Source: Bdellovibrionales bacterium (GTDB lineage: Bacteria > Bdellovibrionota > Bdellovibrionia > Bdellovibrionales > UBA1609). From it: 64,000 nucleotides of DNA. Position 1 is the stretch's first letter. Every line of letters begins with the position of its first letter. The translations under genes were made by a program, and so were the position numbers. Where the stretch lies: the NCBI GenBank assembly GCA_965199825.1, contig OZ241329.1, forward strand, positions 992,001 to 1,056,000. Reading direction: 5' to 3'. Shown piece after piece: positions 1 through 64,000 of this stretch. The notes under the pieces were generated by a model. The model was not told where the DNA came from and did no database searches. It saw nothing but the letters and a program-made list of their open reading frames with translations.

Positions 1-15
1 ACAGATGAGGAATCT

Positions 16-693
16 ATGTTCGTTCTGACGCCACTGTTTAAAACTACGATTGGTCGAAAATATCTTGTTGGGATCTCGGGCCTGGCGTTGTGCGGATTTG
101 TGTTAGTTCACATGCTCGGCAATTTGCTGCTCTTTGTAGGACCAGAAGCTTACAACCATTACGGTCACACTCTCACTTCAAATCCTTTGTTGATTGTTGC
201 AGAGTTGGGCTTAGTTTTGTTTTTTGTTTTGCACGCAGGGGTTGCGCTTGTTTTACAAGCTTACAACTGGGCGGCTCGACCAAAGCATTACATGAAGGTG
301 GCAAAGGGGGTAAAGCGCACGACTCTGATCCAGCGAACTCTTTGGGCACAAGGCATTGTGATTTTTATTTTCACAATCCTTCATTTGGTCACATTCAAAT
401 ATGGCAAGTATTACGAAGCCGTTTATAATGGCACAACGATGCGTGATCTTTATCGACTTGTGATGGAAGTGTTTCAAAGCCCGTATTACACTCTTTGGTA
501 TGTGTTTGCGGTCAGCCTTTTGTTGTTTCATCTCACACATGGCTTGGCTTCGTCGCTTCAAACTTTGGGATTTAATCATCCTCGTTATGGAAATTTGATT
601 AAGCGAACAAGTTGGGCCTACGGCATTCTTGTGGGCGTTGGATTTATCTGTCAGCCGCTTTATGTATTCCTCTTTCATCAGGGACAAGTATGA
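16..693 (+). CDS. sdhC: Succinate dehydrogenase/fumarate reductase cytochrome b subunit (single membrane anchor)
   Basis: About 5 TM helices with heme-ligand His motifs ([21 protein letters not shown]); stop overlaps the sdhA start (ATGA). Confidence 0.9.
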
Positions 694-2618
694 GTCGTTT
701 AGATGCAAAAGTACCTCCGGGCCCAATCGAACAAAAATGGGAAGAACACAAATTTCATTTAAAACTGGTGAACCCAGCTAACAAACGCCGACACACCGTT
801 TTGGTTGTGGGCACGGGTTTGGCGGGGGCCTCGGCCGCAGCAAGTTTGGCTGAGCTTGGTTACAAGGTGATTACTTTTTGTATTCACGATTCGCCGCGAA
901 GAGCCCATTCGATTGCGGCACAAGGTGGAATCAATGCGGCCAAAAATTATCCCAACGACGGCGACTCGGTTCACCGTTTATTTTATGACACGATCAAGGG
1001 TGGAGATTTTCGCGCGCGTGAGGCAAACGTATTTCGTTTAGCCCAAATTTCAAATCACATTATCGATCAGTGTGTGGCTCAAGGTGTTCCTTTTGCCAGA
1101 GAGTATGGCGGCTTGTTAGACAATCGCTCCTTTGGTGGAGCGCAAGTTTCGCGGACTTTTTATGCTCGCGGACAAACGGGTCAACAACTTTTGTTGGGTG
1201 CCTATTCTGCAATGATGCGGCAAGTGGCACTGGGACACATCACACTTTTACCTCGTCGTGAAATGCTCGACGTGGTGTTGGTCAATGGTGCGGTTCGTGG
1301 TGTGACTATGCGAAACGTCAACTCGGGCAAGATTGAGCAGTATGCCGGCGACGCAGTTTTGCTTTGCACCGGTGGTTATGGAAACGTTTATTATCTTTCG
1401 ACCAATGCCAAAAAATCGAATGTCACAGCGGCTTGGCGGGCGCATAAGCGTGGGGCTGATTTTGCCAATCCCTGCTTTACCCAAATTCATCCCACGTGCA
1501 TTCCTGTTTCAGGCGATTACCAATCCAAACTGACTTTGATGTCCGAATCTTTGCGAAACGATGGTCGGGTTTGGGTGCCCAAAAAAGAACACGACGAGCG
1601 CCCTCCGGGTGAGATTCCTGATCAAGAGCGCGATTATTATTTGGAACGTGTTTACCCAAGTTATGGAAATTTAGCTCCGCGGGATGTGGCCTCACGTCAG
1701 GCCAAATTTCGTGTGGATGAAAAACGCGGTGTGGGTAAAACCGGTCAAGCGGTCTATCTTGATTTTCGCGATTCGATTAATCGCTTAGGAAAAAACGCAA
1801 TCGAAACCAAGTACGGCAATCTTTTTGAGATGTATCAAAAGATCACCGATGAAAATCCCTATGAGCGACCCATGCGCATTTTTCCAGCGGTGCATTACAC
1901 AATGGGTGGACTCTGGGTCGACTACAATTTGATGAGCACTATCCCAGGTCTTCATGTGTTGGGTGAAGCCAATTTTTCGGATCACGGTGCCAATCGCTTA
2001 GGAGCATCGGCCTTAATGCAAGGTTTGGCTGATGGGTATTTTGTGATTCCATCGACACTCGGAAATTATTTGGCTTCAAATCAGTTCGAAAAAATCGATA
2101 CAACTCATGATGCCTTTAAAGAAAGTCTAAACTCAGTGACGAGCCGTCTTGATCGCATTTTATCGATCAAAGGTTCTGTGACGGTGGATGAGATTCATCG
2201 TAAGCTTGGGCACATCATGTGGGACAAAGTGGGAATGTCGCGCAATGCGAGTGGCCTTCAAAATGCTCAAGACGAAATCGCCAAATTGCGCGATGAGTTT
2301 TGGAACAATGTTCGTGTTCCCGGTGAAGCCAACTATCGTAACGACGAACTCGAAAAAGCTGGGCGCGTCGCCGACTTTTTAGAACTTGGCGAATTGATGG
2401 CGAAAGATGCCCTTGATCGCAATGAATCTTGCGGCGGGCATTTTCGCGAAGAGTATCAAACTCCCGATAACGAAGCCCTTCGAGACGATAAAGATTTTTG
2501 TCATGTCACTGCTTGGCAGTACAAGGGTGCGACCGATGGCGGTAAACAAGTTTGGGATAAAGAAGTCGAGCCTCTACAATTTGAAAATATTCAGCTCGCG
2601 ACACGAAGTTATAAATAA
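690..2618 (+). CDS. sdhA: Succinate dehydrogenase/fumarate reductase flavoprotein subunit
   Basis: VVGTGLAG Rossmann motif, [10 protein letters not shown] covalent-FAD motif, QIHPT, HYTMGG, HGANRLG; start taken at ATG 690. Confidence 0.95.
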
Positions 2619-2630
2619 GAAAGGTCCCAT

Positions 2631-3386
2631 ATGAATCTCATGTTAAAAATTTGGCGACAAAAAAATCCTCAAGATGCGGGTCGGTTTGTTGAGTATGAGG
2701 CCAAGAATGTGACCGGCGACATGTCGTTTTTAGAAATGTTAGATGTGGTCAACACAGGGTTAATCAAAAAAGGTGAAGAGCCCATCACATTTGATCACGA
2801 TTGCCGCGAAGGAATTTGTGGCTCTTGCTCACTCGTCATCGATGGAAATCCGCATGGGCCTGATCGCGGGACAGCGACCTGCCAACTCCATATGCGCCAT
2901 TTTGAAGATGGTGCAGAAATTGTGGTGGAACCTTTTCGTGCGAAAGCATTTCCGGTTATTAAAGATTTATCGGTAGACCGTTCAGCCTTTGACCGCATTG
3001 TCGAAGCTGGGGGTTATATTTCGGTAAATACCGGCAATGCACCTGAAGCCAATTCGATTTCGGTAGAAAAAGATTCTTCGGACCGCGCATTTAGTTATGC
3101 CACTTGTATCGGATGTGGAGCTTGTGTGGCGGCATGCAAAAATGCGTCGGCAAGTCTTTTTACTTCGGCCAAGATTGCTCATTTGAGGCTTTTACCTCAG
3201 GGCCAGGTCGAAAAGAAAACTCGTGTGCTTAATATGGTGGCACAAATGGATAAAGAGGGTTTTGGGGCCTGTACTAATACGGGTGCTTGTTCTGCTGCAT
3301 GCCCGGTGGAGATTAGCTTAGAGGGAATTGCCCAAATGAATCGGGATTATTTCGCTGCGGCTCTCACCAAACGGGGAGATTCCTAA
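2631..3386 (+). CDS. sdhB: Succinate dehydrogenase/fumarate reductase iron-sulfur subunit
   Basis: CREGICGSC (2Fe-2S), [11 protein letters not shown] (4Fe-4S) and [12 protein letters not shown] motifs. Confidence 0.95.
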
Positions 3387-3410
3387 ATCTAGTGTTTACG
3401 CTCCGAAACA

Positions 3411-3430
3411 AACCGCCTATTTAGGCGGTT
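3411..3430. terminator. Hairpin between convergent sdhB and hydrolase genes, possible terminator
   Basis: aaccgccta-tt-taggcggtt perfect inverted repeat; no strong U-tract. Confidence 0.5.
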
Positions 3431-3437
3431 ATGAACA

Positions 3438-4322
3438 TTAATCCACAAAGTTATCCACATCTTTTAGAAATTGGTCGATCCGCAAATTGACAAGCTCCGG
3501 CATATCCAGCTGGGTGCAGTGCGATCCATAAGGCACGAGCAGCCATTCGCTGTTGGGAATGGCTTCGTGCATCTTCTTTTGAATATCACTGGGAGTGACC
3601 GAATCCTTTTTTCCCGCAATTACCAGCGTGGGGATTTTTATGGTTTCAAGCACGTGGCTGCCATCAAAGGTCATCATGTATTCAAACATCCTCAGAAATG
3701 CGCCCAAATTCATATTGGCCACACCTCGTGCATAGATTTCGATATCTTTAAGCGATGTCAGCTTGAGATTAAAACCTCCAGCAAGGGCCGAAAGGTGAAC
3801 AGACAATGGACTTTGCACCGCGACCCGCCAAAAAGTAGAGATGGTCTCGGGCATCATTTCAAAACCATCTTTGAGATATTTAAAGATTTTGCTCGCCATA
3901 TCATTACCAAACATTTTGGCTAAGGGATTTTTGACAAAACCATTTATAAAACTGAGGCTTCGCACTCGGTTTGGGTAAAGCTCGTAAAACCGAATCAAGA
4001 GTTGAACCCCAAAACTATGCCCCACAAAATCAGCCTTTTCGATTTTGAGATGGATCAGCAATTGCTCAATATCTTTCGCACAATCATCTAAAGACATATG
4101 ATTTAGATTCTTAGGCAGATCCGAACGATGATGGGCGCGGTAATCAAAAACAATCACTCGCCGCTTTTTTGAAAAGTGATTGATTTGATGGATCCAATGA
4201 TTGATCACACAACCAATACCATAAACTAAAATGATTGGATCGCCTTCGCCCCGATCCTCAAAATAAATTTTTGTTTGATCAAAACTTTTAAATGTTCCGG
4301 TTCGTTTGCTGATTGCTTTCAT
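3438..4322 (-). CDS. Alpha/beta hydrolase
   Basis: GHSFG nucleophile elbow, IAGKKDSVTP acid motif, GSHCT His motif. Confidence 0.85.
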   Translation of the reverse strand: MKAISKRTGTFKSFDQTKIYFEDRGEGDPIILVYGIGCVINHWIHQINHFSKKRRVIVFDYRAHHRSDLPKNLNHMSLDDCAKDIEQLLIHLKIEKADFVGHSFGVQLLIRFYELYPNRVRSLSFINGFVKNPLAKMFGNDMASKIFKYLKDGFEMMPETISTFWRVAVQSPLSVHLSALAGGFNLKLTSLKDIEIYARGVANMNLGAFLRMFEYMMTFDGSHVLETIKIPTLVIAGKKDSVTPSDIQKKMHEAIPNSEWLLVPYGSHCTQLDMPELVNLRIDQFLKDVDNFVD

Positions 4323-5029
4323 ATAAAATCCACTTCGATAACAGAATCGACCACGGAGATAAGATCTTTGGGCTTTAAAAGATGTGTTGCTGCCGAGAAG
4401 CCATTCACCTTGACCAAGTCCGAGTGTGAGGTTTTGAGCGTAGCCCCGCGAGGTGTGGGTAAAATCTCAAAACACAGTGCGGGCGCGGTCGGCTCGTACA
4501 ACTGCAAATCGAGCGACTGACTTCCACAATGTCGAGGGCCATAGCCCAATAAAAACGACTGACTAATTTGAAGACCACGCAAAAATGTAAGCTTTAACTG
4601 CGGATCAAAAAGCGCAAGCGACCGAATGTTATTTTTGGCTTCGAGCACAATCAACCCTTCTAAGGTCTCTTCGAGTGGGGTTTTCACTGGTTGCTGAAAA
4701 AGGGGCAAAACCGCAGCGGTGCCAGATCCTGTGACTTTTGTTTGATCATTAGAAATCACCAAAAATTCAAAGCTGCCGATCTGAAAAATTTGATCTTCAC
4801 GAATCAACACCTCAGGAACGCGTCGCCCGTCGAGGCGTAGCCCGTTTTTTGAGCCTTGATCGATGACGACAAGATCGCCATCGCGATCTTCAATGCGCGC
4901 ATGAAGATTTGAGACCCTCACATCATCAAGGATGATATCAGCACCGGCGCGACCGATTTTCATACCTGGAGCAATATCAAAGCGTTGCCCCTGCTGAGGG
5001 CCAGTTTGTGCGACTATAAAAAACTTCAT
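4319..5029 (-). CDS. FHA domain protein (N-terminal FHA plus a degenerate second FHA-like domain)
   Basis: KIGR, VSNLHA and DQGSKNG FHA motifs; stop overlaps the hydrolase start. Confidence 0.8.
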   Translation of the reverse strand: MKFFIVAQTGPQQGQRFDIAPGMKIGRAGADIILDDVRVSNLHARIEDRDGDLVVIDQGSKNGLRLDGRRVPEVLIREDQIFQIGSFEFLVISNDQTKVTGSGTAAVLPLFQQPVKTPLEETLEGLIVLEAKNNIRSLALFDPQLKLTFLRGLQISQSFLLGYGPRHCGSQSLDLQLYEPTAPALCFEILPTPRGATLKTSHSDLVKVNGFSAATHLLKPKDLISVVDSVIEVDFI

Positions 5030-5098
5030 AGAGGTTTCCAGTATATCGATCGATAAGCGTCTTGTCGCTGGACCTGCAACGTGTTAAGCCATTTCCCA

Positions 5099-5143
5099 AC
5101 CTTGCTCCCATTATTGAAATGTGGGGCTCTATCCGGAAGGAGT
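5099..5143 (+). promoter_or_regulatory. Putative S6:S18 ribosomal protein leader (autoregulatory RNA)
   Basis: ccttgc, then a gctccca..tggggc hairpin, then ccg directly before the aaggag SD; cctt can pair with aagg. Confidence 0.55.
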
Positions 5144-5146
5144 TTC

Positions 5147-5674
5147 ATGAAAGAATCCACTGCGCATCTGCGCAAGTACGAAGCCATTGTTATTTTGCAT
5201 CCCGACTGCACCGAAGATGAGCAAAAAATTTTCTTCCGCAAAAATCGCGACATTATCAAATCCTTCAAAGGCGAGATCAATCATCTCGACACTTGGGGTA
5301 AACGCCGACTTGCGAACCCCATTCACAAGGTCAATCGGGGCCACTTTTTTCACGCCACGTTTGAAGCTGAAGGCGAAGCGATTGCCGAAATCGAACGCAC
5401 AATGCGCATCAATGATCGTGTTCTACGATTTACTCACACCCGTCTTGATGACCGTGTGAATCTGACCAAGTATGTTGAGTCTTTCAAAAATGCTTTAACT
5501 GAAGGCATTCAGCGCGAAAAAGAGCGCGAGACAAAAATGCAGGCGCGTAAGCAAGCCGCGATGGCTGCTCGTCGTGAGCGCACCGAACGTCATGACCGCG
5601 GTGGACCCGGCGGCGGCGGCGGCGGCGGAAGATTCGACCGTTTTGACGGCGATGACGACGATCAAGAGGTATAA
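5147..5674 (+). CDS. rpsF: 30S ribosomal protein S6 with a long C-terminal extension
   Basis: RKYEAIVILHP, WGKRRLANPI and INDRVLRF motifs; aaggag SD before ATG 5147. Confidence 0.93.
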   Translation: MKESTAHLRKYEAIVILHPDCTEDEQKIFFRKNRDIIKSFKGEINHLDTWGKRRLANPIHKVNRGHFFHATFEAEGEAIAEIERTMRINDRVLRFTHTRLDDRVNLTKYVESFKNALTEGIQREKERETKMQARKQAAMAARRERTERHDRGGPGGGGGGGRFDRFDGDDDDQEV

Positions 5675-5677
5675 AAG

Positions 5678-6571
5678 TTGACTCAAATGAATGGCAAATG
5701 GTGGTTTAAAGCGAGCGTTCTCACTTTTTGGGCGCTTACATTGACCGCATTGACAGGCTTCTTGGCAGCAGCTCCGCTCAAGGTTTTAAAAACCTGTATG
5801 GGACGTCGGCTCTATTGGTCGATCGGATTTTTGCTTCCGCTGATGATGTATTTTTCGTCAATGAAGGCCTTTGCCGGTTTGTATTTGTTGATGGTTGTGC
5901 TGGTTGGTGTTTTTGCCGATTTCGAAGAGCGCGGTCATAATATTTATTTTTCAAGTGCCTGCTCAGTGATCTTGACCACGCTGCTCGGCCTTGGAGGATT
6001 CGCATTTTGGGCGGGTCAGCAAGGTCGAAATTGGGCAAGCATTTTAAAAACTCAGACCGAAGTTTTGCTCGTTCCAGTCAAACAGGCTTTTGGTTTTGAG
6101 ATTGATGTCAATTCGGTGCTGGCCCAAATCCCCTCGGGCTTTGTGATCATGCTGATACTGGCGCTTGTGGTTGCAGCAGTTTCTGAAAAACGACTGGCCG
6201 GCTTTTTTAATCTCGAACATTCGCCCCCTCATCAAATGGTCAATTTTAGACTGCCATCGATTTGTGTTTGGGCCTTTATCGCCGCTTTGTTTTTTAGCTT
6301 TGCCAAATCTCAGCTGATCCCAACCGCGGTTCAAATGGGTGCAATCAATCTCTTAAATATTTTGGTTGTTCTGTTTTTTTTCCAAGGGCTTGCCGTCTCG
6401 TCGAAAGCGTTCTCGATGCTCCGCCTCAACAGTTTTTGGCAAGTGGTGTTTTTTGCTCTTGCGATCTTTCAACTGTTTTTGTTTGTGAGTATTTTGGGAC
6501 TTGTAGACTACTGGGCAGATTTTCGTGCGCGAATGTTGGCAAAAACATTTAATAAAAAAGAAAAAATTTAA
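5678..6571 (+). CDS. DUF2232/YybS-family membrane protein
   Basis: Multi-TM protein with FFQGLAV and LGLVDYWADFR motifs, in the usual position upstream of rplI; start may be ATG 5687. Confidence 0.8.
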   Translation: MTQMNGKWWFKASVLTFWALTLTALTGFLAAAPLKVLKTCMGRRLYWSIGFLLPLMMYFSSMKAFAGLYLLMVVLVGVFADFEERGHNIYFSSACSVILTTLLGLGGFAFWAGQQGRNWASILKTQTEVLLVPVKQAFGFEIDVNSVLAQIPSGFVIMLILALVVAAVSEKRLAGFFNLEHSPPHQMVNFRLPSICVWAFIAALFFSFAKSQLIPTAVQMGAINLLNILVVLFFFQGLAVSSKAFSMLRLNSFWQVVFFALAIFQLFLFVSILGLVDYWADFRARMLAKTFNKKEKI

Positions 6572-6586
6572 ACTTGTGAGGATGAA

Positions 6587-7030
6587 ATGAAAGTTATTTT
6601 ACAAAAAGACGTCAAGGATCTGGGCAAAGTTGGAGATCTTGTGAATGTTGCCAATGGATTTGCCCGAAACTTTTTATTTCCGCGTCGTCTTGCCGTAGAA
6701 GCCACAGAAAAAAGAATGGGCGAGTACGAACATCTTAAACGCATTGCCGATGTAAAACGTAAAAAAGCAGTCACCGAACGCAAAGGTGTAATCGAAAAAT
6801 TAAAAGGGATTAGCTTAATCTTTAAAAAAGATGCGGGCGAGACCGAAAAACTTTTTGGGACTGTAACGACCGCCGACATTTCAAAAGAATTCGAAAAACA
6901 AGGCTACAATATTGATCGCCGAGATATTCACCTCGAAGATCATATTCGAATCTTGGGTCAACACAAAGCGACCGTCAAATTAGGCGATGGGCTCGAGACC
7001 GAAGTGACGGTTATTGTTGAGCGACCATAA
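6587..7030 (+). CDS. rplI: 50S ribosomal protein L9
   Basis: [32 protein letters not shown] and KLFGTVT motifs. Confidence 0.97.
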
Positions 7031-7225
7031 TCAGTTTGTGTATTTAGCTTCCATCAAAACATCTTGAAGATATTCGGCAAGGATCGTGCGAAGTTCTGCG
7101 AGCGTCAGCTCCGGAAGTGCGCGACCTTGGCGTTCAGCAAGCCGTTCCAGCTCACTCAGTAAAGCTTCTTTAGGAAGACCTGTCGCAACTATTAGGGTGT
7201 CTATTAATCCATTTCCTGTGGTCAT
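7031..7225 (-). CDS. Small hypothetical helical protein
   Basis: 64-aa ORF downstream of dnaB with protein-like sequence (ATGLP, LTLAELRTILAEYLQDVL). Confidence 0.6.
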   Translation of the reverse strand: MTTGNGLIDTLIVATGLPKEALLSELERLAERQGRALPELTLAELRTILAEYLQDVLMEAKYTN

Positions 7226-7282
7226 AAAATCATTTGACCAACGGATTTGATCAAATCTCAAGGCCCGAAAATGAACTCTAGT

Positions 7283-8695
7283 CTAAGAGCCAGGTGCAAA
7301 GTTTTTTGGCCGATTGCCATTGTTCCCTGCTCGCGATTGTGGCGGCGGAATACTCGGCATTGGTGCAGCCGGACCAACGATTAAGTTTTCAAATAGACCG
7401 TACTCAGGCACCCATCGCAATCGCACGGTGTCGGTAGGTCCATTTCTCTGTTTGCCCACAATAACTTCGGCAAGACCTTTGATCTCGGGATTGTCTCGAT
7501 CATAATAATCTTCGCGAAAAAGCATCATGATCACATCGGCATCTTGTTCGATCGATCCCGATTCACGAAGATCAGAAAGCATGGGTCGTCGATCCGATCG
7601 GCCCTCAACTCCGCGGTTGAGCTGTGCAAGTGCAATCACAGGAACTTGCAATTCCTTTGCTATACTTTTTAACAGTTTTGAAATTTCAGAGACCTCGCGC
7701 TCACGGCTTTCGACCCTTTGTTTCAAAGACATCAACTGAAGGTAATCGACAATAATTAAATCAAGACCCACGCGCGATTTCATTCGGCGGGTTTTTGCGC
7801 GGATATCAAATGGCGAAATGCCAGAGCTATCGTCGATAAATAAATCGGTTTCGCTTAATGAAGCCGCCATGTTGATCAGTTTTGGCCAAGCTTGATCATC
7901 AATTTGGCCAAGGCGCAAATCAGACATTCGCACTTTAGCTGCACTTGATAACATCCTGATCATCACCTGCTCTTTACCCATCTCCACAGAAAAGTAGGCC
8001 ACCTTTTTTTTCTCTCTTAAAGCGGCGTGAAGGGCGATGTTCAGACTGAATGCGGTTTTACCCATCGACGGCCGAGCCGCAATGATGATCAATTCACCGG
8101 GTTGAAATCCGGCGGTGACTTCGTCGAGCTCATTAAATCCGCTCGGCACACCGGTCACCGTTAATTTTTGGGCGTAGAGGGCTTCAAGCTTTTCGAGTGA
8201 GCCCTTGACCAAATCACTGGCCCCGATAAGACCTTGGGTGGTTTTTTTTTGTGCGACCTGAAAAATTTCGGCTTCGACAAAATCGAAAAAGCCTTCGATG
8301 TCTTCAAAGGCGCTGTCATAACTTTTATCTATAAAACCTTGGCTAATTTGAATCAGTTTTCTTAAGAGCGATTTTTCTTGGACGATTTTTGCGTAGGTGA
8401 CGATGTTTGCGGTGGATGGGGTTTGATCCATCATCTCGGCAAGTGCGGTGGCGCCACCGATTTCGTCGAGCTCGTTTCGCGCCATCAAAAAATTTGAGAT
8501 CGTAATTAGATCGGTGGGCTGATTGCGTTTTTGCAATTCACGAATGCACGCGAAAATAATTCGATGTGACGGCTTATAAAAATCCTCTTCGGTGATGATG
8601 TCGGCAACTTCATCCCACGCTTGTTGCTCAAGCATAAGACCGCCAACCACAGACTTTTCAGCCTCGATATTTTGGGGGGGGACTCGAAAGTCCAT
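7283..8695 (-). CDS. dnaB: Replicative DNA helicase
   Basis: PPQNIEAE, AARPSMGKT, IIVDYLQL, DLRESGSIEQDAD and KQRNGPT; no intein. Confidence 0.97.
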   Translation of the reverse strand: MDFRVPPQNIEAEKSVVGGLMLEQQAWDEVADIITEEDFYKPSHRIIFACIRELQKRNQPTDLITISNFLMARNELDEIGGATALAEMMDQTPSTANIVTYAKIVQEKSLLRKLIQISQGFIDKSYDSAFEDIEGFFDFVEAEIFQVAQKKTTQGLIGASDLVKGSLEKLEALYAQKLTVTGVPSGFNELDEVTAGFQPGELIIIAARPSMGKTAFSLNIALHAALREKKKVAYFSVEMGKEQVMIRMLSSAAKVRMSDLRLGQIDDQAWPKLINMAASLSETDLFIDDSSGISPFDIRAKTRRMKSRVGLDLIIVDYLQLMSLKQRVESREREVSEISKLLKSIAKELQVPVIALAQLNRGVEGRSDRRPMLSDLRESGSIEQDADVIMMLFREDYYDRDNPEIKGLAEVIVGKQRNGPTDTVRLRWVPEYGLFENLIVGPAAPMPSIPPPQSRAGNNGNRPKNFAPGS

Positions 8696-8715
8696 AGAAC
8701 TCCTAAAACGAAACT

Positions 8716-9000
8716 TTAAGTTCTAATTCTGATCTTATAACTATCAATCTTTTTTTTAAGGGTATTGCGATTGATACCTAGAAGCTTTGCGGTTTTGACT
8801 TGGTTGCCACGGTGTTGGCGAAGGGCAAGTTCGATTAACGGTTTTTCGACCTGCTCAAGTATTAAGCGATGCAATCCGTCGAGTTCCACCTGAGCTTCAT
8901 TTTGTTGTTGAAATAAAACTTCTAATTTGCTCTTGACCAGGTTTTCAAGGCTGACCGTTTGAAGATTCGTAACAAGCAAATTGTCTGGACTCATAACCAT
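8716..9000 (-). CDS. fis: Fis-like nucleoid protein/transcription regulator
   Basis: VEKPLIELAL..GNQVKTAKLLGINRNTLKKKI Fis-type HTH; about 94 aa; start overlaps the upstream stop (TAATG). Confidence 0.8.
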   Translation of the reverse strand: MVMSPDNLLVTNLQTVSLENLVKSKLEVLFQQQNEAQVELDGLHRLILEQVEKPLIELALRQHRGNQVKTAKLLGINRNTLKKKIDSYKIRIRT

Positions 9001-9358
9001 TAAACACCCCTTAACTCTGGGGACCAAATATACTTATGAAGTTGCAATTGCAACCGCGCAAACGAGCCTGATTCAAGAATTTTGCTGGCGAGCCAGTTTT
9101 CGCGGACCACCTTGAAAAGAGGGCGAATAGAGAATCGGAAATTGCCGCAAAGCCGGATGGGTGGCCAAAAACGGCGCAGCCCAATAAAAATCATCTTCTG
9201 AGCAGATGAAGAACTTGTACTCCACATTCTGTTTAATTTTTCAACTGAGGTCGCCACTGGTTTCGAGCGAGACCCTGTATCCTAGATCACACAGTTGGGA
9301 GACCGGCATAGGTTGATTCACCCTGGATACTGAAAGATATTTCGTTAATCTTCAGCAT
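9000..9358 (-). pseudogene. queE: 7-carboxy-7-deazaguanine synthase pseudogene (internal deletions, stops, frameshifts)
   Basis: Manual translation in shifting frames: MLKINEISFSIQGESTYAGLPTV* / CDLGYRVSLETSGDLS* / VEYKFFICSEDDFYWA..ILYSPSF / RLQLQLHKYIWSPELRGV*; the radical-SAM Cys motif is missing. Confidence 0.85.
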
Positions 9359-9422
9359 GTTGGTCTTGTACTGAATCAAATCCAGACTATCAAAGCCTTT
9401 GTCCGTCTTCTAAAATTGAACA

Positions 9423-11687
9423 ATGAATCAGCTTTGGAAACGTTTTCGTCGCGATATTATGGGACTCGTGTGGCTTGCAGCAGCTCTTTTTTTGGGGCTT
9501 GCTCTTTCGACATTTCATCCTACCGATCCCTCTTTCAATTCGATTGGCCGATCTCTGCTTGCCAAGAATGCTTGTGGTTATGTCGGATCATTTCTGGCTG
9601 ATATTTTGTATCAGACCTTTGGGTTATCGAGCTGGCTTTTTGTGGTGATCTTTGCTCGGCTCACCGTTTTGTCATTTTGGGGGATGCCAAAAAAACAGGT
9701 ATCGAGTCGCTGGTTTTTACCAACGCTCCTCGCCTTGGTATTGGCAAGTTTGCTTTCGCTTTATTTTCCCCAAACAAAACTTTGGGGTCAGATCGGTGCA
9801 GGCGGAGTGGTGGGACGCTCAATTTCGATGGGTCTTCTTCATGCGCTAAACAGTTTGGGTGTGACCGTTTTTTTATGGACAATGGCTGCAGCCCTCATGG
9901 TTTTTTATACCGAAAAAAGCCCGGAAGAACTTTTGCGCTACCCCTATCTCTTGTTGAAAAAAACTTTGACCGAATTTTTTGTAATCTTAAGAAATTTTAA
10001 ATCAGAACCAGCAATTGTGGCTGCGCCAAAATCAGCTCCACTGCCCGAGCGATATTTTCCGATTCGTGAAGAGCAAAAAGAAGAGCCACCTACAAAGTTA
10101 TCCCAAATGTTTTCGCTCCCCCAAATGGATGTGGTCGAAAAACGCAAAGTTGTTTTAAAAACAAAAGTGAATCAGCGGATCGAAAATTGGGAGCTTCCAA
10201 AAATTGGCTTGCTCGAGGATCCACCTCTCTTGCGCTACAAAATTGACGAGCGCGAGATCAAAGAAAAAGCCAAATTACTTACCGAAAAATTAGGACAATT
10301 TTCTGTAAGAGGTGCTGTTGTTGGAGTGAAGCCGGGACCTGCAGTCACTCTTTTTGAATTTAAGCCCGCAGCGGATGTGAAGATCAGCAAGATCACCGAA
10401 CTTGCCGATGACTTGTCGCTTGCGCTCTCGTCTGAATCTGTGCGGATTATTGCACCCATTCCTGGCCGAGATGTTGTTGGAATTGAAACTTCTAATGCCC
10501 AACGTGAGGGTGTGTTTTTAAAAGATATTTTGGCGATGGATGGATTTTGGGACGATGACTGCAAACTCCCGATGGCCATGGGTCGAAAAGCCGATGGCGA
10601 ACCGCGAGTGATGGACTTAAGAAAGATGCCGCATCTGTTGGTTGCGGGCACAACCGGTTCTGGAAAATCGGTGTTTGTTGTTTCGATGTTGGTGGGTTTG
10701 TTATTTCGTCATTCGCCAAAAACATTACGCCTGATTTTGATTGATCCAAAGCAGGTGGATCTTGCAGCCTTTGGTAAAATTCCTCACTTGTTGATGCCGC
10801 CCATTCGTGAGGCCAAAAAAGCGGTGGGCGCTCTTCGCTACGCGATCCGTGAGATGGAAAAACGCTACCGTTCGATGAGCATCTTTGGGGCTCGTGGGCT
10901 TGAAGGCTATAACGAGTTGATGGTGAAACTTTCGGCTGCTGATAAAGCCAATCACGATAAAATCAATGAATCAAAAACTCCACTTGATGCCTACTACAGC
11001 GAAGAGCTTCCCTATATTGTGATTGTTGTCGAAGAGTTTGGGGATTTAATGGCTGTCGACAAAGTCAATGTTGAGCAGGCTGTGGTGAGGCTTGCCCAAA
11101 TGGCGCGAGCCTGCGGAATTCATTTGGTGTTGGCGATGCAGAGTCCGCGTAAAGATGTGGTCACCGGTTTGATCAAAACAAATATTCCGGGCCGAATTAG
11201 TTTTAAGGTCGCGAGCAAAATGGATTCGAGAATTATTCTTGATGAGTCAGGAGCTGAGCGCCTGTTGGCTCGCGGAGATATGCTGTTTTTAGCTCCTGGA
11301 GTCGCAAAACCAGAACGTCATCACGGGCCTTATCTGACCGAACTCGAAATCTCTAAACTTGTTGAAGTCTGGTGTGCCCAAGGCGAGCCGCAATACGATC
11401 CGCTGGCATTGAGAGCGATCGAAAATTCGGGAGGAGGATATGAGTTGACCTCTTCCGAAGGTGAAGGCGGAGGATCTGAAGACGATGAATTACGCGATGA
11501 TCGCTACGACGAAATTTTGGCTTACGTTGCAAGTTTAAAAGAAGTGAGCGCCTCACTGTTGCAAAGAAAATTTCGTTTAGGTTATCCACGTGCCGCACGA
11601 ATGATCGAACTTTTTGAAACTGATGGCGTCATTGGTCCAGCTAACGGAAGTAAACCCCGTCAGGTTTTAGTGAATGAACTCAAGTGA
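9423..11687 (+). CDS. ftsK: DNA translocase FtsK
   Basis: N-terminal 4TM domain, PHLLVAGTTGSGKS, GAERLLARGDMLF, gamma domain SASLLQRKFRLGYPRAAR. Confidence 0.95.
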   Translation: MNQLWKRFRRDIMGLVWLAAALFLGLALSTFHPTDPSFNSIGRSLLAKNACGYVGSFLADILYQTFGLSSWLFVVIFARLTVLSFWGMPKKQVSSRWFLPTLLALVLASLLSLYFPQTKLWGQIGAGGVVGRSISMGLLHALNSLGVTVFLWTMAAALMVFYTEKSPEELLRYPYLLLKKTLTEFFVILRNFKSEPAIVAAPKSAPLPERYFPIREEQKEEPPTKLSQMFSLPQMDVVEKRKVVLKTKVNQRIENWELPKIGLLEDPPLLRYKIDEREIKEKAKLLTEKLGQFSVRGAVVGVKPGPAVTLFEFKPAADVKISKITELADDLSLALSSESVRIIAPIPGRDVVGIETSNAQREGVFLKDILAMDGFWDDDCKLPMAMGRKADGEPRVMDLRKMPHLLVAGTTGSGKSVFVVSMLVGLLFRHSPKTLRLILIDPKQVDLAAFGKIPHLLMPPIREAKKAVGALRYAIREMEKRYRSMSIFGARGLEGYNELMVKLSAADKANHDKINESKTPLDAYYSEELPYIVIVVEEFGDLMAVDKVNVEQAVVRLAQMARACGIHLVLAMQSPRKDVVTGLIKTNIPGRISFKVASKMDSRIILDESGAERLLARGDMLFLAPGVAKPERHHGPYLTELEISKLVEVWCAQGEPQYDPLALRAIENSGGGYELTSSEGEGGGSEDDELRDDRYDEILAYVASLKEVSASLLQRKFRLGYPRAARMIELFETDGVIGPANGSKPRQVLVNELK

Positions 11688-11701
11688 TATGCTAAACCTT
11701 T

Positions 11702-12463
11702 ATGATGTTTTTAGTTTTTATTCTCGCAACTTGGGCCGCCGACATTTCGGTGGCCGAGAGAGCTCAAAAATTATTGCTCAATGGGGATCGCAGTGCTGCA
11801 ACTCAAATTTTGGTTGCAGCTGCTAAAAAAGATCCGAAATATAAAACTCTATTAAAAAATGTGACCCAAGAATTTATTACTGAGCAAGGTCAAAGGCTTT
11901 ATCAGCTTGGGCTCTCTCTTGAATTCACAAATCCCCAACTCGCTGCCCAACGTTTAAGTGAAGCTTTAAAATTAGAAGATCAAAATCAGTTGATCTTAGC
12001 CGCACTTGCTCGCGTGTTGATTGGGCTTAAGCGATGCGATGAAGCAAAAACCGATTTAACCAAGTCCCTTAAACTAAACCCTTTTGATACTTCACTCATC
12101 GAGTGGCAATTTCGCAGTTCATTGTGTCTCAATGATAAAGAATCGGCTAAAGCCCAGATCAAACTTCTTGAAAAAGAAGATCTTGCGGCTTGGAGAATCA
12201 AGTGGCTTCGATTTAAGTTGCAACCCAGCGATCGCTCACTCCTCGAACAGATCAGCCGCGAGGCGCCGTCTTTTCCAGAAGCGATTTATCTGTTATGGAA
12301 AATGACAAAGCCACTGAGCGGTGCGCGAGAAGATTTAGCAAGACGATACGTAGCTCTTTGTAAGAGTCTATCGGTGCAGGCTAAGGCTGATTTTAGTTTT
12401 GAACCCGAATTGTGTTTACATACCGAGGAGCTCTTAAGCTCGGAAGAGGACAATGAAAAATAA
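11702..12463 (+). CDS. Exported TPR-like protein
   Basis: Short signal peptide and helical TPR-like repeats (SLKLNPFD). Confidence 0.65.
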   Translation: MMFLVFILATWAADISVAERAQKLLLNGDRSAATQILVAAAKKDPKYKTLLKNVTQEFITEQGQRLYQLGLSLEFTNPQLAAQRLSEALKLEDQNQLILAALARVLIGLKRCDEAKTDLTKSLKLNPFDTSLIEWQFRSSLCLNDKESAKAQIKLLEKEDLAAWRIKWLRFKLQPSDRSLLEQISREAPSFPEAIYLLWKMTKPLSGAREDLARRYVALCKSLSVQAKADFSFEPELCLHTEELLSSEEDNEK

Positions 12464-12635
12464 ATTTTTGGGCCTGATGGTTTTGTTATCTGGATGCGGA
12501 ATAAAGGGCGATCCGCTGCCGCCCGATCAACCTCCCGCTTTGAGCCGCAGTCGGACCCTGATGCAAAAATCAAAAGAGATGAAAGATCTTCCGGCACTTC
12601 CCCCAGTAAAAGAAGACGAGGAAAAAGAAGAATGA
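12453..12635 (+). CDS. Small lipoprotein, LptM/LppL-like
   Basis: Lipobox LSGC followed by GIKGDPLPP; lies directly upstream of dap genes. Confidence 0.65.
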   Translation: MKNKFLGLMVLLSGCGIKGDPLPPDQPPALSRSRTLMQKSKEMKDLPALPPVKEDEEKEE

Positions 12636-13480
12636 ACGAAGGTATAATTACGGCGCTCTGCACTCCTTTTAAAAAAGGCCAAGTGGACGTCGATTCATAT
12701 AAAAAAATAATTGGCCATCAGCTTGAAGCAAAAATTAATGGGCTGGTGATTGGCGGAACCACGGGTGAAAGCCCCACCGTCACCATAGAAGAACTAAAAA
12801 ACTTGGTTGGAATCGCCAAAGCAGAGGTTTCAAAACAAGCACCAGTGATTGTGGGTACGGGCACAAATTCCACAGCCACAACCATCGAAAAAACTTTACT
12901 TGCACAGTCTTGGGGTGCAGATGCGGCGTTGATCGTTGTGCCCTATTATAATCGGCCGCCCCAAAAAGGATTGATTGCCCATTTTTTGGCGATTCGCGAT
13001 GCCACCAAAATTCCAATTATTTTATACAATGTGCCCTCACGCACAGGGGCTGGATTTGAGGTCGATACGATTCAAAAATTAAGCGGCGAAGATCGTATCA
13101 TTGGACTTAAAGAGGCCACCGGAGATCTTAAATTTCTTGAGCAGATCAAAAAATCAGTGCCGCAGAATTTTTTGTTATGGAGTGGTGACGACGGCACTGC
13201 CGAAGAATTTTGTGAGCGCGGGGGACATGGAGCGATTTCTGTTTTGTCGCATGTGATTCCAAACCAAATGGTACAAATGTATAGCAAAAAAACCAGCATC
13301 AAAAAATTTAGTCAGCTCAACGATTTATTATTTAAGGAATCAAATCCGATTCCCCTAAAGACCGTTTTATTTTTAATGAAATTGATTTCATCTCCCGAGA
13401 TGCGACTGCCTCTGGTTCCTGCAAGCTCTGAACTGACAGAGCAGCTTCAAGCTGAGTTGCAAAAATTGGAGTTGATGTGA
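12632..13480 (+). CDS. dapA: 4-hydroxy-tetrahydrodipicolinate synthase
   Basis: GTTGES, PYYN, LYNVPSRTG, GLKEATG and NPIPLK; ATGA overlap gives start 12632. Confidence 0.95.
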   Translation: MNEGIITALCTPFKKGQVDVDSYKKIIGHQLEAKINGLVIGGTTGESPTVTIEELKNLVGIAKAEVSKQAPVIVGTGTNSTATTIEKTLLAQSWGADAALIVVPYYNRPPQKGLIAHFLAIRDATKIPIILYNVPSRTGAGFEVDTIQKLSGEDRIIGLKEATGDLKFLEQIKKSVPQNFLLWSGDDGTAEEFCERGGHGAISVLSHVIPNQMVQMYSKKTSIKKFSQLNDLLFKESNPIPLKTVLFLMKLISSPEMRLPLVPASSELTEQLQAELQKLELM

Positions 13481-14160
13481 TTCGGGTTGCGGTGGTTGGT
13501 GCAAATGGAAAGATGGGCAAAGACCTTATTGATCTGATTGAGAGCGACGACAATTTTACGGTGGCGGCCGCAGTGGCTCGTGCAAAAACCGATAAGACAA
13601 TAAGACTCAAAGATCTTAAAGCCGATGATATCGATGGAGTTATTGATTTTTCGGTGGCCGAAAATATTGGCGAAGTTTTAGAAACTTGCGCACGCCTCAA
13701 AAAACCTGCGGTGATTGCGACCACCGGATTTCAAACTTCGCCCCAAGCTGTGCTAGAAAAAGCGGCCTTGAGTATTCCGGTATTGTGGTCCCCCAATATG
13801 AGTTTGGGAATTGCTTATCTGCAAATGGCAATTTCACATTTGAATTTGCTTAAAGGTTTTGATTTTCAGATTGAAGAAGTTCATCACACCAAAAAGCGAG
13901 ATGCTCCGAGTGGAACAGGGCTTTTTTTGCAAACCGCTTTAAAGCAGGCCGTCGATCGCGAGCCTCCTCCTGTGATTTCAATCCGTGCCGGAAATATTTT
14001 TGGTATTCATAAAGTGATGGGGTTTGGCCCAGAGGAAACCGTGACTCTCGAACATCAAGCTCTTAATCGCCGTGTGTTTTCGCGCGGGTCTTTGAGTGCG
14101 CTTAAGTGGCTTGTTCATCAGCCACCAAAACTTTATATGATGGCAGATATTTTTCGATGA
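13477..14160 (+). CDS. dapB: 4-hydroxy-tetrahydrodipicolinate reductase
   Basis: GANGKMG, IDFS, SPNMSLG and EVHHTKKRDAPSGT. Confidence 0.95.
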   Translation: MIRVAVVGANGKMGKDLIDLIESDDNFTVAAAVARAKTDKTIRLKDLKADDIDGVIDFSVAENIGEVLETCARLKKPAVIATTGFQTSPQAVLEKAALSIPVLWSPNMSLGIAYLQMAISHLNLLKGFDFQIEEVHHTKKRDAPSGTGLFLQTALKQAVDREPPPVISIRAGNIFGIHKVMGFGPEETVTLEHQALNRRVFSRGSLSALKWLVHQPPKLYMMADIFR

Positions 14161-14681
14161 GTGTGCCGGTATTGATCGGCACAAAATGTTTTAATAGCGA
14201 CGGCATTGCGGTATTAAAATTAATTGTTCAACAGCTCCCATTGAGTATGGAGCTTAAAGGTTTATCTTCGGTTTACCGCATCGAAGGTTCAAGACCTACT
14301 CCGCGCCACATTCATGATCTCAACCGGGTAAGCAGTTATTCCGGTTTGAGTGTTTGTTTTCGCGGGACAACCTTGCTTTCGGCCATCGAATTTATGGACC
14401 GGTTGATTTTACTCGAAGAGAGTCTAAAAAATGAGCTGATGCGTCGGAGTGCGAGTATTAATCTTTTGGTTTATGGTGAGCATGCGTTGATGACGCCACT
14501 TCTCACATTGCCCCATCCTGAATTTCATCTTTCTCCAGAGCAACTGATTCCTGCTGCAGAAGTGTGGCCTGAATACATTCATCCTGTTTTAAACGTAAAG
14601 ATTCAATCCTTGGTTCCCGAGCTTGTATCTGAAAATAAAGTGGAGTTCTTCGCACAAGGGAAAACCCTGCTTGATTTTTAA
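14157..14681 (+). CDS. FolK/HPPK-like protein with degenerate catalytic motifs
   Basis: SSVY, INLLVYG..MTPLLTLPHP and HPVL follow the HPPK layout, but the PRxxDLD motif is replaced. Confidence 0.55.
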   Translation: MSVPVLIGTKCFNSDGIAVLKLIVQQLPLSMELKGLSSVYRIEGSRPTPRHIHDLNRVSSYSGLSVCFRGTTLLSAIEFMDRLILLEESLKNELMRRSASINLLVYGEHALMTPLLTLPHPEFHLSPEQLIPAAEVWPEYIHPVLNVKIQSLVPELVSENKVEFFAQGKTLLDF

Positions 14682-14705
14682 CTTTTCAAAACATAAACCC
14701 GTAGT

Positions 14706-15350
14706 ATGAAGTTTTATATCGATAGCGCAGATATTGAAGAGATCCGACAAGCCAATCGTCGAGGTTGGGTTGACGGGGTAACCACTAATCCTACACTCAT
14801 TGCGAAAACGGGCCGGCGTCACCATGATGTGATCAAAGACATTTGCCAAGAAGTGAATGGTCTTGTGTCAGCCGAAGTGATCAGCATGGATTTTGAATCG
14901 ATGATGCGCGAGGGATACGAACTCGCAAAGCTTCATGACAATGTTGTTGTCAAAATCCCTATGTGTGACGATGGCTTAATGGCGGTTCGAAAATTGGCGA
15001 GTGAAGGAATTAAGACCAATGTGACTTTGGTCTTCTCACCTCTGCAGGCTTTGTTAGTGGCTAAAGCGGGCGCAACCCTTGTTTCACCTTTCGTTGGTCG
15101 CCTCGATGATGTGGGCTACAATGGTATGCAACTGATTGAGCAAATGGTTCAGATATTTCAAAATTATGATTTCCAGACCAAAGTCTTGGTGGCGAGTGTT
15201 CGTCATCCAGTACATATCCTCGACTCGGCCTTGGTCTCGGCAGATATCGTGACGATTCCGTTTAAGGTTATGCAACAGCTCACCCAACATCCTTTGACCG
15301 ACAAAGGTATTTCTCAGTTCTTGAAAGATTCGCAAAACATGAAACAATAG
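14706..15350 (+). CDS. fsa: Transaldolase/fructose-6-phosphate aldolase (short FSA/TalC type)
   Basis: [25 protein letters not shown] and SPFVGRLDD. Confidence 0.9.
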
Positions 15351-15355
15351 CCCCC

Positions 15356-15814
15356 ATGGGCCGTTGGTTTTTGTTTGGTTTTTTATTCTTTCTAGTCAGT
15401 TGCGCCACTCTGCATGGGGGTGGCGAAGTCCTCTACGGAATTGATCAACCTCTTATTGATTTACAAAAGCTTTCCGAAAGCGTGCTGCCAATGGGTAAGC
15501 GCACGATCTCCTCGAATGGTCGAGAGATCTTGTCTAATTATTTTCATTTGGTCGATGGACGAATTGTTGCGGGCGATCGAGCTCCCGAGCGGTTTTATGC
15601 CCATGTGATTATTTTGGGAGACCAGCGGCCGTATACGATTGAAGTGATCGTTCATCGCGAGCGTCGTGTGGCAAGTTCTGGAGAACTCTCGCCCCGTTAT
15701 GACGAGGTCGCGGTGGATCAGAGACTTGCAAAGGTGTTTGCCAAGCGACTCAATAACAACCTCTCCAAACGTCGCGAAGACCGAAGCATCATTGACGATT
15801 TTCGAGTGTTCTAA
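15356..15814 (+). CDS. Hypothetical lipoprotein
   Basis: Lipobox LVSC; C-terminal IIDDFRVF. Confidence 0.65.
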   Translation: MGRWFLFGFLFFLVSCATLHGGGEVLYGIDQPLIDLQKLSESVLPMGKRTISSNGREILSNYFHLVDGRIVAGDRAPERFYAHVIILGDQRPYTIEVIVHRERRVASSGELSPRYDEVAVDQRLAKVFAKRLNNNLSKRREDRSIIDDFRVF

Positions 15815-15831
15815 CTATAGTTAGACCAACT

Positions 15832-17799
15832 ATGAAACAGCTCCTTGTTTTTGCCACAATTATTTTATTTCCAAGCGTGTTGGCAAAGCTGGATGATCGT
15901 GGAGTATCCCAGCGCAAATTTGTGATTCGGGTTGAGGGACTTTCCCCCGCAGTGGCCGCTTTTCAGGACATCAAAAAAATTTCCAATCGATTTGCACAAA
16001 TCAACTGGTCAGAAGGAAAGTGGATTCCGCTTCACTCAGGCAACGCAGCTCATTTCGAAAAATATTTTTATAAAGAAGCTCCAGCAAAACATGTTGAGCC
16101 CGGATTGCGACTTTCTCGTCTCACCATCAAGGCGCCTCATGTTGAACGCACAACGGTTGCTCAACTGGATGAAGTCAAACCCATGCCGCTCAATTTTGAG
16201 CCCGCTCTATACAACAAGCAGGGTGACTTGTTGCCGCTGGAAGATCGAAAAAAGAAAATTCTAGATTTTTATGCGGCTCAACCCATCGAGCCTGATGTGA
16301 GTTTGAGCCAGCGCGCGAAGCCATTGATCGAAGAAAGTTTGGCTAAAAACAAAAAAAGTTTACGCCCACTTTCGATCAGTGGACAATTGCAAATGGCAGA
16401 TGGACTGGCATTTATGGGGCCATCCACCGAAATCCGATTAAACCATACCGTGCGCGGAAAACTTTTGGGTCATGGTTATGTCAATGTGGCGGAAGGACGA
16501 TTTGATATCGCGGTTCAGTCGCAAGAAGGCTATCTCGAAGCCGAATTGTATAACGAAAAGCATCAGGTGATTGGTCGCGCCGATTATGATTTGTCTTTAT
16601 TGCCGGCACTCTCGGCGCATCATATCAAATCCAGCGGAATCTTATTAAAACTTAAGCCGGTGTCCGAGCGACCCACAGTCTCTCTTGTTTCGGCCTACTC
16701 GTTTGATTCGCACAAAATGCCCATCGAAAAGCCCGAAGTTGCGATCGATCAAATGAAGCTTTCAAAAAATGAAGATGGTGAATTCACTGCCGATCAGTTT
16801 CACCCTGCATCGATGTTTGTGACTCATGCGGTTGCCAAAAATTATTGGGGAAGCCTAGCCGTGGGCCTTGGGAATTCGCCCACAGAGATCGAGCTCTTTC
16901 CTAAAAAAATGGTTTCGGCACTTTTAAATCTCACTCTTGGAGATGTGGACCAAAAAAAATCGATTGTTTGGGGCCGGGTGATCGATCACCGGGGCCGCCC
17001 TCTTTCGGGCGCAACGGTTGAGCTTGCAGGTGATTCGCAATCAAAAATTGTTTACTTTAATAATAACTTTTTGCCAGACACCCAGTTCCACCAGACCTCG
17101 GCCACAGGTTGGTATGCTTTTGTAAACGTGGCGCCAGGAACTCATTCGATTCGGGCTCGATATGATGGCCAATTTATTCCTTCACAAACCCTGCCTGCTG
17201 AACCTGGCTTTGTCTCGTATGCTCTATTGCAAATGAGCCAACCAAAGACTGCGGCTGTTTTGGTGCAGGATGCGTTTGATCCCAATGTTCAGCTAGAGAG
17301 TGCCTTGCATGTCTTGGGAGCCGATATCGATCTTGATATTTCGGGCCAAGGGCAGCTGCGCTATCCCTCGGGCAACAACACCATGTTGATTGAGGTCAAT
17401 GCCGGTGAAGAATTTGAAACCTCACGGTTTACAACTTCACGCCAAGTGAAAGATTTAAAATTTCCGATGATTAAAAAAGATTGGATCTCGGGTTTAACAG
17501 GTCAAATGCGTTTGAGTGTAGATCCCGTTTTGAGTCGCATGGCCGGTTTTGTGGCAAGTTCCGACTTTGTGGTTGAGCTCGAGCGCGATGGACGACCTCT
17601 ACAATCAAATATTGTTTACTTCAATTCGCAAGGTCACCAGTCTGTGGGACGTGTAGGTGAAGCGGGCGGCGGATTCTTAATTTTAAATGTAGAACCAGGC
17701 CCAGTAAATCTCATCGTTCGACTTACGAATTCAAATCAAACGTTTTATCAAACTCGTTATGTGGATTCGGATTTTTTAGACGTCGCTCTGGTGCCTTGA
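15832..17799 (+). CDS. Exported protein with a carboxypeptidase-regulatory-like beta-sandwich domain
   Basis: Signal peptide; VWGRVIDHRGRPLSGATVEL..T..GWYAFVNVAPG pattern. Confidence 0.65.
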   Translation: MKQLLVFATIILFPSVLAKLDDRGVSQRKFVIRVEGLSPAVAAFQDIKKISNRFAQINWSEGKWIPLHSGNAAHFEKYFYKEAPAKHVEPGLRLSRLTIKAPHVERTTVAQLDEVKPMPLNFEPALYNKQGDLLPLEDRKKKILDFYAAQPIEPDVSLSQRAKPLIEESLAKNKKSLRPLSISGQLQMADGLAFMGPSTEIRLNHTVRGKLLGHGYVNVAEGRFDIAVQSQEGYLEAELYNEKHQVIGRADYDLSLLPALSAHHIKSSGILLKLKPVSERPTVSLVSAYSFDSHKMPIEKPEVAIDQMKLSKNEDGEFTADQFHPASMFVTHAVAKNYWGSLAVGLGNSPTEIELFPKKMVSALLNLTLGDVDQKKSIVWGRVIDHRGRPLSGATVELAGDSQSKIVYFNNNFLPDTQFHQTSATGWYAFVNVAPGTHSIRARYDGQFIPSQTLPAEPGFVSYALLQMSQPKTAAVLVQDAFDPNVQLESALHVLGADIDLDISGQGQLRYPSGNNTMLIEVNAGEEFETSRFTTSRQVKDLKFPMIKKDWISGLTGQMRLSVDPVLSRMAGFVASSDFVVELERDGRPLQSNIVYFNSQGHQSVGRVGEAGGGFLILNVEPGPVNLIVRLTNSNQTFYQTRYVDSDFLDVALVP

Positions 17800-19295
17800 G
17801 TTTGCCAAACTAAACCTTGGCTCACACCTGATAGCCACTGACCACTTCCAACTGGAAGATGAAGTTCGTAGCCCTTTGGCAATACCGCATGTTTAGCAAT
17901 CGCGTGTTTCAAATCTAAATTGAATTGCAAAAACTTTTCGGTCGAAAGATTCGACATTTGAATCAGTTCATCCACATTCATGCGGCGATTAAGAACAACC
18001 GCTTCGCGTTCATGAAGTCCGGGTTTGGCAAGAGTTGGAAACACCACTTCTTGATATTTTTCGGCATAAAGGGCTGCAAGAAAACAGGTAAAGAAGTTGC
18101 TGCTTGCAAACTTAAAATCGCCGGTATGATTGCGCTCAATAATTGTTGCAAGATCCTCAGAGCGGGCATGGCGAATGGCCACTTGGATATTGCCAATCCC
18201 ATTGTTATAGCTGGTAACAGCAAGAGGCCAAGACTTGAGAGCATGATGATAAGTTTTAAAAATATAGGCCGCAACTCGAGTGGCTTTAAGAGGAGCATTT
18301 CTCTCATCGATAAAATCGTTCACCAATAAATAAGCTTTGCCGGTCTTTGGCATAATTTGCCACACACCACTTGCGCCCACTTTGCTTTCGGCTTTTTCGT
18401 TAAAGCTGCTCTCCACTAGAGGAAGTCTTGAGAGTTCGGCGGGCACTCCGCGGCTGCGCATCTCTTCTTCCATATAGGGAAGATATTGCGCGCTATTACG
18501 AAGTCCACTGATATAAAAATCACGCTGACCCAATTGCTTTCGAACACTTTGGTAGGCGAGCTGAAACACTTTTCGTCTTGGCCCTGGAAGGGGCGCTAAT
18601 TTACTCACCAAATCAGCTTCAACAATCGAGAGATTTTCATAGGAGGTTCTACGGCTTAATTTGTACAGGGCATTTGTGATTTCGCCGAGCTCACGTTTTG
18701 CTTGGATATTCCCACGCTCACGACGAAGCCACTCGGGGCCCTTGGTCGACATCATTGGGGTTGTATCAACCACACGATAAATGATCCATGGAAAGCGATC
18801 GTGATGGATCACATGAACGAGCGAAGAGTATTTCGTATAAATATCAAACCAAAACGCCACGCGCTTTCTTAATGAATCAGGAATCTGAAATTCAGGCGAA
18901 ATTCGGTGCAGCGGATCTGCCAAAACAGTTTCGGTTTTAACAATAAGTGGTTGGGCTTGTTCGATCGCAGGCGCTTTTAAGACCGCATCGGTTGTCATGT
19001 ACGAAGGTTGAATATTTGGAGCTGGGACAACGCGAAGATCAAGACTTTCAACAACCACAGGTTTTTTGAAATGGCTCATCGCTTGGATTGCCATTTCTTG
19101 AAAAAGTTCGCGCGCGGGAGCCGAAACTGTTTCTAGATTCGCCGGTTTAAAATAGAATATCGCAGCGAGAAGACTGAGCAAAGTCACAAAACTAAGGCAC
19201 GCCAAAAACGCAAAAATATTGGCGATCAAAGAGTCTGGTTGCTCAATCACGTGGATGATCACGCGCTCGTGCTTTGTTTTTTGGGGGAGAATCAT
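17757..19295 (-). CDS. Membrane-anchored lytic transglycosylase (SLT/MltD-like)
   Basis: VESSFN, GASGVWQIMP and LAVTSYNNG motifs; N-terminal TM; LysM-like C-terminus. Confidence 0.85.
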   Translation of the reverse strand: MILPQKTKHERVIIHVIEQPDSLIANIFAFLACLSFVTLLSLLAAIFYFKPANLETVSAPARELFQEMAIQAMSHFKKPVVVESLDLRVVPAPNIQPSYMTTDAVLKAPAIEQAQPLIVKTETVLADPLHRISPEFQIPDSLRKRVAFWFDIYTKYSSLVHVIHHDRFPWIIYRVVDTTPMMSTKGPEWLRRERGNIQAKRELGEITNALYKLSRRTSYENLSIVEADLVSKLAPLPGPRRKVFQLAYQSVRKQLGQRDFYISGLRNSAQYLPYMEEEMRSRGVPAELSRLPLVESSFNEKAESKVGASGVWQIMPKTGKAYLLVNDFIDERNAPLKATRVAAYIFKTYHHALKSWPLAVTSYNNGIGNIQVAIRHARSEDLATIIERNHTGDFKFASSNFFTCFLAALYAEKYQEVVFPTLAKPGLHEREAVVLNRRMNVDELIQMSNLSTEKFLQFNLDLKHAIAKHAVLPKGYELHLPVGSGQWLSGVSQGLVWQTQGTRATSKKSEST

Positions 19296-19469
19296 AAATC
19301 TTACTGGAGCAAGATCAATACCTTTGCGAAGTAAATAAAATCTTGCGATTTCAGGTAGTTACATGCGTTCAAAGGTGACGAAAATTGTTCTTTTACCAAA
19401 AACAGTCGACAGGTTGCCGTGAATTGTCCTAGAGTTTGCGGATGTGATTAACGTTTCATTGGAGGACGA

Positions 19470-19664
19470 ATGGCAGAAGTTTTGGTTGTAACCAGTAAAG
19501 TAAAGAAATTTATTAAAGAAAAAGGCGGTTGCAATACCTCCTCAGAAACTGTGGATGTTTTGTCAAAAGCGGTAGAGGCTCTTTGCCAACGCGGCATCGA
19601 TAGCGCAAAAGCTGACGGACGCAAAACCGTAATGGCTCGTGATATCGGTATTGAACACCTATAA
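19470..19664 (+). CDS. Bacterial histone (Bd0055-like single histone fold)
   Basis: 64 aa, MAEVLVVTSKVKKFIKEK..AKADGRKTVMARDI with the histone RKTV..RD signature; ggagga SD. Confidence 0.92.
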   Translation: MAEVLVVTSKVKKFIKEKGGCNTSSETVDVLSKAVEALCQRGIDSAKADGRKTVMARDIGIEHL

Positions 19665-19685
19665 AATTAGTAACTCTCAAAGTTA

Positions 19686-19717
19686 AAAATGGGCTAAGAA
19701 AACTCTTAGCCTTTTTT

Positions 19718-19719
<2 letters not shown>
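19686..19719. terminator. Bidirectional intrinsic terminator (histone/ligA)
   Basis: aaaaa, ggctaaga-aaac-tcttagcc hairpin, then a T run, between convergent genes. Confidence 0.8.
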
Positions 19720-21754
<2,035 letters not shown>

Positions 21755-21785
21755 TTACAAGAATAGCTTCTTGAAGGAGATCATT

Positions 21786-22067
21786 GTGATTGGGACTGAG
21801 GAAGTAGAAAAAGTGGCGAGTCTAGCTCGGCTAAAACTTGAGCAAACCGAAAAAGAAAAGTTCGCCCAGCAGCTGTCGGCAATATTAAAATCATTTGAGC
21901 AATTGGCCGAGATTGATACCAAAGGGGTTGAACCCTTGATCACGCCCTCGCCCACCGAACCTTGGCTGCGTGAAGATGACGTGACCGAAAACATGGGGGC
22001 AGAGGCTGCGCTCAAAAATGCGCCCGAAAAAAGCGGCAACCTATTTAAAGTTCCGCCGGTGGTTTAA
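21786..22067 (+). CDS. gatC: Asp/Glu-tRNA amidotransferase subunit C
   Basis: VASLARL, LREDDV, NAP..FKVPPV; GTG start after an aaggag SD. Confidence 0.92.
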   Translation: MIGTEEVEKVASLARLKLEQTEKEKFAQQLSAILKSFEQLAEIDTKGVEPLITPSPTEPWLREDDVTENMGAEAALKNAPEKSGNLFKVPPVV

Positions 22068-22068
22068 A

Positions 22069-23529
22069 ATGGAAATATTAAAAAGCACTCTCAAAGAATT
22101 AAAAACTGCTCTTGATAAAAAAGAAATCTCTGCAGTTGAAGTGACCCAAACGTATCTCAAGCAAATCGAAAAATTAAATCCCAATATCAATGCCTTTATC
22201 AGTGTGAGCGACAAAGCTTTAGACAACGCAAAACTCTCTGATCAAAAAAAAGATCGCGGCCCGCTTGAGGGGATTCCAATCGGAATCAAAGATATGTTGT
22301 GCACCAAAGATTTGAAAACCACCGCAGGTTCAAAAATATTAGAAAACTTTGTTCCCACCTACTCGGCCACCGTGGTCGAAAAACTTGAAGGTGCGGGAGC
22401 GATCACGATCGGTAAATGTAACCAAGATGAATTTGCGATGGGTTCAAGCAATGAGACCTCTTATTTTGGGCCAACAAAAAATCCATGGAATACCGATCAT
22501 GTTCCTGGAGGATCCAGTGGAGGCTCGGCCGCAGCGGTGGCCGGAGCAATGTGTGCCGCATCGATCGGAACCGACACCGGAGGATCTATTCGGCAGCCCG
22601 CAAATTTTTGTAATCTGGTTGGAGTTAAACCCACCTATGGCCGCGTGAGCCGCTATGGAATTGTGGCTTTTGCTTCAAGCCTGGATCAAGCGGGGCCTTT
22701 TACAAAAACGGTCGAAGATGCAGCGCTGGTTTTAGAAACCATATGTGGGCGAGATCCTCGCGACTCGACAACCTCTGCACAAAAAGTTCCGCAGTGGAGC
22801 AAACACCTCAATCAAAATCTGAAAGGTGTTAAAATTGGTTTACCTAAAGAATATTTTGGCGAAGGAATTTCTGACGATACCAAAAAAGCAATCGATCAAG
22901 CGATAGCGGCTGCAAAATCTGAAGGTGCCGAACTTGTGGATGTTTCGATTCCGTTATCGAGTGCAGGGGTTTCGGTTTATTATTTGGTGGCCACAAGCGA
23001 AGCTTCGAGCAATCTTGCCCGCTATGACGGGGTGAGATTTGGATTTCGCTCTGACTTTCATCAACGTGCCGCCGAGAGTCTTGAGGAATTTTATTCGCGC
23101 ACACGCGGCGAAGGTTTTGGCCAAGAAGTCAAACGTCGAATTGTCCTTGGAACTTATGCTCTTTCAAGCGGATATTACGATGCCTTTTACACTAAGGCTT
23201 GTCAGGTGCGAAGGTTGTTACGCGATCAGTTTTTGGCCGCGTTTCAAAAATGTGATGTGCTATTAAGTCCGGTGACAACATCACCCGCTTTTAAAATGGG
23301 CGAGCGTGTGGAAGATCCCTTACAAATGTATCTCAACGATATTTATACCATCTCGACAAATCTTGCGGGCATTCCTGGGATGAGTGTTCCAGCTGGATTT
23401 TCACAATCAGGATTGCCAATTGGGGTGCAGCTTTCGTCTGCCCACTTTAACGAACAACATATGCTCAACGTGGGTTATTCGATTGAGCAATCGATCAAAG
23501 CTCATTTAAAGGTGCCAAATGTCTTTTGA
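22069..23529 (+). CDS. gatA: Asp/Glu-tRNA amidotransferase subunit A
   Basis: Amidase signature GGSSGGS, DTGGSIRQPA and SSNLARYDG. Confidence 0.97.
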   Translation: MEILKSTLKELKTALDKKEISAVEVTQTYLKQIEKLNPNINAFISVSDKALDNAKLSDQKKDRGPLEGIPIGIKDMLCTKDLKTTAGSKILENFVPTYSATVVEKLEGAGAITIGKCNQDEFAMGSSNETSYFGPTKNPWNTDHVPGGSSGGSAAAVAGAMCAASIGTDTGGSIRQPANFCNLVGVKPTYGRVSRYGIVAFASSLDQAGPFTKTVEDAALVLETICGRDPRDSTTSAQKVPQWSKHLNQNLKGVKIGLPKEYFGEGISDDTKKAIDQAIAAAKSEGAELVDVSIPLSSAGVSVYYLVATSEASSNLARYDGVRFGFRSDFHQRAAESLEEFYSRTRGEGFGQEVKRRIVLGTYALSSGYYDAFYTKACQVRRLLRDQFLAAFQKCDVLLSPVTTSPAFKMGERVEDPLQMYLNDIYTISTNLAGIPGMSVPAGFSQSGLPIGVQLSSAHFNEQHMLNVGYSIEQSIKAHLKVPNVF

Positions 23530-24952
23530 AAATTGGGAAACAGTGATTGGGCTTGAAGTCCATGTGCAGCTTCAAACGAATACAAAAGTTTTTTCGGCAG
23601 ATAGCACCGCATTTGGATCGGGTGATAATGAAAACACCAATCCTGTAAGCCTCGCGATGCCAGGAACTTTGCCGGTGCTCAATCGCAAAGCGGTTGAGTA
23701 CTCGATCAAGACCGGTCTTGCTTTAAAATGTGGAATTCGGAAATCATCGGTATTTGCGCGCAAAAATTATTTTTATCCCGATTTACCAAAGGGCTACCAA
23801 ATCTCACAATTTGATAAGCCCCTTTGTGAAGAAGGCAGCGTCGAATTTTATCACGATGGAAAAATAAAGAAGGTCCGCATCGAGCGCGCTCATATGGAAG
23901 AAGACGCGGGGAAGTCCACCCATCACGGAGATTACACGCTGATTAATCTTAATCGTGCGGGTGTCCCCTTGCTTGAAGTTGTGTCGGGTCCCGATATGCG
24001 CTCTGCGGGCGAGGCCGCCGAATATGCGCGCACCATTCGCAATATTGTGCGCTACCTCGGGGTGTGTGATGGCAATCTCGAAGAAGGCTCGTTGCGCTGC
24101 GACTGCAATGTGAGTGTTAGAAAAAAAGGCGAAACCAAACTCGGCACAAAAGTCGAACTCAAAAACATAAACTCATTTCGGTTTATCGAAAAGGCGATCG
24201 AATACGAAACCCAACGCCAAATTGAGTGCATCGAATCGGGCGAAAAGATTATTCAAGAGACCCGTCTTTATGATTCGGCAAAGAATCGGACATTTTCGAT
24301 GCGGGCAAAAGAAGAGGCTCATGACTATCGTTACTTTCCTGATCCTGATTTGTTGCCCTTGATTGTTGAGGATGCCTGGATCGAAAAAATTAAGGCGACT
24401 CTGCCAGAGCTTCCGCTTGCACGAGCTCAAAGATTTCAAAATGAATATCAACTTCCTGAGTATGATTCTTTTGTGCTGACCCAAGAGATTGAGCTTGCCC
24501 ATTATTTTGAACAGGCTGCCAAATCTTGTAAAAATCCAAAGGCCATTTCAAATTGGATGATGACCGAATTGTTGCGCGAATTGAATGAGTCGCAAACGCC
24601 GGTGGATAAAAGTCCGATCACTCCAGAAAACTTGGGCGGTCTTGTGCAACTGATTGATGACGGAAAAATTTCTGGCAAAATGGCGAAAGAAGTTTTTGCG
24701 GGCATGTGGGGATCTAAAAAAACTCCTGCCGAAGTGGTGGCCGAAAAAGGCTTGTCACAAATCAGCGACGATTCTGCCATTTTAAAAATTATCGAATCGG
24801 TCATGGCCCAGAGTACAAACCAAGTGAACGATTATCGCGGTGGAAAAACAAAATTGTTCGGATTTTTCGTAGGGCAAGTGATGAAGGCCTCCAAAGGTCA
24901 GGCCAATCCTGATGTGGTCAATCGATTATTATTGGAAAAACTGAAAGCATGA
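23519..24952 (+). CDS. gatB: Asp/Glu-tRNA amidotransferase subunit B
   Basis: IGLEVHVQL, YFYPDLPKGYQISQ, HMEEDAGK and DYRYFPDPDL. Confidence 0.97.
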   Translation: MSFENWETVIGLEVHVQLQTNTKVFSADSTAFGSGDNENTNPVSLAMPGTLPVLNRKAVEYSIKTGLALKCGIRKSSVFARKNYFYPDLPKGYQISQFDKPLCEEGSVEFYHDGKIKKVRIERAHMEEDAGKSTHHGDYTLINLNRAGVPLLEVVSGPDMRSAGEAAEYARTIRNIVRYLGVCDGNLEEGSLRCDCNVSVRKKGETKLGTKVELKNINSFRFIEKAIEYETQRQIECIESGEKIIQETRLYDSAKNRTFSMRAKEEAHDYRYFPDPDLLPLIVEDAWIEKIKATLPELPLARAQRFQNEYQLPEYDSFVLTQEIELAHYFEQAAKSCKNPKAISNWMMTELLRELNESQTPVDKSPITPENLGGLVQLIDDGKISGKMAKEVFAGMWGSKKTPAEVVAEKGLSQISDDSAILKIIESVMAQSTNQVNDYRGGKTKLFGFFVGQVMKASKGQANPDVVNRLLLEKLKA

Positions 24953-25836
24953 AGGTTGCAGCCCTCGACTTAGGCTCAAACACTTTTTTGATGTTGATTG
25001 CCGACGTGACTGAGGGTCGCCTCACCAAAATTTATCGGGATGAAATCGAAGTGGTGCGTCTTGGTCAGGGGCTTGCTCATACCGGCCGCATCTCGAATGA
25101 GGCTCTAAAGCGAGCCAAAAATTGCTTTCATCGATTTTCTGAAATAATTAAAGTTGAAAAGCCAGAGCGAGTGGTGGCGGTTGCAACCAGTGCGGCACGT
25201 GATGCTTCTAATCGGGCCGAGTTCGAAAACTTAGCGAGATCTTATAACATCAATGTGCAAACCATCACCGGCGAAAAAGAGGCGGCGGTGACTTTTAAGG
25301 GAGCAACATTTGATCTTAAGGATGCGGTCGATCCCTTAGTGATTGATGTGGGCGGAGGTTCAACCGAAATTATTAATCAGCACAGTGGGATCAGCCTCAA
25401 TATTGGAAGTGTGCGACTGACCGATCGATTTTTTGCCCAACAGCCACCAAACCCAACCGAGATGTTAAAACTCAAAGATTTTTTAAAATCAGAACTAGCA
25501 AAAGCACCATTGCCAAAAAACTCGAAAACAATTGTGGGTGTTGCAGGGACTCCCGTGGCCTTTGCGTGTTTGCAACGGGCTATGCCCTATGACGAAACCT
25601 TTATTCACAAAAGTGTGCTGACACTCAAGCAAATCGAAACTTGGGTACAAAAATTATTTCCGTTGCCCATTGTTGCACGCGAACAACTTGCAGGTATGCC
25701 CCCCAATCGCTCTGATGTTTTAGTCGCAGGCGGGGCGATCTTATCGGCAACTCTTCAGGCGCTTGAATCTTCAGAGCTTGTGGTGTCAACCAAAGGTGTA
25801 CGCTATGGGCTTGCTCTGTTATGGGAGAGTTTTTGA
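24949..25836 (+). CDS. ppx: Ppx/GppA-family phosphatase (short form)
   Basis: ALDLGSNT, ATSAARDASN, IDVGGGSTE and GVRYG. Confidence 0.88.
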   Translation: MKVAALDLGSNTFLMLIADVTEGRLTKIYRDEIEVVRLGQGLAHTGRISNEALKRAKNCFHRFSEIIKVEKPERVVAVATSAARDASNRAEFENLARSYNINVQTITGEKEAAVTFKGATFDLKDAVDPLVIDVGGGSTEIINQHSGISLNIGSVRLTDRFFAQQPPNPTEMLKLKDFLKSELAKAPLPKNSKTIVGVAGTPVAFACLQRAMPYDETFIHKSVLTLKQIETWVQKLFPLPIVAREQLAGMPPNRSDVLVAGGAILSATLQALESSELVVSTKGVRYGLALLWESF

Positions 25837-26276
25837 TTTATTTATTTTTAAATTTCTGTTTTGCTTTGCCGATTTTTAACGCTCAGGTGGATCAACAAAA
25901 AATCTCGGTAGAAGTTGCTGACACCGAAGAAACTCGACAAAAGGGTTTGATGAATCGGCATGAGATGAAGCCCGATCATGGAATGCTCTTTATTTTTGAT
26001 CAATCGCGAGTCCTGAATTTTTGGATGAAGAATACATTTATCCCGCTTTCGATCGGTTTTTTTGACGAAAATTGCCGGCTTGTTCAAAAATTAGAGATGA
26101 CCGAGGTTGCAAGCGAAATGGAAGAGCCAAAAGCCACCTACTCCAGCGGGAAATCGGCTCTGATGGCCCTTGAGATGAATAAAGATTGGTTTAAAAATAG
26201 TCAGGTACATAAGACAATTTTAACTTTGAGTGGGAGCCGACCTAGCCATTGGCCGAGGTGTTTAAAGCCGCGGTAG
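25821..26276 (+). CDS. DUF192 domain protein
   Basis: VEVADT..RQKGLM, GMLFIF, FWMKNTFIPLSIGF and ALEMN. Confidence 0.9.
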   Translation: MGEFLIYLFLNFCFALPIFNAQVDQQKISVEVADTEETRQKGLMNRHEMKPDHGMLFIFDQSRVLNFWMKNTFIPLSIGFFDENCRLVQKLEMTEVASEMEEPKATYSSGKSALMALEMNKDWFKNSQVHKTILTLSGSRPSHWPRCLKPR

Positions 26277-26385
26277 CGCGCGGTGACTTAAGACCTGTCA
26301 AAAGAATTAATCTTTTTAAGTCAAAATCTTATGTGCTTAAATAAAAAGAGTGAACGGATACACTTACAAACTGAGGATAAGCATA

Positions 26386-27747
26386 ATGGCAAAGCAATTC
26401 GGGATCACCTTACTGGTCTCCCTCCTTATGTTCGGAGCGACAGGCTGTACTTCTAAAGACGTTGAAAACGATGATGGAGACACAGCAGAAGCTTCAGCAG
26501 ATGCAGGAAGCGACGACACAGCCGCGGCGGATGACGGTCAAGGCCTCGATGGAAAAGCGACTACTGGAGATGCGGCAACAAACGATAGCGACATCGTCAC
26601 CGATTTAGATGGTGGTGATAAGGCTGCCGATGCCCCTGCTGCTGCTGGAGATGTGAGCGATGCACCACCCGCAACTAACGCGGCTTCAGACGAATTTGCC
26701 GATATGGACGGTGACGTCAGTACAGCTTCAAACGATACCGCACCTGTTGCGGCCGATCAGCCACCAACCGATGTCACACCTGTGGACGATGGTAAGGCGA
26801 TGAATTCTCCGCCACCCATTGCAGACTCAACCTCGGCGCCAATACCGCCTCCTCAAGACGATGCTTCGGCACCGGTTGCTCCACCAAGCGATGAAGCACC
26901 GGCCGCACCACGTCCTACCGGAAGTTTAAAAAAAGTTGTTGATGCTCCCTTTGAACGGGGTGGCGTTTTGCTCAATGCGGTTTATCTTGCGCGAAGTGGA
27001 GATACCTATAAATCATTGAGCACAAAGGTTTACGGCTCTGCTGCCAAAGCGAAAGAGATCCAAAAAGTAAATCCATTTTTGGGCAAAAAATTAAAAGTTG
27101 GCGACAAGGTTTATTACAATTCTCCCCAACGTCCTACCGACAATACAAAAATGCTCACCCTCTATGAAGATCTTGGGATGGAGCCCGAAATATACATGGC
27201 AAAAGCGGGTGACAACATCCACGCGGTTGCTAAAAACTTGTTAGGCAATAAAGATTCTTGGAAAGAACTGTGGGCAACAAACGCCGGTGTTGAATCCAAA
27301 GGCGAAATGACCGAAGGGACCCAACTTCGTTACTGGGCAAGTTCTGATGTGGCAGCTCCGGCTTTGGCAAAAAATTCTCCGCCACCCGCCGAGCCCCAAG
27401 TGGATGAGCTTGCGGCAAGTCCCCCACCACCGCCACCACCTCCACCCGCACAACAAGGCATGACTCCTCCTGGAGATCCAAATCAGCAGGCCGGAATGGC
27501 AGCCGGAACAATGGAGCCACCACCGCCTCCACCCCCAATGCCTGAGCCTCCGCCCCCTCCACCACCTGCGATGGCTGCACCAAAGCCTCACGTGGCAGCG
27601 GCAAGCGAAGATGCAACCGATCCACTTTATTTAGGTGCGGGCGCAGCTTTGGTTTTGGCAGCGGTTGGAATGTACATCATGATTCGTAAAAAACGATCGC
27701 GCCGACAGTTGGATTTTAATACGTCGACACAAACTCAGATTGAGTAG
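26386..27747 (+). CDS. Lipoprotein with an acidic disordered linker, two LysM-like domains, a poly-Pro region and a C-terminal TM helix
   Basis: Lipobox ATGC; YLARSGDTY..LKVGDKVY and YMAKAGDNI..LWATN LysM-like units; TM followed by RKKRSRR. Confidence 0.75.
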   Translation: MAKQFGITLLVSLLMFGATGCTSKDVENDDGDTAEASADAGSDDTAAADDGQGLDGKATTGDAATNDSDIVTDLDGGDKAADAPAAAGDVSDAPPATNAASDEFADMDGDVSTASNDTAPVAADQPPTDVTPVDDGKAMNSPPPIADSTSAPIPPPQDDASAPVAPPSDEAPAAPRPTGSLKKVVDAPFERGGVLLNAVYLARSGDTYKSLSTKVYGSAAKAKEIQKVNPFLGKKLKVGDKVYYNSPQRPTDNTKMLTLYEDLGMEPEIYMAKAGDNIHAVAKNLLGNKDSWKELWATNAGVESKGEMTEGTQLRYWASSDVAAPALAKNSPPPAEPQVDELAASPPPPPPPPPAQQGMTPPGDPNQQAGMAAGTMEPPPPPPPMPEPPPPPPPAMAAPKPHVAAASEDATDPLYLGAGAALVLAAVGMYIMIRKKRSRRQLDFNTSTQTQIE

Positions 27748-27756
27748 AAGGTCTGA

Positions 27757-28134
27757 CTAGTAAACACGTTTTATGATATCGTCGAAAACAGAGCGCTTGG
27801 TATCACGGCTGTTTTCGACAAAGTACATAAGGTCATCAACGATTTGTACATCGCGATTATTAAAAGGCTTAAATCGAACTCCACAACCGTCTTGATTTTT
27901 CCAGATGACAGTCGCCGAAATTTTGCGGCGGCGGCCACCGACCGAAAGTGTCAAAACCAATTTGTCTGCACTTTGTAAATCAATGGTTCCGGTTTCAACA
28001 AATGCTCCGGTCAAACTGATATTGCGAAGCGTTCCCTTGACCATTTGCCGGGCGTAATTGCGGCGAAACTCGATACCTAATTGGAGTGGGATTCTGGGAG
28101 AGGTTTTACCGGTTGGAAGTCTCTCGATTGTCAT
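27757..28134 (-). CDS. Stand-alone PilZ domain protein
   Basis: SPRIPL, NISLTGAF and GCGVRF; aaggag SD; the RxxxR motif is only partial. Confidence 0.85.
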   Translation of the reverse strand: MTIERLPTGKTSPRIPLQLGIEFRRNYARQMVKGTLRNISLTGAFVETGTIDLQSADKLVLTLSVGGRRRKISATVIWKNQDGCGVRFKPFNNRDVQIVDDLMYFVENSRDTKRSVFDDIIKRVY

Positions 28135-28163
28135 AATCCTATATCTCCTTTGGGTTACTTAAT

Positions 28164-28190
28164 TTGTCGGAATTGTTTTTGGAAATATTA
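28164..28190 (-). promoter_or_regulatory. Putative sigma-28 (FliA) promoter of the PilZ gene
   Basis: TAAT-N15-TCCGACAA on the minus strand versus consensus TAAA-N15-GCCGATAA. Confidence 0.5.
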
Positions 28191-28460
28191 AGTTTTCTAA
28201 AAAAGAGGGTTTTTTTGTTTCGTTTTGAATCACTTTGCAGAAACTTCGCTTGCAAGTTTGCGGTTTTTTATGAAATATTAATAGGGTCTGGGCATATTAT
28301 AGGATCCGCGTTCCATTTGAACGTGTTCCATTGACAAAATCCACCGTTCAATTTTATCAACAAAAGGTCTAAAAACAAATTCAAGACATTATCACCTCCA
28401 AATCCAACCTCGCGAGTTGATCTCAAAAAAGTTATTTAAAGACACATAAAGGAAAAACAA

Positions 28461-30098
28461 ATGGACGAAAAACGGGACACTCCCGAAGTCGAAACCAAGG
28501 TCGAAACAAAAACTGAAGATTCAAAACCTTCAGAGGCTCAGTCCGCACAAAACTCTCATCCTCTCGAAGAAGATCGCTCCGAGCAAAGACCGACGGGTGG
28601 CTTTCGAAAACACAACAACAATAATAGTAATAACAATCGCGGACGCGAACACCACCGCAATCGCCCCCAAAAAAATGGTGGCCAAAATTTTCGCAGCAAC
28701 AATAACAGCAACGGTGGCTACCAAAATCGTAATTCTCAAGGTGGACCAAATGGTCAACATCGCATGCCGATGCAAGACGACATGGCCGAAGAAGTTCCAC
28801 AGCAAGTTATTGATCTCTCTGATATCAATTTGACCGAAGACGAAAGAAAAGAACTCAACTCAAAAAATTTAAAATCAAAAGATATTCGTGAGCTCACAAC
28901 TCTTGCATTAAAATTAAAGATTGAGAATGCCGCAGGTCTTCGCCGCCAAGATATGGTGTTTGAGATTTTAAAACGGGCAGCCCAACTCGGTGATATTTTT
29001 GGCAATGGTGTTTTAGAAATCTTGCCTGATGGTTATGGGTTTTTACGATCGCCCGATTATAATTACTTGCCAGGTCCTGATGATATTTATGTGAGCCCTT
29101 CGCAAATTCGTCGATTTGGATTGCGCACCGGTGACACTGTCAGCGGAACCGTTCGCCCACCCAAAGATGGCGAGCGCTATTTTGCTTTGTTAAAAGTCGA
29201 CTCTCTCAATTTTGAACCTTCGGATAAATCAAAAGATAAAATTTTATTTGATAACCTCACACCACTTTATCCTAACGAAAGATTAAAGCTCGAATGGAGT
29301 CCCAAGGATTACACAACACGTGTTGTGGATTTGATGGCTCCTATCGGCAAAGGTCAGCGCGCGCTTATAGTAGCACCTCCGCGTACCGGCAAAACGGTGC
29401 TCATGCAAAATATCGCAAACGCTATTGCGAACAATCATCCTGAAGTGATTTTGATTGTTCTTTTGATTGATGAACGCCCTGAGGAAGTGACCGACATGCT
29501 TCGCTCGGTCAAAGGCGAAGTTGTGAGCTCCACATTCGATGAGCCACCCACTCGCCACGTTCAAGTGGCCGAGATGGTGATCGAAAAAGCCAAACGCTTA
29601 GTCGAGCACAAACATGATGTGGTAATCCTTCTTGATAGCATCACAAGACTTGCACGAGCTTATAATACGGTTGTGCCGCCCTCTGGAAAAATCCTGTCTG
29701 GTGGTGTGGACTCAAATGCGCTTCATAAACCAAAACGATTTTTTGGTGCCGCCAGAAATATCGAAGAAGGTGGAAGCTTGACCGTCATCGCCACTGCACT
29801 GATCGATACCGGATCACGGATGGACGAAGTGATTTTTGAAGAATTTAAAGGAACCGGTAACTCCGAAATTATTCTTGATCGCAAGCTAATGGAAAAACGA
29901 ATTTTCCCATGTATGGACATCAACAAATCGGGCACCCGAAAAGAGGATTTGCTGGTTCAAAAAGTCGATCTCAATCGCTTATGGATTTTGCGCAAAGTTT
30001 TGGCGCCGATGAATGTGGTCGATAGCATGGAATTTTTAATCGACAAGTTGGCAAACACCAAAACCAATGCCGACTTTTTGAATGCGATGAGCGGTTGA
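28461..30098 (+). CDS. rho: Transcription termination factor Rho with an N-terminal Asn/Gln-rich extension
   Basis: [33 protein letters not shown] and [12 protein letters not shown]. Confidence 0.97.
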
Positions 30099-31175
30099 TT
30101 GTTTCAAAAGTTAGACGAAGTCGAAAAACGGTTTGAGCAAATCCAAAACGATTTGCAGCAGCCTTCGGTCGCCAATGAGCAGCAGCGTTTTCGAACACTG
30201 ATGAAAGAGCTCTCCACATTGGAATCGGTGGTGAGCGTTTATCGCCAATACAAAACGGTCCACAGCGATCTTAAAGCCAACCGCTTGTTGTTTGAGGCTG
30301 AAAAAGAAAACGAGATGCGGGCACTCATCCGCGATGAGATTGCTGATCTTGAGACGCGCCATCATGAACTCGAAGAGCGACTCAAGATTGTGATGCTGCC
30401 CAAAGATCCCAATGACGAAAAAAATATTATTCTAGAAGTGCGAGCCGGTGCAGGCGGCGATGAGGCAAGCCTTTTTGCCGAGCAACTGTTCCGCGGCTAC
30501 GGTCACTATGCCGCAGGTAAGGGATGGTCGGTTAAAATTCTATCGCTCTCTTCGGGCAATGTGGGCGGATACAAAGAAGCTGTTGCTCTGATCACGGGCG
30601 AAAAAGTTTTTTCGCATTTGAAATACGAAAGCGGCGTTCACCGCGTGCAGCGTGTGCCCAAGACCGAAGCCTCGGGACGCATTCATACTTCAACCGTGAC
30701 TGTTGCGGTGATTCCAGAGGCTGACGAAGTTGAAGTCAAAATCAATCCCAACGAATTGCGCATCGATGTCTATCGCTCGAGCGGCCATGGGGGGCAATCG
30801 GTCAATACCACCGATTCTGCGGTGCGAGTCACCCATTTGCCCACGGGACTCGTAGTCACCTGCCAAGATGGCAAATCGCAATTGAGCAACAAAGAAACCG
30901 CAATCAAAGTTCTCTATTCCAGATTGCTTGCTCAAGAAGAAGAAAAAGCGCGTAGCGAAGCCTCCTCACAGCGACTAGCACAGATCGGCACCGGCGATCG
31001 CTCTGAGAGGATCCGCACCTATAATTTTCCTCAGTCGCGCATTACTGATCACCGGATTGGATTTACAACTCATCAGATCGATTCGATTTTGGCTGGTGCT
31101 TTTGATAGTTTAATTGAACCGCTCAACACCTATTACCAAGCCGAAGCTCTCAAACGCCAAAACCAATCGGCATGA
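30099..31175 (+). CDS. prfA: Peptide chain release factor 1
   Basis: VQRVPKTE (PxT), GGQ motif and RTYNFPQ; TTG start directly after the rho stop. Confidence 0.96.
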
Positions 31176-31984
31176 CCGCACTCGACGCCTTAAAGTTTTA
31201 TCAAAAACAGATTGGCTTTCTAGAATCAGAATTATTGATTCAACATTTTTTAAAAATCTCACGTGAAAAACTCCATCTCGATGGCGAACATATCCAGCTT
31301 AAAGCCGATCAGTCGGATCTATTAAAAGCTGCTGCACAACGCATTTTAGCCAAAGAATCTCTGGCTTATATCGTGGGCTACAAAGATTTTTATAAAAGTC
31401 GATTTGAGGTGGGCCCGGGAGTTTTGGTCCCCCGCCCCGAGAGCGAACTGGTTGTCGAGGCGGTTTTAAAATATAAAAAAGAATTTAAAGATATTGCTGA
31501 TTTTGGTGCTGGCAGTGGTTGCATCGGGCTTTCAATTTTGGCCGAGCGCCCTCAAGCCCATTTGCTCTGTGTGGAAGCATCCAGCGAAGCATTTAGATAC
31601 TTAATTAAAAATGCCAACGCTTTTACAAACGCAAAATGTGTTTTGACGACTGTCGAAAGTGTTGAGGGTGAGTTTGATGTGGTGGTTGCGAACCCTCCTT
31701 ATATCGCTACGGAAGACCCTTTTGTCGATGAAGGTGTACGAAGGTATGAGCCAGCACAAGCTTTGTTTTCCGAAGACCACGGCTTCAAACATTTTACTCA
31801 ATGGTCGCTCAAGGCTTTTGAAGTTTTAAGACCTCACGGACTTTTTGTTTGTGAAATTGGTTATAACCAGGGCAAAAGAGCGAAACATATGATGGAAAAA
31901 TTATTTGTGGATTGTGATTTGATTCGAGATCTTAACGGTCATGATCGAGTGATTCTTGGTTTCAAAACTTCGAGTTTGGCGTAG
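31172..31984 (+). CDS. prmC: Release factor glutamine methyltransferase
   Basis: [18 protein letters not shown] and NPPY; follows prfA. Confidence 0.93.
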
Positions 31985-32007
31985 GCTCGCTCATGGAGGA
32001 AAATCAG

Positions 32008-33264
32008 ATGGATAAGATGCGAGTGGCTAGCGGAAGAGTGTTGAAAGGCGCGGTCAGTGCCAGTGGTTCAAAAAATGCGGCCCTTCCTATCTTATTTTCG
32101 GCGTTATTGGCTGAGGGCAAACATGTTTTTCATAATGTTCCCCATCTGAAAGATATCGAAAACACCTGTGAGCTTTTGCAATTTTTGGGTTGTAAAACCC
32201 ATCATGAAAATTCGGTTCTCACTATCGACGTCGGCGAGCCGCCAACGTTAGAGGCCCCTTACGATATCGTGCGAAAAATGCGGGCAAGCATTCTGGTGCT
32301 CGGTCCGCTGATCACCCGGTATGGACGCGCACGCGTCTCGATGCCAGGGGGTTGCGCCATTGGAACGCGGCCCATTGATCTTCATATTGAGGGGTTAAGA
32401 GCCCTCGGTGCAGAGATCGAACTCGACCAAGGTTATGTCAATGCTCGCAGCTCAAGACTGAAGGGCAACACTCTTTTGTTTGAATCCCCTACGGTGGGCG
32501 GCACAGAGAACTTGATGATGGCGGCTTGCCTAGCTTCGGGCACGACCATTATCGAGAATGCAGCCAAAGAACCTGAGATCGTGGACCTTGCAAACTACCT
32601 CAACAAAATGGGTGCAACCGTCCAAGGTGCGGGCACGAGCATTTTGCGAATCGAAGGGGTTCAAAAACTTTCGCCCGCGGAGCATTCGATTATGCCCGAT
32701 CGCATTGAGGTCGGCACTTTGTTGATTGCAGCAGCAATTACGGGTGGCGAGGTGACGGTTCAAAAAGCACGACCCCAAGATCTTGAAGCCCTGCTTGCAA
32801 AGCTGAAAGAGTCTGGATTTTCAATCAGCTCAAAGGCCAACGAGATTTCGCTTAAATCTCCCAATCGTTGGTTTGGTGTGGACTTAACCACAACACCGCA
32901 TCCAGGATTTCCAACCGATCTTCAGGCGCAGTTCATGGCCTTGATGACCCAAGCTGAAGGCACAAGTGTGATCACCGAAACCGTTTTTGAAAATCGATTT
33001 ATGCATGTGCAAGAATTGATGAGGCTTGGTGCAGATATCACTCCTAAAACTCGTGTGGCGGTGGTGCGCGGGGCTCATGATCAATTGGTGGGAGCAGAGG
33101 TGATGGCCACTGATCTTCGCGCAAGCGCTTGTTTGGTTCTTGCTGGTCTAGTTGCAAAAGGCGAAACCACGGTGAGCCGCATTTATCATTTGGACCGGGG
33201 CTATGAAGGTCTAGAGCATAAGCTCACCGCAATTGGTGCGGACATTTCTCGCCTTCACGAATGA
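32008..33264 (+). CDS. murA: UDP-N-acetylglucosamine 1-carboxyvinyltransferase
   Basis: [32 protein letters not shown] and DLRAS; ggagga SD favours start 32008. Confidence 0.97.
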
Positions 33265-33283
33265 ATATTGCTACCATTTTTAA

Positions 33284-36052
33284 ATGCCTGATCAAAAAAC
33301 CCGCTGGATTTTAAAGGATGCTGATGGACGCGTGCGTGGTCCATACAGCACCGAAAAGATCATTCACAAAATCAACAGTGGAGATTTTAATGGCGAAGAA
33401 TTTATCTCGCATTATCCAGGTGGACGATGGTTTCCGATTTCGCAAGAACCCCAATTTTACGATCGCCTATTGGATGTGCTCTCGGGCCAATCCGCCCCCG
33501 ACGATGAGACCTTAGAAAAAACAAAAGTCGAATTTGCCAAAAGTCATGTGTCGCAAACCTTAAAGCCTGATCCGGTTCAAAGAGGAACAGCCGAGCGCAA
33601 GGCCACTCGTGAATCGAAAACTATTGAAGACGATACGATCGAACTTGTTGATGTTAAAAAAACCATTAAAAAAGAAGTGGCAAAAAAATCGCTTGTTCCT
33701 TTGATTGCCGGCGCGGTTGTGCTGCTGATTGCGGGCTTCATTTTTTTACAGCCTACTACAATCAAGAGCGAGGATCGCATTCACCTTTTGGCGATCCAGC
33801 CTCAACGTCCACAAAGCTCCTCTGCCGAAAAATTTAAAAAAGCTTTACCCGATTTTTTAAGGGACACCTACTCTGGATACCTTCGTTCACAAGATGAATT
33901 TGTCCAAATTCTTCAGATCGACGCCAAAAACTCAGAGGTTTTGTCACTCTTGTGTATGACCTACAACGAACTTTGGCCATATTCCTATCAAGACACTCAA
34001 GATCTTCGAACGGTGAGCCATGCGGTTCAACTCGCCAATCAAATTGATGCGACCAGTGCCAATGCCGCCATCTGTAAAACGGTGGATCTTTTGGTTCGGG
34101 GTCGGTTGCCCGAAGCGCGCAGTTTGGTTTCGGCCGTTTTAGAAAACAATGCGCAACAAACACCAGTTCTTCTTTATTATTTAAAATCTGTGCTGCTCGA
34201 AAACAGCTCTGAATTTCAAACCGCGATTGGTTATGTCGCCTCGGCGATTCAACTTTGGCCGCAGTGGCTCAGGGGCTACGTGCAGCAAGCTCAGCTCGAA
34301 ACCAAAAATAATAATCCCACCGAAGCGGCCAATATTTATAATCGGATTTTAAAAAACAATCCCGATCATAAAGTGGCTCGCTTGGAGCTTGGGCTTTTAC
34401 AATACCGAGTGTTTCGTCAGTTTGATAAGGCAAGTGAGCTCTTGAATGGAGCGCTTCAAAATAGCCAAGATAAGGTTTCAAATACTTTGCTCTCAAACTC
34501 CTATTTTGCATTGGCCGAAATTGCTTTAAATAAACAAGATCGTGATAAAGCTTTAAAAATGGCGCAACAGGCTTATTCGGCAAGTATTAACAATGTGGCG
34601 GCAAAAAATTTAATTGTTCAACTGGGCGGACTCGACAAACTTAAAAAAACCAAATTGCAAGGTCAGTACTTGATGTATGAGGGTGACCAATTGGTACGCG
34701 AGGGCGACTGTCAGTCGGCGCAAGCGCACTACAGATCAGCCTTTGAAGAAGATCCAAAAAATGCCACAGCCGCACTCAAATCGGCAAAATGCTTGTGGCA
34801 ATTGTCTTTGAGTACAGAGGCGATCGACTGGCTCAACAAAGCAATCAAGGCGGATTCGAAATCGATTGAAGCTTATGTGCTGCTTGCCGATTATTACACG
34901 CGGCGATTTAATTTTGATGCGGCGTCGAGAGTGCTGGCCTCGGCGCAAAGAATTTCGCCAAAGAGTTTTGATGTCTATCGTGGATTTGCGATTGTCGAAT
35001 TGCGCCGCAACAATCCAAGCGGTGCCATCACTTACGCAAAAAGGGCGATTGCACTTTATGAGGCCGACGCCGATTCCTTCGTGGTGCTCGCAAAAAGTTA
35101 TTTGGCCATGGCTTCAAAAGAAAATTTTCCCCTCGCCCTTTCTGCGGCGATGAAGGCAGTAGAAATCGACATCAATAATCGCGACGCCCAAGTGATTTAT
35201 GCCGAAGCATTAGCCGGAACCGAAGGGGTTGAGGTTGGACTTAACTATTTACGAAAACTCACAACCAATTTTCCGCTCGTTCTGGAATATCAAATTGCTT
35301 TAGGAAAACTCTATTTGAGTGATGACCGCTTTAGTACGGCCGAAGAAGCATTTCAGCGAATTATTAAAACCAATCCCAAATCGAAAGAAGCTTTGGTGCT
35401 GCTCGCAAAAAGTTTGCGGGCCCAAAATAAAATGGAAGCAGCACTAGACACTTTGCTCGAAGCCGCAATCGCCGATCCTGCCGATCCCGAACCGCTCTTT
35501 CAGGCGGCACTGATTTATTTAGAAAACAAAAAGCCAGCTGAGAGTCGCGCTCAACTGGAACGGGTGCTGCGGGTGAATCCCTCTTACCCACTGGTTCATT
35601 ATTATATTGGCCGCGTTGCTCTTGAAACCAAAAAACCTGCTGAAGCACTCAACCAAGCCCATGAAGAACAAAAAATAAATCCCAATCTGCCCGAAGCCTT
35701 CGTGCTCTCGGGCGATGCTTATATGGACACCAAACAATATTCTTTAGCCGCAAGTGAATATCAAAAATCGCTTCAGTTGATCAGTCAGCCTCGCGCCAGT
35801 CTTTATATTAAAGTGGCGCATTGTTACCGCCTGGCCGGAAGTTTTGATTCGGCTGCGAGCATGCTCGACATTGCTTTTCATCGTGAGCCGGGAAATGCCA
35901 ATATTTATAAAGAGCGCGCCCAACTGTACGAGATGACCAACGATGCCCAACGCGCCATCGAGGCCTACAATCAATATTTTGTTTTAGAACCGACCGCTCC
36001 AGATCGACAACAAATTATGGAACGTATTCAAGCGTTGCAGCTCAATCACTAA
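33284..36052 (+). CDS. Bitopic membrane protein with an N-terminal GYF_2-like domain and a long TPR array
   Basis: WILKDADGRVRGPYS N-terminus, one TM, many TPR repeats. Confidence 0.8.
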   Translation: MPDQKTRWILKDADGRVRGPYSTEKIIHKINSGDFNGEEFISHYPGGRWFPISQEPQFYDRLLDVLSGQSAPDDETLEKTKVEFAKSHVSQTLKPDPVQRGTAERKATRESKTIEDDTIELVDVKKTIKKEVAKKSLVPLIAGAVVLLIAGFIFLQPTTIKSEDRIHLLAIQPQRPQSSSAEKFKKALPDFLRDTYSGYLRSQDEFVQILQIDAKNSEVLSLLCMTYNELWPYSYQDTQDLRTVSHAVQLANQIDATSANAAICKTVDLLVRGRLPEARSLVSAVLENNAQQTPVLLYYLKSVLLENSSEFQTAIGYVASAIQLWPQWLRGYVQQAQLETKNNNPTEAANIYNRILKNNPDHKVARLELGLLQYRVFRQFDKASELLNGALQNSQDKVSNTLLSNSYFALAEIALNKQDRDKALKMAQQAYSASINNVAAKNLIVQLGGLDKLKKTKLQGQYLMYEGDQLVREGDCQSAQAHYRSAFEEDPKNATAALKSAKCLWQLSLSTEAIDWLNKAIKADSKSIEAYVLLADYYTRRFNFDAASRVLASAQRISPKSFDVYRGFAIVELRRNNPSGAITYAKRAIALYEADADSFVVLAKSYLAMASKENFPLALSAAMKAVEIDINNRDAQVIYAEALAGTEGVEVGLNYLRKLTTNFPLVLEYQIALGKLYLSDDRFSTAEEAFQRIIKTNPKSKEALVLLAKSLRAQNKMEAALDTLLEAAIADPADPEPLFQAALIYLENKKPAESRAQLERVLRVNPSYPLVHYYIGRVALETKKPAEALNQAHEEQKINPNLPEAFVLSGDAYMDTKQYSLAASEYQKSLQLISQPRASLYIKVAHCYRLAGSFDSAASMLDIAFHREPGNANIYKERAQLYEMTNDAQRAIEAYNQYFVLEPTAPDRQQIMERIQALQLNH

Positions 36053-36063
36053 AAGGGGAAATC

Positions 36064-36360
36064 ATGAGTCAATTTATCAATAACATTCAGTACAAAATCA
36101 AAACCTCCTCAAAAGACATTTTGCTTTTTGGATTCAAACTCGGCACCGGACTTTTTGTGGCCTTGACCCTTGCCCTGATTTTTCAGGTGATGATTGGATT
36201 TGGTTCACTGAGTTTTGTGTTTGTTTTGATGACTCTAACTTTGGCTTTTTTAAAAATCGCGAAGGGTTGGACCGCCATTCACACTATGATTTTTAATTTG
36301 GTCTGCGTGATGATGGGTCTGCTGGTCCGAATGTATATAATGATTGCGCCAGGGGCGTGA
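36064..36360 (+). CDS. Small 3-TM membrane protein
   Basis: Three hydrophobic segments; aagggg SD. Confidence 0.7.
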   Translation: MSQFINNIQYKIKTSSKDILLFGFKLGTGLFVALTLALIFQVMIGFGSLSFVFVLMTLTLAFLKIAKGWTAIHTMIFNLVCVMMGLLVRMYIMIAPGA

Positions 36361-36378
36361 TCATTTTAGAAATGTCGC

Positions 36379-37659
36379 ATGATCGACGTCAAAGCGCTTG
36401 AACAAAAAGATTTTGAAGAGGCCTACAGAAAAAATTTAAAAGATCGCGGTGAAGATCCTGGTTGGGTCGATAAAATCTTTGCCCAAAACAAACAGCGCAA
36501 AGCTTTGCTGCTCGAAATGGAAACCTCGCGCGCCGACCAAAATCGTGTCGGCGTCGAGATCGCAAATAAAAAGAAAAATAAAGAAGATGCCACCGAGTTG
36601 CTGCAACAAATGCAAGCGGTCGCTCTTCATGTGAAATCGCTCGATTCAAAAGCCAAAGAGGCTGACGAAGCTCTACGCCAAATTCTTTTACGTCTCCCAA
36701 ATAAATTAGATTTATCTGTTCCCGTAGGCCAATCCGAAGCCGACAATGTGGAAGTTCGACGGCACGGCACAGCTCGCAAATTTAATTTTACTCCACTCGA
36801 TCATTCCACTTTGGGGGAAAAATTAAAGATCCTTGATTTCGATCGCGGTGCAAAGGTTGCCGGCGCGCGCTTCACTTTCTTGCGGGGAGCAGCGGCTCGA
36901 TTAGAACGTTCCCTGATTCAATTTATGCTCGATGTGCATTCGGATGAACATAGCTACCAAGAAATGATTCCACCTTTTATTGCCAACTCAAAAAGTTTTG
37001 AAGGTGTGGGACAATTTCCAAAGTTTAAAGAAGATGTTTTTCATCTCACCGGTTTTGATTACGCATTAATTCCAACAGCCGAAGTTCCGGTGACCAATTT
37101 TTATGCCGAAGAAATTCTAGAAGAAGCCGATTTGCCTCAACGATTCGCTGCGTACTCGCCTTGCTTTCGCTCAGAGGCCGGAAGTTATGGCCGCGATACC
37201 AAAGGTCTTATTCGCCAGCATCAATTTAACAAAGTGGAATTGATGATTCATTGTACGCCCGAAAAATCTCACGAACTGCACGAGCAACTCACCCGTCATG
37301 CCGAAATTATTTTGCAACGTCTCGAGCTGCCCTATCGGGTGATGAATTTGTGTTCCAAGGATATTAGTTTTGGCGCCGCTAAATGCTACGACATCGAAGT
37401 CTGGCTACCGAGTGCTGCCGGCTTTCGCGAAATCAGTTCGTGCTCGAATTTTGAGGACTTTCAAGCCCGCAGAGCAAACATTCGCTATCGCCCCAAGGGT
37501 GAAAAAACCAAGCCCCGTTTTGTTCACACCATCAATGGTTCTGGTCTAGCGGTGGGCCGCACGCTCATCGCGATTATGGAAAACTATCAGCATGAGGATG
37601 GCTCGATTGCGGTGCCTGCGGTGCTGCAACCGTACATGGGAATAGCCCAAATTAAATAA
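36379..37659 (+). CDS. serS: Serine--tRNA ligase
   Basis: [30 protein letters not shown] and [11 protein letters not shown]. Confidence 0.97.
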
Positions 37660-37664
37660 AAAAT

Positions 37665-37745
37665 TGGATCCAAAAGCTCAGACATTCGTTTGTCATGCGA
37701 TTGCCTTCGCAATCGCACGCCAAGCCGAACTCGCTTTTGGATCCA
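37665..37745. repeat. 81-nt long hairpin (REP/MITE-like element or terminator)
   Basis: 13-bp perfect inverted repeat tggatccaaaagc/gcttttggatcca enclosing tgcgattgc-cttc-gcaatcgca. Confidence 0.7.
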
Positions 37746-37844
37746 GTCTTTTATCAACTTGGGTTGTCGTACCCACGAGGTCGGTGAGTTTGGTTATAAA
37801 TAAAATCGTGCTGCTTATTTGTTACTAGCTTACATAATAACATC

Positions 37845-38030
37845 TCCGAAGGTGTCGTAAGTTGTGATCCTTTTCTTTTTGGTGGATCCTGCCCACCCAA
37901 AAAAGCGGGCACGAACAAATTAACTCCTACACTCGAGTGTAAGGTGCATCACAACTTCGGAAGTCAGTACACTCATATTGATGGCAATGGCATAAGGTGG
38001 GAAGACTGCCGACACCTCGATCTTCACCAT
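37845..38030. ncRNA. Candidate structured non-coding RNA of unknown family
   Basis: Nested and alternative helices (8, 10 and 7 bp, plus a 14-bp palindrome) in a gap without a long ORF. Confidence 0.4.
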
Positions 38031-38377
38031 ATAATTTCACACTTACCACGCAGTATAAATGAACAAGAAAACCTAACAATTTTTTGCTAGAGCCATTAGC
38101 GTGGGCACCATCGTCGCCTGAATAGAATTTCTGATCAAATTAGAAATGATTCTTCAAAAGTTTAAGGCGGTAGACTTTATCGCGTAGTTACAAGTTACGC
38201 CCGTAAATATAATTAATATTTGTAAGCGACAACAGACTCTGAATCTTAAGGGTATCTCAAATTTATTTTTCACTTCTAATCAGACAGCTTAATTCAAAAA
38301 ATAAAGTGTCAACTTGGCTTCAACGTTGCAAACACAAGAGTTTAATTAACGGCAGCTGCATTTAACGATGAGAACAA

Positions 38378-39307
38378 ATGAATAATCTTTCAAAAAAATA
38401 CACTGTGTTCGCTTTTCTATTTTTGACGACAAAATCTTTCGGCCTTCCATCGATTTCCTTTGATTTCAAATTTAGCCCCGAACCTAATATAATCGATGTA
38501 ACCCTCTACAAAGATATTCCCCGAAAAGTGATGACAAACATTGGGGTGAATTACGCCTTTGCGCCCGTAGGTCGTGTAATCACAAAAGACAGAATTACTA
38601 TTACAGACGAAAATGGAATTGCAAAAACCGGTAACTCTAACGGTACAGCATTTTTAGTTTCGCCCTGTCATGCATTAACAAATCGCCATGTCGTTTTTGG
38701 TAACGCAGATCCAACTCTTCCGCGAAAGTGGAATTTGAAGTTCGAAATAGGAAATACGTCTGTGGGACATACGATGCATACGATAGATGCACAGGCAGCA
38801 ATAATTCCGAATGATAAAAGCAGAGCGAACGACTGGACACTTCTTCTTCTTAAAGAGTGTATTGATGATAAAAAAATCGGCTGGATGGAGTTAACCGCCG
38901 AAGTAAACAAATATCAAAAAGTAATTATAGCTGGATTTCCGTATGACATTCCGAAAGTTCTCCCAACCGTCTCTGTCAATTGCGAACCCAAAGATTTTAA
39001 TGTCGGCTTTTTCTATCACAGCTGTCCGTCCGTGGAAGGAAACTCCGGAGCGCCACTATTTTTTATAAACGATGATGGCGTGCCTACGGCTCTTGGAATG
39101 GATTTTGGAAGCGTATCCGATACGCCCGAGGAAGTCCCTACCTACCGGCGCCCATACGCGAATCTAGCAGTAAGTTTTGACCAAATTATACCTGCAATAA
39201 GAAGAGAATTGCAGCGTGGTTATGAGTGGTTTCGTACCGAAGCGGGCGGTGCCGAAAATCCGCAATTAAGTATGGCAAAAATTTTACGTTCTGGTCGAAT
39301 TCCCTGA
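38378..39307 (+). CDS. Secreted trypsin-like (V8-type) serine protease
   Basis: Signal peptide; catalytic triad motifs LTNRHV, DWTLL and GNSGAP. Confidence 0.85.
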   Translation: MNNLSKKYTVFAFLFLTTKSFGLPSISFDFKFSPEPNIIDVTLYKDIPRKVMTNIGVNYAFAPVGRVITKDRITITDENGIAKTGNSNGTAFLVSPCHALTNRHVVFGNADPTLPRKWNLKFEIGNTSVGHTMHTIDAQAAIIPNDKSRANDWTLLLLKECIDDKKIGWMELTAEVNKYQKVIIAGFPYDIPKVLPTVSVNCEPKDFNVGFFYHSCPSVEGNSGAPLFFINDDGVPTALGMDFGSVSDTPEEVPTYRRPYANLAVSFDQIIPAIRRELQRGYEWFRTEAGGAENPQLSMAKILRSGRIP

Positions 39308-39468
39308 TACCTCATCATCCTTTCGCTATAAATTTGTCTGGAAAAGTGTTCGGGTACGATAGTCCTTAGCCTGCAAAGCAAATTTTTATTACACACGAAC
39401 TTTAAATAGACACAGCCCAGAATTTTTGAAGAAGACTTTTTAGAGGCTATCGATTACACATTAGCTGT

Positions 39469-39558
39469 GGAGAGGTGGCCGAGTGGCTGAAGGCGTCAGT
39501 CTTGAAAACTGAAGAGCTCGTAAGGGTTCCGTGAGTTCGAATCTCACCCTCTCCGCCA
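39469..39558 (+). tRNA. tRNA-Ser(UGA)
   Basis: ggagagg/cctctcc acceptor stem, anticodon loop cttgaaa, long variable arm, gttcgaatc T-arm and encoded CCA. Confidence 0.97.
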
Positions 39559-39744
39559 CTTTGAGTGACCTTATTCCCAATCCCCATGAGTACAATCACT
39601 CGGTTGCGAAAAGCAGACTTTACCACCCATTTTTGGCTGGTTTGGTAGGCGTTCTTTGCGCAGCTAGAATACCGATTATTAATTCCTTCGAATACCAACC
39701 CAAATGTTTACTGACGCTGTCTTGAGTATTAAAATAATTGAAAT

Positions 39745-40446
39745 GTGAATATAAAATCTGTGACTTCTCACTTTCGACTTCTAAAACATACTTCAATATT
39801 TCCTGACACTGTCTTAGTTTGCGCCGCACACTTTGACGTCGACCTAAGCCAGGACACTCAATATCAATATTTGTTGCCAGAGATTTTAAATTCAGCTGGA
39901 GCGGTTCGGAAAGCTGAATATATCGCGGGAAGGCTTTGCGCGCAGAATGCATTAAAAGATCTGGGCTATAATGTGCAACCTTTTGAGCTCCCGACGAATT
40001 TAGATCGTACGCCAAAATGGCCTCCGGGAATTATCGGCTCCCTATCCCATGGAACTGGCTTTGCGATGGCCGCAGTTGCGATTGAAGGAAAAAAGTGGCG
40101 GGGGTTAGGTGTTGATAGCGAACCTATTTTTTTGGACGAAGTGACTCAAGAAATAAAAAGTCGGATCGGAACAGCTCGCGAATTTAGTAAGCTAAAATAT
40201 TTAGATGAAAATACTTGTACGACACTTTTGTTTTCAGCAAAAGAGGCTGTGTATAAGTGCCTCTTTCCTATCCTTAAAACATTTTTAGAATTTGAAGATT
40301 TAAAACTTATCGAGGTTCATAACGAAATCTGTAAATTGGTTTTAAAAACAATTAAGCCCGATCTAAAATGCTTCACCGTAGAATGCACTTACGAAATTCT
40401 TAGCAATTCGATTCAAACTTGCGCCGTTTTAGGGATGATTTCTTGA
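39745..40446 (+). CDS. 4'-phosphopantetheinyl transferase (EntD-like)
   Basis: RKAEYIAGRLCA, PKWPPGIIGSLSH, LGVDSE and FSAKEAVYK. Confidence 0.9.
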   Translation: MNIKSVTSHFRLLKHTSIFPDTVLVCAAHFDVDLSQDTQYQYLLPEILNSAGAVRKAEYIAGRLCAQNALKDLGYNVQPFELPTNLDRTPKWPPGIIGSLSHGTGFAMAAVAIEGKKWRGLGVDSEPIFLDEVTQEIKSRIGTAREFSKLKYLDENTCTTLLFSAKEAVYKCLFPILKTFLEFEDLKLIEVHNEICKLVLKTIKPDLKCFTVECTYEILSNSIQTCAVLGMIS

Positions 40447-43400
40447 AGCTAAAATTTCTTTCAAGGTTAAACTTTTTCGTTTTGTGATAACGACATCATT
40501 TTGGATTTTTGGGAGGTCTCGAATAATTTCGGCCATACCTGAAATCCGTGGATTTTCGAATAATCTAAAAAGTGGAAATTCCACATGTAGGCGTTCACGA
40601 ATTCGCGCCAACATCCGTGTGGCAAAAAGCGAATGTCCTCCAAGATCAAAAAATATATCATCGGTGCTGATCTCATCGCGCCCTAATAATTCCTGCCAAA
40701 TAGTTAAGAGTGCGCGCTCCACTTCGTCTTTCGGCTCGATGAGTTTGCGTGAAGATTCTGACTCGACCGTCACAACTTCTCTATCTAATTTATTGTTGAG
40801 CCAAAGATCTGCTCGCTGACGAATATCTTTTCGAGATACAAATATCGTTGGCACAGGCGAGCATTGGACCACAAGGTCAAAAAGCTTGAGGCTTTCATGA
40901 GGCTGCATCGCGAATTGCTCGAGACTCGTCGTGCGCGATCTTGCCGCTTCATTTTCAACGCGCCACCCGTCCCAAGTTGCAGTCAACCAGCGACGATCCC
41001 CTTGGCTCCACATTTGTGTCGCAAACAAATCCATAAATTGATTAGCAGCGGAGTAAGCCAATAAGCCAAGTCCACCGAGTGGCGAGGCATTAGAAGAAAA
41101 AAGCAAAATGAAATCCAAGGGAATATCTTTAAGAAGTTTGAAAAGGATTTCGGTGCCGTTTACTTTTGCGCGGTATTGCTCGGTAAAATCATCATGGGAA
41201 AGATGCGAAAATAAAGTCTGCATCGTAAAGCCGCTTGTTATTCCAGCAGCATGAAGAACACCATCAATGTGTCCAAATTTTTTAATGGTTGATGTAATTA
41301 CAGAATGCATCTGCTCGAGATTGCTGGAGTCCGCTGTTAAACAGAGGACTTCACCACTTCCAAAATCGATATTCTCAAAAGATGCACTTCGGCCTGTTAA
41401 TACGATGCGAGCTTGATAAGTTTTTGCAAGATGAGCAGCAAGATGTCGGCCGACTTTCCCCAACCCACCTGTGATTAAATAAACACCACCGGTTTTAATC
41501 TGGCGTTGAATGTGAGTGGATGATGACAAATGAAGTGGACTAAAGTCCGCAACAAAGCATCCGTGAGGCCGTATCGCAAACATTTGTGGCGCCGTTTTAG
41601 CAAATATGAAACTCAACGCATTTCGCCAGTCCTCAAGCGTTTGCGGTCGAGCATCACAAAGCACTGTCTTCACCCCTAAATGCTCTTGCGGAATCACTTT
41701 CATGGCCGCTACAAATGGAGCGACTCGTGGATCGATAAAATCTTGAGGTCCAACAAGTGCAACTCCACTCACAACAATTGTTAAAAAAACCGTATCGCTC
41801 ACGTCATTTAAAAACTTCAAAAAATTTCGAAGGCGTAAAAGTGCGGCTGTGTTTTCATCTATTGTTGCATTGGGCTCAGTGAGAAATACTATTTGTGAGA
41901 CTTTGCAATCGGTAAGAAGGAGGTCGGTCTCCTTGCAAAACCGGTATCGACCGGGGAGTTGTTTTAGCAAAGGCTCCACTTCTTCTAAGCGTTTAGCCGA
42001 GCCAATGACCAAACAAAATATACTATTATCATTTAATTTTGGTAAAGCTTGAACATCTTGTCTCCAAACCGGCGCAGAGAACCAATTTGTTAAATCAGAT
42101 TGCTTCTCTCTAACTAGATCAGGCCTCAGCCAGCATCTCGTTTTTGCAAAGGCGTAGCCAGGCAATGAAGTCACACGGGCATTTTTGACGCCATTAATTT
42201 TTGACCAATCTAAATTTATTCCAGAGATCCATAATTTTGCGACGGCACCGCCAAGACAAACGCGATCTGCTATCGCCTCGCCTTGACTCCGCATACTGTG
42301 AACACTGACGACACCATTTTTTAAAAGTTCGTTAGCGCGCACAATACTAGAAAGAATGCGGCCTGGCCCAACTTCAAAAAACACTGCTGGACCAGAAGCT
42401 GCGAGTTCAGTGAGTCCCTGTTGAAATTCTACGGGCTGTCTCAGCTGACAAACCCAGTATTCAACGGAGGTTGCTTGCGCATCCGTAATCCAAGTTCCAC
42501 TCACATTAGAAATAAATTTTATTTTGGGTTTTTTAAGGACTGTAAGTGTCAAAGCCGCACGATACTCATCGAGCACGCCATCCAGTAAATATGAATGGGC
42601 CGCCGTTGCTAGCGGAATTTTTCGGTATTCAATCTCCTGCGCTGTGAGTTCGAGTTCTAATTTTTCGATTCCGTTGACTGTTCCAGAGACTGTTGTGACC
42701 TCCGGTGCATTTTTAGCCGCAATTCCAGTGCCTGATGGAATTTTCGTAAGCTGAGATGGAGAAGCTCTTACACTTAACATTGCTCCCGCTGGACATCGAG
42801 CAAGTAAAACGCCTCGTTGAATAACTAATTTTAATGCTGCAGTAAGAGTAAATACTTCTGCTAAAGTCGCTGCAACATACTCACCCAAACTATGCCCAAT
42901 CATTCCACCGGTCGGAACAATTTCTCGAGCCATCAAAGCCTTCGCCAATGCATATTCAACTATGAATAAAGAAGCTAATGGAATTGCGAAACCTAATCGC
43001 TCGTCAGGAGATAAACTTAAGCTATTTGATTCGCTAAAAAGATATTTTCTAATGTCGACACTATACTCTTTTTGAATAATCGCAGCACAGTCGTCGATCT
43101 GTTGTCGAAAAAATAAGTCGGCTTCATAGAGATCAAGAGCCATCGGAAAATACTGGGCCCCTCCGCCTGGAAAAAGAAAGCAAAGTTGTTTAGCGCTTTG
43201 CTCTCCTTTTAACCAGTGATTAGGCTTATGTTCTTTAAGTATCTCGACAAGATTCTGCTGATCTGTAAAAAGAGCAGCAGCCCTGTGCTCGAATGAAATT
43301 TGTCGAGTTTGCATAGTGTGAACAAGATCATCTAAGCGTGGCGCAGGTGTTCTAGACACCGCTTGCAAAAGGTCACTCGCTATCGAATCTAAGCCGGCCT

Positions 43401-44754
43401 CAGTTTTTGAAGACAGCGGCAAGATGGAGTAACCAAAAAATCCGGGCGGTTCGACCTCAGCGCGGGAGGGGGTTTGGTAACTTTCAATCACTACATGCGC
43501 ATTTGTTCCGCCGATGCCAAAAGAATTGACCGCTGCAATCCTGCGGTCGGTTTTCCATTCTTGAATTTTAGAATTCACATAAAAAGGAGAGCTTTCCAAA
43601 TTGAGCGCTGGATTTGGTTCGGTAAAATTTAATGTTGGTGGAATAAGTCCGCGTTCTAAAACTAGAATTGTTTTTATCAATCCACTGACGCCAGCGGCTG
43701 CATCGAGATGTCCAATATTGGTTTTTATTGAACCAATCGCACAGTAGCCCTGACGTGATGAAGATTTACGAAATGCACGAGTTAATCCTGCAACCTCAAT
43801 AGGATCTCCAAGCTTCGTTCCGGTTCCGTGAGCTTCTACAAAACCAATGTCGTCTGCGCTCACACCCGCCAACGACAGCGCGGCAGCCATTCCCTCAGCC
43901 TGACCCATCTCACTTGGTGCTGTGAATCCCATTTTTAAACTGCCGTCGTTATTAACAGAGGTTGCGAGAATGACAGCACGAATGGGATCTCCATCACGAA
44001 GGGCGTCATCAAAACGTTTTAAGACAACAACTGCTGTTCCGTTACCACTGAATACTCCATTTGCCTGGATATCAAAAGCGCGACACTTCCCATCTGGCGA
44101 ATACACTCCGCCTTCAGAATAAATATATCCTCTATTTTGTGGAAACCGAATAGAGGAGCCACCAGCTAGAGCGATATCACACTCGCGAGTGAGCAAACTT
44201 TGACAAGCTAGATGAACCGCCGTTAACGAAGTTGAACAACCGGTTTGAACAGTCATGCTTGGCCCGGTTAATCCTAATTTATAAGAAACTCGAGTCGCTA
44301 AAAAATCGCTCTGTGAGCCAATCTGAGCCATAAAGTCGCCGTCAAAATATTCTGAGTTTAAATCTAAACTACTCAGGTAGGATGTCATGCTTTGACCAGC
44401 ATAAACCCCGACAGGAACTTTAATTTGATTTGGAAGGTAGCCTGCGTCCTCGAGTGCTGTCCAAGCACACTCTAAAAAAAACCGTTGTTGAGGATCAATG
44501 AGTTCAGCTTCTTTGAGAGAATACCCAAAAAACGCATAATCAAAATTTTCGGTGTCGGCAACAACTCCACGCACTGGGACATAATTTGAATTTTCAAATT
44601 CGTCTTTTGATACTCCTCCTTTGCTCAAGTCCTCTGAGGTAAAATGGGTCGAACCATTTTGACCTGCACAAATATTTTCCCACAAGGCCTCAACATTTTT
44701 TGCATTAGGAAAACGGCCCGAAACTCCTACCACTGCAATTCGAAAATCACTCAT
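40429..44754 (-). CDS. Type I PKS module KS-AT-KR-ACP
   Basis: KS: TGCSTSL, HGTGT, NIGHLD; AT: GHSLG; KR: GGLGKVG, YSAAN; ACP: FFDLGGHSL. Confidence 0.93.
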   Translation of the reverse strand: MSDFRIAVVGVSGRFPNAKNVEALWENICAGQNGSTHFTSEDLSKGGVSKDEFENSNYVPVRGVVADTENFDYAFFGYSLKEAELIDPQQRFFLECAWTALEDAGYLPNQIKVPVGVYAGQSMTSYLSSLDLNSEYFDGDFMAQIGSQSDFLATRVSYKLGLTGPSMTVQTGCSTSLTAVHLACQSLLTRECDIALAGGSSIRFPQNRGYIYSEGGVYSPDGKCRAFDIQANGVFSGNGTAVVVLKRFDDALRDGDPIRAVILATSVNNDGSLKMGFTAPSEMGQAEGMAAALSLAGVSADDIGFVEAHGTGTKLGDPIEVAGLTRAFRKSSSRQGYCAIGSIKTNIGHLDAAAGVSGLIKTILVLERGLIPPTLNFTEPNPALNLESSPFYVNSKIQEWKTDRRIAAVNSFGIGGTNAHVVIESYQTPSRAEVEPPGFFGYSILPLSSKTEAGLDSIASDLLQAVSRTPAPRLDDLVHTMQTRQISFEHRAAALFTDQQNLVEILKEHKPNHWLKGEQSAKQLCFLFPGGGAQYFPMALDLYEADLFFRQQIDDCAAIIQKEYSVDIRKYLFSESNSLSLSPDERLGFAIPLASLFIVEYALAKALMAREIVPTGGMIGHSLGEYVAATLAEVFTLTAALKLVIQRGVLLARCPAGAMLSVRASPSQLTKIPSGTGIAAKNAPEVTTVSGTVNGIEKLELELTAQEIEYRKIPLATAAHSYLLDGVLDEYRAALTLTVLKKPKIKFISNVSGTWITDAQATSVEYWVCQLRQPVEFQQGLTELAASGPAVFFEVGPGRILSSIVRANELLKNGVVSVHSMRSQGEAIADRVCLGGAVAKLWISGINLDWSKINGVKNARVTSLPGYAFAKTRCWLRPDLVREKQSDLTNWFSAPVWRQDVQALPKLNDNSIFCLVIGSAKRLEEVEPLLKQLPGRYRFCKETDLLLTDCKVSQIVFLTEPNATIDENTAALLRLRNFLKFLNDVSDTVFLTIVVSGVALVGPQDFIDPRVAPFVAAMKVIPQEHLGVKTVLCDARPQTLEDWRNALSFIFAKTAPQMFAIRPHGCFVADFSPLHLSSSTHIQRQIKTGGVYLITGGLGKVGRHLAAHLAKTYQARIVLTGRSASFENIDFGSGEVLCLTADSSNLEQMHSVITSTIKKFGHIDGVLHAAGITSGFTMQTLFSHLSHDDFTEQYRAKVNGTEILFKLLKDIPLDFILLFSSNASPLGGLGLLAYSAANQFMDLFATQMWSQGDRRWLTATWDGWRVENEAARSRTTSLEQFAMQPHESLKLFDLVVQCSPVPTIFVSRKDIRQRADLWLNNKLDREVVTVESESSRKLIEPKDEVERALLTIWQELLGRDEISTDDIFFDLGGHSLFATRMLARIRERLHVEFPLFRLFENPRISGMAEIIRDLPKIQNDVVITKRKSLTLKEILASRNHP

Positions 44755-47700
44755 GTGCGCCTGCGTTCTAAATTTGAAAGTGCAGATCGCCGTAAATTTA
44801 CATTTGGTAGAGGCGCCAACTTTTGTTCTTTGTGCTCTTTCAAAAAATCAGAAATAGATGCAATTGTTGGTGATCGAAACAAATCGGTAAGAGCAATACG
44901 CCTTTCAAATTGGCGTGCCAAGCGGGACTGAATTTGTAAGAGCGAAAGCGAACTTCCTCCGACATCAAAGAAGTTATCTTTCAAACCAAAAGAATTGTGA
45001 CCCAAAACATCTTTCCACACCTGAGCAATCGATTCTTCGGTTTGAGTAAGAACGCAATTCAAATCTCCAGCTGACGAGTTTTGCAACGGTGCTGGAAGTT
45101 GTTTGTAATCCACTTTTCCATTTGGGGTGACAGGTACGGTTTTTATAAAAACAAAGGCCGCTGGAATCATATGATCCGGCAAGCGAGACTTTAGTGACTT
45201 TGACAGCTCTGAAACTTTAATTTCGGTATTATCTTGAACTTTGATGTAGGCAACAAGTTGCTTTTGTCCACCAGATGAATCACGAACAATAACAACACTG
45301 CGTTCGACTCCTTTGAAGTCCGAGATAGCCACTTCAATTTCACCAAGTTCTATTCGAAAACCACGTAGTTTGACTTGATGATCAAAACGCCCCAAATATT
45401 CAATATTGCTGTCACTCAAAAAGCGAGCACGATCACCTGTTTTATAAAGAGTCTGCCCTTGGGTAAATGGATTTTGTATAAAACGTTCGTCTGTTAGTTC
45501 AGGTTTATTGAGGTATCCTCGGCCGACGCCGACCCCACCAATGTAAAGCTCGCCGGCTATACCGATTGGAACCGGCGCAAGTACTTTGTCCAAAATATAC
45601 ATTTGGATATTATCAATCGGACGCCCGATGGGCACGAAATGAAGATCTGAATTTGGCATGCATTGCCAATAAGTCACATCAACAGCGGCTTCGGTTGGAC
45701 CATAAAGGTTATGCAGTTGAGTCACCTCACTACCAAAGATCATAAAAAATCGGTGCTGTAAATCGAGCGGGAGTGCCTCACCACTACACACAAAAAGTCT
45801 TAATGACTTACAAGATGCCGCGTCTTCATTCATTAAAAATGCGTGAAGCATTGACGGAACAAAGTGAAGGATCGTCACACTTTGAGAGTTGATGAGATCA
45901 ATTAAGTATTGAGGGTCCTTGTGTCCATTGGGTTTAGCAACAACCAATTTCGCTCCATACATGAGAGGCCAAAAAAATTCCCAAACCGAAACATCGAAGC
46001 TAAATGGAGTTTTCTGTAAAACTACATCATTAGATCTCAAACAGTATTGCTTTTGCATCCACGCCAAGCGGTTGTAGATTCCTGCATGAGTATTCAATGC
46101 TCCCTTAGGCTGACCTGTAGAACCCGATGTATAAATCATGTAGGCGAGATCGTGAGGCTCCAGCGCCACAAGGTCTTGAGACGACACCCGCTCTGAAAGC
46201 TGTTTTTCGGTTACACAAACAAATTCAGTTTGAAGCAATAAATTAGAGTAGACCTCTTTAAAAATTTGCTGAGTAAGTACGATTTTTGGATTTGAATCCT
46301 TGATCATATACTGAATACGATCTTCCGGATAACCGGGGTCTAACGGAACGTACACAGCGCCCGAACGCAAGCAGGCCAGAAGTGAAATTACGAGATGAGT
46401 TGATCGCTCCATCAAAACGCCAACAAGATCACCTTTTTTTATACCTTTATTATTTAAGAGAGCGGCAAGACGCGCCGATAGAAGATCTAAATTTTTGTAG
46501 GTTAATTTTTCGCCTTCAAATTCGACGGCGACGGCATCAGGATTTATTTTGCAAGAGCGTTCAATCTGTTCATGAATGCAAATGTGTTCAGGGTAGCTCA
46601 CATCTGTTTGATTCCAAGTTCTAGTCACTGTTTCAAGCTCATCTGGCGACAAAATATTCAATTTTTCAACTTTGCATTTAGAATCTTGTGCTGCCGATTT
46701 TAATAAACATTTAAAATGGTCTGCCATTCTAACAATGGTGGTGTGGTTAAAAAGTGCTGTGTTGTATTCGAAGGTGCAGACCAGTTGCTCACCTTCTTCA
46801 ATGTGCAAACTGATGTCGAATTTAGAAATAGATAAGTCGGCGAGAACTACCGAAGTTTGCAAATTAGACCAAGACGTTTCGCTATAAGCGCGATTATAAT
46901 TAAACAAAACTTGGAAAATTGGACTATGGCTAAGGTCTCTTGAGGGGTTGAGGACTTGAACTAGTCTCTCAAAGGGCAAATTTTGAAGCGATAGAGCTTC
47001 AATCGAGATATTTTTTATTTGTTCAATGGCATCTTCGAAATTGTTGCTCGGACTGACATGAGCGGGCAAAGCAACTGTATTTACAAATAAACCTACTAGT
47101 GATTCGCTCGCGACATCAGGGCGATTGGCGACGGGAAGACCGATCGCGAAGTCGGTTTGATTAGTGTAACGACTTAAAAGAACAGCAAAACCAGCAAGTA
47201 GTGTGTGAAATAAGGTTGCCTCGTTTTTAACTGAGATCTTTTGAAGTTCGTCCGTATTCGTTAAACAAAAACTGAAATGACCACCCTGATGTTTTTGGAA
47301 TGCAGGGCGAGGTCGATCCAGCGGAAAATTAAGGTTCTCACATACTTTTAATTTCTCAGCCCAAGTCTTTACGTTTTTTTCCTGAAGCGAGATCACCTCT
47401 GTCGAGTTTTGTTTGTTGCCGATATAAGTGGTTACCAATTTTGGGAGCGGCGGTGTCTGTTCCTTACAAAAAGCCTCAAAGGAGACTTTCAATTCGTGAC
47501 GAAGAATCTGCATGGACCAACCATCACAAACAATATGATGAGCGCAAAATCCGAGAATGTTTTCGTTTTGGCTCAAACTCCACAGTTGGAATCGGTAGAG
47601 TGGATCACTTTGCAAATCAAATGGACGACGTGCCCACGTGTTGAGATCGGTTTGCAAATTTTCGGTTTGGGCTTTGACTGGCTCGAGCTGAATTATTGTT

Positions 47701-50700
47701 GGATTTGATACCGACTGATTGATTATTCCGTTATGTTCTTGAAATTGCGCGCGGAGTTGCTCATGACGTTGCACAAGGTAGCTCAGGGCTTTGTTGAGAG
47801 CTGAAATATTTAATTCGCCTTTTATACGAATAAAAAAGAGTTCATTATAAAAAGGGCTCTGCGGATTCATTTTCGCAAGAAACCAGAGGCGCTGTTGGGC
47901 ATCCGTTAGAGGGTACGGTCCTGCACCGTGGAGACTAAAGGTCTCTATGAGAGGACTTGAGCCGATTTCTGATTGAATTAAACGAATTTGCTCTACTAAA
48001 TCATTAAAACGGGGAAATCGAAAAACGATCTGAACTGGAACTTTCAGATTGAGTTCAGCTTGAATTCGAGCAATGAGGCGCATTGCTAAAAGCGAATGAC
48101 CGCCACAGCGGAAAAAATGTTGAGAAGAGGACTGCACTGTTTGACCGAGTAAACGCATCCAAATATCGGCAAGTGCCATTTGCAATTTATCAGTAGGTTT
48201 GAAATCATTGGTCTGCGGCTGAATCAGTTGAAGAGCCGTTAAAGCATTTTGATCTGGTTTGCCATTAGCCGTCCTTGGAAGAGCATCCATCACTACAAAG
48301 TGAGAAGGAAGGCTCGAGGTCGGGAAAGTCCGAGCCGAATCTTTCGCAAGTTGCGACACCGAAAGATTTGCGGCCTCCACAAATGCGATCAGGTGATGAG
48401 TTCCTGACTCATCTCTTCGTGCGTGCACGACTGCAGAGCGAATTAAGGGGTGGCGCATAAGCTGTTGCTCAACTTCACTCAGCTCAACACGGAAGCCACG
48501 AATTTTAACTTGGCGATCTTTTCGTCCCATAAAGTAGTAAAAACCTTGCGGGGTTTGCCTTACAAAATCACCTGTTCTGTAAAAGCGCTCGCCATCGAGG
48601 ATAATAAATTTTTCTTGAGTTAAGGCCTTGTCGTTGACATATCCGCGAGCGACTCCTGGTCCCCCAATATAAAGCTCACCCGTTACATAAGGTGCAACGA
48701 CTTCCTGATTTTGGTTAAGGACCAAAAGACGAGCACCGCCAATTGCACGACCAAGTGGCAAGGTGTTAACTAACTTCAGTTGATCGAGATCCTGAGCTAC
48801 CAGAGTAGTCATAACTGAGCCTACGCAAGTTTCGGTTGGCCCGTAGTGATTACAAATTTTTAGGTCTGGTCGCTGTTCAAAAACTTTTCGAACTAAATCA
48901 ATACCTAAGGATTCACCACCAAAAATTAAAAGACGTTTTGGTATCGCTTCGGCTTGAGTAAAGAGCGCTGCAAAATGATTTGGAACAATTTTAAGAATAT
49001 CAATTTTATTTGTTTGTATGTAGCTCGCAAATAACGCTGCGTCGGTTACGATTTCTTGCGGCATGAGATGAAGAGTTCCTCCATTCAATAGCGACGGCAT
49101 GACACAGGTATTGCCTAAATCCGCGTTCAATGTTGTTACAGTTGCGAATTGAAGTCCTTCAAGCCTGCAATTTAAAAGCTCGCTCATCGTTTTCGATATC
49201 GCTTCGGAATAGTGGACGATATTCGAGTGAGTGATGACAACCCCCTTGGGCTGACCAGAAGATCCAGATGTAAACAAAATGTATGCGCCACCCATTTGGT
49301 TGGAAATTTTGGGCGCAATTTGTTCCTCTAATGTGGAGCTGATTCGAACTTGAATGGCTGTTCCTAAAACATCAATTGTATCGTCTTTCACAATAACAAA
49401 ACGCGGCTGGGCGGCGGCAACTTTGAGCGCGGTTCGCTCGGGTGGATCTTCTGGGTCAAGTGGCATAAATATACCGCCCGCTTTTAAAATTCCTAAAATT
49501 GAAACAATGGATTCTAAAGCGCGCGGTAAATAAATTCCGACGATATCTTCATGTTCAAGACCCTCCGTCTGAAGTTTTGCTGCAACTTGATCTGACAGGT
49601 GGTCAAGCCTTTCATAGCTGAGATTTTTATCATCACAAACCACAGCAATTTGCGACGGATTCAACCGTGCACGATCAATAAAAAATTTATGTAAAGTTCG
49701 ATTTGTTTCTACAAAGTCGAGTTTACCAAGAGATTCCTTTCGAGAACGCAGAAGGATGGATTTCAGCTTGGATTGTGGAGCCCTGCACATTTTTTTTAAG
49801 AAGCTCAGCATGTCGTTGGCAAATTGTTCGATCATTGCTGGAGCGAAAAGTTCTGCATTGTAAATAAAGTCGCAATCCAACCAATCGCCACCGACTTCTT
49901 CAAACTGGAGCGAGAGATCAATTTTTGCGTTCTCTAAATCAAATTTCATAACAGACGCGCGCACATCGCCCATTTCAAAATTTCTCATGAGCGACACGTG
50001 TTTATTGAATGAAACTTGAAAGATTGGATTTTGCGTCGTATCGCGTTCAGGGTTAAGAATTTCAACCAAACTTTCAAATGGGATATCCTGCCGAGCAAAG
50101 TCTTTTAAATTGGCTTCATGCAGTTGTGACCACAACTCTAAGACAGAAACTTCTGGATCGATCACCGAGCGCATAGGAATAGTATTTGCGAATAGACCAA
50201 TAATAGGTTCAATCTCTTCGAGATCACGTGAAGCTGAGGGAACTCCAATACTAAAATTAGTCTGATCTGTGTAATGCCAAAGTGACATTTGATAAGCGCT
50301 AAACAAAAGAGTGAATGGCGTGACATGAAATTGCCGGGCAACAGATTTTAATTCTATATATTCATGTTTTTCGATCTTAAATCGAACGGTGCGTGCCTTA
50401 CGTGATGCCCTTTGAGAACGATTGCTCAATGCTGGTAAGAGTAAAGGCTCGCTGGAGCGAAGGTGCTCCACCCATTTGCTTAATCGTTGCTTGAAATCAG
50501 GTCCACAGACTGTTTTTTGCTGCCACTCGGCAAAATCGATCGGCTGACACGAAAGCTGTGTTAAATCGGGTTGGCGATTGCAACAAAAAGCGTCGTAGCA
50601 TTTTTGAAGTTCGCGCAAAAAAATAGCAAATGACCAACCGTCACAAATAATATGATGAAAATTAAAAGCTAAAATATTGTAGTCAGAACTGATTTCAAAT

Positions 50701-51068
50701 AACCGAGCTCGAAATAGCGGACCACGGACTAAATCAAATGGCTTTTTGATCCACCGCTGGATCTCAGCCTCGGTGGCATGGCCCACATTCTCGGATTTTA
50801 ATAAAATCTGTTTACTCGGATGAACAACTTGAAGCGGCTCTCCCTCTTTATCAATAAAGAGCGTCCGCAAACTCTCGTGGCGAGCAATCAGAAAATCAAT
50901 GGCGGCGTTAAGTGCCTTAATTTTAAGATCTCCGCGCAATTCTAATAGGAGTGGCTCATTAAAAGCCCAATCGGATTCTGACAGCTGAGCGATAAACCAC
51001 AGTCGTCGTTGAGCAAAGGAACATCGATGCCCGTTGGGATTTCTTGGAATAGAATTTAAAGTTTTCAA
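44751..51068 (-). CDS. Bimodular NRPS C-A(Asp-like)-T-C-A(Ser)-T
   Basis: HHIICDG and HHIVCDG C domains; FTSGSSG and YTSGSTG A3 motifs; GGHS and GGSS T domains. Confidence 0.93.
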   Translation of the reverse strand: MKTLNSIPRNPNGHRCSFAQRRLWFIAQLSESDWAFNEPLLLELRGDLKIKALNAAIDFLIARHESLRTLFIDKEGEPLQVVHPSKQILLKSENVGHATEAEIQRWIKKPFDLVRGPLFRARLFEISSDYNILAFNFHHIICDGWSFAIFLRELQKCYDAFCCNRQPDLTQLSCQPIDFAEWQQKTVCGPDFKQRLSKWVEHLRSSEPLLLPALSNRSQRASRKARTVRFKIEKHEYIELKSVARQFHVTPFTLLFSAYQMSLWHYTDQTNFSIGVPSASRDLEEIEPIIGLFANTIPMRSVIDPEVSVLELWSQLHEANLKDFARQDIPFESLVEILNPERDTTQNPIFQVSFNKHVSLMRNFEMGDVRASVMKFDLENAKIDLSLQFEEVGGDWLDCDFIYNAELFAPAMIEQFANDMLSFLKKMCRAPQSKLKSILLRSRKESLGKLDFVETNRTLHKFFIDRARLNPSQIAVVCDDKNLSYERLDHLSDQVAAKLQTEGLEHEDIVGIYLPRALESIVSILGILKAGGIFMPLDPEDPPERTALKVAAAQPRFVIVKDDTIDVLGTAIQVRISSTLEEQIAPKISNQMGGAYILFTSGSSGQPKGVVITHSNIVHYSEAISKTMSELLNCRLEGLQFATVTTLNADLGNTCVMPSLLNGGTLHLMPQEIVTDAALFASYIQTNKIDILKIVPNHFAALFTQAEAIPKRLLIFGGESLGIDLVRKVFEQRPDLKICNHYGPTETCVGSVMTTLVAQDLDQLKLVNTLPLGRAIGGARLLVLNQNQEVVAPYVTGELYIGGPGVARGYVNDKALTQEKFIILDGERFYRTGDFVRQTPQGFYYFMGRKDRQVKIRGFRVELSEVEQQLMRHPLIRSAVVHARRDESGTHHLIAFVEAANLSVSQLAKDSARTFPTSSLPSHFVVMDALPRTANGKPDQNALTALQLIQPQTNDFKPTDKLQMALADIWMRLLGQTVQSSSQHFFRCGGHSLLAMRLIARIQAELNLKVPVQIVFRFPRFNDLVEQIRLIQSEIGSSPLIETFSLHGAGPYPLTDAQQRLWFLAKMNPQSPFYNELFFIRIKGELNISALNKALSYLVQRHEQLRAQFQEHNGIINQSVSNPTIIQLEPVKAQTENLQTDLNTWARRPFDLQSDPLYRFQLWSLSQNENILGFCAHHIVCDGWSMQILRHELKVSFEAFCKEQTPPLPKLVTTYIGNKQNSTEVISLQEKNVKTWAEKLKVCENLNFPLDRPRPAFQKHQGGHFSFCLTNTDELQKISVKNEATLFHTLLAGFAVLLSRYTNQTDFAIGLPVANRPDVASESLVGLFVNTVALPAHVSPSNNFEDAIEQIKNISIEALSLQNLPFERLVQVLNPSRDLSHSPIFQVLFNYNRAYSETSWSNLQTSVVLADLSISKFDISLHIEEGEQLVCTFEYNTALFNHTTIVRMADHFKCLLKSAAQDSKCKVEKLNILSPDELETVTRTWNQTDVSYPEHICIHEQIERSCKINPDAVAVEFEGEKLTYKNLDLLSARLAALLNNKGIKKGDLVGVLMERSTHLVISLLACLRSGAVYVPLDPGYPEDRIQYMIKDSNPKIVLTQQIFKEVYSNLLLQTEFVCVTEKQLSERVSSQDLVALEPHDLAYMIYTSGSTGQPKGALNTHAGIYNRLAWMQKQYCLRSNDVVLQKTPFSFDVSVWEFFWPLMYGAKLVVAKPNGHKDPQYLIDLINSQSVTILHFVPSMLHAFLMNEDAASCKSLRLFVCSGEALPLDLQHRFFMIFGSEVTQLHNLYGPTEAAVDVTYWQCMPNSDLHFVPIGRPIDNIQMYILDKVLAPVPIGIAGELYIGGVGVGRGYLNKPELTDERFIQNPFTQGQTLYKTGDRARFLSDSNIEYLGRFDHQVKLRGFRIELGEIEVAISDFKGVERSVVIVRDSSGGQKQLVAYIKVQDNTEIKVSELSKSLKSRLPDHMIPAAFVFIKTVPVTPNGKVDYKQLPAPLQNSSAGDLNCVLTQTEESIAQVWKDVLGHNSFGLKDNFFDVGGSSLSLLQIQSRLARQFERRIALTDLFRSPTIASISDFLKEHKEQKLAPLPNVNLRRSALSNLERRRT

Positions 51069-52285
51069 TTGTAAGCGCCTGTGTTGAAATTACGTGAATG
51101 GAAACGTGAAATAAAAAATGCCAAAATTGCAAAGAGCACCAATAGAACTGCAACAAGCGAGCGGTTAAATTCCCCACTTGAATAAATCCAGATTGCAATA
51201 CAGCAAGATGTAAACTGAAAAATAGCCAGCCATCGCAAAACTAAAGTGTTAAAATGAACTAAATCATTTCCTGACATTGCGCTTCGAACTAAAATATCTG
51301 CTGGATAATAAACACCTGCATTGAGACCCGACATAAAAACCATAACCCCCATAGCTCCAGACGAAGGCATCAATAAAAATAAAAAGCCACTTGCAGTATA
51401 GGTTAGCGGCAATACACGTATCCAAAAACGAGCCGAAATAAAATTTTGAAGACGATTGTAAAAGAGGCCCATGATCAATCCAGGCAGTCGCAATAGCGCA
51501 ATGACAACGATACTCGTGCCGATATCAAAGAAACCCATTTTTGCGCTGATCATCGGAAAATAGTTGGGAAAGAGCGCGTTGAGTGCGTGAAGAAATGGAA
51601 TTGTCATTAAAATCCACATCAGAGAAGTTGAGTCGATTCCCTCTTTATTTTTTATTTTAACAATTGAGTCTGGGGTAAGCAGTGCAGCATCAGCATAATA
51701 ATTTTGACCCACATAAACCAAAACTACACCAAATACGATAAAGCTGAGCGCATCTATTAAGAGGCCAAATCGCCAGTTCCCCGCACTAACTAATGCAGCC
51801 GCAACTAGCATTCCAATTAACATCGCAGCAACGTCAATCGCGCCCTTAAAATTAACAAGCTTTTTGTATTCAGACTCATCGGCAAAAAAACGATACATTG
51901 TGACCTGGTAAAGCAAGCGTGGAATACCTTCTTTAACAAAAGCATAGCCGAGCAAAAATAAGATCGTTAAAACTAACGACGAAACAGGATCCTTATAAAA
52001 AAGTGTAAGAATTGAAACCACGATTTCAAGAGCGGCTACGGCAAAAAGAACTTTAGCATAATCTAAGCGCGCGCTATCGTGTCGCTTTGCAATGGTGCGG
52101 GCAAAAAAACTTGCCGCAAAAACAGAGAGAGCCGGTACAAGCCAGGCCACCACTGAAAAAGATATTTTACCAGTCTCAAAGCCAAGACCTTGCGGAAGCG
52201 AAGTCACCAAAACAATATCGCCAAAAGCGGAAATAAACGAGGCTGTAAGAAACCAGAAACCGCGTTGAGATCGAGAAAATTTCAA
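51065..52285 (-). CDS. MFS-type transporter, probable exporter for the cluster
   Basis: About 12 TM segments, ISAFGD and IDALSF motifs; 4-bp overlaps with both NRPS genes. Confidence 0.75.
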   Translation of the reverse strand: MKFSRSQRGFWFLTASFISAFGDIVLVTSLPQGLGFETGKISFSVVAWLVPALSVFAASFFARTIAKRHDSARLDYAKVLFAVAALEIVVSILTLFYKDPVSSLVLTILFLLGYAFVKEGIPRLLYQVTMYRFFADESEYKKLVNFKGAIDVAAMLIGMLVAAALVSAGNWRFGLLIDALSFIVFGVVLVYVGQNYYADAALLTPDSIVKIKNKEGIDSTSLMWILMTIPFLHALNALFPNYFPMISAKMGFFDIGTSIVVIALLRLPGLIMGLFYNRLQNFISARFWIRVLPLTYTASGFLFLLMPSSGAMGVMVFMSGLNAGVYYPADILVRSAMSGNDLVHFNTLVLRWLAIFQFTSCCIAIWIYSSGEFNRSLVAVLLVLFAILAFFISRFHSRNFNTGAYN

Positions 52286-55200
52286 AAAGAACTCCCTGTT
52301 TTTAAATTATTGAGCGCCATTCGATCAAACAAGTTTTGTGTAAGTCTGGAGACAAACGGTTTTCGCATCAGCGTGTAATGAGTGGCGTCGGCGATAATTT
52401 GCTCTGTGTATCGACCTCGGGTGCAGCTTTTCCAATTTGTTTTGTGCAGTAGTTTGTTTTGCAAACTGTGATCGGCCCATACAGCATGAATAGATGCTGA
52501 AAGTGTGGGTTGCGTAAAATTATAAAAAAGCATTGCATGCCGAGCAGATAATTCTGCCAAGCGAGCAACGTAGGACGCATCAACTTCAAGATTTAGATTC
52601 CACTTTTTCTTGGTCCAGTTCAAAAGCCAAGCCGCTAATGCTGCCCCTGGAACCTCTTTTAGACCCTCTTTGATTTCTGTTCGATCGTCCACAGTCAACT
52701 CATGTCCAATGGAACTCGCGAGAGAATTTAGGACGCTCGAGTATCCACGAAGCCAATCGAGTTCCGACGGCAATGGCAATATATTTTCGCGAACGCCACA
52801 GTCCCACAGTTCAACGGATAAGACATTTATACCGCGATCTTCTAGCCGCGCAGCAACTTCCATTGCTAACAAGCCACCCATGGACCAACCCATAAGCATA
52901 CACTCTCGTTTAGTACCAAGATGACCAAAAATTTCTTGTGCGTAAGCTTCTGTCATATTCTTAGAGTTAGAATATTCTAATGAGGGGTCGTCGAGAGCCC
53001 GAGATTGAATAGCGAAAATAGGAGTTAAGCCATCGGTATTTGCAACCAATTGTCCATATACAAAAATATCTCCACCCATCGGGTGGAAGCAGTACAACGG
53101 TGCACGATGTGGTTCACCCCCTGACAACATTATTAAATGTGATGCCAGTCGCGAAATAGGATTTCGCTTTTTACAAATCATTGCCATTTCTCGAATGGTT
53201 GGATTTTGAAAAAACTCTGCAGATGTCAACTGAGTTCCAAATTGCTGGCGCACTCTATGAATGAGTCGTGCTGCAAGAAGAGATTGCCCGCCTAAATGAA
53301 AAAAGTTGTTCTCTATGCCGATAGAATCTTGGCCCAGCAAACTTTGCCAGATTATTTGCATGCGCGATTCGAAAAGATCTGTAGGTGGCGAATACTCTCT
53401 GAGATTTCCGTTAGCCCGATCAAACAATTTGGAAGATGATCGGAGGCGGCTGTGGTCCAATTTCCCGTTTGAATTGATAAGCATTGTCTCAACAGAATGA
53501 AACCAAGTCGGAATAAAAGACTCAGGTAGACGACTCTTAAAATGGAGTCTCAGATTATCGATGGTTAGCAAATGAGAATTTTTTTGTTGAATGTAGGCGT
53601 GAAGCTCGAGCTCATTTTGAAAATTGGATTCAGCAAAAACCGCCGCATCTTGAACCCCTGGATGAATCAACAAGACATTCCGAATTTCTTGCAGTTCAAT
53701 GCGGTGGCCACGGATTTTAACTTGATCATCAACCCGGCCTAAAAATTGGGCGGTGCCGTCCCTTCGTAGTCGCACCATGTCCCCTGTCCGATAGGATGCA
53801 AGCCCACCTTGTTTATCAGAAGGAATAAAACGAGCAAGTGTCAATTCGGTGTGGTTTAAATAACCATCTGCGACTTGTGGACTTCTTATCACTAGCTCAC
53901 CAGGGACTTCACGAGGGAGGAGACTCCCGGTCTCATCCACAGCGTAAAATTCCGTATTATAAGTGGGGCTTCCAAGAGTTGGGTGCGGTGTTGAGCGATC
54001 GATCCTATAAATTGTTGAGTCGACTGTACACTCAGTTGGACCATAGACGTTATAGAATTCAATCTCATCGGAATTTGCGAGCTGGGTCCAAAGTCGAGAA
54101 TGGATGGCTTCTCCGCCAACTAAAACTTGCCTCAATTTTGTTTGATTTAAGTCACCGTGTTCTAATAAAAATTTTAAGTGAGACGGCGTGCAGTCAAAAA
54201 GATCTACGCGTTGATCAATTAACCACTCCAATAGTTTTTCGGCATCTGTTCTGAATTCCAGGGGGACAATGCAAAGTGTATGTCCAATCAAAAGTAATAC
54301 GATCTGTTGAACCGAAGCATCAAAGGTCAAAGGTGCATTTAAAGAAATGCGTCGAGGTGCCTCTTTTTCTGAAACACACAGAGTGTTTTCCAATGATTTT
54401 TTTAAATTCTTCACTCCTTGAGTGCGAATTTGACATCCCTTGGGCTGACCTGTGCTTCCAGATGTATAAATCAAGTAGGCGACATCGTTACTTCCACTTC
54501 GAGACGGTAAACCAATGGGTAATGAACTTTTCATTAATGTTTGAAGCGATAATGTGGGACACGATAGATTCAAAAACTTTTTTTGTGGCTCGTGAGTTGT
54601 TAGTACACAAGAGATATTTGCGTCGCGCACCATAAATTCGAGTCGAGCATCAGGAGCAATAGGATCAAGAGGAACATATGCAGCACCCAAGGCCCACAGG
54701 GCAAGAATTGCGGCGATGGGTGCAACCTCACGATCAGACATAATTCCAATATGATCGCCGGCCTTAACCCCATTTTGTTGTAGACCACTTGCAATGCGAA
54801 GAGAAAGCTTTCTCAGTTCGCTAAAACTAAGCTCAGAGTCTTGATCACAAAGCGCTGTGATAGGACCGCGTTTAAGCGCCACACTTTCAAAACTCTCCCA
54901 CAAAGAAGTTTGCTCTATATCACAAGTAGGTCCGCGCAAGGTATCTACCGCTTCGTTAGCCTCAAGGGGTAGACGAAGAAGGGCTTCCTTTGGATTTGAA
55001 AGTGCAGAATTAAGTTGGGATACAAAAACACTGCGAAGGCTTTCTATCTGAGACGCTGAGTAGGCGTTGGAATCATACTCTACTTGAAGCGAAAGTTTTT
55101 GATCGCCTTCAAAAAAGAAAAAGGTGAGATCAAACTTAGCTTGGCGACGAGCGGGCTGTTGAACATCAACTTTGAGACCGCTCAATTTTAAATGACCGTA

Positions 55201-56316
55201 AGGCGTTTGCTGCATTTCTACAGCAACTCGAAACAAAGGCTTAGACGAATTTTTGCTTGCCGCAACAATTTGATCAAAAGGGATGCTGTCGTGCATAGAA
55301 GTTGATTGCAAAATTTGTGTGGTCTGATGAACCAACTGATCGAAGTTGATATCCTCAGTAAAATCTGCAGGAAGGGCTAGCGTGTTGACAAAAAAACCGA
55401 TGGTCTTTTCAAATTCACTTTGCTTGCGATTGAACGTGGTCGTACCAACCACAGATCTTTCAGTACGTGTGGTGCGATATATCAATGCGTGAACAGCAGA
55501 CAATAAAACTGTGAATGGCGAAAGTCCTCTTTGCTCACAAAACATATTTAGTTTAGTTTTTAATTTTGAGTCTAAATCTCCGTAGGTGGTTTCTGACAAA
55601 CCCAAGGGTTGAGGAAAATTGCCGCATAAATTGGTATGTGAAATTTCTTTTTCCAGTAATCTGCCCCAAAATTCAATAGATCCTTTATTTTTCAAATTCT
55701 CGATGGTTTGATTTTCCCAATTTGCAAACTCGGAGTATTGAGGGGCTTCATGAAGTTCTAAACCAAGTCCTTTGCGCTTGGCCGCATAGATCGAGCTGAG
55801 CTCTGAAAAAAAGAGGCCAAGCGACCAGCCATCGATAATAATATGATGAAACAAAATAGCTAAAACATATTGGTCTTTGGTCTTTTCATAAAAAGCACAG
55901 CGAAAACCAGGCTCATTAATCAATTTAAATGGTCTCTTTACAAATTCCTCTGTCCAAAGCTGAATGTTTTCAGCTGACGAAGGGCGCTCGAGAAAAAAGT
56001 TGTCGCTATCTAATGGCAATAAATGTGGAAAGTGATCTTCATCAAGAGAGAAAAAAACGGACCTTAAAATTTCGTGTCTTGAAACGATCTCTCTTAGTGA
56101 TTCTTCAAGGTCTTTCCAATTGAGTTCTCCATATAGATTTAAAATAACTGGGATGTGATAGGTATTTGAGTCGGGATCCAAAAGTTGCAGCATCCACAAG
56201 CGATGTTGAGAGGGAGAAATCGGTGATGTTGCATCAATGATGCTCGCCACTTCATCGCTTGTCAGATTGTCCAGTTGATTAGTTTTATGGAAGCTCATCG
56301 GAAAATCGCACGGCAT
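52282..56316 (-). CDS. Termination-type NRPS module C-A(Gln/Glu-like)-T-TE
   Basis: HHIIIDG, YTSGSTGQPKG, YGPTE, GGQS T domain; TE motifs FHPMGG, GWSMGG, THY. Confidence 0.93.
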   Translation of the reverse strand: MPCDFPMSFHKTNQLDNLTSDEVASIIDATSPISPSQHRLWMLQLLDPDSNTYHIPVILNLYGELNWKDLEESLREIVSRHEILRSVFFSLDEDHFPHLLPLDSDNFFLERPSSAENIQLWTEEFVKRPFKLINEPGFRCAFYEKTKDQYVLAILFHHIIIDGWSLGLFFSELSSIYAAKRKGLGLELHEAPQYSEFANWENQTIENLKNKGSIEFWGRLLEKEISHTNLCGNFPQPLGLSETTYGDLDSKLKTKLNMFCEQRGLSPFTVLLSAVHALIYRTTRTERSVVGTTTFNRKQSEFEKTIGFFVNTLALPADFTEDINFDQLVHQTTQILQSTSMHDSIPFDQIVAASKNSSKPLFRVAVEMQQTPYGHLKLSGLKVDVQQPARRQAKFDLTFFFFEGDQKLSLQVEYDSNAYSASQIESLRSVFVSQLNSALSNPKEALLRLPLEANEAVDTLRGPTCDIEQTSLWESFESVALKRGPITALCDQDSELSFSELRKLSLRIASGLQQNGVKAGDHIGIMSDREVAPIAAILALWALGAAYVPLDPIAPDARLEFMVRDANISCVLTTHEPQKKFLNLSCPTLSLQTLMKSSLPIGLPSRSGSNDVAYLIYTSGSTGQPKGCQIRTQGVKNLKKSLENTLCVSEKEAPRRISLNAPLTFDASVQQIVLLLIGHTLCIVPLEFRTDAEKLLEWLIDQRVDLFDCTPSHLKFLLEHGDLNQTKLRQVLVGGEAIHSRLWTQLANSDEIEFYNVYGPTECTVDSTIYRIDRSTPHPTLGSPTYNTEFYAVDETGSLLPREVPGELVIRSPQVADGYLNHTELTLARFIPSDKQGGLASYRTGDMVRLRRDGTAQFLGRVDDQVKIRGHRIELQEIRNVLLIHPGVQDAAVFAESNFQNELELHAYIQQKNSHLLTIDNLRLHFKSRLPESFIPTWFHSVETMLINSNGKLDHSRLRSSSKLFDRANGNLREYSPPTDLFESRMQIIWQSLLGQDSIGIENNFFHLGGQSLLAARLIHRVRQQFGTQLTSAEFFQNPTIREMAMICKKRNPISRLASHLIMLSGGEPHRAPLYCFHPMGGDIFVYGQLVANTDGLTPIFAIQSRALDDPSLEYSNSKNMTEAYAQEIFGHLGTKRECMLMGWSMGGLLAMEVAARLEDRGINVLSVELWDCGVRENILPLPSELDWLRGYSSVLNSLASSIGHELTVDDRTEIKEGLKEVPGAALAAWLLNWTKKKWNLNLEVDASYVARLAELSARHAMLFYNFTQPTLSASIHAVWADHSLQNKLLHKTNWKSCTRGRYTEQIIADATHYTLMRKPFVSRLTQNLFDRMALNNLKTGSSF

Positions 56317-56661
56317 AAATTAAAAAAATCAGAAATATAAAATCAAGTTTAATAATTCTTTACTTAATACAGCCGTGGCCTCCCGCCCTTTTGGCTCTAT
56401 CGTTGAAGCAGATAAAAAATCAAATAATTAAATTAGGAAATTTTATTCTGTTTGCTAAAAAATTTGGTTCTCGTTCTGGCCCCTATCTCACTCACTCCAA
56501 AAATCTCAGCTTCAAATGTTCAATACTCAATTCTTGAGTGCCAGTTTTCAATGTTCCACTTGACCATGGTATCGTCGATCTAACAAAGTGCTAGGTCTAA
56601 TTTTTTTGTGGTGCGCCGATGATAAGCTGATAACATCTCCTTATTTACATCGAGGTTCAGC

Positions 56662-57153
56662 ATGCAAAAATCTTGTTATTTATTCTGTGTGTTTTTAATT
56701 TTGGCAGGAACTTTGTCTTTTGCCCAAAAGATCAAACAATCAAATCCCTGCTTAAACTTTAAAATTTCGAAGGTTTATATTCTCAAAAAAGAGATGAACG
56801 ACGAGGCCAATCATAAAGGTTGTTTTTCTGAAGACAGCCCCTGCTATGTTAATATTAAAACGACTCAAGGAATAACAAGACGTTTTAGATTTCTTTTACC
56901 GTCGACCGATACAGATGAGCACATAGGTTATTCCTCACAGTGCGAAGGAGCAAACCTTGACAGCCACGGATCGATTGCTGATCTCGTTTTGCCAAAGGGC
57001 TGCAATATATCGATAAATTTTCCTGTCGCTAAAACAGGAGATCCCGTAACGGTGTGTGATTGCTCGGCCTCCATATGCAAGAAGCACGAAGAACAAATTC
57101 ATCCAACATCGAACCGTTCGGAAAAATCAAAAAATAGTGATACTACGCCTTAG
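56662..57153 (+). CDS. Secreted Cys-rich protein, paralogue 1
   Basis: Signal peptide; 8 mature Cys; aligns with 57921..58388. Confidence 0.8.
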   Translation: MQKSCYLFCVFLILAGTLSFAQKIKQSNPCLNFKISKVYILKKEMNDEANHKGCFSEDSPCYVNIKTTQGITRRFRFLLPSTDTDEHIGYSSQCEGANLDSHGSIADLVLPKGCNISINFPVAKTGDPVTVCDCSASICKKHEEQIHPTSNRSEKSKNSDTTP

Positions 57154-57178
57154 AATCTTTTAAAAAGGAGTTTCAAAC

Positions 57179-57573
57179 ATGATTGCTAACCCTACTAGTT
57201 TTATTTATGCGCATTGCTCGCACTTATTTTTGTAGGGCTTTCGGTACGAGTCATTTCTTATAGGGTGAAGACCAAAGTTTTATTGGGATTTGGTGACAGC
57301 CCTAATCTGAATGTGGCAATCCGGACTCACGCAAATTTTTCCGAATACGTTCCGCTCGCATTAATACTCTTATTTGGGATCGAAAATTTTGGTTACTCGC
57401 CTACCTTAGTTCACATTTTTGGTTCAATTTTGGTTTTTGCTCGACTGGCTCACATCCATGGAGTTGCAACAAATCAAAGTCCTGGGGTGGGTCGTCCAGT
57501 GGGCACGATATTAACCTTACTTGTGATTGGTTTGAGCTCGCTGCTGATTTTGCTCAAATTCTTCATCGTTTGA
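57179..57573 (+). pseudogene. MAPEG-family (YecN-like) membrane protein, frameshifted near the 5' end
   Basis: IRTHANFSEYVP and ARLAHIHG motifs; aaggag-ATG at 57179 is one base out of frame with the body starting at 57214. Confidence 0.7.
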
Positions 57574-57920
57574 TCTAGGACATCTCTGAGACAAAAATTG
57601 AATTTTGAAAACTCATCGGCAAGTTGCTCAACATCGAACGATCCCGACGATAAACTCATTGAAAGCATGTCTTGCTCAAGCAATCGGTTAAGATCATAAG
57701 CCATCGCAAATATTCCTTTGAAAAATATTTTTATTTTGTCTCAAATTCTAAGGTGATATCTCACAGCTCGCCAACTGGTTTTATATACATTTGCACATTT
57801 TGGTCTGGCTTAAGTCAGCGGCTTGATTCATTTGCCTCGATGGCCGAGGATAATCCAAGATAAGGTACCTAAATAAATTCGTAACCATTAATCACCTTAG
57901 CTTCATAGAGGATCAAAATA

Positions 57921-58388
57921 GTGTTGAGCAAAATATTTTGTGGAGTTCTCATTTTAATTGGGACAATTTCAAATGCCCAACAGGCGGCGTCGTGTTCAAG
58001 TATAAAGATCACTAGGGTTCACATACTCCATAACGAACCAAATGATGGCATGAACCACAAAGGATGTTTTGATAAAAGTATTCCGTGTTTTATCGATATC
58101 GAAACACCGGGTGGGCAAAAAAAACGCATTCCATTTCTCTCCCCGGCTCCAGCGGATAAAGATAACATGGGATTTTCATGGCAATGTGATGGTGTTGATC
58201 TCGACAGCAAGGGCTCAATTGCAGATCTCAGTTTACCTTCGAACTGTAGGATCTCGGTCCATTTTGCGACCTCTCCAAATGCGGAGACAAAAAATCAGTG
58301 CGAATGCACTCAAAAATCTTGTAGTGGGCCTGGGCAAATTCCTCAACCCGCAACTCCGAAAGAAAAAGAGAACGACGCTATCTCTTAG
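57921..58388 (+). CDS. Secreted Cys-rich protein, paralogue 2
   Basis: Signal peptide; shares NHKGCF, GSIADL.LP..C and C.C....C with paralogue 1; gagga SD. Confidence 0.8.
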   Translation: MLSKIFCGVLILIGTISNAQQAASCSSIKITRVHILHNEPNDGMNHKGCFDKSIPCFIDIETPGGQKKRIPFLSPAPADKDNMGFSWQCDGVDLDSKGSIADLSLPSNCRISVHFATSPNAETKNQCECTQKSCSGPGQIPQPATPKEKENDAIS

Positions 58389-58471
58389 TTAATTGGTTAT
58401 CATGAATTTGTTGTAATCTGCAGACTTCCAAACGGACGCAGGACTGTAAACCAATTTGAAAAAACTAACTC

Positions 58472-59173
58472 TTATTTTGCAATGGCATCTATAAAATTTA
58501 GAATGCCATTTGAAACGGTTTTGCGATCTTCAGTCAAAATAAATGGAAAATGACCTGCGCCCTTAATTTCAAGATTTTGAATTCTGTTATTCAGTTCGGA
58601 GTAGGTGCGCACGCGCCGCGCAGGAACACGAATATCATTTCCACCAAAAATATTTAAGATTGGCAAATTCAAATCGATTATAAATCTTCTTGCATCATAG
58701 GTTGGTGCAAATTCACTCCAGATACGATCAAAAAATACTTGGTTAAATTTCTTGTTCAGTTGCTCAATTAAATATGCAGCCTCTTTGATTTCGTGTGGTG
58801 CAAAGAAAACTTGATCTACACTTGGATTGTTAATTTTCCGAAGTTTAAGTTCCGCCTCGTATTCGGCGGTAACATCGTCACTACAAACAAAAGAACCAAT
58901 CAAAACCAGGCCTTTGATGTTCAAATTTGTTTTTTGTCGAAGATACTCAATCGCAAGTGCTCCGCCCCAGGAGTGGCCAACAAGAACCGTATCCTTGTCA
59001 CTTTTGGCGAAGTCACCTACTTCGTCAATAAGATCGGTAACGTTGTTAGAGTTAGTTTGAGTTTGCGAATAAAAAACGCATTCGATCCGACCCGGAAATT
59101 GATCGGCAAAAAAATGCTCGAGGTAATCAGTATTTCCGGGGCCGCCGTGTAAAAATAGAGCGCGTGTTACCAT
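58472..59173 (-). CDS. Alpha/beta hydrolase (proline-iminopeptidase-like motifs)
   Basis: LHGGPG, GHSWGG, GGNDIRVP and GAGHFP. Confidence 0.85.
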   Translation of the reverse strand: MVTRALFLHGGPGNTDYLEHFFADQFPGRIECVFYSQTQTNSNNVTDLIDEVGDFAKSDKDTVLVGHSWGGALAIEYLRQKTNLNIKGLVLIGSFVCSDDVTAEYEAELKLRKINNPSVDQVFFAPHEIKEAAYLIEQLNKKFNQVFFDRIWSEFAPTYDARRFIIDLNLPILNIFGGNDIRVPARRVRTYSELNNRIQNLEIKGAGHFPFILTEDRKTVSNGILNFIDAIAK

Positions 59174-59370
59174 TTTGATTTTTTAGTCGCTTTGGCTAAA
59201 TGCAAGCAAGCACCAAATCTTTGTGATCACATGCACTTTTAGTCTTAGTCAAAAAATTCAACTGTATTGAGAGCCTTACCTTTCAAAAAAATTAAACCTC
59301 GCACGACTTAATGGGAATTCAACTTGGTGCCTCTCCTATAAGAAACAGGAGAAGCTCTTTCTTTTCAAAA

Positions 59371-59655
59371 TTAAGCCTTCCGTTCAATGCGCAAATAAAC
59401 CAATGCGCCAAGAGCTGCTCCAATCAATGGGGCAAACCAAAACATCCAGAGTTGATCCATGGCCCAGCCCCCTGTGGGAAGGGCTTGTGAGGTGGATCGC
59501 GCGGGGTTCACCGAAGCATTGGTCACAGGAATTAAAATCAAATGGATCAACATCAATGTTGCACCGATGGTGAGAGGCGCAAATTGTTCGCCTGGTGAGT
59601 GTAAACCAAAACCGTTTGAAGCAAATCCTTTTGTGACTTCAAAATTGGGATAACC
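59371..59655 (-). pseudogene. aqpZ: Aquaporin Z remnant (C-terminal half with an internal deletion)
   Basis: [13 protein letters not shown] joined via EQ to [38 protein letters not shown]; the first NPA half is absent. Confidence 0.85.
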
Positions 59656-59711
59656 CGATATTTATTAAATAAAACGGTAACTAGTTTTACGCCATCAAAG
59701 GCCACGACACT

Positions 59712-61052
59712 TTATTTTAAAGAAATCAAACATACCGAATCGGTCACAGTGACGGAAAGCTTACCGTCTGTGGCCGAAAGAGGGCGCCATGCTGAATCAG
59801 CACCGATACAAAACTGGTGGATCGATTGAAAGGAACGGGTCGTTGTCAGTGTGATTTCTTTTGAAACCACCGGTTGGTCAACGTACGTGTCAGGATTGTA
59901 GCCTTGGGTTCCGATCCAGATCGCTAGGTAAAAGGTGCCATCCCGTTTTTGTAACAGCACGGTTTGGACGTCTTGGGTTGGACCGCCCAATAAAAAATCG
60001 AGTTTTCCTGCCACGAAGGAATCTCCCGGATCTTTTAACACAGAGATGAGGTCTTTGAGATTGTTAAAGGCAGGCTTAGGAGTGCCATCATTGCGGATTA
60101 AGCCGTAATGCATTTCTGAATTAGTTGAATCTGTTCCCTGATCAAAAAATTCATAACTAAAAGTATGCTCAATACCTAAATTAAAATAATATAAAAAAAG
60201 ACGAGGCATGTATTTTCCCGCTATACCTTCGCTCACACCATTACCCGTTCCGGGAAGTGTATAATAACCGGTCTCTGTCACAACCGTTGGATGTGTTGCA
60301 ACTTCAAAAGCCGAGAAATTTGCAAGTGCCCAATTTAAGCTGCCATAATAATATCCGTTTTGAAGTCCACCCCAGCCAAGCGTTTCAGGATTTCTGCCTG
60401 CAGGATAAGGATGAATGTTATTGTGTGTCGCAGATGCAAAAGAATCTGCAACGCTTAAAACATCAGCCGCCCATATCACCGAAGGTGCGTAGATTGGCAA
60501 TGCAGAAGTGGTATTTAAATTTTTAAACGTCTGGTAAAGATCAAGCTGATAAGCAGTAGTCATTTGACTCCACGATGACCCATGCATGTTCTGAAAATAA
60601 CCATCGGGCTCATTGATACCTTCGATCGCATCTAGCCGAGATAAACCGATTAAGTTTGCATAATTAACCGCAGCGGCAGCTCCCCCGTAGTTGGGATCGC
60701 ATTGCAAAGTAAATTTGATCCCTAAGGTTTGATTTAAGTCCTTGAGCAATGCCAATTGCGAGTTCGAGGGATCAACTTCAGACACTCGCAAATGCCGAAT
60801 GCCCAGTTCTTTGAGTCGCGGTTTGATTGTTGACCCAAAAGCGTTTTGATAAACCGTTCCATCAAGATGGCTGTTTGTTCCAATCGAATCCACAAACTGA
60901 TCAGCCATTCGGGCCTGGGTTCCGGTAGGATCCGAAACCACAGAAAGATTAGAATCGCTAGATAGGGTGATGTATTGAACTTTAAAACCCTGACCACAAG
61001 CCTGGATAAATAGGCCTACAATTGCGATCAATATGAATCTTACTCTCACCAT
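59712..61052 (-). CDS. Lipoprotein glycoside hydrolase of clan GH-A (GH5/GH39-like)
   Basis: Lipobox IQAC; acid/base motif EGINEPD, NIHPY, nucleophile motif VVTETGY, YGLIRNDGTPKPA. Confidence 0.75.
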   Translation of the reverse strand: MVRVRFILIAIVGLFIQACGQGFKVQYITLSSDSNLSVVSDPTGTQARMADQFVDSIGTNSHLDGTVYQNAFGSTIKPRLKELGIRHLRVSEVDPSNSQLALLKDLNQTLGIKFTLQCDPNYGGAAAAVNYANLIGLSRLDAIEGINEPDGYFQNMHGSSWSQMTTAYQLDLYQTFKNLNTTSALPIYAPSVIWAADVLSVADSFASATHNNIHPYPAGRNPETLGWGGLQNGYYYGSLNWALANFSAFEVATHPTVVTETGYYTLPGTGNGVSEGIAGKYMPRLFLYYFNLGIEHTFSYEFFDQGTDSTNSEMHYGLIRNDGTPKPAFNNLKDLISVLKDPGDSFVAGKLDFLLGGPTQDVQTVLLQKRDGTFYLAIWIGTQGYNPDTYVDQPVVSKEITLTTTRSFQSIHQFCIGADSAWRPLSATDGKLSVTVTDSVCLISLK

Positions 61053-61165
61053 CTAGATTTATCGGTTACTCAAACTCACACAATAAGTTTATCTCAAAAT
61101 GCGACAAAATTTTGGTTATTCCAAAGTTGATTGCAAGACCAGCAAAAACAAAGCAAAACCAAAAC

Positions 61166-61513
61166 ATGAACGAAGAACTATTAAGACAGGTTGTTTTTTT
61201 GCTCGTCCGATTTACCGAGGCAGGTGCAGCCCTGGTTATTTTTACGGGCGCGCTGGTGAGTTTTTGTCAGTTTCTTTATCAAGGACTGATTTTTCGCAAA
61301 CCAGAATCCTTTGTCAAAGTCCGATTGATGCTCGGGCGCTTTCTCGCATTGGGTTTGGAGTTTCAGTTGGCGTCTGATCTTTTACGAACCGCGGTTGCTC
61401 CAACATTTGAAGAGATCGGTAAGCTTGCTGCTGTCGCATTGATTCGAACCGCTCTCAATTTATTTTTAAGTCATGAAATTCGAAATGAAGGTGGCGTTGA
61501 ACAACGACCTTAA
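61166..61513 (+). CDS. DUF1622 membrane protein
   Basis: LGRFLALGLEFQLASDLLRT..P..IGKLAAVALIRTALNLFL. Confidence 0.88.
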   Translation: MNEELLRQVVFLLVRFTEAGAALVIFTGALVSFCQFLYQGLIFRKPESFVKVRLMLGRFLALGLEFQLASDLLRTAVAPTFEEIGKLAAVALIRTALNLFLSHEIRNEGGVEQRP

Positions 61514-61763
61514 TCACCTTCTTGTGTTGGTGTGTAGTGTGTTCGGAGTGATCGCATTTTTTTCGCCGCTGGCTGGTGCGGCAAATCTTTCTCATGCACT
61601 TGCACTGGCTCTTGATTTTTGGACCGCAGGGGGACTCATTCGCTTAACCGGAGTTCCGAGTTGGTCGGCGATTGAGATCGTTGCTGCCTTGATTGTGTTG
61701 AGAAAGATCACACGATTTTCGATTCATTATTCAATCAAAACTCAGGCACGTTTGTTGGAGTGA
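61473..61763 (+). CDS. DUF1622-like partner membrane protein
   Basis: ALDFWTAGGLIRL..PSWSAI..AALIVLR; start uncertain (possibly GTG 61491). Confidence 0.6.
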   Translation: MKFEMKVALNNDLNHLLVLVCSVFGVIAFFSPLAGAANLSHALALALDFWTAGGLIRLTGVPSWSAIEIVAALIVLRKITRFSIHYSIKTQARLLE

Positions 61764-61793
61764 AGTTCTGATCAACCGTCAGAAAGAACTAGT

Positions 61794-62789
61794 ATGATTT
61801 TTAGGCGCCAAAGTTTGTTACTTTTGATGTTCACGTTGCCAATTTTTGCAACAGCCCAAATTGTGAGTGATGAGGTTCCGGTTGACCGTGTGCCTATTCG
61901 AAGTTGGTTACAAAACGCTTTAAACAATTTAAGTAACCACCCGGAGATCAACAAAAGCGTACTTGATAAATACCCTCGAACAGCAGAGTTGATAAAAAAA
62001 GAACTTCAGTTTTTAGATACAGTGTCGTTTCATATCGCTGATAACGAACAAGCATGTCAATCAACTGGTTCTCCCCAAGGATCCGGTTGGAAGATTGTAA
62101 TTGTGGATGGTCCCGGGCGACCTGCCTATGTGCATTTGAACGAACTCCGCAGTGATGGGATCAACATTTGCCCCGCTTATTTCAAAGCCACAGATACAGA
62201 CCAAATTCAGATCGTAATCCACGAACTTGCTCACTTTGTTGGGGTTGATGAAGAAGATGTTGCGGACTCGGTTTCTATCACAGCAGCCTTTTTGAATTTT
62301 CAAGCATCGAATGTGACAGACTATGTTTGGGAATTTCCAAAACTGACGTCATTGTGGCAAGAACTTTACATCTGGAGTTTTAAGCCAACTTTTTTTGAAA
62401 AAGAGGGCGCTCTTTCTGAAATGACTTTAAAAACCCCAACTGATTTATATAACTCTCTAGAAAATCACAAAATCAAACACCGTATTTTTTTAAACACCAC
62501 CGAAAAACGAATGGGCTACTCTTTGTACTGCGCAATTGCCTCCTCGCTAACTGAGCCAGATGGAAAAGGGGATGGCGGTGAAAATGTTGTTTCGGTGCCT
62601 TATCCTAATGATCAGGTTCAATTAAAGGTTTATCAGTTGCGAACAGGAATTTCGGCATCAAACACGATGGTCGGATTAAGTAATCATGAGTTGCACATCC
62701 AATTTTACTGTATAACTTCGGCACCCATTTTATCGCGAGAAATGATTTTGAATTTGATTAAAAGTCATATGCTGGCTGGACCTAAATAG
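61794..62789 (+). CDS. Secreted putative zinc metalloprotease
   Basis: Signal peptide; INICPAYF..IVIHELAHFVG..EE zincin-like motif. Confidence 0.6.
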   Translation: MIFRRQSLLLLMFTLPIFATAQIVSDEVPVDRVPIRSWLQNALNNLSNHPEINKSVLDKYPRTAELIKKELQFLDTVSFHIADNEQACQSTGSPQGSGWKIVIVDGPGRPAYVHLNELRSDGINICPAYFKATDTDQIQIVIHELAHFVGVDEEDVADSVSITAAFLNFQASNVTDYVWEFPKLTSLWQELYIWSFKPTFFEKEGALSEMTLKTPTDLYNSLENHKIKHRIFLNTTEKRMGYSLYCAIASSLTEPDGKGDGGENVVSVPYPNDQVQLKVYQLRTGISASNTMVGLSNHELHIQFYCITSAPILSREMILNLIKSHMLAGPK

Positions 62790-62838
62790 TTTATGTCAGT
62801 GGAAATTAGAGTCGTCAAAAAATTGAAATATGGTTGGA

Positions 62839-63318
62839 TCAAAGCCTCAGTGAACTCTCGATAGCCTTTGAACTCAATCCGCTTTTTAGAAAAGACTCGA
62901 GCATCAATGCCAACGCTTGCTTCATTCGCTCACGGGTTACAACCGAGAGACTGACATTCCTCCGACGCGCATCTTCGCGATCAAAAGTCGAAATAAGATA
63001 GCCCTCTTTGATCGCGTCATGGAGATAAAGTTGAGTCGTCCGTGGATTGATGGATAAAGCTTGGTCGCGCACCACTCCAATATTTATCAATCCATCCTGG
63101 TCCCCATGAAGATAAATGTATTCAAAAATCATCCACAAAAATGGCCTTCTCAACTCATGAATCTCAGGAAAAGCTTCATTAATAATCTTACGATCTTGGC
63201 CATGCAAACGAGTGAATGAAAGGATTTTTTCAGAAGTCGACAGCGATTTTGCACACCCCTCGACAGCCTGCCCTTGAACACAAAAGCTGACTAAAACAAC
63301 AATAAAAAACTTTTTCAT
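62839..63318 (-). CDS. Signal-peptide-bearing protein with a MarR-like winged-helix domain
   Basis: MKKFFIVVLVSFCVQGQA leader; INPRTTQLYLHDAIKEGYL..DREDARRRNVSLS wing motif. Confidence 0.6.
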   Translation of the reverse strand: MKKFFIVVLVSFCVQGQAVEGCAKSLSTSEKILSFTRLHGQDRKIINEAFPEIHELRRPFLWMIFEYIYLHGDQDGLINIGVVRDQALSINPRTTQLYLHDAIKEGYLISTFDREDARRRNVSLSVVTRERMKQALALMLESFLKSGLSSKAIESSLRL

Positions 63319-63383
63319 TTTTCCCTCTTATTTGATGGCATGGTTCTTACATGCAAAATTGATACGACCCAAGGAGGACAAAA

Positions 63384-64000
63384 ATGTCAGGTTTCAAAGT
63401 TTTAAGCGTAGTCATAATTACACAGATGTTAAGTTTCATGGCCCATGCTCAACCTAATTCTCGCAAAGACAACTTGGAGCAAGCCGAACTTTTAACAAAC
63501 ATTGCGTTATGCAGTCCTCATCGCGCCGTATATTCAATCACCAGACGTGGACAAGTCTTAAACGAATCATACCAAATCTATTTACAAACGAATTTATCGG
63601 CACAAACGGATGCGCTTCAGATCTTAAAAACCGCAGCACAGCCTCCAGATGGCAGGCATTTTAACGAAGCCTTTTTTGATGTCTCGTCGACATGTCCACG
63701 GTTTCGAACAGTTTACTCTTATAACCCCAGCACAGGAGCCGACGGATTTGTGATGTGGGGAGTAGATCTCTTTGCCGGTTACGACAATGAATCCTCATCG
63801 ATGGCTACTCAGGATTTATTTTGCCAGTATGGTGGGTATCGAGCCGCGGTCTCTTCGAAATCTCGACCGATCGTAGAAAACCAAACTCTTCCATCACAGG
63901 CTCTTTCATTCACCACAAGTCCAGAGACTGGCCATATCGTACCTATCGCGGTCACATTAGACCAAAGCCGAAAGCCCGTATTTTTGAGTGATATTTACTG
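63384..64000 (+). CDS. Secreted hypothetical protein, truncated by the window end (absent from the ORF track)
   Basis: aggagg SD; MSGFKVLSVVIITQMLSFMAHA signal peptide; frame stays open to base 64000. Confidence 0.75.
   Translation, partial: MSGFKVLSVVIITQMLSFMAHAQPNSRKDNLEQAELLTNIALCSPHRAVYSITRRGQVLNESYQIYLQTNLSAQTDALQILKTAAQPPDGRHFNEAFFDVSSTCPRFRTVYSYNPSTGADGFVMWGVDLFAGYDNESSSMATQDLFCQYGGYRAAVSSKSRPIVENQTLPSQALSFTTSPETGHIVPIAVTLDQSRKPVFLSDIY

Follow-up and report, generated by a model that had tools for sequence, protein, structure and literature searches.

A rare, intact NRPS-PKS assembly line in a Bdellovibrio lineage, likely to build a branched statine-like unit

The stretch of Bdellovibrionales DNA analysed here (the window, 64,000 nucleotides) carries at positions 39745 to 56316 an intact and rare five-gene NRPS-PKS assembly line of a Bdellovibrio lineage. 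Its product likely contains a branched statine-like unit, made by chemistry of a known kind, while the last module belongs to a widespread Gln-linked release family and, by analogy, may close Gln into a thalidomide-type ring. The explanation that we favour, with moderate confidence, is that NRPS2 hands over to the PKS and the PKS to NRPS1, giving (X)-Asp-[Ser + one ketide, reduced]-Gln, where X is a possible N-terminal cap. This small product is a prediction from the genes.

NRPS1 (52282..56316, minus strand; 1344 aa) reads C-A(Gln/Glu)-T-TE and is the terminal module. It is followed on the same strand by an MFS gene (51065..52285), by NRPS2 (44751..51068; 2105 aa; C-A(Asp)-T-C-A(Ser)-T) and by the PKS (40429..44754; 1441 aa; KS-AT-KR-ACP without DH, ER or MT). 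A PPTase gene (39745..40446, plus strand) converges on this operon, and its 3' part overlaps the PKS 3' end by 18 bp. These are the genes and domains that the first-pass annotation had read: the open reading frames lie at these coordinates, Pfam confirms the domain strings, and the 4-bp overlaps within the operon are three in number (TTGA, TTGA and ATGA). The PPTase, described as EntD-like, matches 4PPT_N+ACPS, with EntD, Npt and PptT models scoring under their cut-offs. The MFS protein is divergent, with a sub-threshold Pfam match (27.2 bits against a cut-off of 33.4); it is a likely exporter and would export a short polar peptide product. The catalytic motifs, also described as intact, are so in KS (C173/H309/H349), AT (S622/R647/H720), KR (K1197/Y1234), ACP (S1375) and TE (S1145/D1172/H1313), and HHxxxDG is found in all three C domains; the catalytic residues of the PKS are invariant across three orthologues. 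With its C-A-T modules, KS-AT-KR-ACP, TE, PPTase and intact active sites, the cluster has the make-up of a modular cis-AT hybrid NRPS-PKS. Upstream of NRPS1 no promoter signal above chance was seen, and the 11 reads of one RNA run (X5) turned out to be partial foreign matches.

A tRNA-Ser(TGA) gene (39469..39558, plus strand) forms the left border of a lower-GC variable region, where GC drops from 45-47% to 41-43%; the GC3 of the cluster (35-37%) is atypical against a median of 42%. A 29-nt match to the 3' end of this tRNA, 31 kb downstream, was considered as an att repeat and rejected, as it is a second whole tRNA-Ser, and no integrase was found among the ORFs scanned at 56.6-63.3 kb. Chimerism of the contig at the tRNA-Ser junction, a concern raised in the annotation, was checked and not seen. 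One 61.5-kb contig (run X1), which may itself be the source, matches 37200-57100 without a single difference. In a second sample 30 of 30 bins are covered, one piece crosses the tRNA and the cluster shows 0 differences. Both span the junction, which rules chimerism out. The genome is 100% complete and has five carrier domains in total, and the cluster is its sole NRPS/PKS. The host phylum implied by the annotation, which spoke of a Bdellovibrio-like predator, is supported.

The same gene order and codes recur in an orthologous cluster of an Oligoflexia MAG from this phylum (G061=G181; GC 58%), with domains 34-65% identical to those of the window, and three Logan proteins point to a third orthologous set. 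The PPTase of the orthologue is convergent and of a different subfamily (AASDHPPT_N+ACPS). The MFS protein is 52-62% identical to those of the two orthologous sets, and its homologues at 33-38% identity sit outside NRPS loci. As a marker of the cluster it fails under about 40% identity (4 of 4 such loci lacked NRPS/PKS genes in the fetched stretches, some of them on short contigs). The cluster was not found in 60 relatives, nor were further copies in JGI metagenomes or IMG/VR; no plasmid match exceeded about 40% identity, the Atlas yielded only generic families, and a search for NRPS2 homologues gave generic three-module proteins only. Across the phylum, 48 of 401 genomes have NRPS C domains, and ten other NRPS or PKS contigs from it (13 stretches) showed other architectures. 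The annotation had not recognised the architecture, and indeed no close characterised cluster exists among the sequences searched; literature listings showed no characterised NRPS-PKS product from the phylum. The orthologue also carries a free carrier with an acidic C-terminal tail and a methyltransferase, both absent from the window genome. Together with the GC3 and the absence from relatives, this would fit a stranded copy that no longer makes a product, its starter carrier and methyltransferase having been lost, but there is only a slim chance of that, as 16.5 kb run without a stop or frameshift and with catalytic residues intact, the overlaps are tight, the PPTase is dedicated and the second sample shows no differences inside the cluster.

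Read against the motif positions, the A-domain pocket codes are DLTKIGHVGK, DVWHVSLVDK and DAQDLGVVDK, so that the one residue earlier left as x is V, and the earlier Asp, Ser and Gln/Glu calls are supported. DLTKIGHV is given for Asp modules and DVWHVSLI for Ser (PMC3207962, Table 2), and DAQDLGVVDK reads as both Glu and Gln (PMC12283262). The code of NRPS1 does not tell Gln from Glu. We hold with good confidence that Asp, Ser and Gln/Glu are the residues incorporated. The Asp code also equals that of the beta-hydroxy-Asp modules of pyoverdine (PMC3207962), and the plasmid clusters where the PKS finds its best matches also encode TonB receptors and TauD, which would suit a beta-hydroxyaspartate siderophore. 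Such a product is nonetheless highly improbable: the line has a single Asp, the cluster has no TonB receptor, MbtH or iron transporter, and TauD is absent from both genomes, the control having matched in E. coli. An MbtH gene was likewise found nowhere in the window genome or that of the Oligoflexia MAG.

The annotation had proposed that the proteins act in the order NRPS2, PKS, NRPS1, and this is supported by the type of KS, the docking ends and a complex model. The TE is found on NRPS1 only. KS domains fed by a PCP carry a typical region preceding the active Cys, and a region of this type is present here. Two similarities were read by eye: NRPS2 has an Arg-rich C-terminus like those of three NRPSs preceding a PKS in clusters on plasmids, and the tail of the PKS together with the head of NRPS1 looks like a PKS-NRPS junction of Leptolyngbya. 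The tail (40432..40494, minus strand) is a predicted docking helix for NRPS1, with T1430, L1431 and A1436 invariant in three orthologues. The complex of NRPS1 1-450 with PKS 1335-1441 scores 0.63 against 0.18 for the best of three controls (NRPS2 C1 not among them), a score that may reflect memory of solved PCP-C structures, 2jgp and 7kvw being among the NRPS1 C-domain matches. The mark used for this score is one that 116 of 157 solved pairs reach, against 2 of 215 mismatched ones. At least 92% of contacts agree between runs, the partner has a pLDDT of at least 83, and the lowest-error contacts join PKS 1431-1435 to NRPS1 22-29. PMC12081711 presents both statine units made with a KR and a protein order differing from gene order as ordinary. 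NRPS2 (Asp, Ser), then PKS, then NRPS1 (Gln/Glu, TE) is thus very probably the order of the line.

In the annotation the Ser residue was extended by one ketide and reduced to 4-amino-3,5-dihydroxypentanoyl, a malonyl-derived unit. The AT domain (42265..43191, minus strand) does not support this, as it lacks HAFH and has an Ala-His pocket motif: TAAH in the window and VPAH in both orthologues replace HAFH/YASH, and all three have Ala where malonyl ATs have Phe. Among solved structures the nearest are ZmaA-AT at 206 bits and 5yda at 192 bits, which share AAH, while the top-scoring HAFH AT reaches 163 bits; we take 5yda to be SpnD, the PDB entry being titled only PKS. HAFH is carried by 94 of the 137 AT matches among homologues, where AAH-type matches have a median of 223 bits against 212 for HAFH, a slight gap. 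The AntD motif MPAAAH widens the AT pocket (PMC6117356); a literature search for AAH-type AT motifs found none. Without the malonyl motif, and with ZmaA and an AntD-type AT nearest to it, the AT probably yields a C2-branched ketide rather than plain ADPA. On balance, the AT sequence suggests a branched extender, most simply methylmalonyl-CoA, which would give 4-amino-3,5-dihydroxy-2-methylpentanoyl. Carboxyltransferase and methylmalonyl-CoA mutase genes are present in both genomes (2 of 2), and CCR has no match above cut-off in either. FkbH has no match in either genome, a weak negative because its control gave no match. It is worth noting that a non-HAFH motif is compatible with malonyl, as SmlC has LRIAPH and no alkyl variation. 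Plain malonyl extension would use the same order and codes and an extender in constant supply, and would lead to a protease-inhibiting acid or lactone, N-acylated Asp-ADPA-Gln. As SmlC illustrates, ATs of this group without HAFH can be narrow, and LCL-like C domains are able to accept acyl from a carrier (that of PvdL matches the first C domain at 111 bits). We consider it unlikely, given the Ala shared by all three ATs and the lack of a starter C or FAAL, the two larger of the other AMP-binding proteins being FadD-like. Protease inhibition is a further difficulty, as the statine side chain here would be hydroxymethyl whereas pepstatin-type inhibitors carry a hydrophobic one.

The beta-hydroxy group, kept in the earlier reading, is likely retained, as the KR is intact, a DH is absent and no C domain is of the dehydrating type. 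The C domain of NRPS1 is of LCL type and matches Txo2 at 159 bits against 46-58 bits for AmbE/McyA (a nearest-neighbour test only). Neither a DH nor a dehydrating C after the PKS, as in an APD or vinylogous amide, is present. The Ser T domain upstream of a KS, with a KR and without DH, makes up the pair expected for a statine, where the hand-over from NRPS2 to the KS is read from adjacency and terminal motifs.

The cluster had been called self-contained. This is doubtful, because the first C domain of NRPS2 (49749..51029, minus strand), although intact, is of the elongating LCL type and no donor for it was found in the genome. Among PDB structures it matches Txo1, DhbF and TycC at 159-203 bits, against 28-49 bits for starter C domains and 54-78 bits for AmbE/McyA, and these nearest structures rule out a starter or dehydrating type. 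The PvdL C domain belongs to a FAAL-ACP context. A starter C, FAAL and free carrier were found nowhere in the genome, which thus has neither form of lipopeptide starter (starter C, or FAAL with ACP); of the AMP-binding proteins that remain, the two larger are FadD-like and the third match is short. In the C-domain tree C1 is sister to C2 and not faster evolving (branch lengths 1.24 and 1.05 in the window, 0.66 and 0.61 in the orthologue). The free carrier of the orthologue probably feeds its first C domain. Carrier, methyltransferase and an N-terminal docking stretch on NRPS2 are all absent from the window genome, which suggests either that Asp is free and X absent, or that X is an acyl group taken from fatty-acid metabolism. 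An intact C1 lacking a donor counts against our best explanation. Alternatively the line could be circular, with pass-back: C1 of NRPS2 would receive Gln from the NRPS1 T domain, NRPS1 would serve at both the start and the end, and the product would be Gln (or pyroGlu)-Asp-Ser*-Gln, oligomers or a ring. In favour of this, the two N-terminal C domains are intact LCL types, C1 is not evolving faster than C2, and this 100% complete genome offers no other donor; pass-back is demonstrated for thalassospiramide (10.1101/560987) and proposed for pepstatin. It is improbable here, as the T domain of NRPS1 leads into the TE without a free docking end, NRPS2 lacks the docking stretch, the orthologue has its own carrier with an acidic tail, and C1 and C2 look like an internal duplication.

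Under the favoured reading the chain leaves from the type I TE of NRPS1 (52285..53139, minus strand), which belongs by tree and alignment to a clade with a W-D-x-G signature at the catalytic Asp. The first-pass annotation made no mention of this Gln-linked clade. In a quick tree, a Gln-type A domain precedes the TE in 21 of 21 scored members, a partner kept across about 30% identity while neighbouring TE lineages swap partners freely, which points to a conserved C-terminal chemistry. Because its C domains also form one clade, the link represents one inherited module. The S. clavuligerus member adjoins diaminopropionate and carbamoyltransferase genes, so the pocket there may take ureidoalanine. 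Release probably occurs by hydrolysis or by ring closure on an OH or the N-terminus. Attack by the Gln side chain, to leave a 3-aminopiperidine-2,6-dione end (the thalidomide pharmacophore), is a tentative suggestion made by analogy. PadE-TE and IdgS-TE are described as cyclising Gln (PMC10989907). The terminal module might, more speculatively than probably, be a mobile Gln-glutarimide cassette across Bdellovibrionota, myxobacteria and actinomycetes that ends peptides in this dione; in that case the product here would be a branched-statine glutarimide peptide of three units, and genome mining could use the W-D-x-G signature to find natural peptides with a glutarimide tip. Loci with the Gln module include one of Archangium (WP_407759738) and one of Streptomyces (WP_451068391). 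The wider value lies in the TE clade and in the conserved C-terminal chemistry that it points to. A size of 16.6 kb and a PPTase of its own would allow the whole cluster to be expressed, and four testable masses follow for the uncapped product: [M+H]+ 393.162 for the malonyl acid, 407.177 for the methylmalonyl acid, and 375.151 or 389.167 for the cyclised forms. As only one of the two orthologues has the free carrier and methyltransferase, the pair is a natural experiment on the priming of an LCL-type first C domain.

Among known systems, the antimycin and splenocin ATs (AntD, SpnD) have an Ala-x-Ala-His pocket that admits C2-substituted extenders, but their clusters rely on CCR, for which nothing here is over cut-off, and make another scaffold. 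The zwittermicin A line (ZmaA, ZmaB) provides the nearest solved AT (ZmaA-AT; GAAH) and a related DAQ-type pocket in the module after the PKS, and it starts Asx-Ser-ketide; identity is about 34%. However, ZmaA takes hydroxymalonyl-ACP from dedicated genes, which are absent here, as are an E domain and a prodrug peptidase; of the zwittermicin/amicoumacin prodrug traits, the E domain is lacking and FkbH was not found (weakly so, its control being silent). In didemnin, burkholdac, hapalosin, nosperin and thalassospiramide a 3-OH-4-NH2 unit arises where a PKS module with KR comes after an amino-acid module (PMC12081711), and in thalassospiramide Ser is extended by C2 (10.1101/560987). The thalassospiramide line also uses a starter C, a trans-AT module containing DH, an N-MT and Val/Tyr modules, none of which occur here, where the AT is cis and of AAH type, DH and starter C are lacking and there are only three A domains. 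In the padanamide/actinoramide line (Streptomyces sp. RJA2928), PadE-TE cyclises the terminal Gln to 3-aminopiperidine-2,6-dione (PMC10989907). That line uses a carbamoyltransferase route, whereas the cluster here has no piperazate or carbamoyltransferase genes. Padanamide residues are hydroxyleucine, piperazate and a Phe-ketide, with methoxyacetyl as starter. Its KS-AT-KR-ACP module makes a 2-methyl gamma-amino-beta-hydroxy residue just before the Gln module, which matches the logic proposed for the window, and the cluster here has the architecture of padanamide B, a terminal C-A(Gln)-T-TE after KS-AT-KR-ACP.

The five genes that the first-pass annotation placed at window positions 39745-56316 are found there, with Pfam domain strings C-A-T-TE (NRPS1), MFS, C-A-T-C-A-T (NRPS2), KS-AT-KR-ACP (PKS) and PPTase. 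Overlaps of 4 bp couple all four minus-strand genes, the convergent PPTase gene overlaps the operon end by 18 bp, and catalytic residues are present in all domains checked. The pocket codes, DLTKIGHVGK, DVWHVSLVDK and DAQDLGVVDK, were confirmed; a table in PMC3207962 assigns DLTKIGHV to Asp modules and DVWHVSLI to Ser, and PMC12283262 gives both Glu and Gln as readings of DAQDLGVVDK. This is the sole NRPS/PKS cluster of its genome (2.84 Mb, completeness score 100%). Positions 37200-57100 are spanned with 0 differences by a single contig of sequencing run X1, which may itself be the assembly's source, and in a second sample 30/30 bins are covered. The cluster is real, intact and rare, and its chemistry is ordinary. 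Just outside it, between serS and tRNA-Ser, lies a gene for a secreted-looking, trypsin-like serine protease (38378-39307, plus strand, PF13365). Directly upstream, on the opposite strand, two small Cys-rich, secreted-looking paralogues with no Pfam match (56662-57153 and 57921-58388, plus strand) flank a MAPEG gene. A 446-aa lipoprotein-like ORF (59712-61052, minus strand) resembles a glycoside hydrolase by eye, with no Pfam or NCBIfam match. At G000:C1:1031469-1094307 of the same genome, 3/4 tRNA-Ser genes, tRNA-Arg and tRNA-Asn fall within an 85-kb stretch of 41-44% GC with many small secreted-looking ORFs.

Of the Bdellovibrio-like predator proposed as host, what stands is the phylum: Bdellovibrionota is likely, because G061 ("uncultured Oligoflexia bacterium"), a genome carrying an orthologous cluster, is listed under the same phylum as the window's genome. 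NRPSs are uncommon but not exceptional in this phylum, since condensation domains occur in 48/401 genomes. Such domains occur in 22/100 genomes of family f22, many of which share a recurrent two-C NRPS of ~1800-1900 aa with a TE (L023-L028, L037, L038 and others, genus g44), apparently conserved and lineage-wide. Elsewhere in Bdellovibrionota, one genome encodes a four-module NRPS of 4265 aa and also a divergent NRPS-PKS pair (L046-L047, G206:C53), their architecture unrelated to that in the window. Among 60 relatives no full-length PKS orthologue was found, and the clade to which the TE belongs is present in 2/401 genomes of the phylum. The cluster-type MFS occurs in 4/301 genomes of its own order and 2/116 of the other order, and distant homologues sit apart from any NRPS. 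A 10-kb contig of genome G446 bears three tandem divergent MFS genes (L061:5053-8809), one 38% identical to the cluster's, and no NRPS. In the three synthetase genes GC3 stands at 35-37%, below the median of 42%, which places them at ranks 2, 8 and 10 among 102 long ORFs; this low GC3, together with the patchy distribution, suggests horizontal gain.

The orthologous cluster (G061 and G181 have identical contig coordinates) contains NRPS1, a SAM methyltransferase, MFS, NRPS2 and PKS in the gene order of the window, with a convergent PPTase of a different subfamily and a divergent free carrier protein. Its codes are DLTKVGHVGK, DVWHISLVDK and DAQDLGVVDK, and its domains are 34-65% identical to the window's. 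The stand-alone methyltransferase (L013:7076-8086) has protein-lysine methyltransferases 8hkr and 5doo as nearest solved structures. The cluster's borders carry a gene for a DUF6788 protein and the remnant of a reverse transcriptase (L013:1906-2307, L014:9377-10483), signs of a mobile neighbourhood. Logan proteins match the MFS (P0002, 62%), the PKS (P0007, 51%) and NRPS1 (P0247, 40%, identical code); we infer a third copy because each is listed on a 20,600-base contig.

The proposed assembly order, NRPS2, then PKS, then NRPS1, is very probably right. The chain must end on NRPS1 because the TE sits there. Compared by eye, the Arg-rich C-terminus of NRPS2 resembles those of three plasmid-cluster NRPSs that come before a PKS, and the tail of the PKS and the head of NRPS1 look like a PKS-NRPS junction of known pattern. 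When NRPS1 1-450 was modelled in complex with PKS 1335-1441, the score was 0.63 (best control 0.18), where the mark was reached by 116/157 solved pairs against 2/215 mismatched pairs, and this pass may reflect memory of solved PCP-C structures. The runs gave at least 92% contact agreement and partner pLDDT of at least 83, with tightest contacts from PKS 1431-1435 to NRPS1 22-29.

That the cluster is self-contained, as had been claimed, is doubtful. The first C domain of NRPS2 (C1) matches LCL domains of the elongating kind at 159-203 bits and starter domains at 28-49 bits; it is sister to the second and has evolved no faster. G061 offers an obvious donor for C1 in its free carrier. That carrier and the longer N-terminus of the G061 NRPS2 are both absent from the window's genome, in which no donor was found: its carrier domains number five, the fatty-acid ACP and four within the cluster, and its two larger AMP-binding proteins outside the cluster are FadD-like.

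A malonyl-derived ketide had also been predicted. The AT motif argues otherwise: it is TAAH here and VPAH in both orthologues instead of malonyl-type HAFH, which is found in 94/137 AT hits among homologues. Among solved ATs the closest are ZmaA (206 bits, GAAH) and 5yda (192 bits, AAAH), against 163 bits for the best HAFH AT. PMC6117356 links the AntD motif MPAAAH to a widened pocket, but it also gives SmlC an LRIAPH motif without alkyl variation. In both genomes a carboxyltransferase adjoins methylmalonyl-CoA mutase, no CCR exceeds the cut-off, and FkbH has no match, its control being silent as well. Methylmalonyl is the simplest fit, by a modest preference. The beta-hydroxy group is likely retained, since the KR is intact, the PKS has no DH and the following C domain differs from the dehydrating domains of AmbE and McyA.

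For the release domain, a profile built from two TEs was searched against 1.84 billion representatives, and the top matches were single-module C-A-T-TE proteins. The set of 152 (150 hits, the window and one S. clavuligerus plasmid protein) included 64 with a full TE and readable last A code. In a fast IQ-TREE analysis restricted to the TE, midpoint rooted, one clade holds 21/64, window included (SH-aLRT 99), with a median TE identity of 30%; named members come from Archangium, Streptomyces, Streptacidiphilus and Nocardia. Codes of the form D-[AV]-Q-[DE] occur in 21/21 inside and 0/43 outside, in a sample biased by the query, and codes agree at 5/8 or more positions in 192/210 pairs inside against 42/903 outside, the pairs being non-independent. 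Trp precedes the catalytic Asp in 21/21 (outside, 2/43), and Gly lies two residues after it in 20/21 (outside, 2/43). As the C domains likewise form a single clade in all 11 members examined, this Gln-linked group is one inherited module. PMC10989907 reports that PadE-TE (padanamide B) and IdgS-TE, 21% identical, cyclise Gln to 3-aminopiperidine-2,6-dione. A glutarimide end on the window's product is conceivable, though less likely than not. The S. clavuligerus member adjoins diaminopropionate and carbamoyltransferase genes, which fits a TE that closes the ring through the side chain of a Gln isostere, yet shows that the pocket code is not strict. Its unannotated megaplasmid cluster (L086:4945-22898) encodes A-T, C-A-T-TE, two cyclodeaminases, a PALP enzyme and a carbamoyltransferase, and may use ureidoalanine as its substrate, cyclising it to an aminodihydrouracil.

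No plasmid or PDB match exceeded about 40% identity, and searches of plasmids, PDB and literature found no characterised counterpart cluster. The end of the padanamide line has what we take to be the most similar architecture. KR-type statine lines (didemnin, hapalosin, thalassospiramide) follow the same working logic (PMC12081711, 10.1101/560987). By the feature tests applied, the window's cluster is not a member of any of these families, and its Gln-linked TE clade and unprimed C1 are the parts worth experiment.
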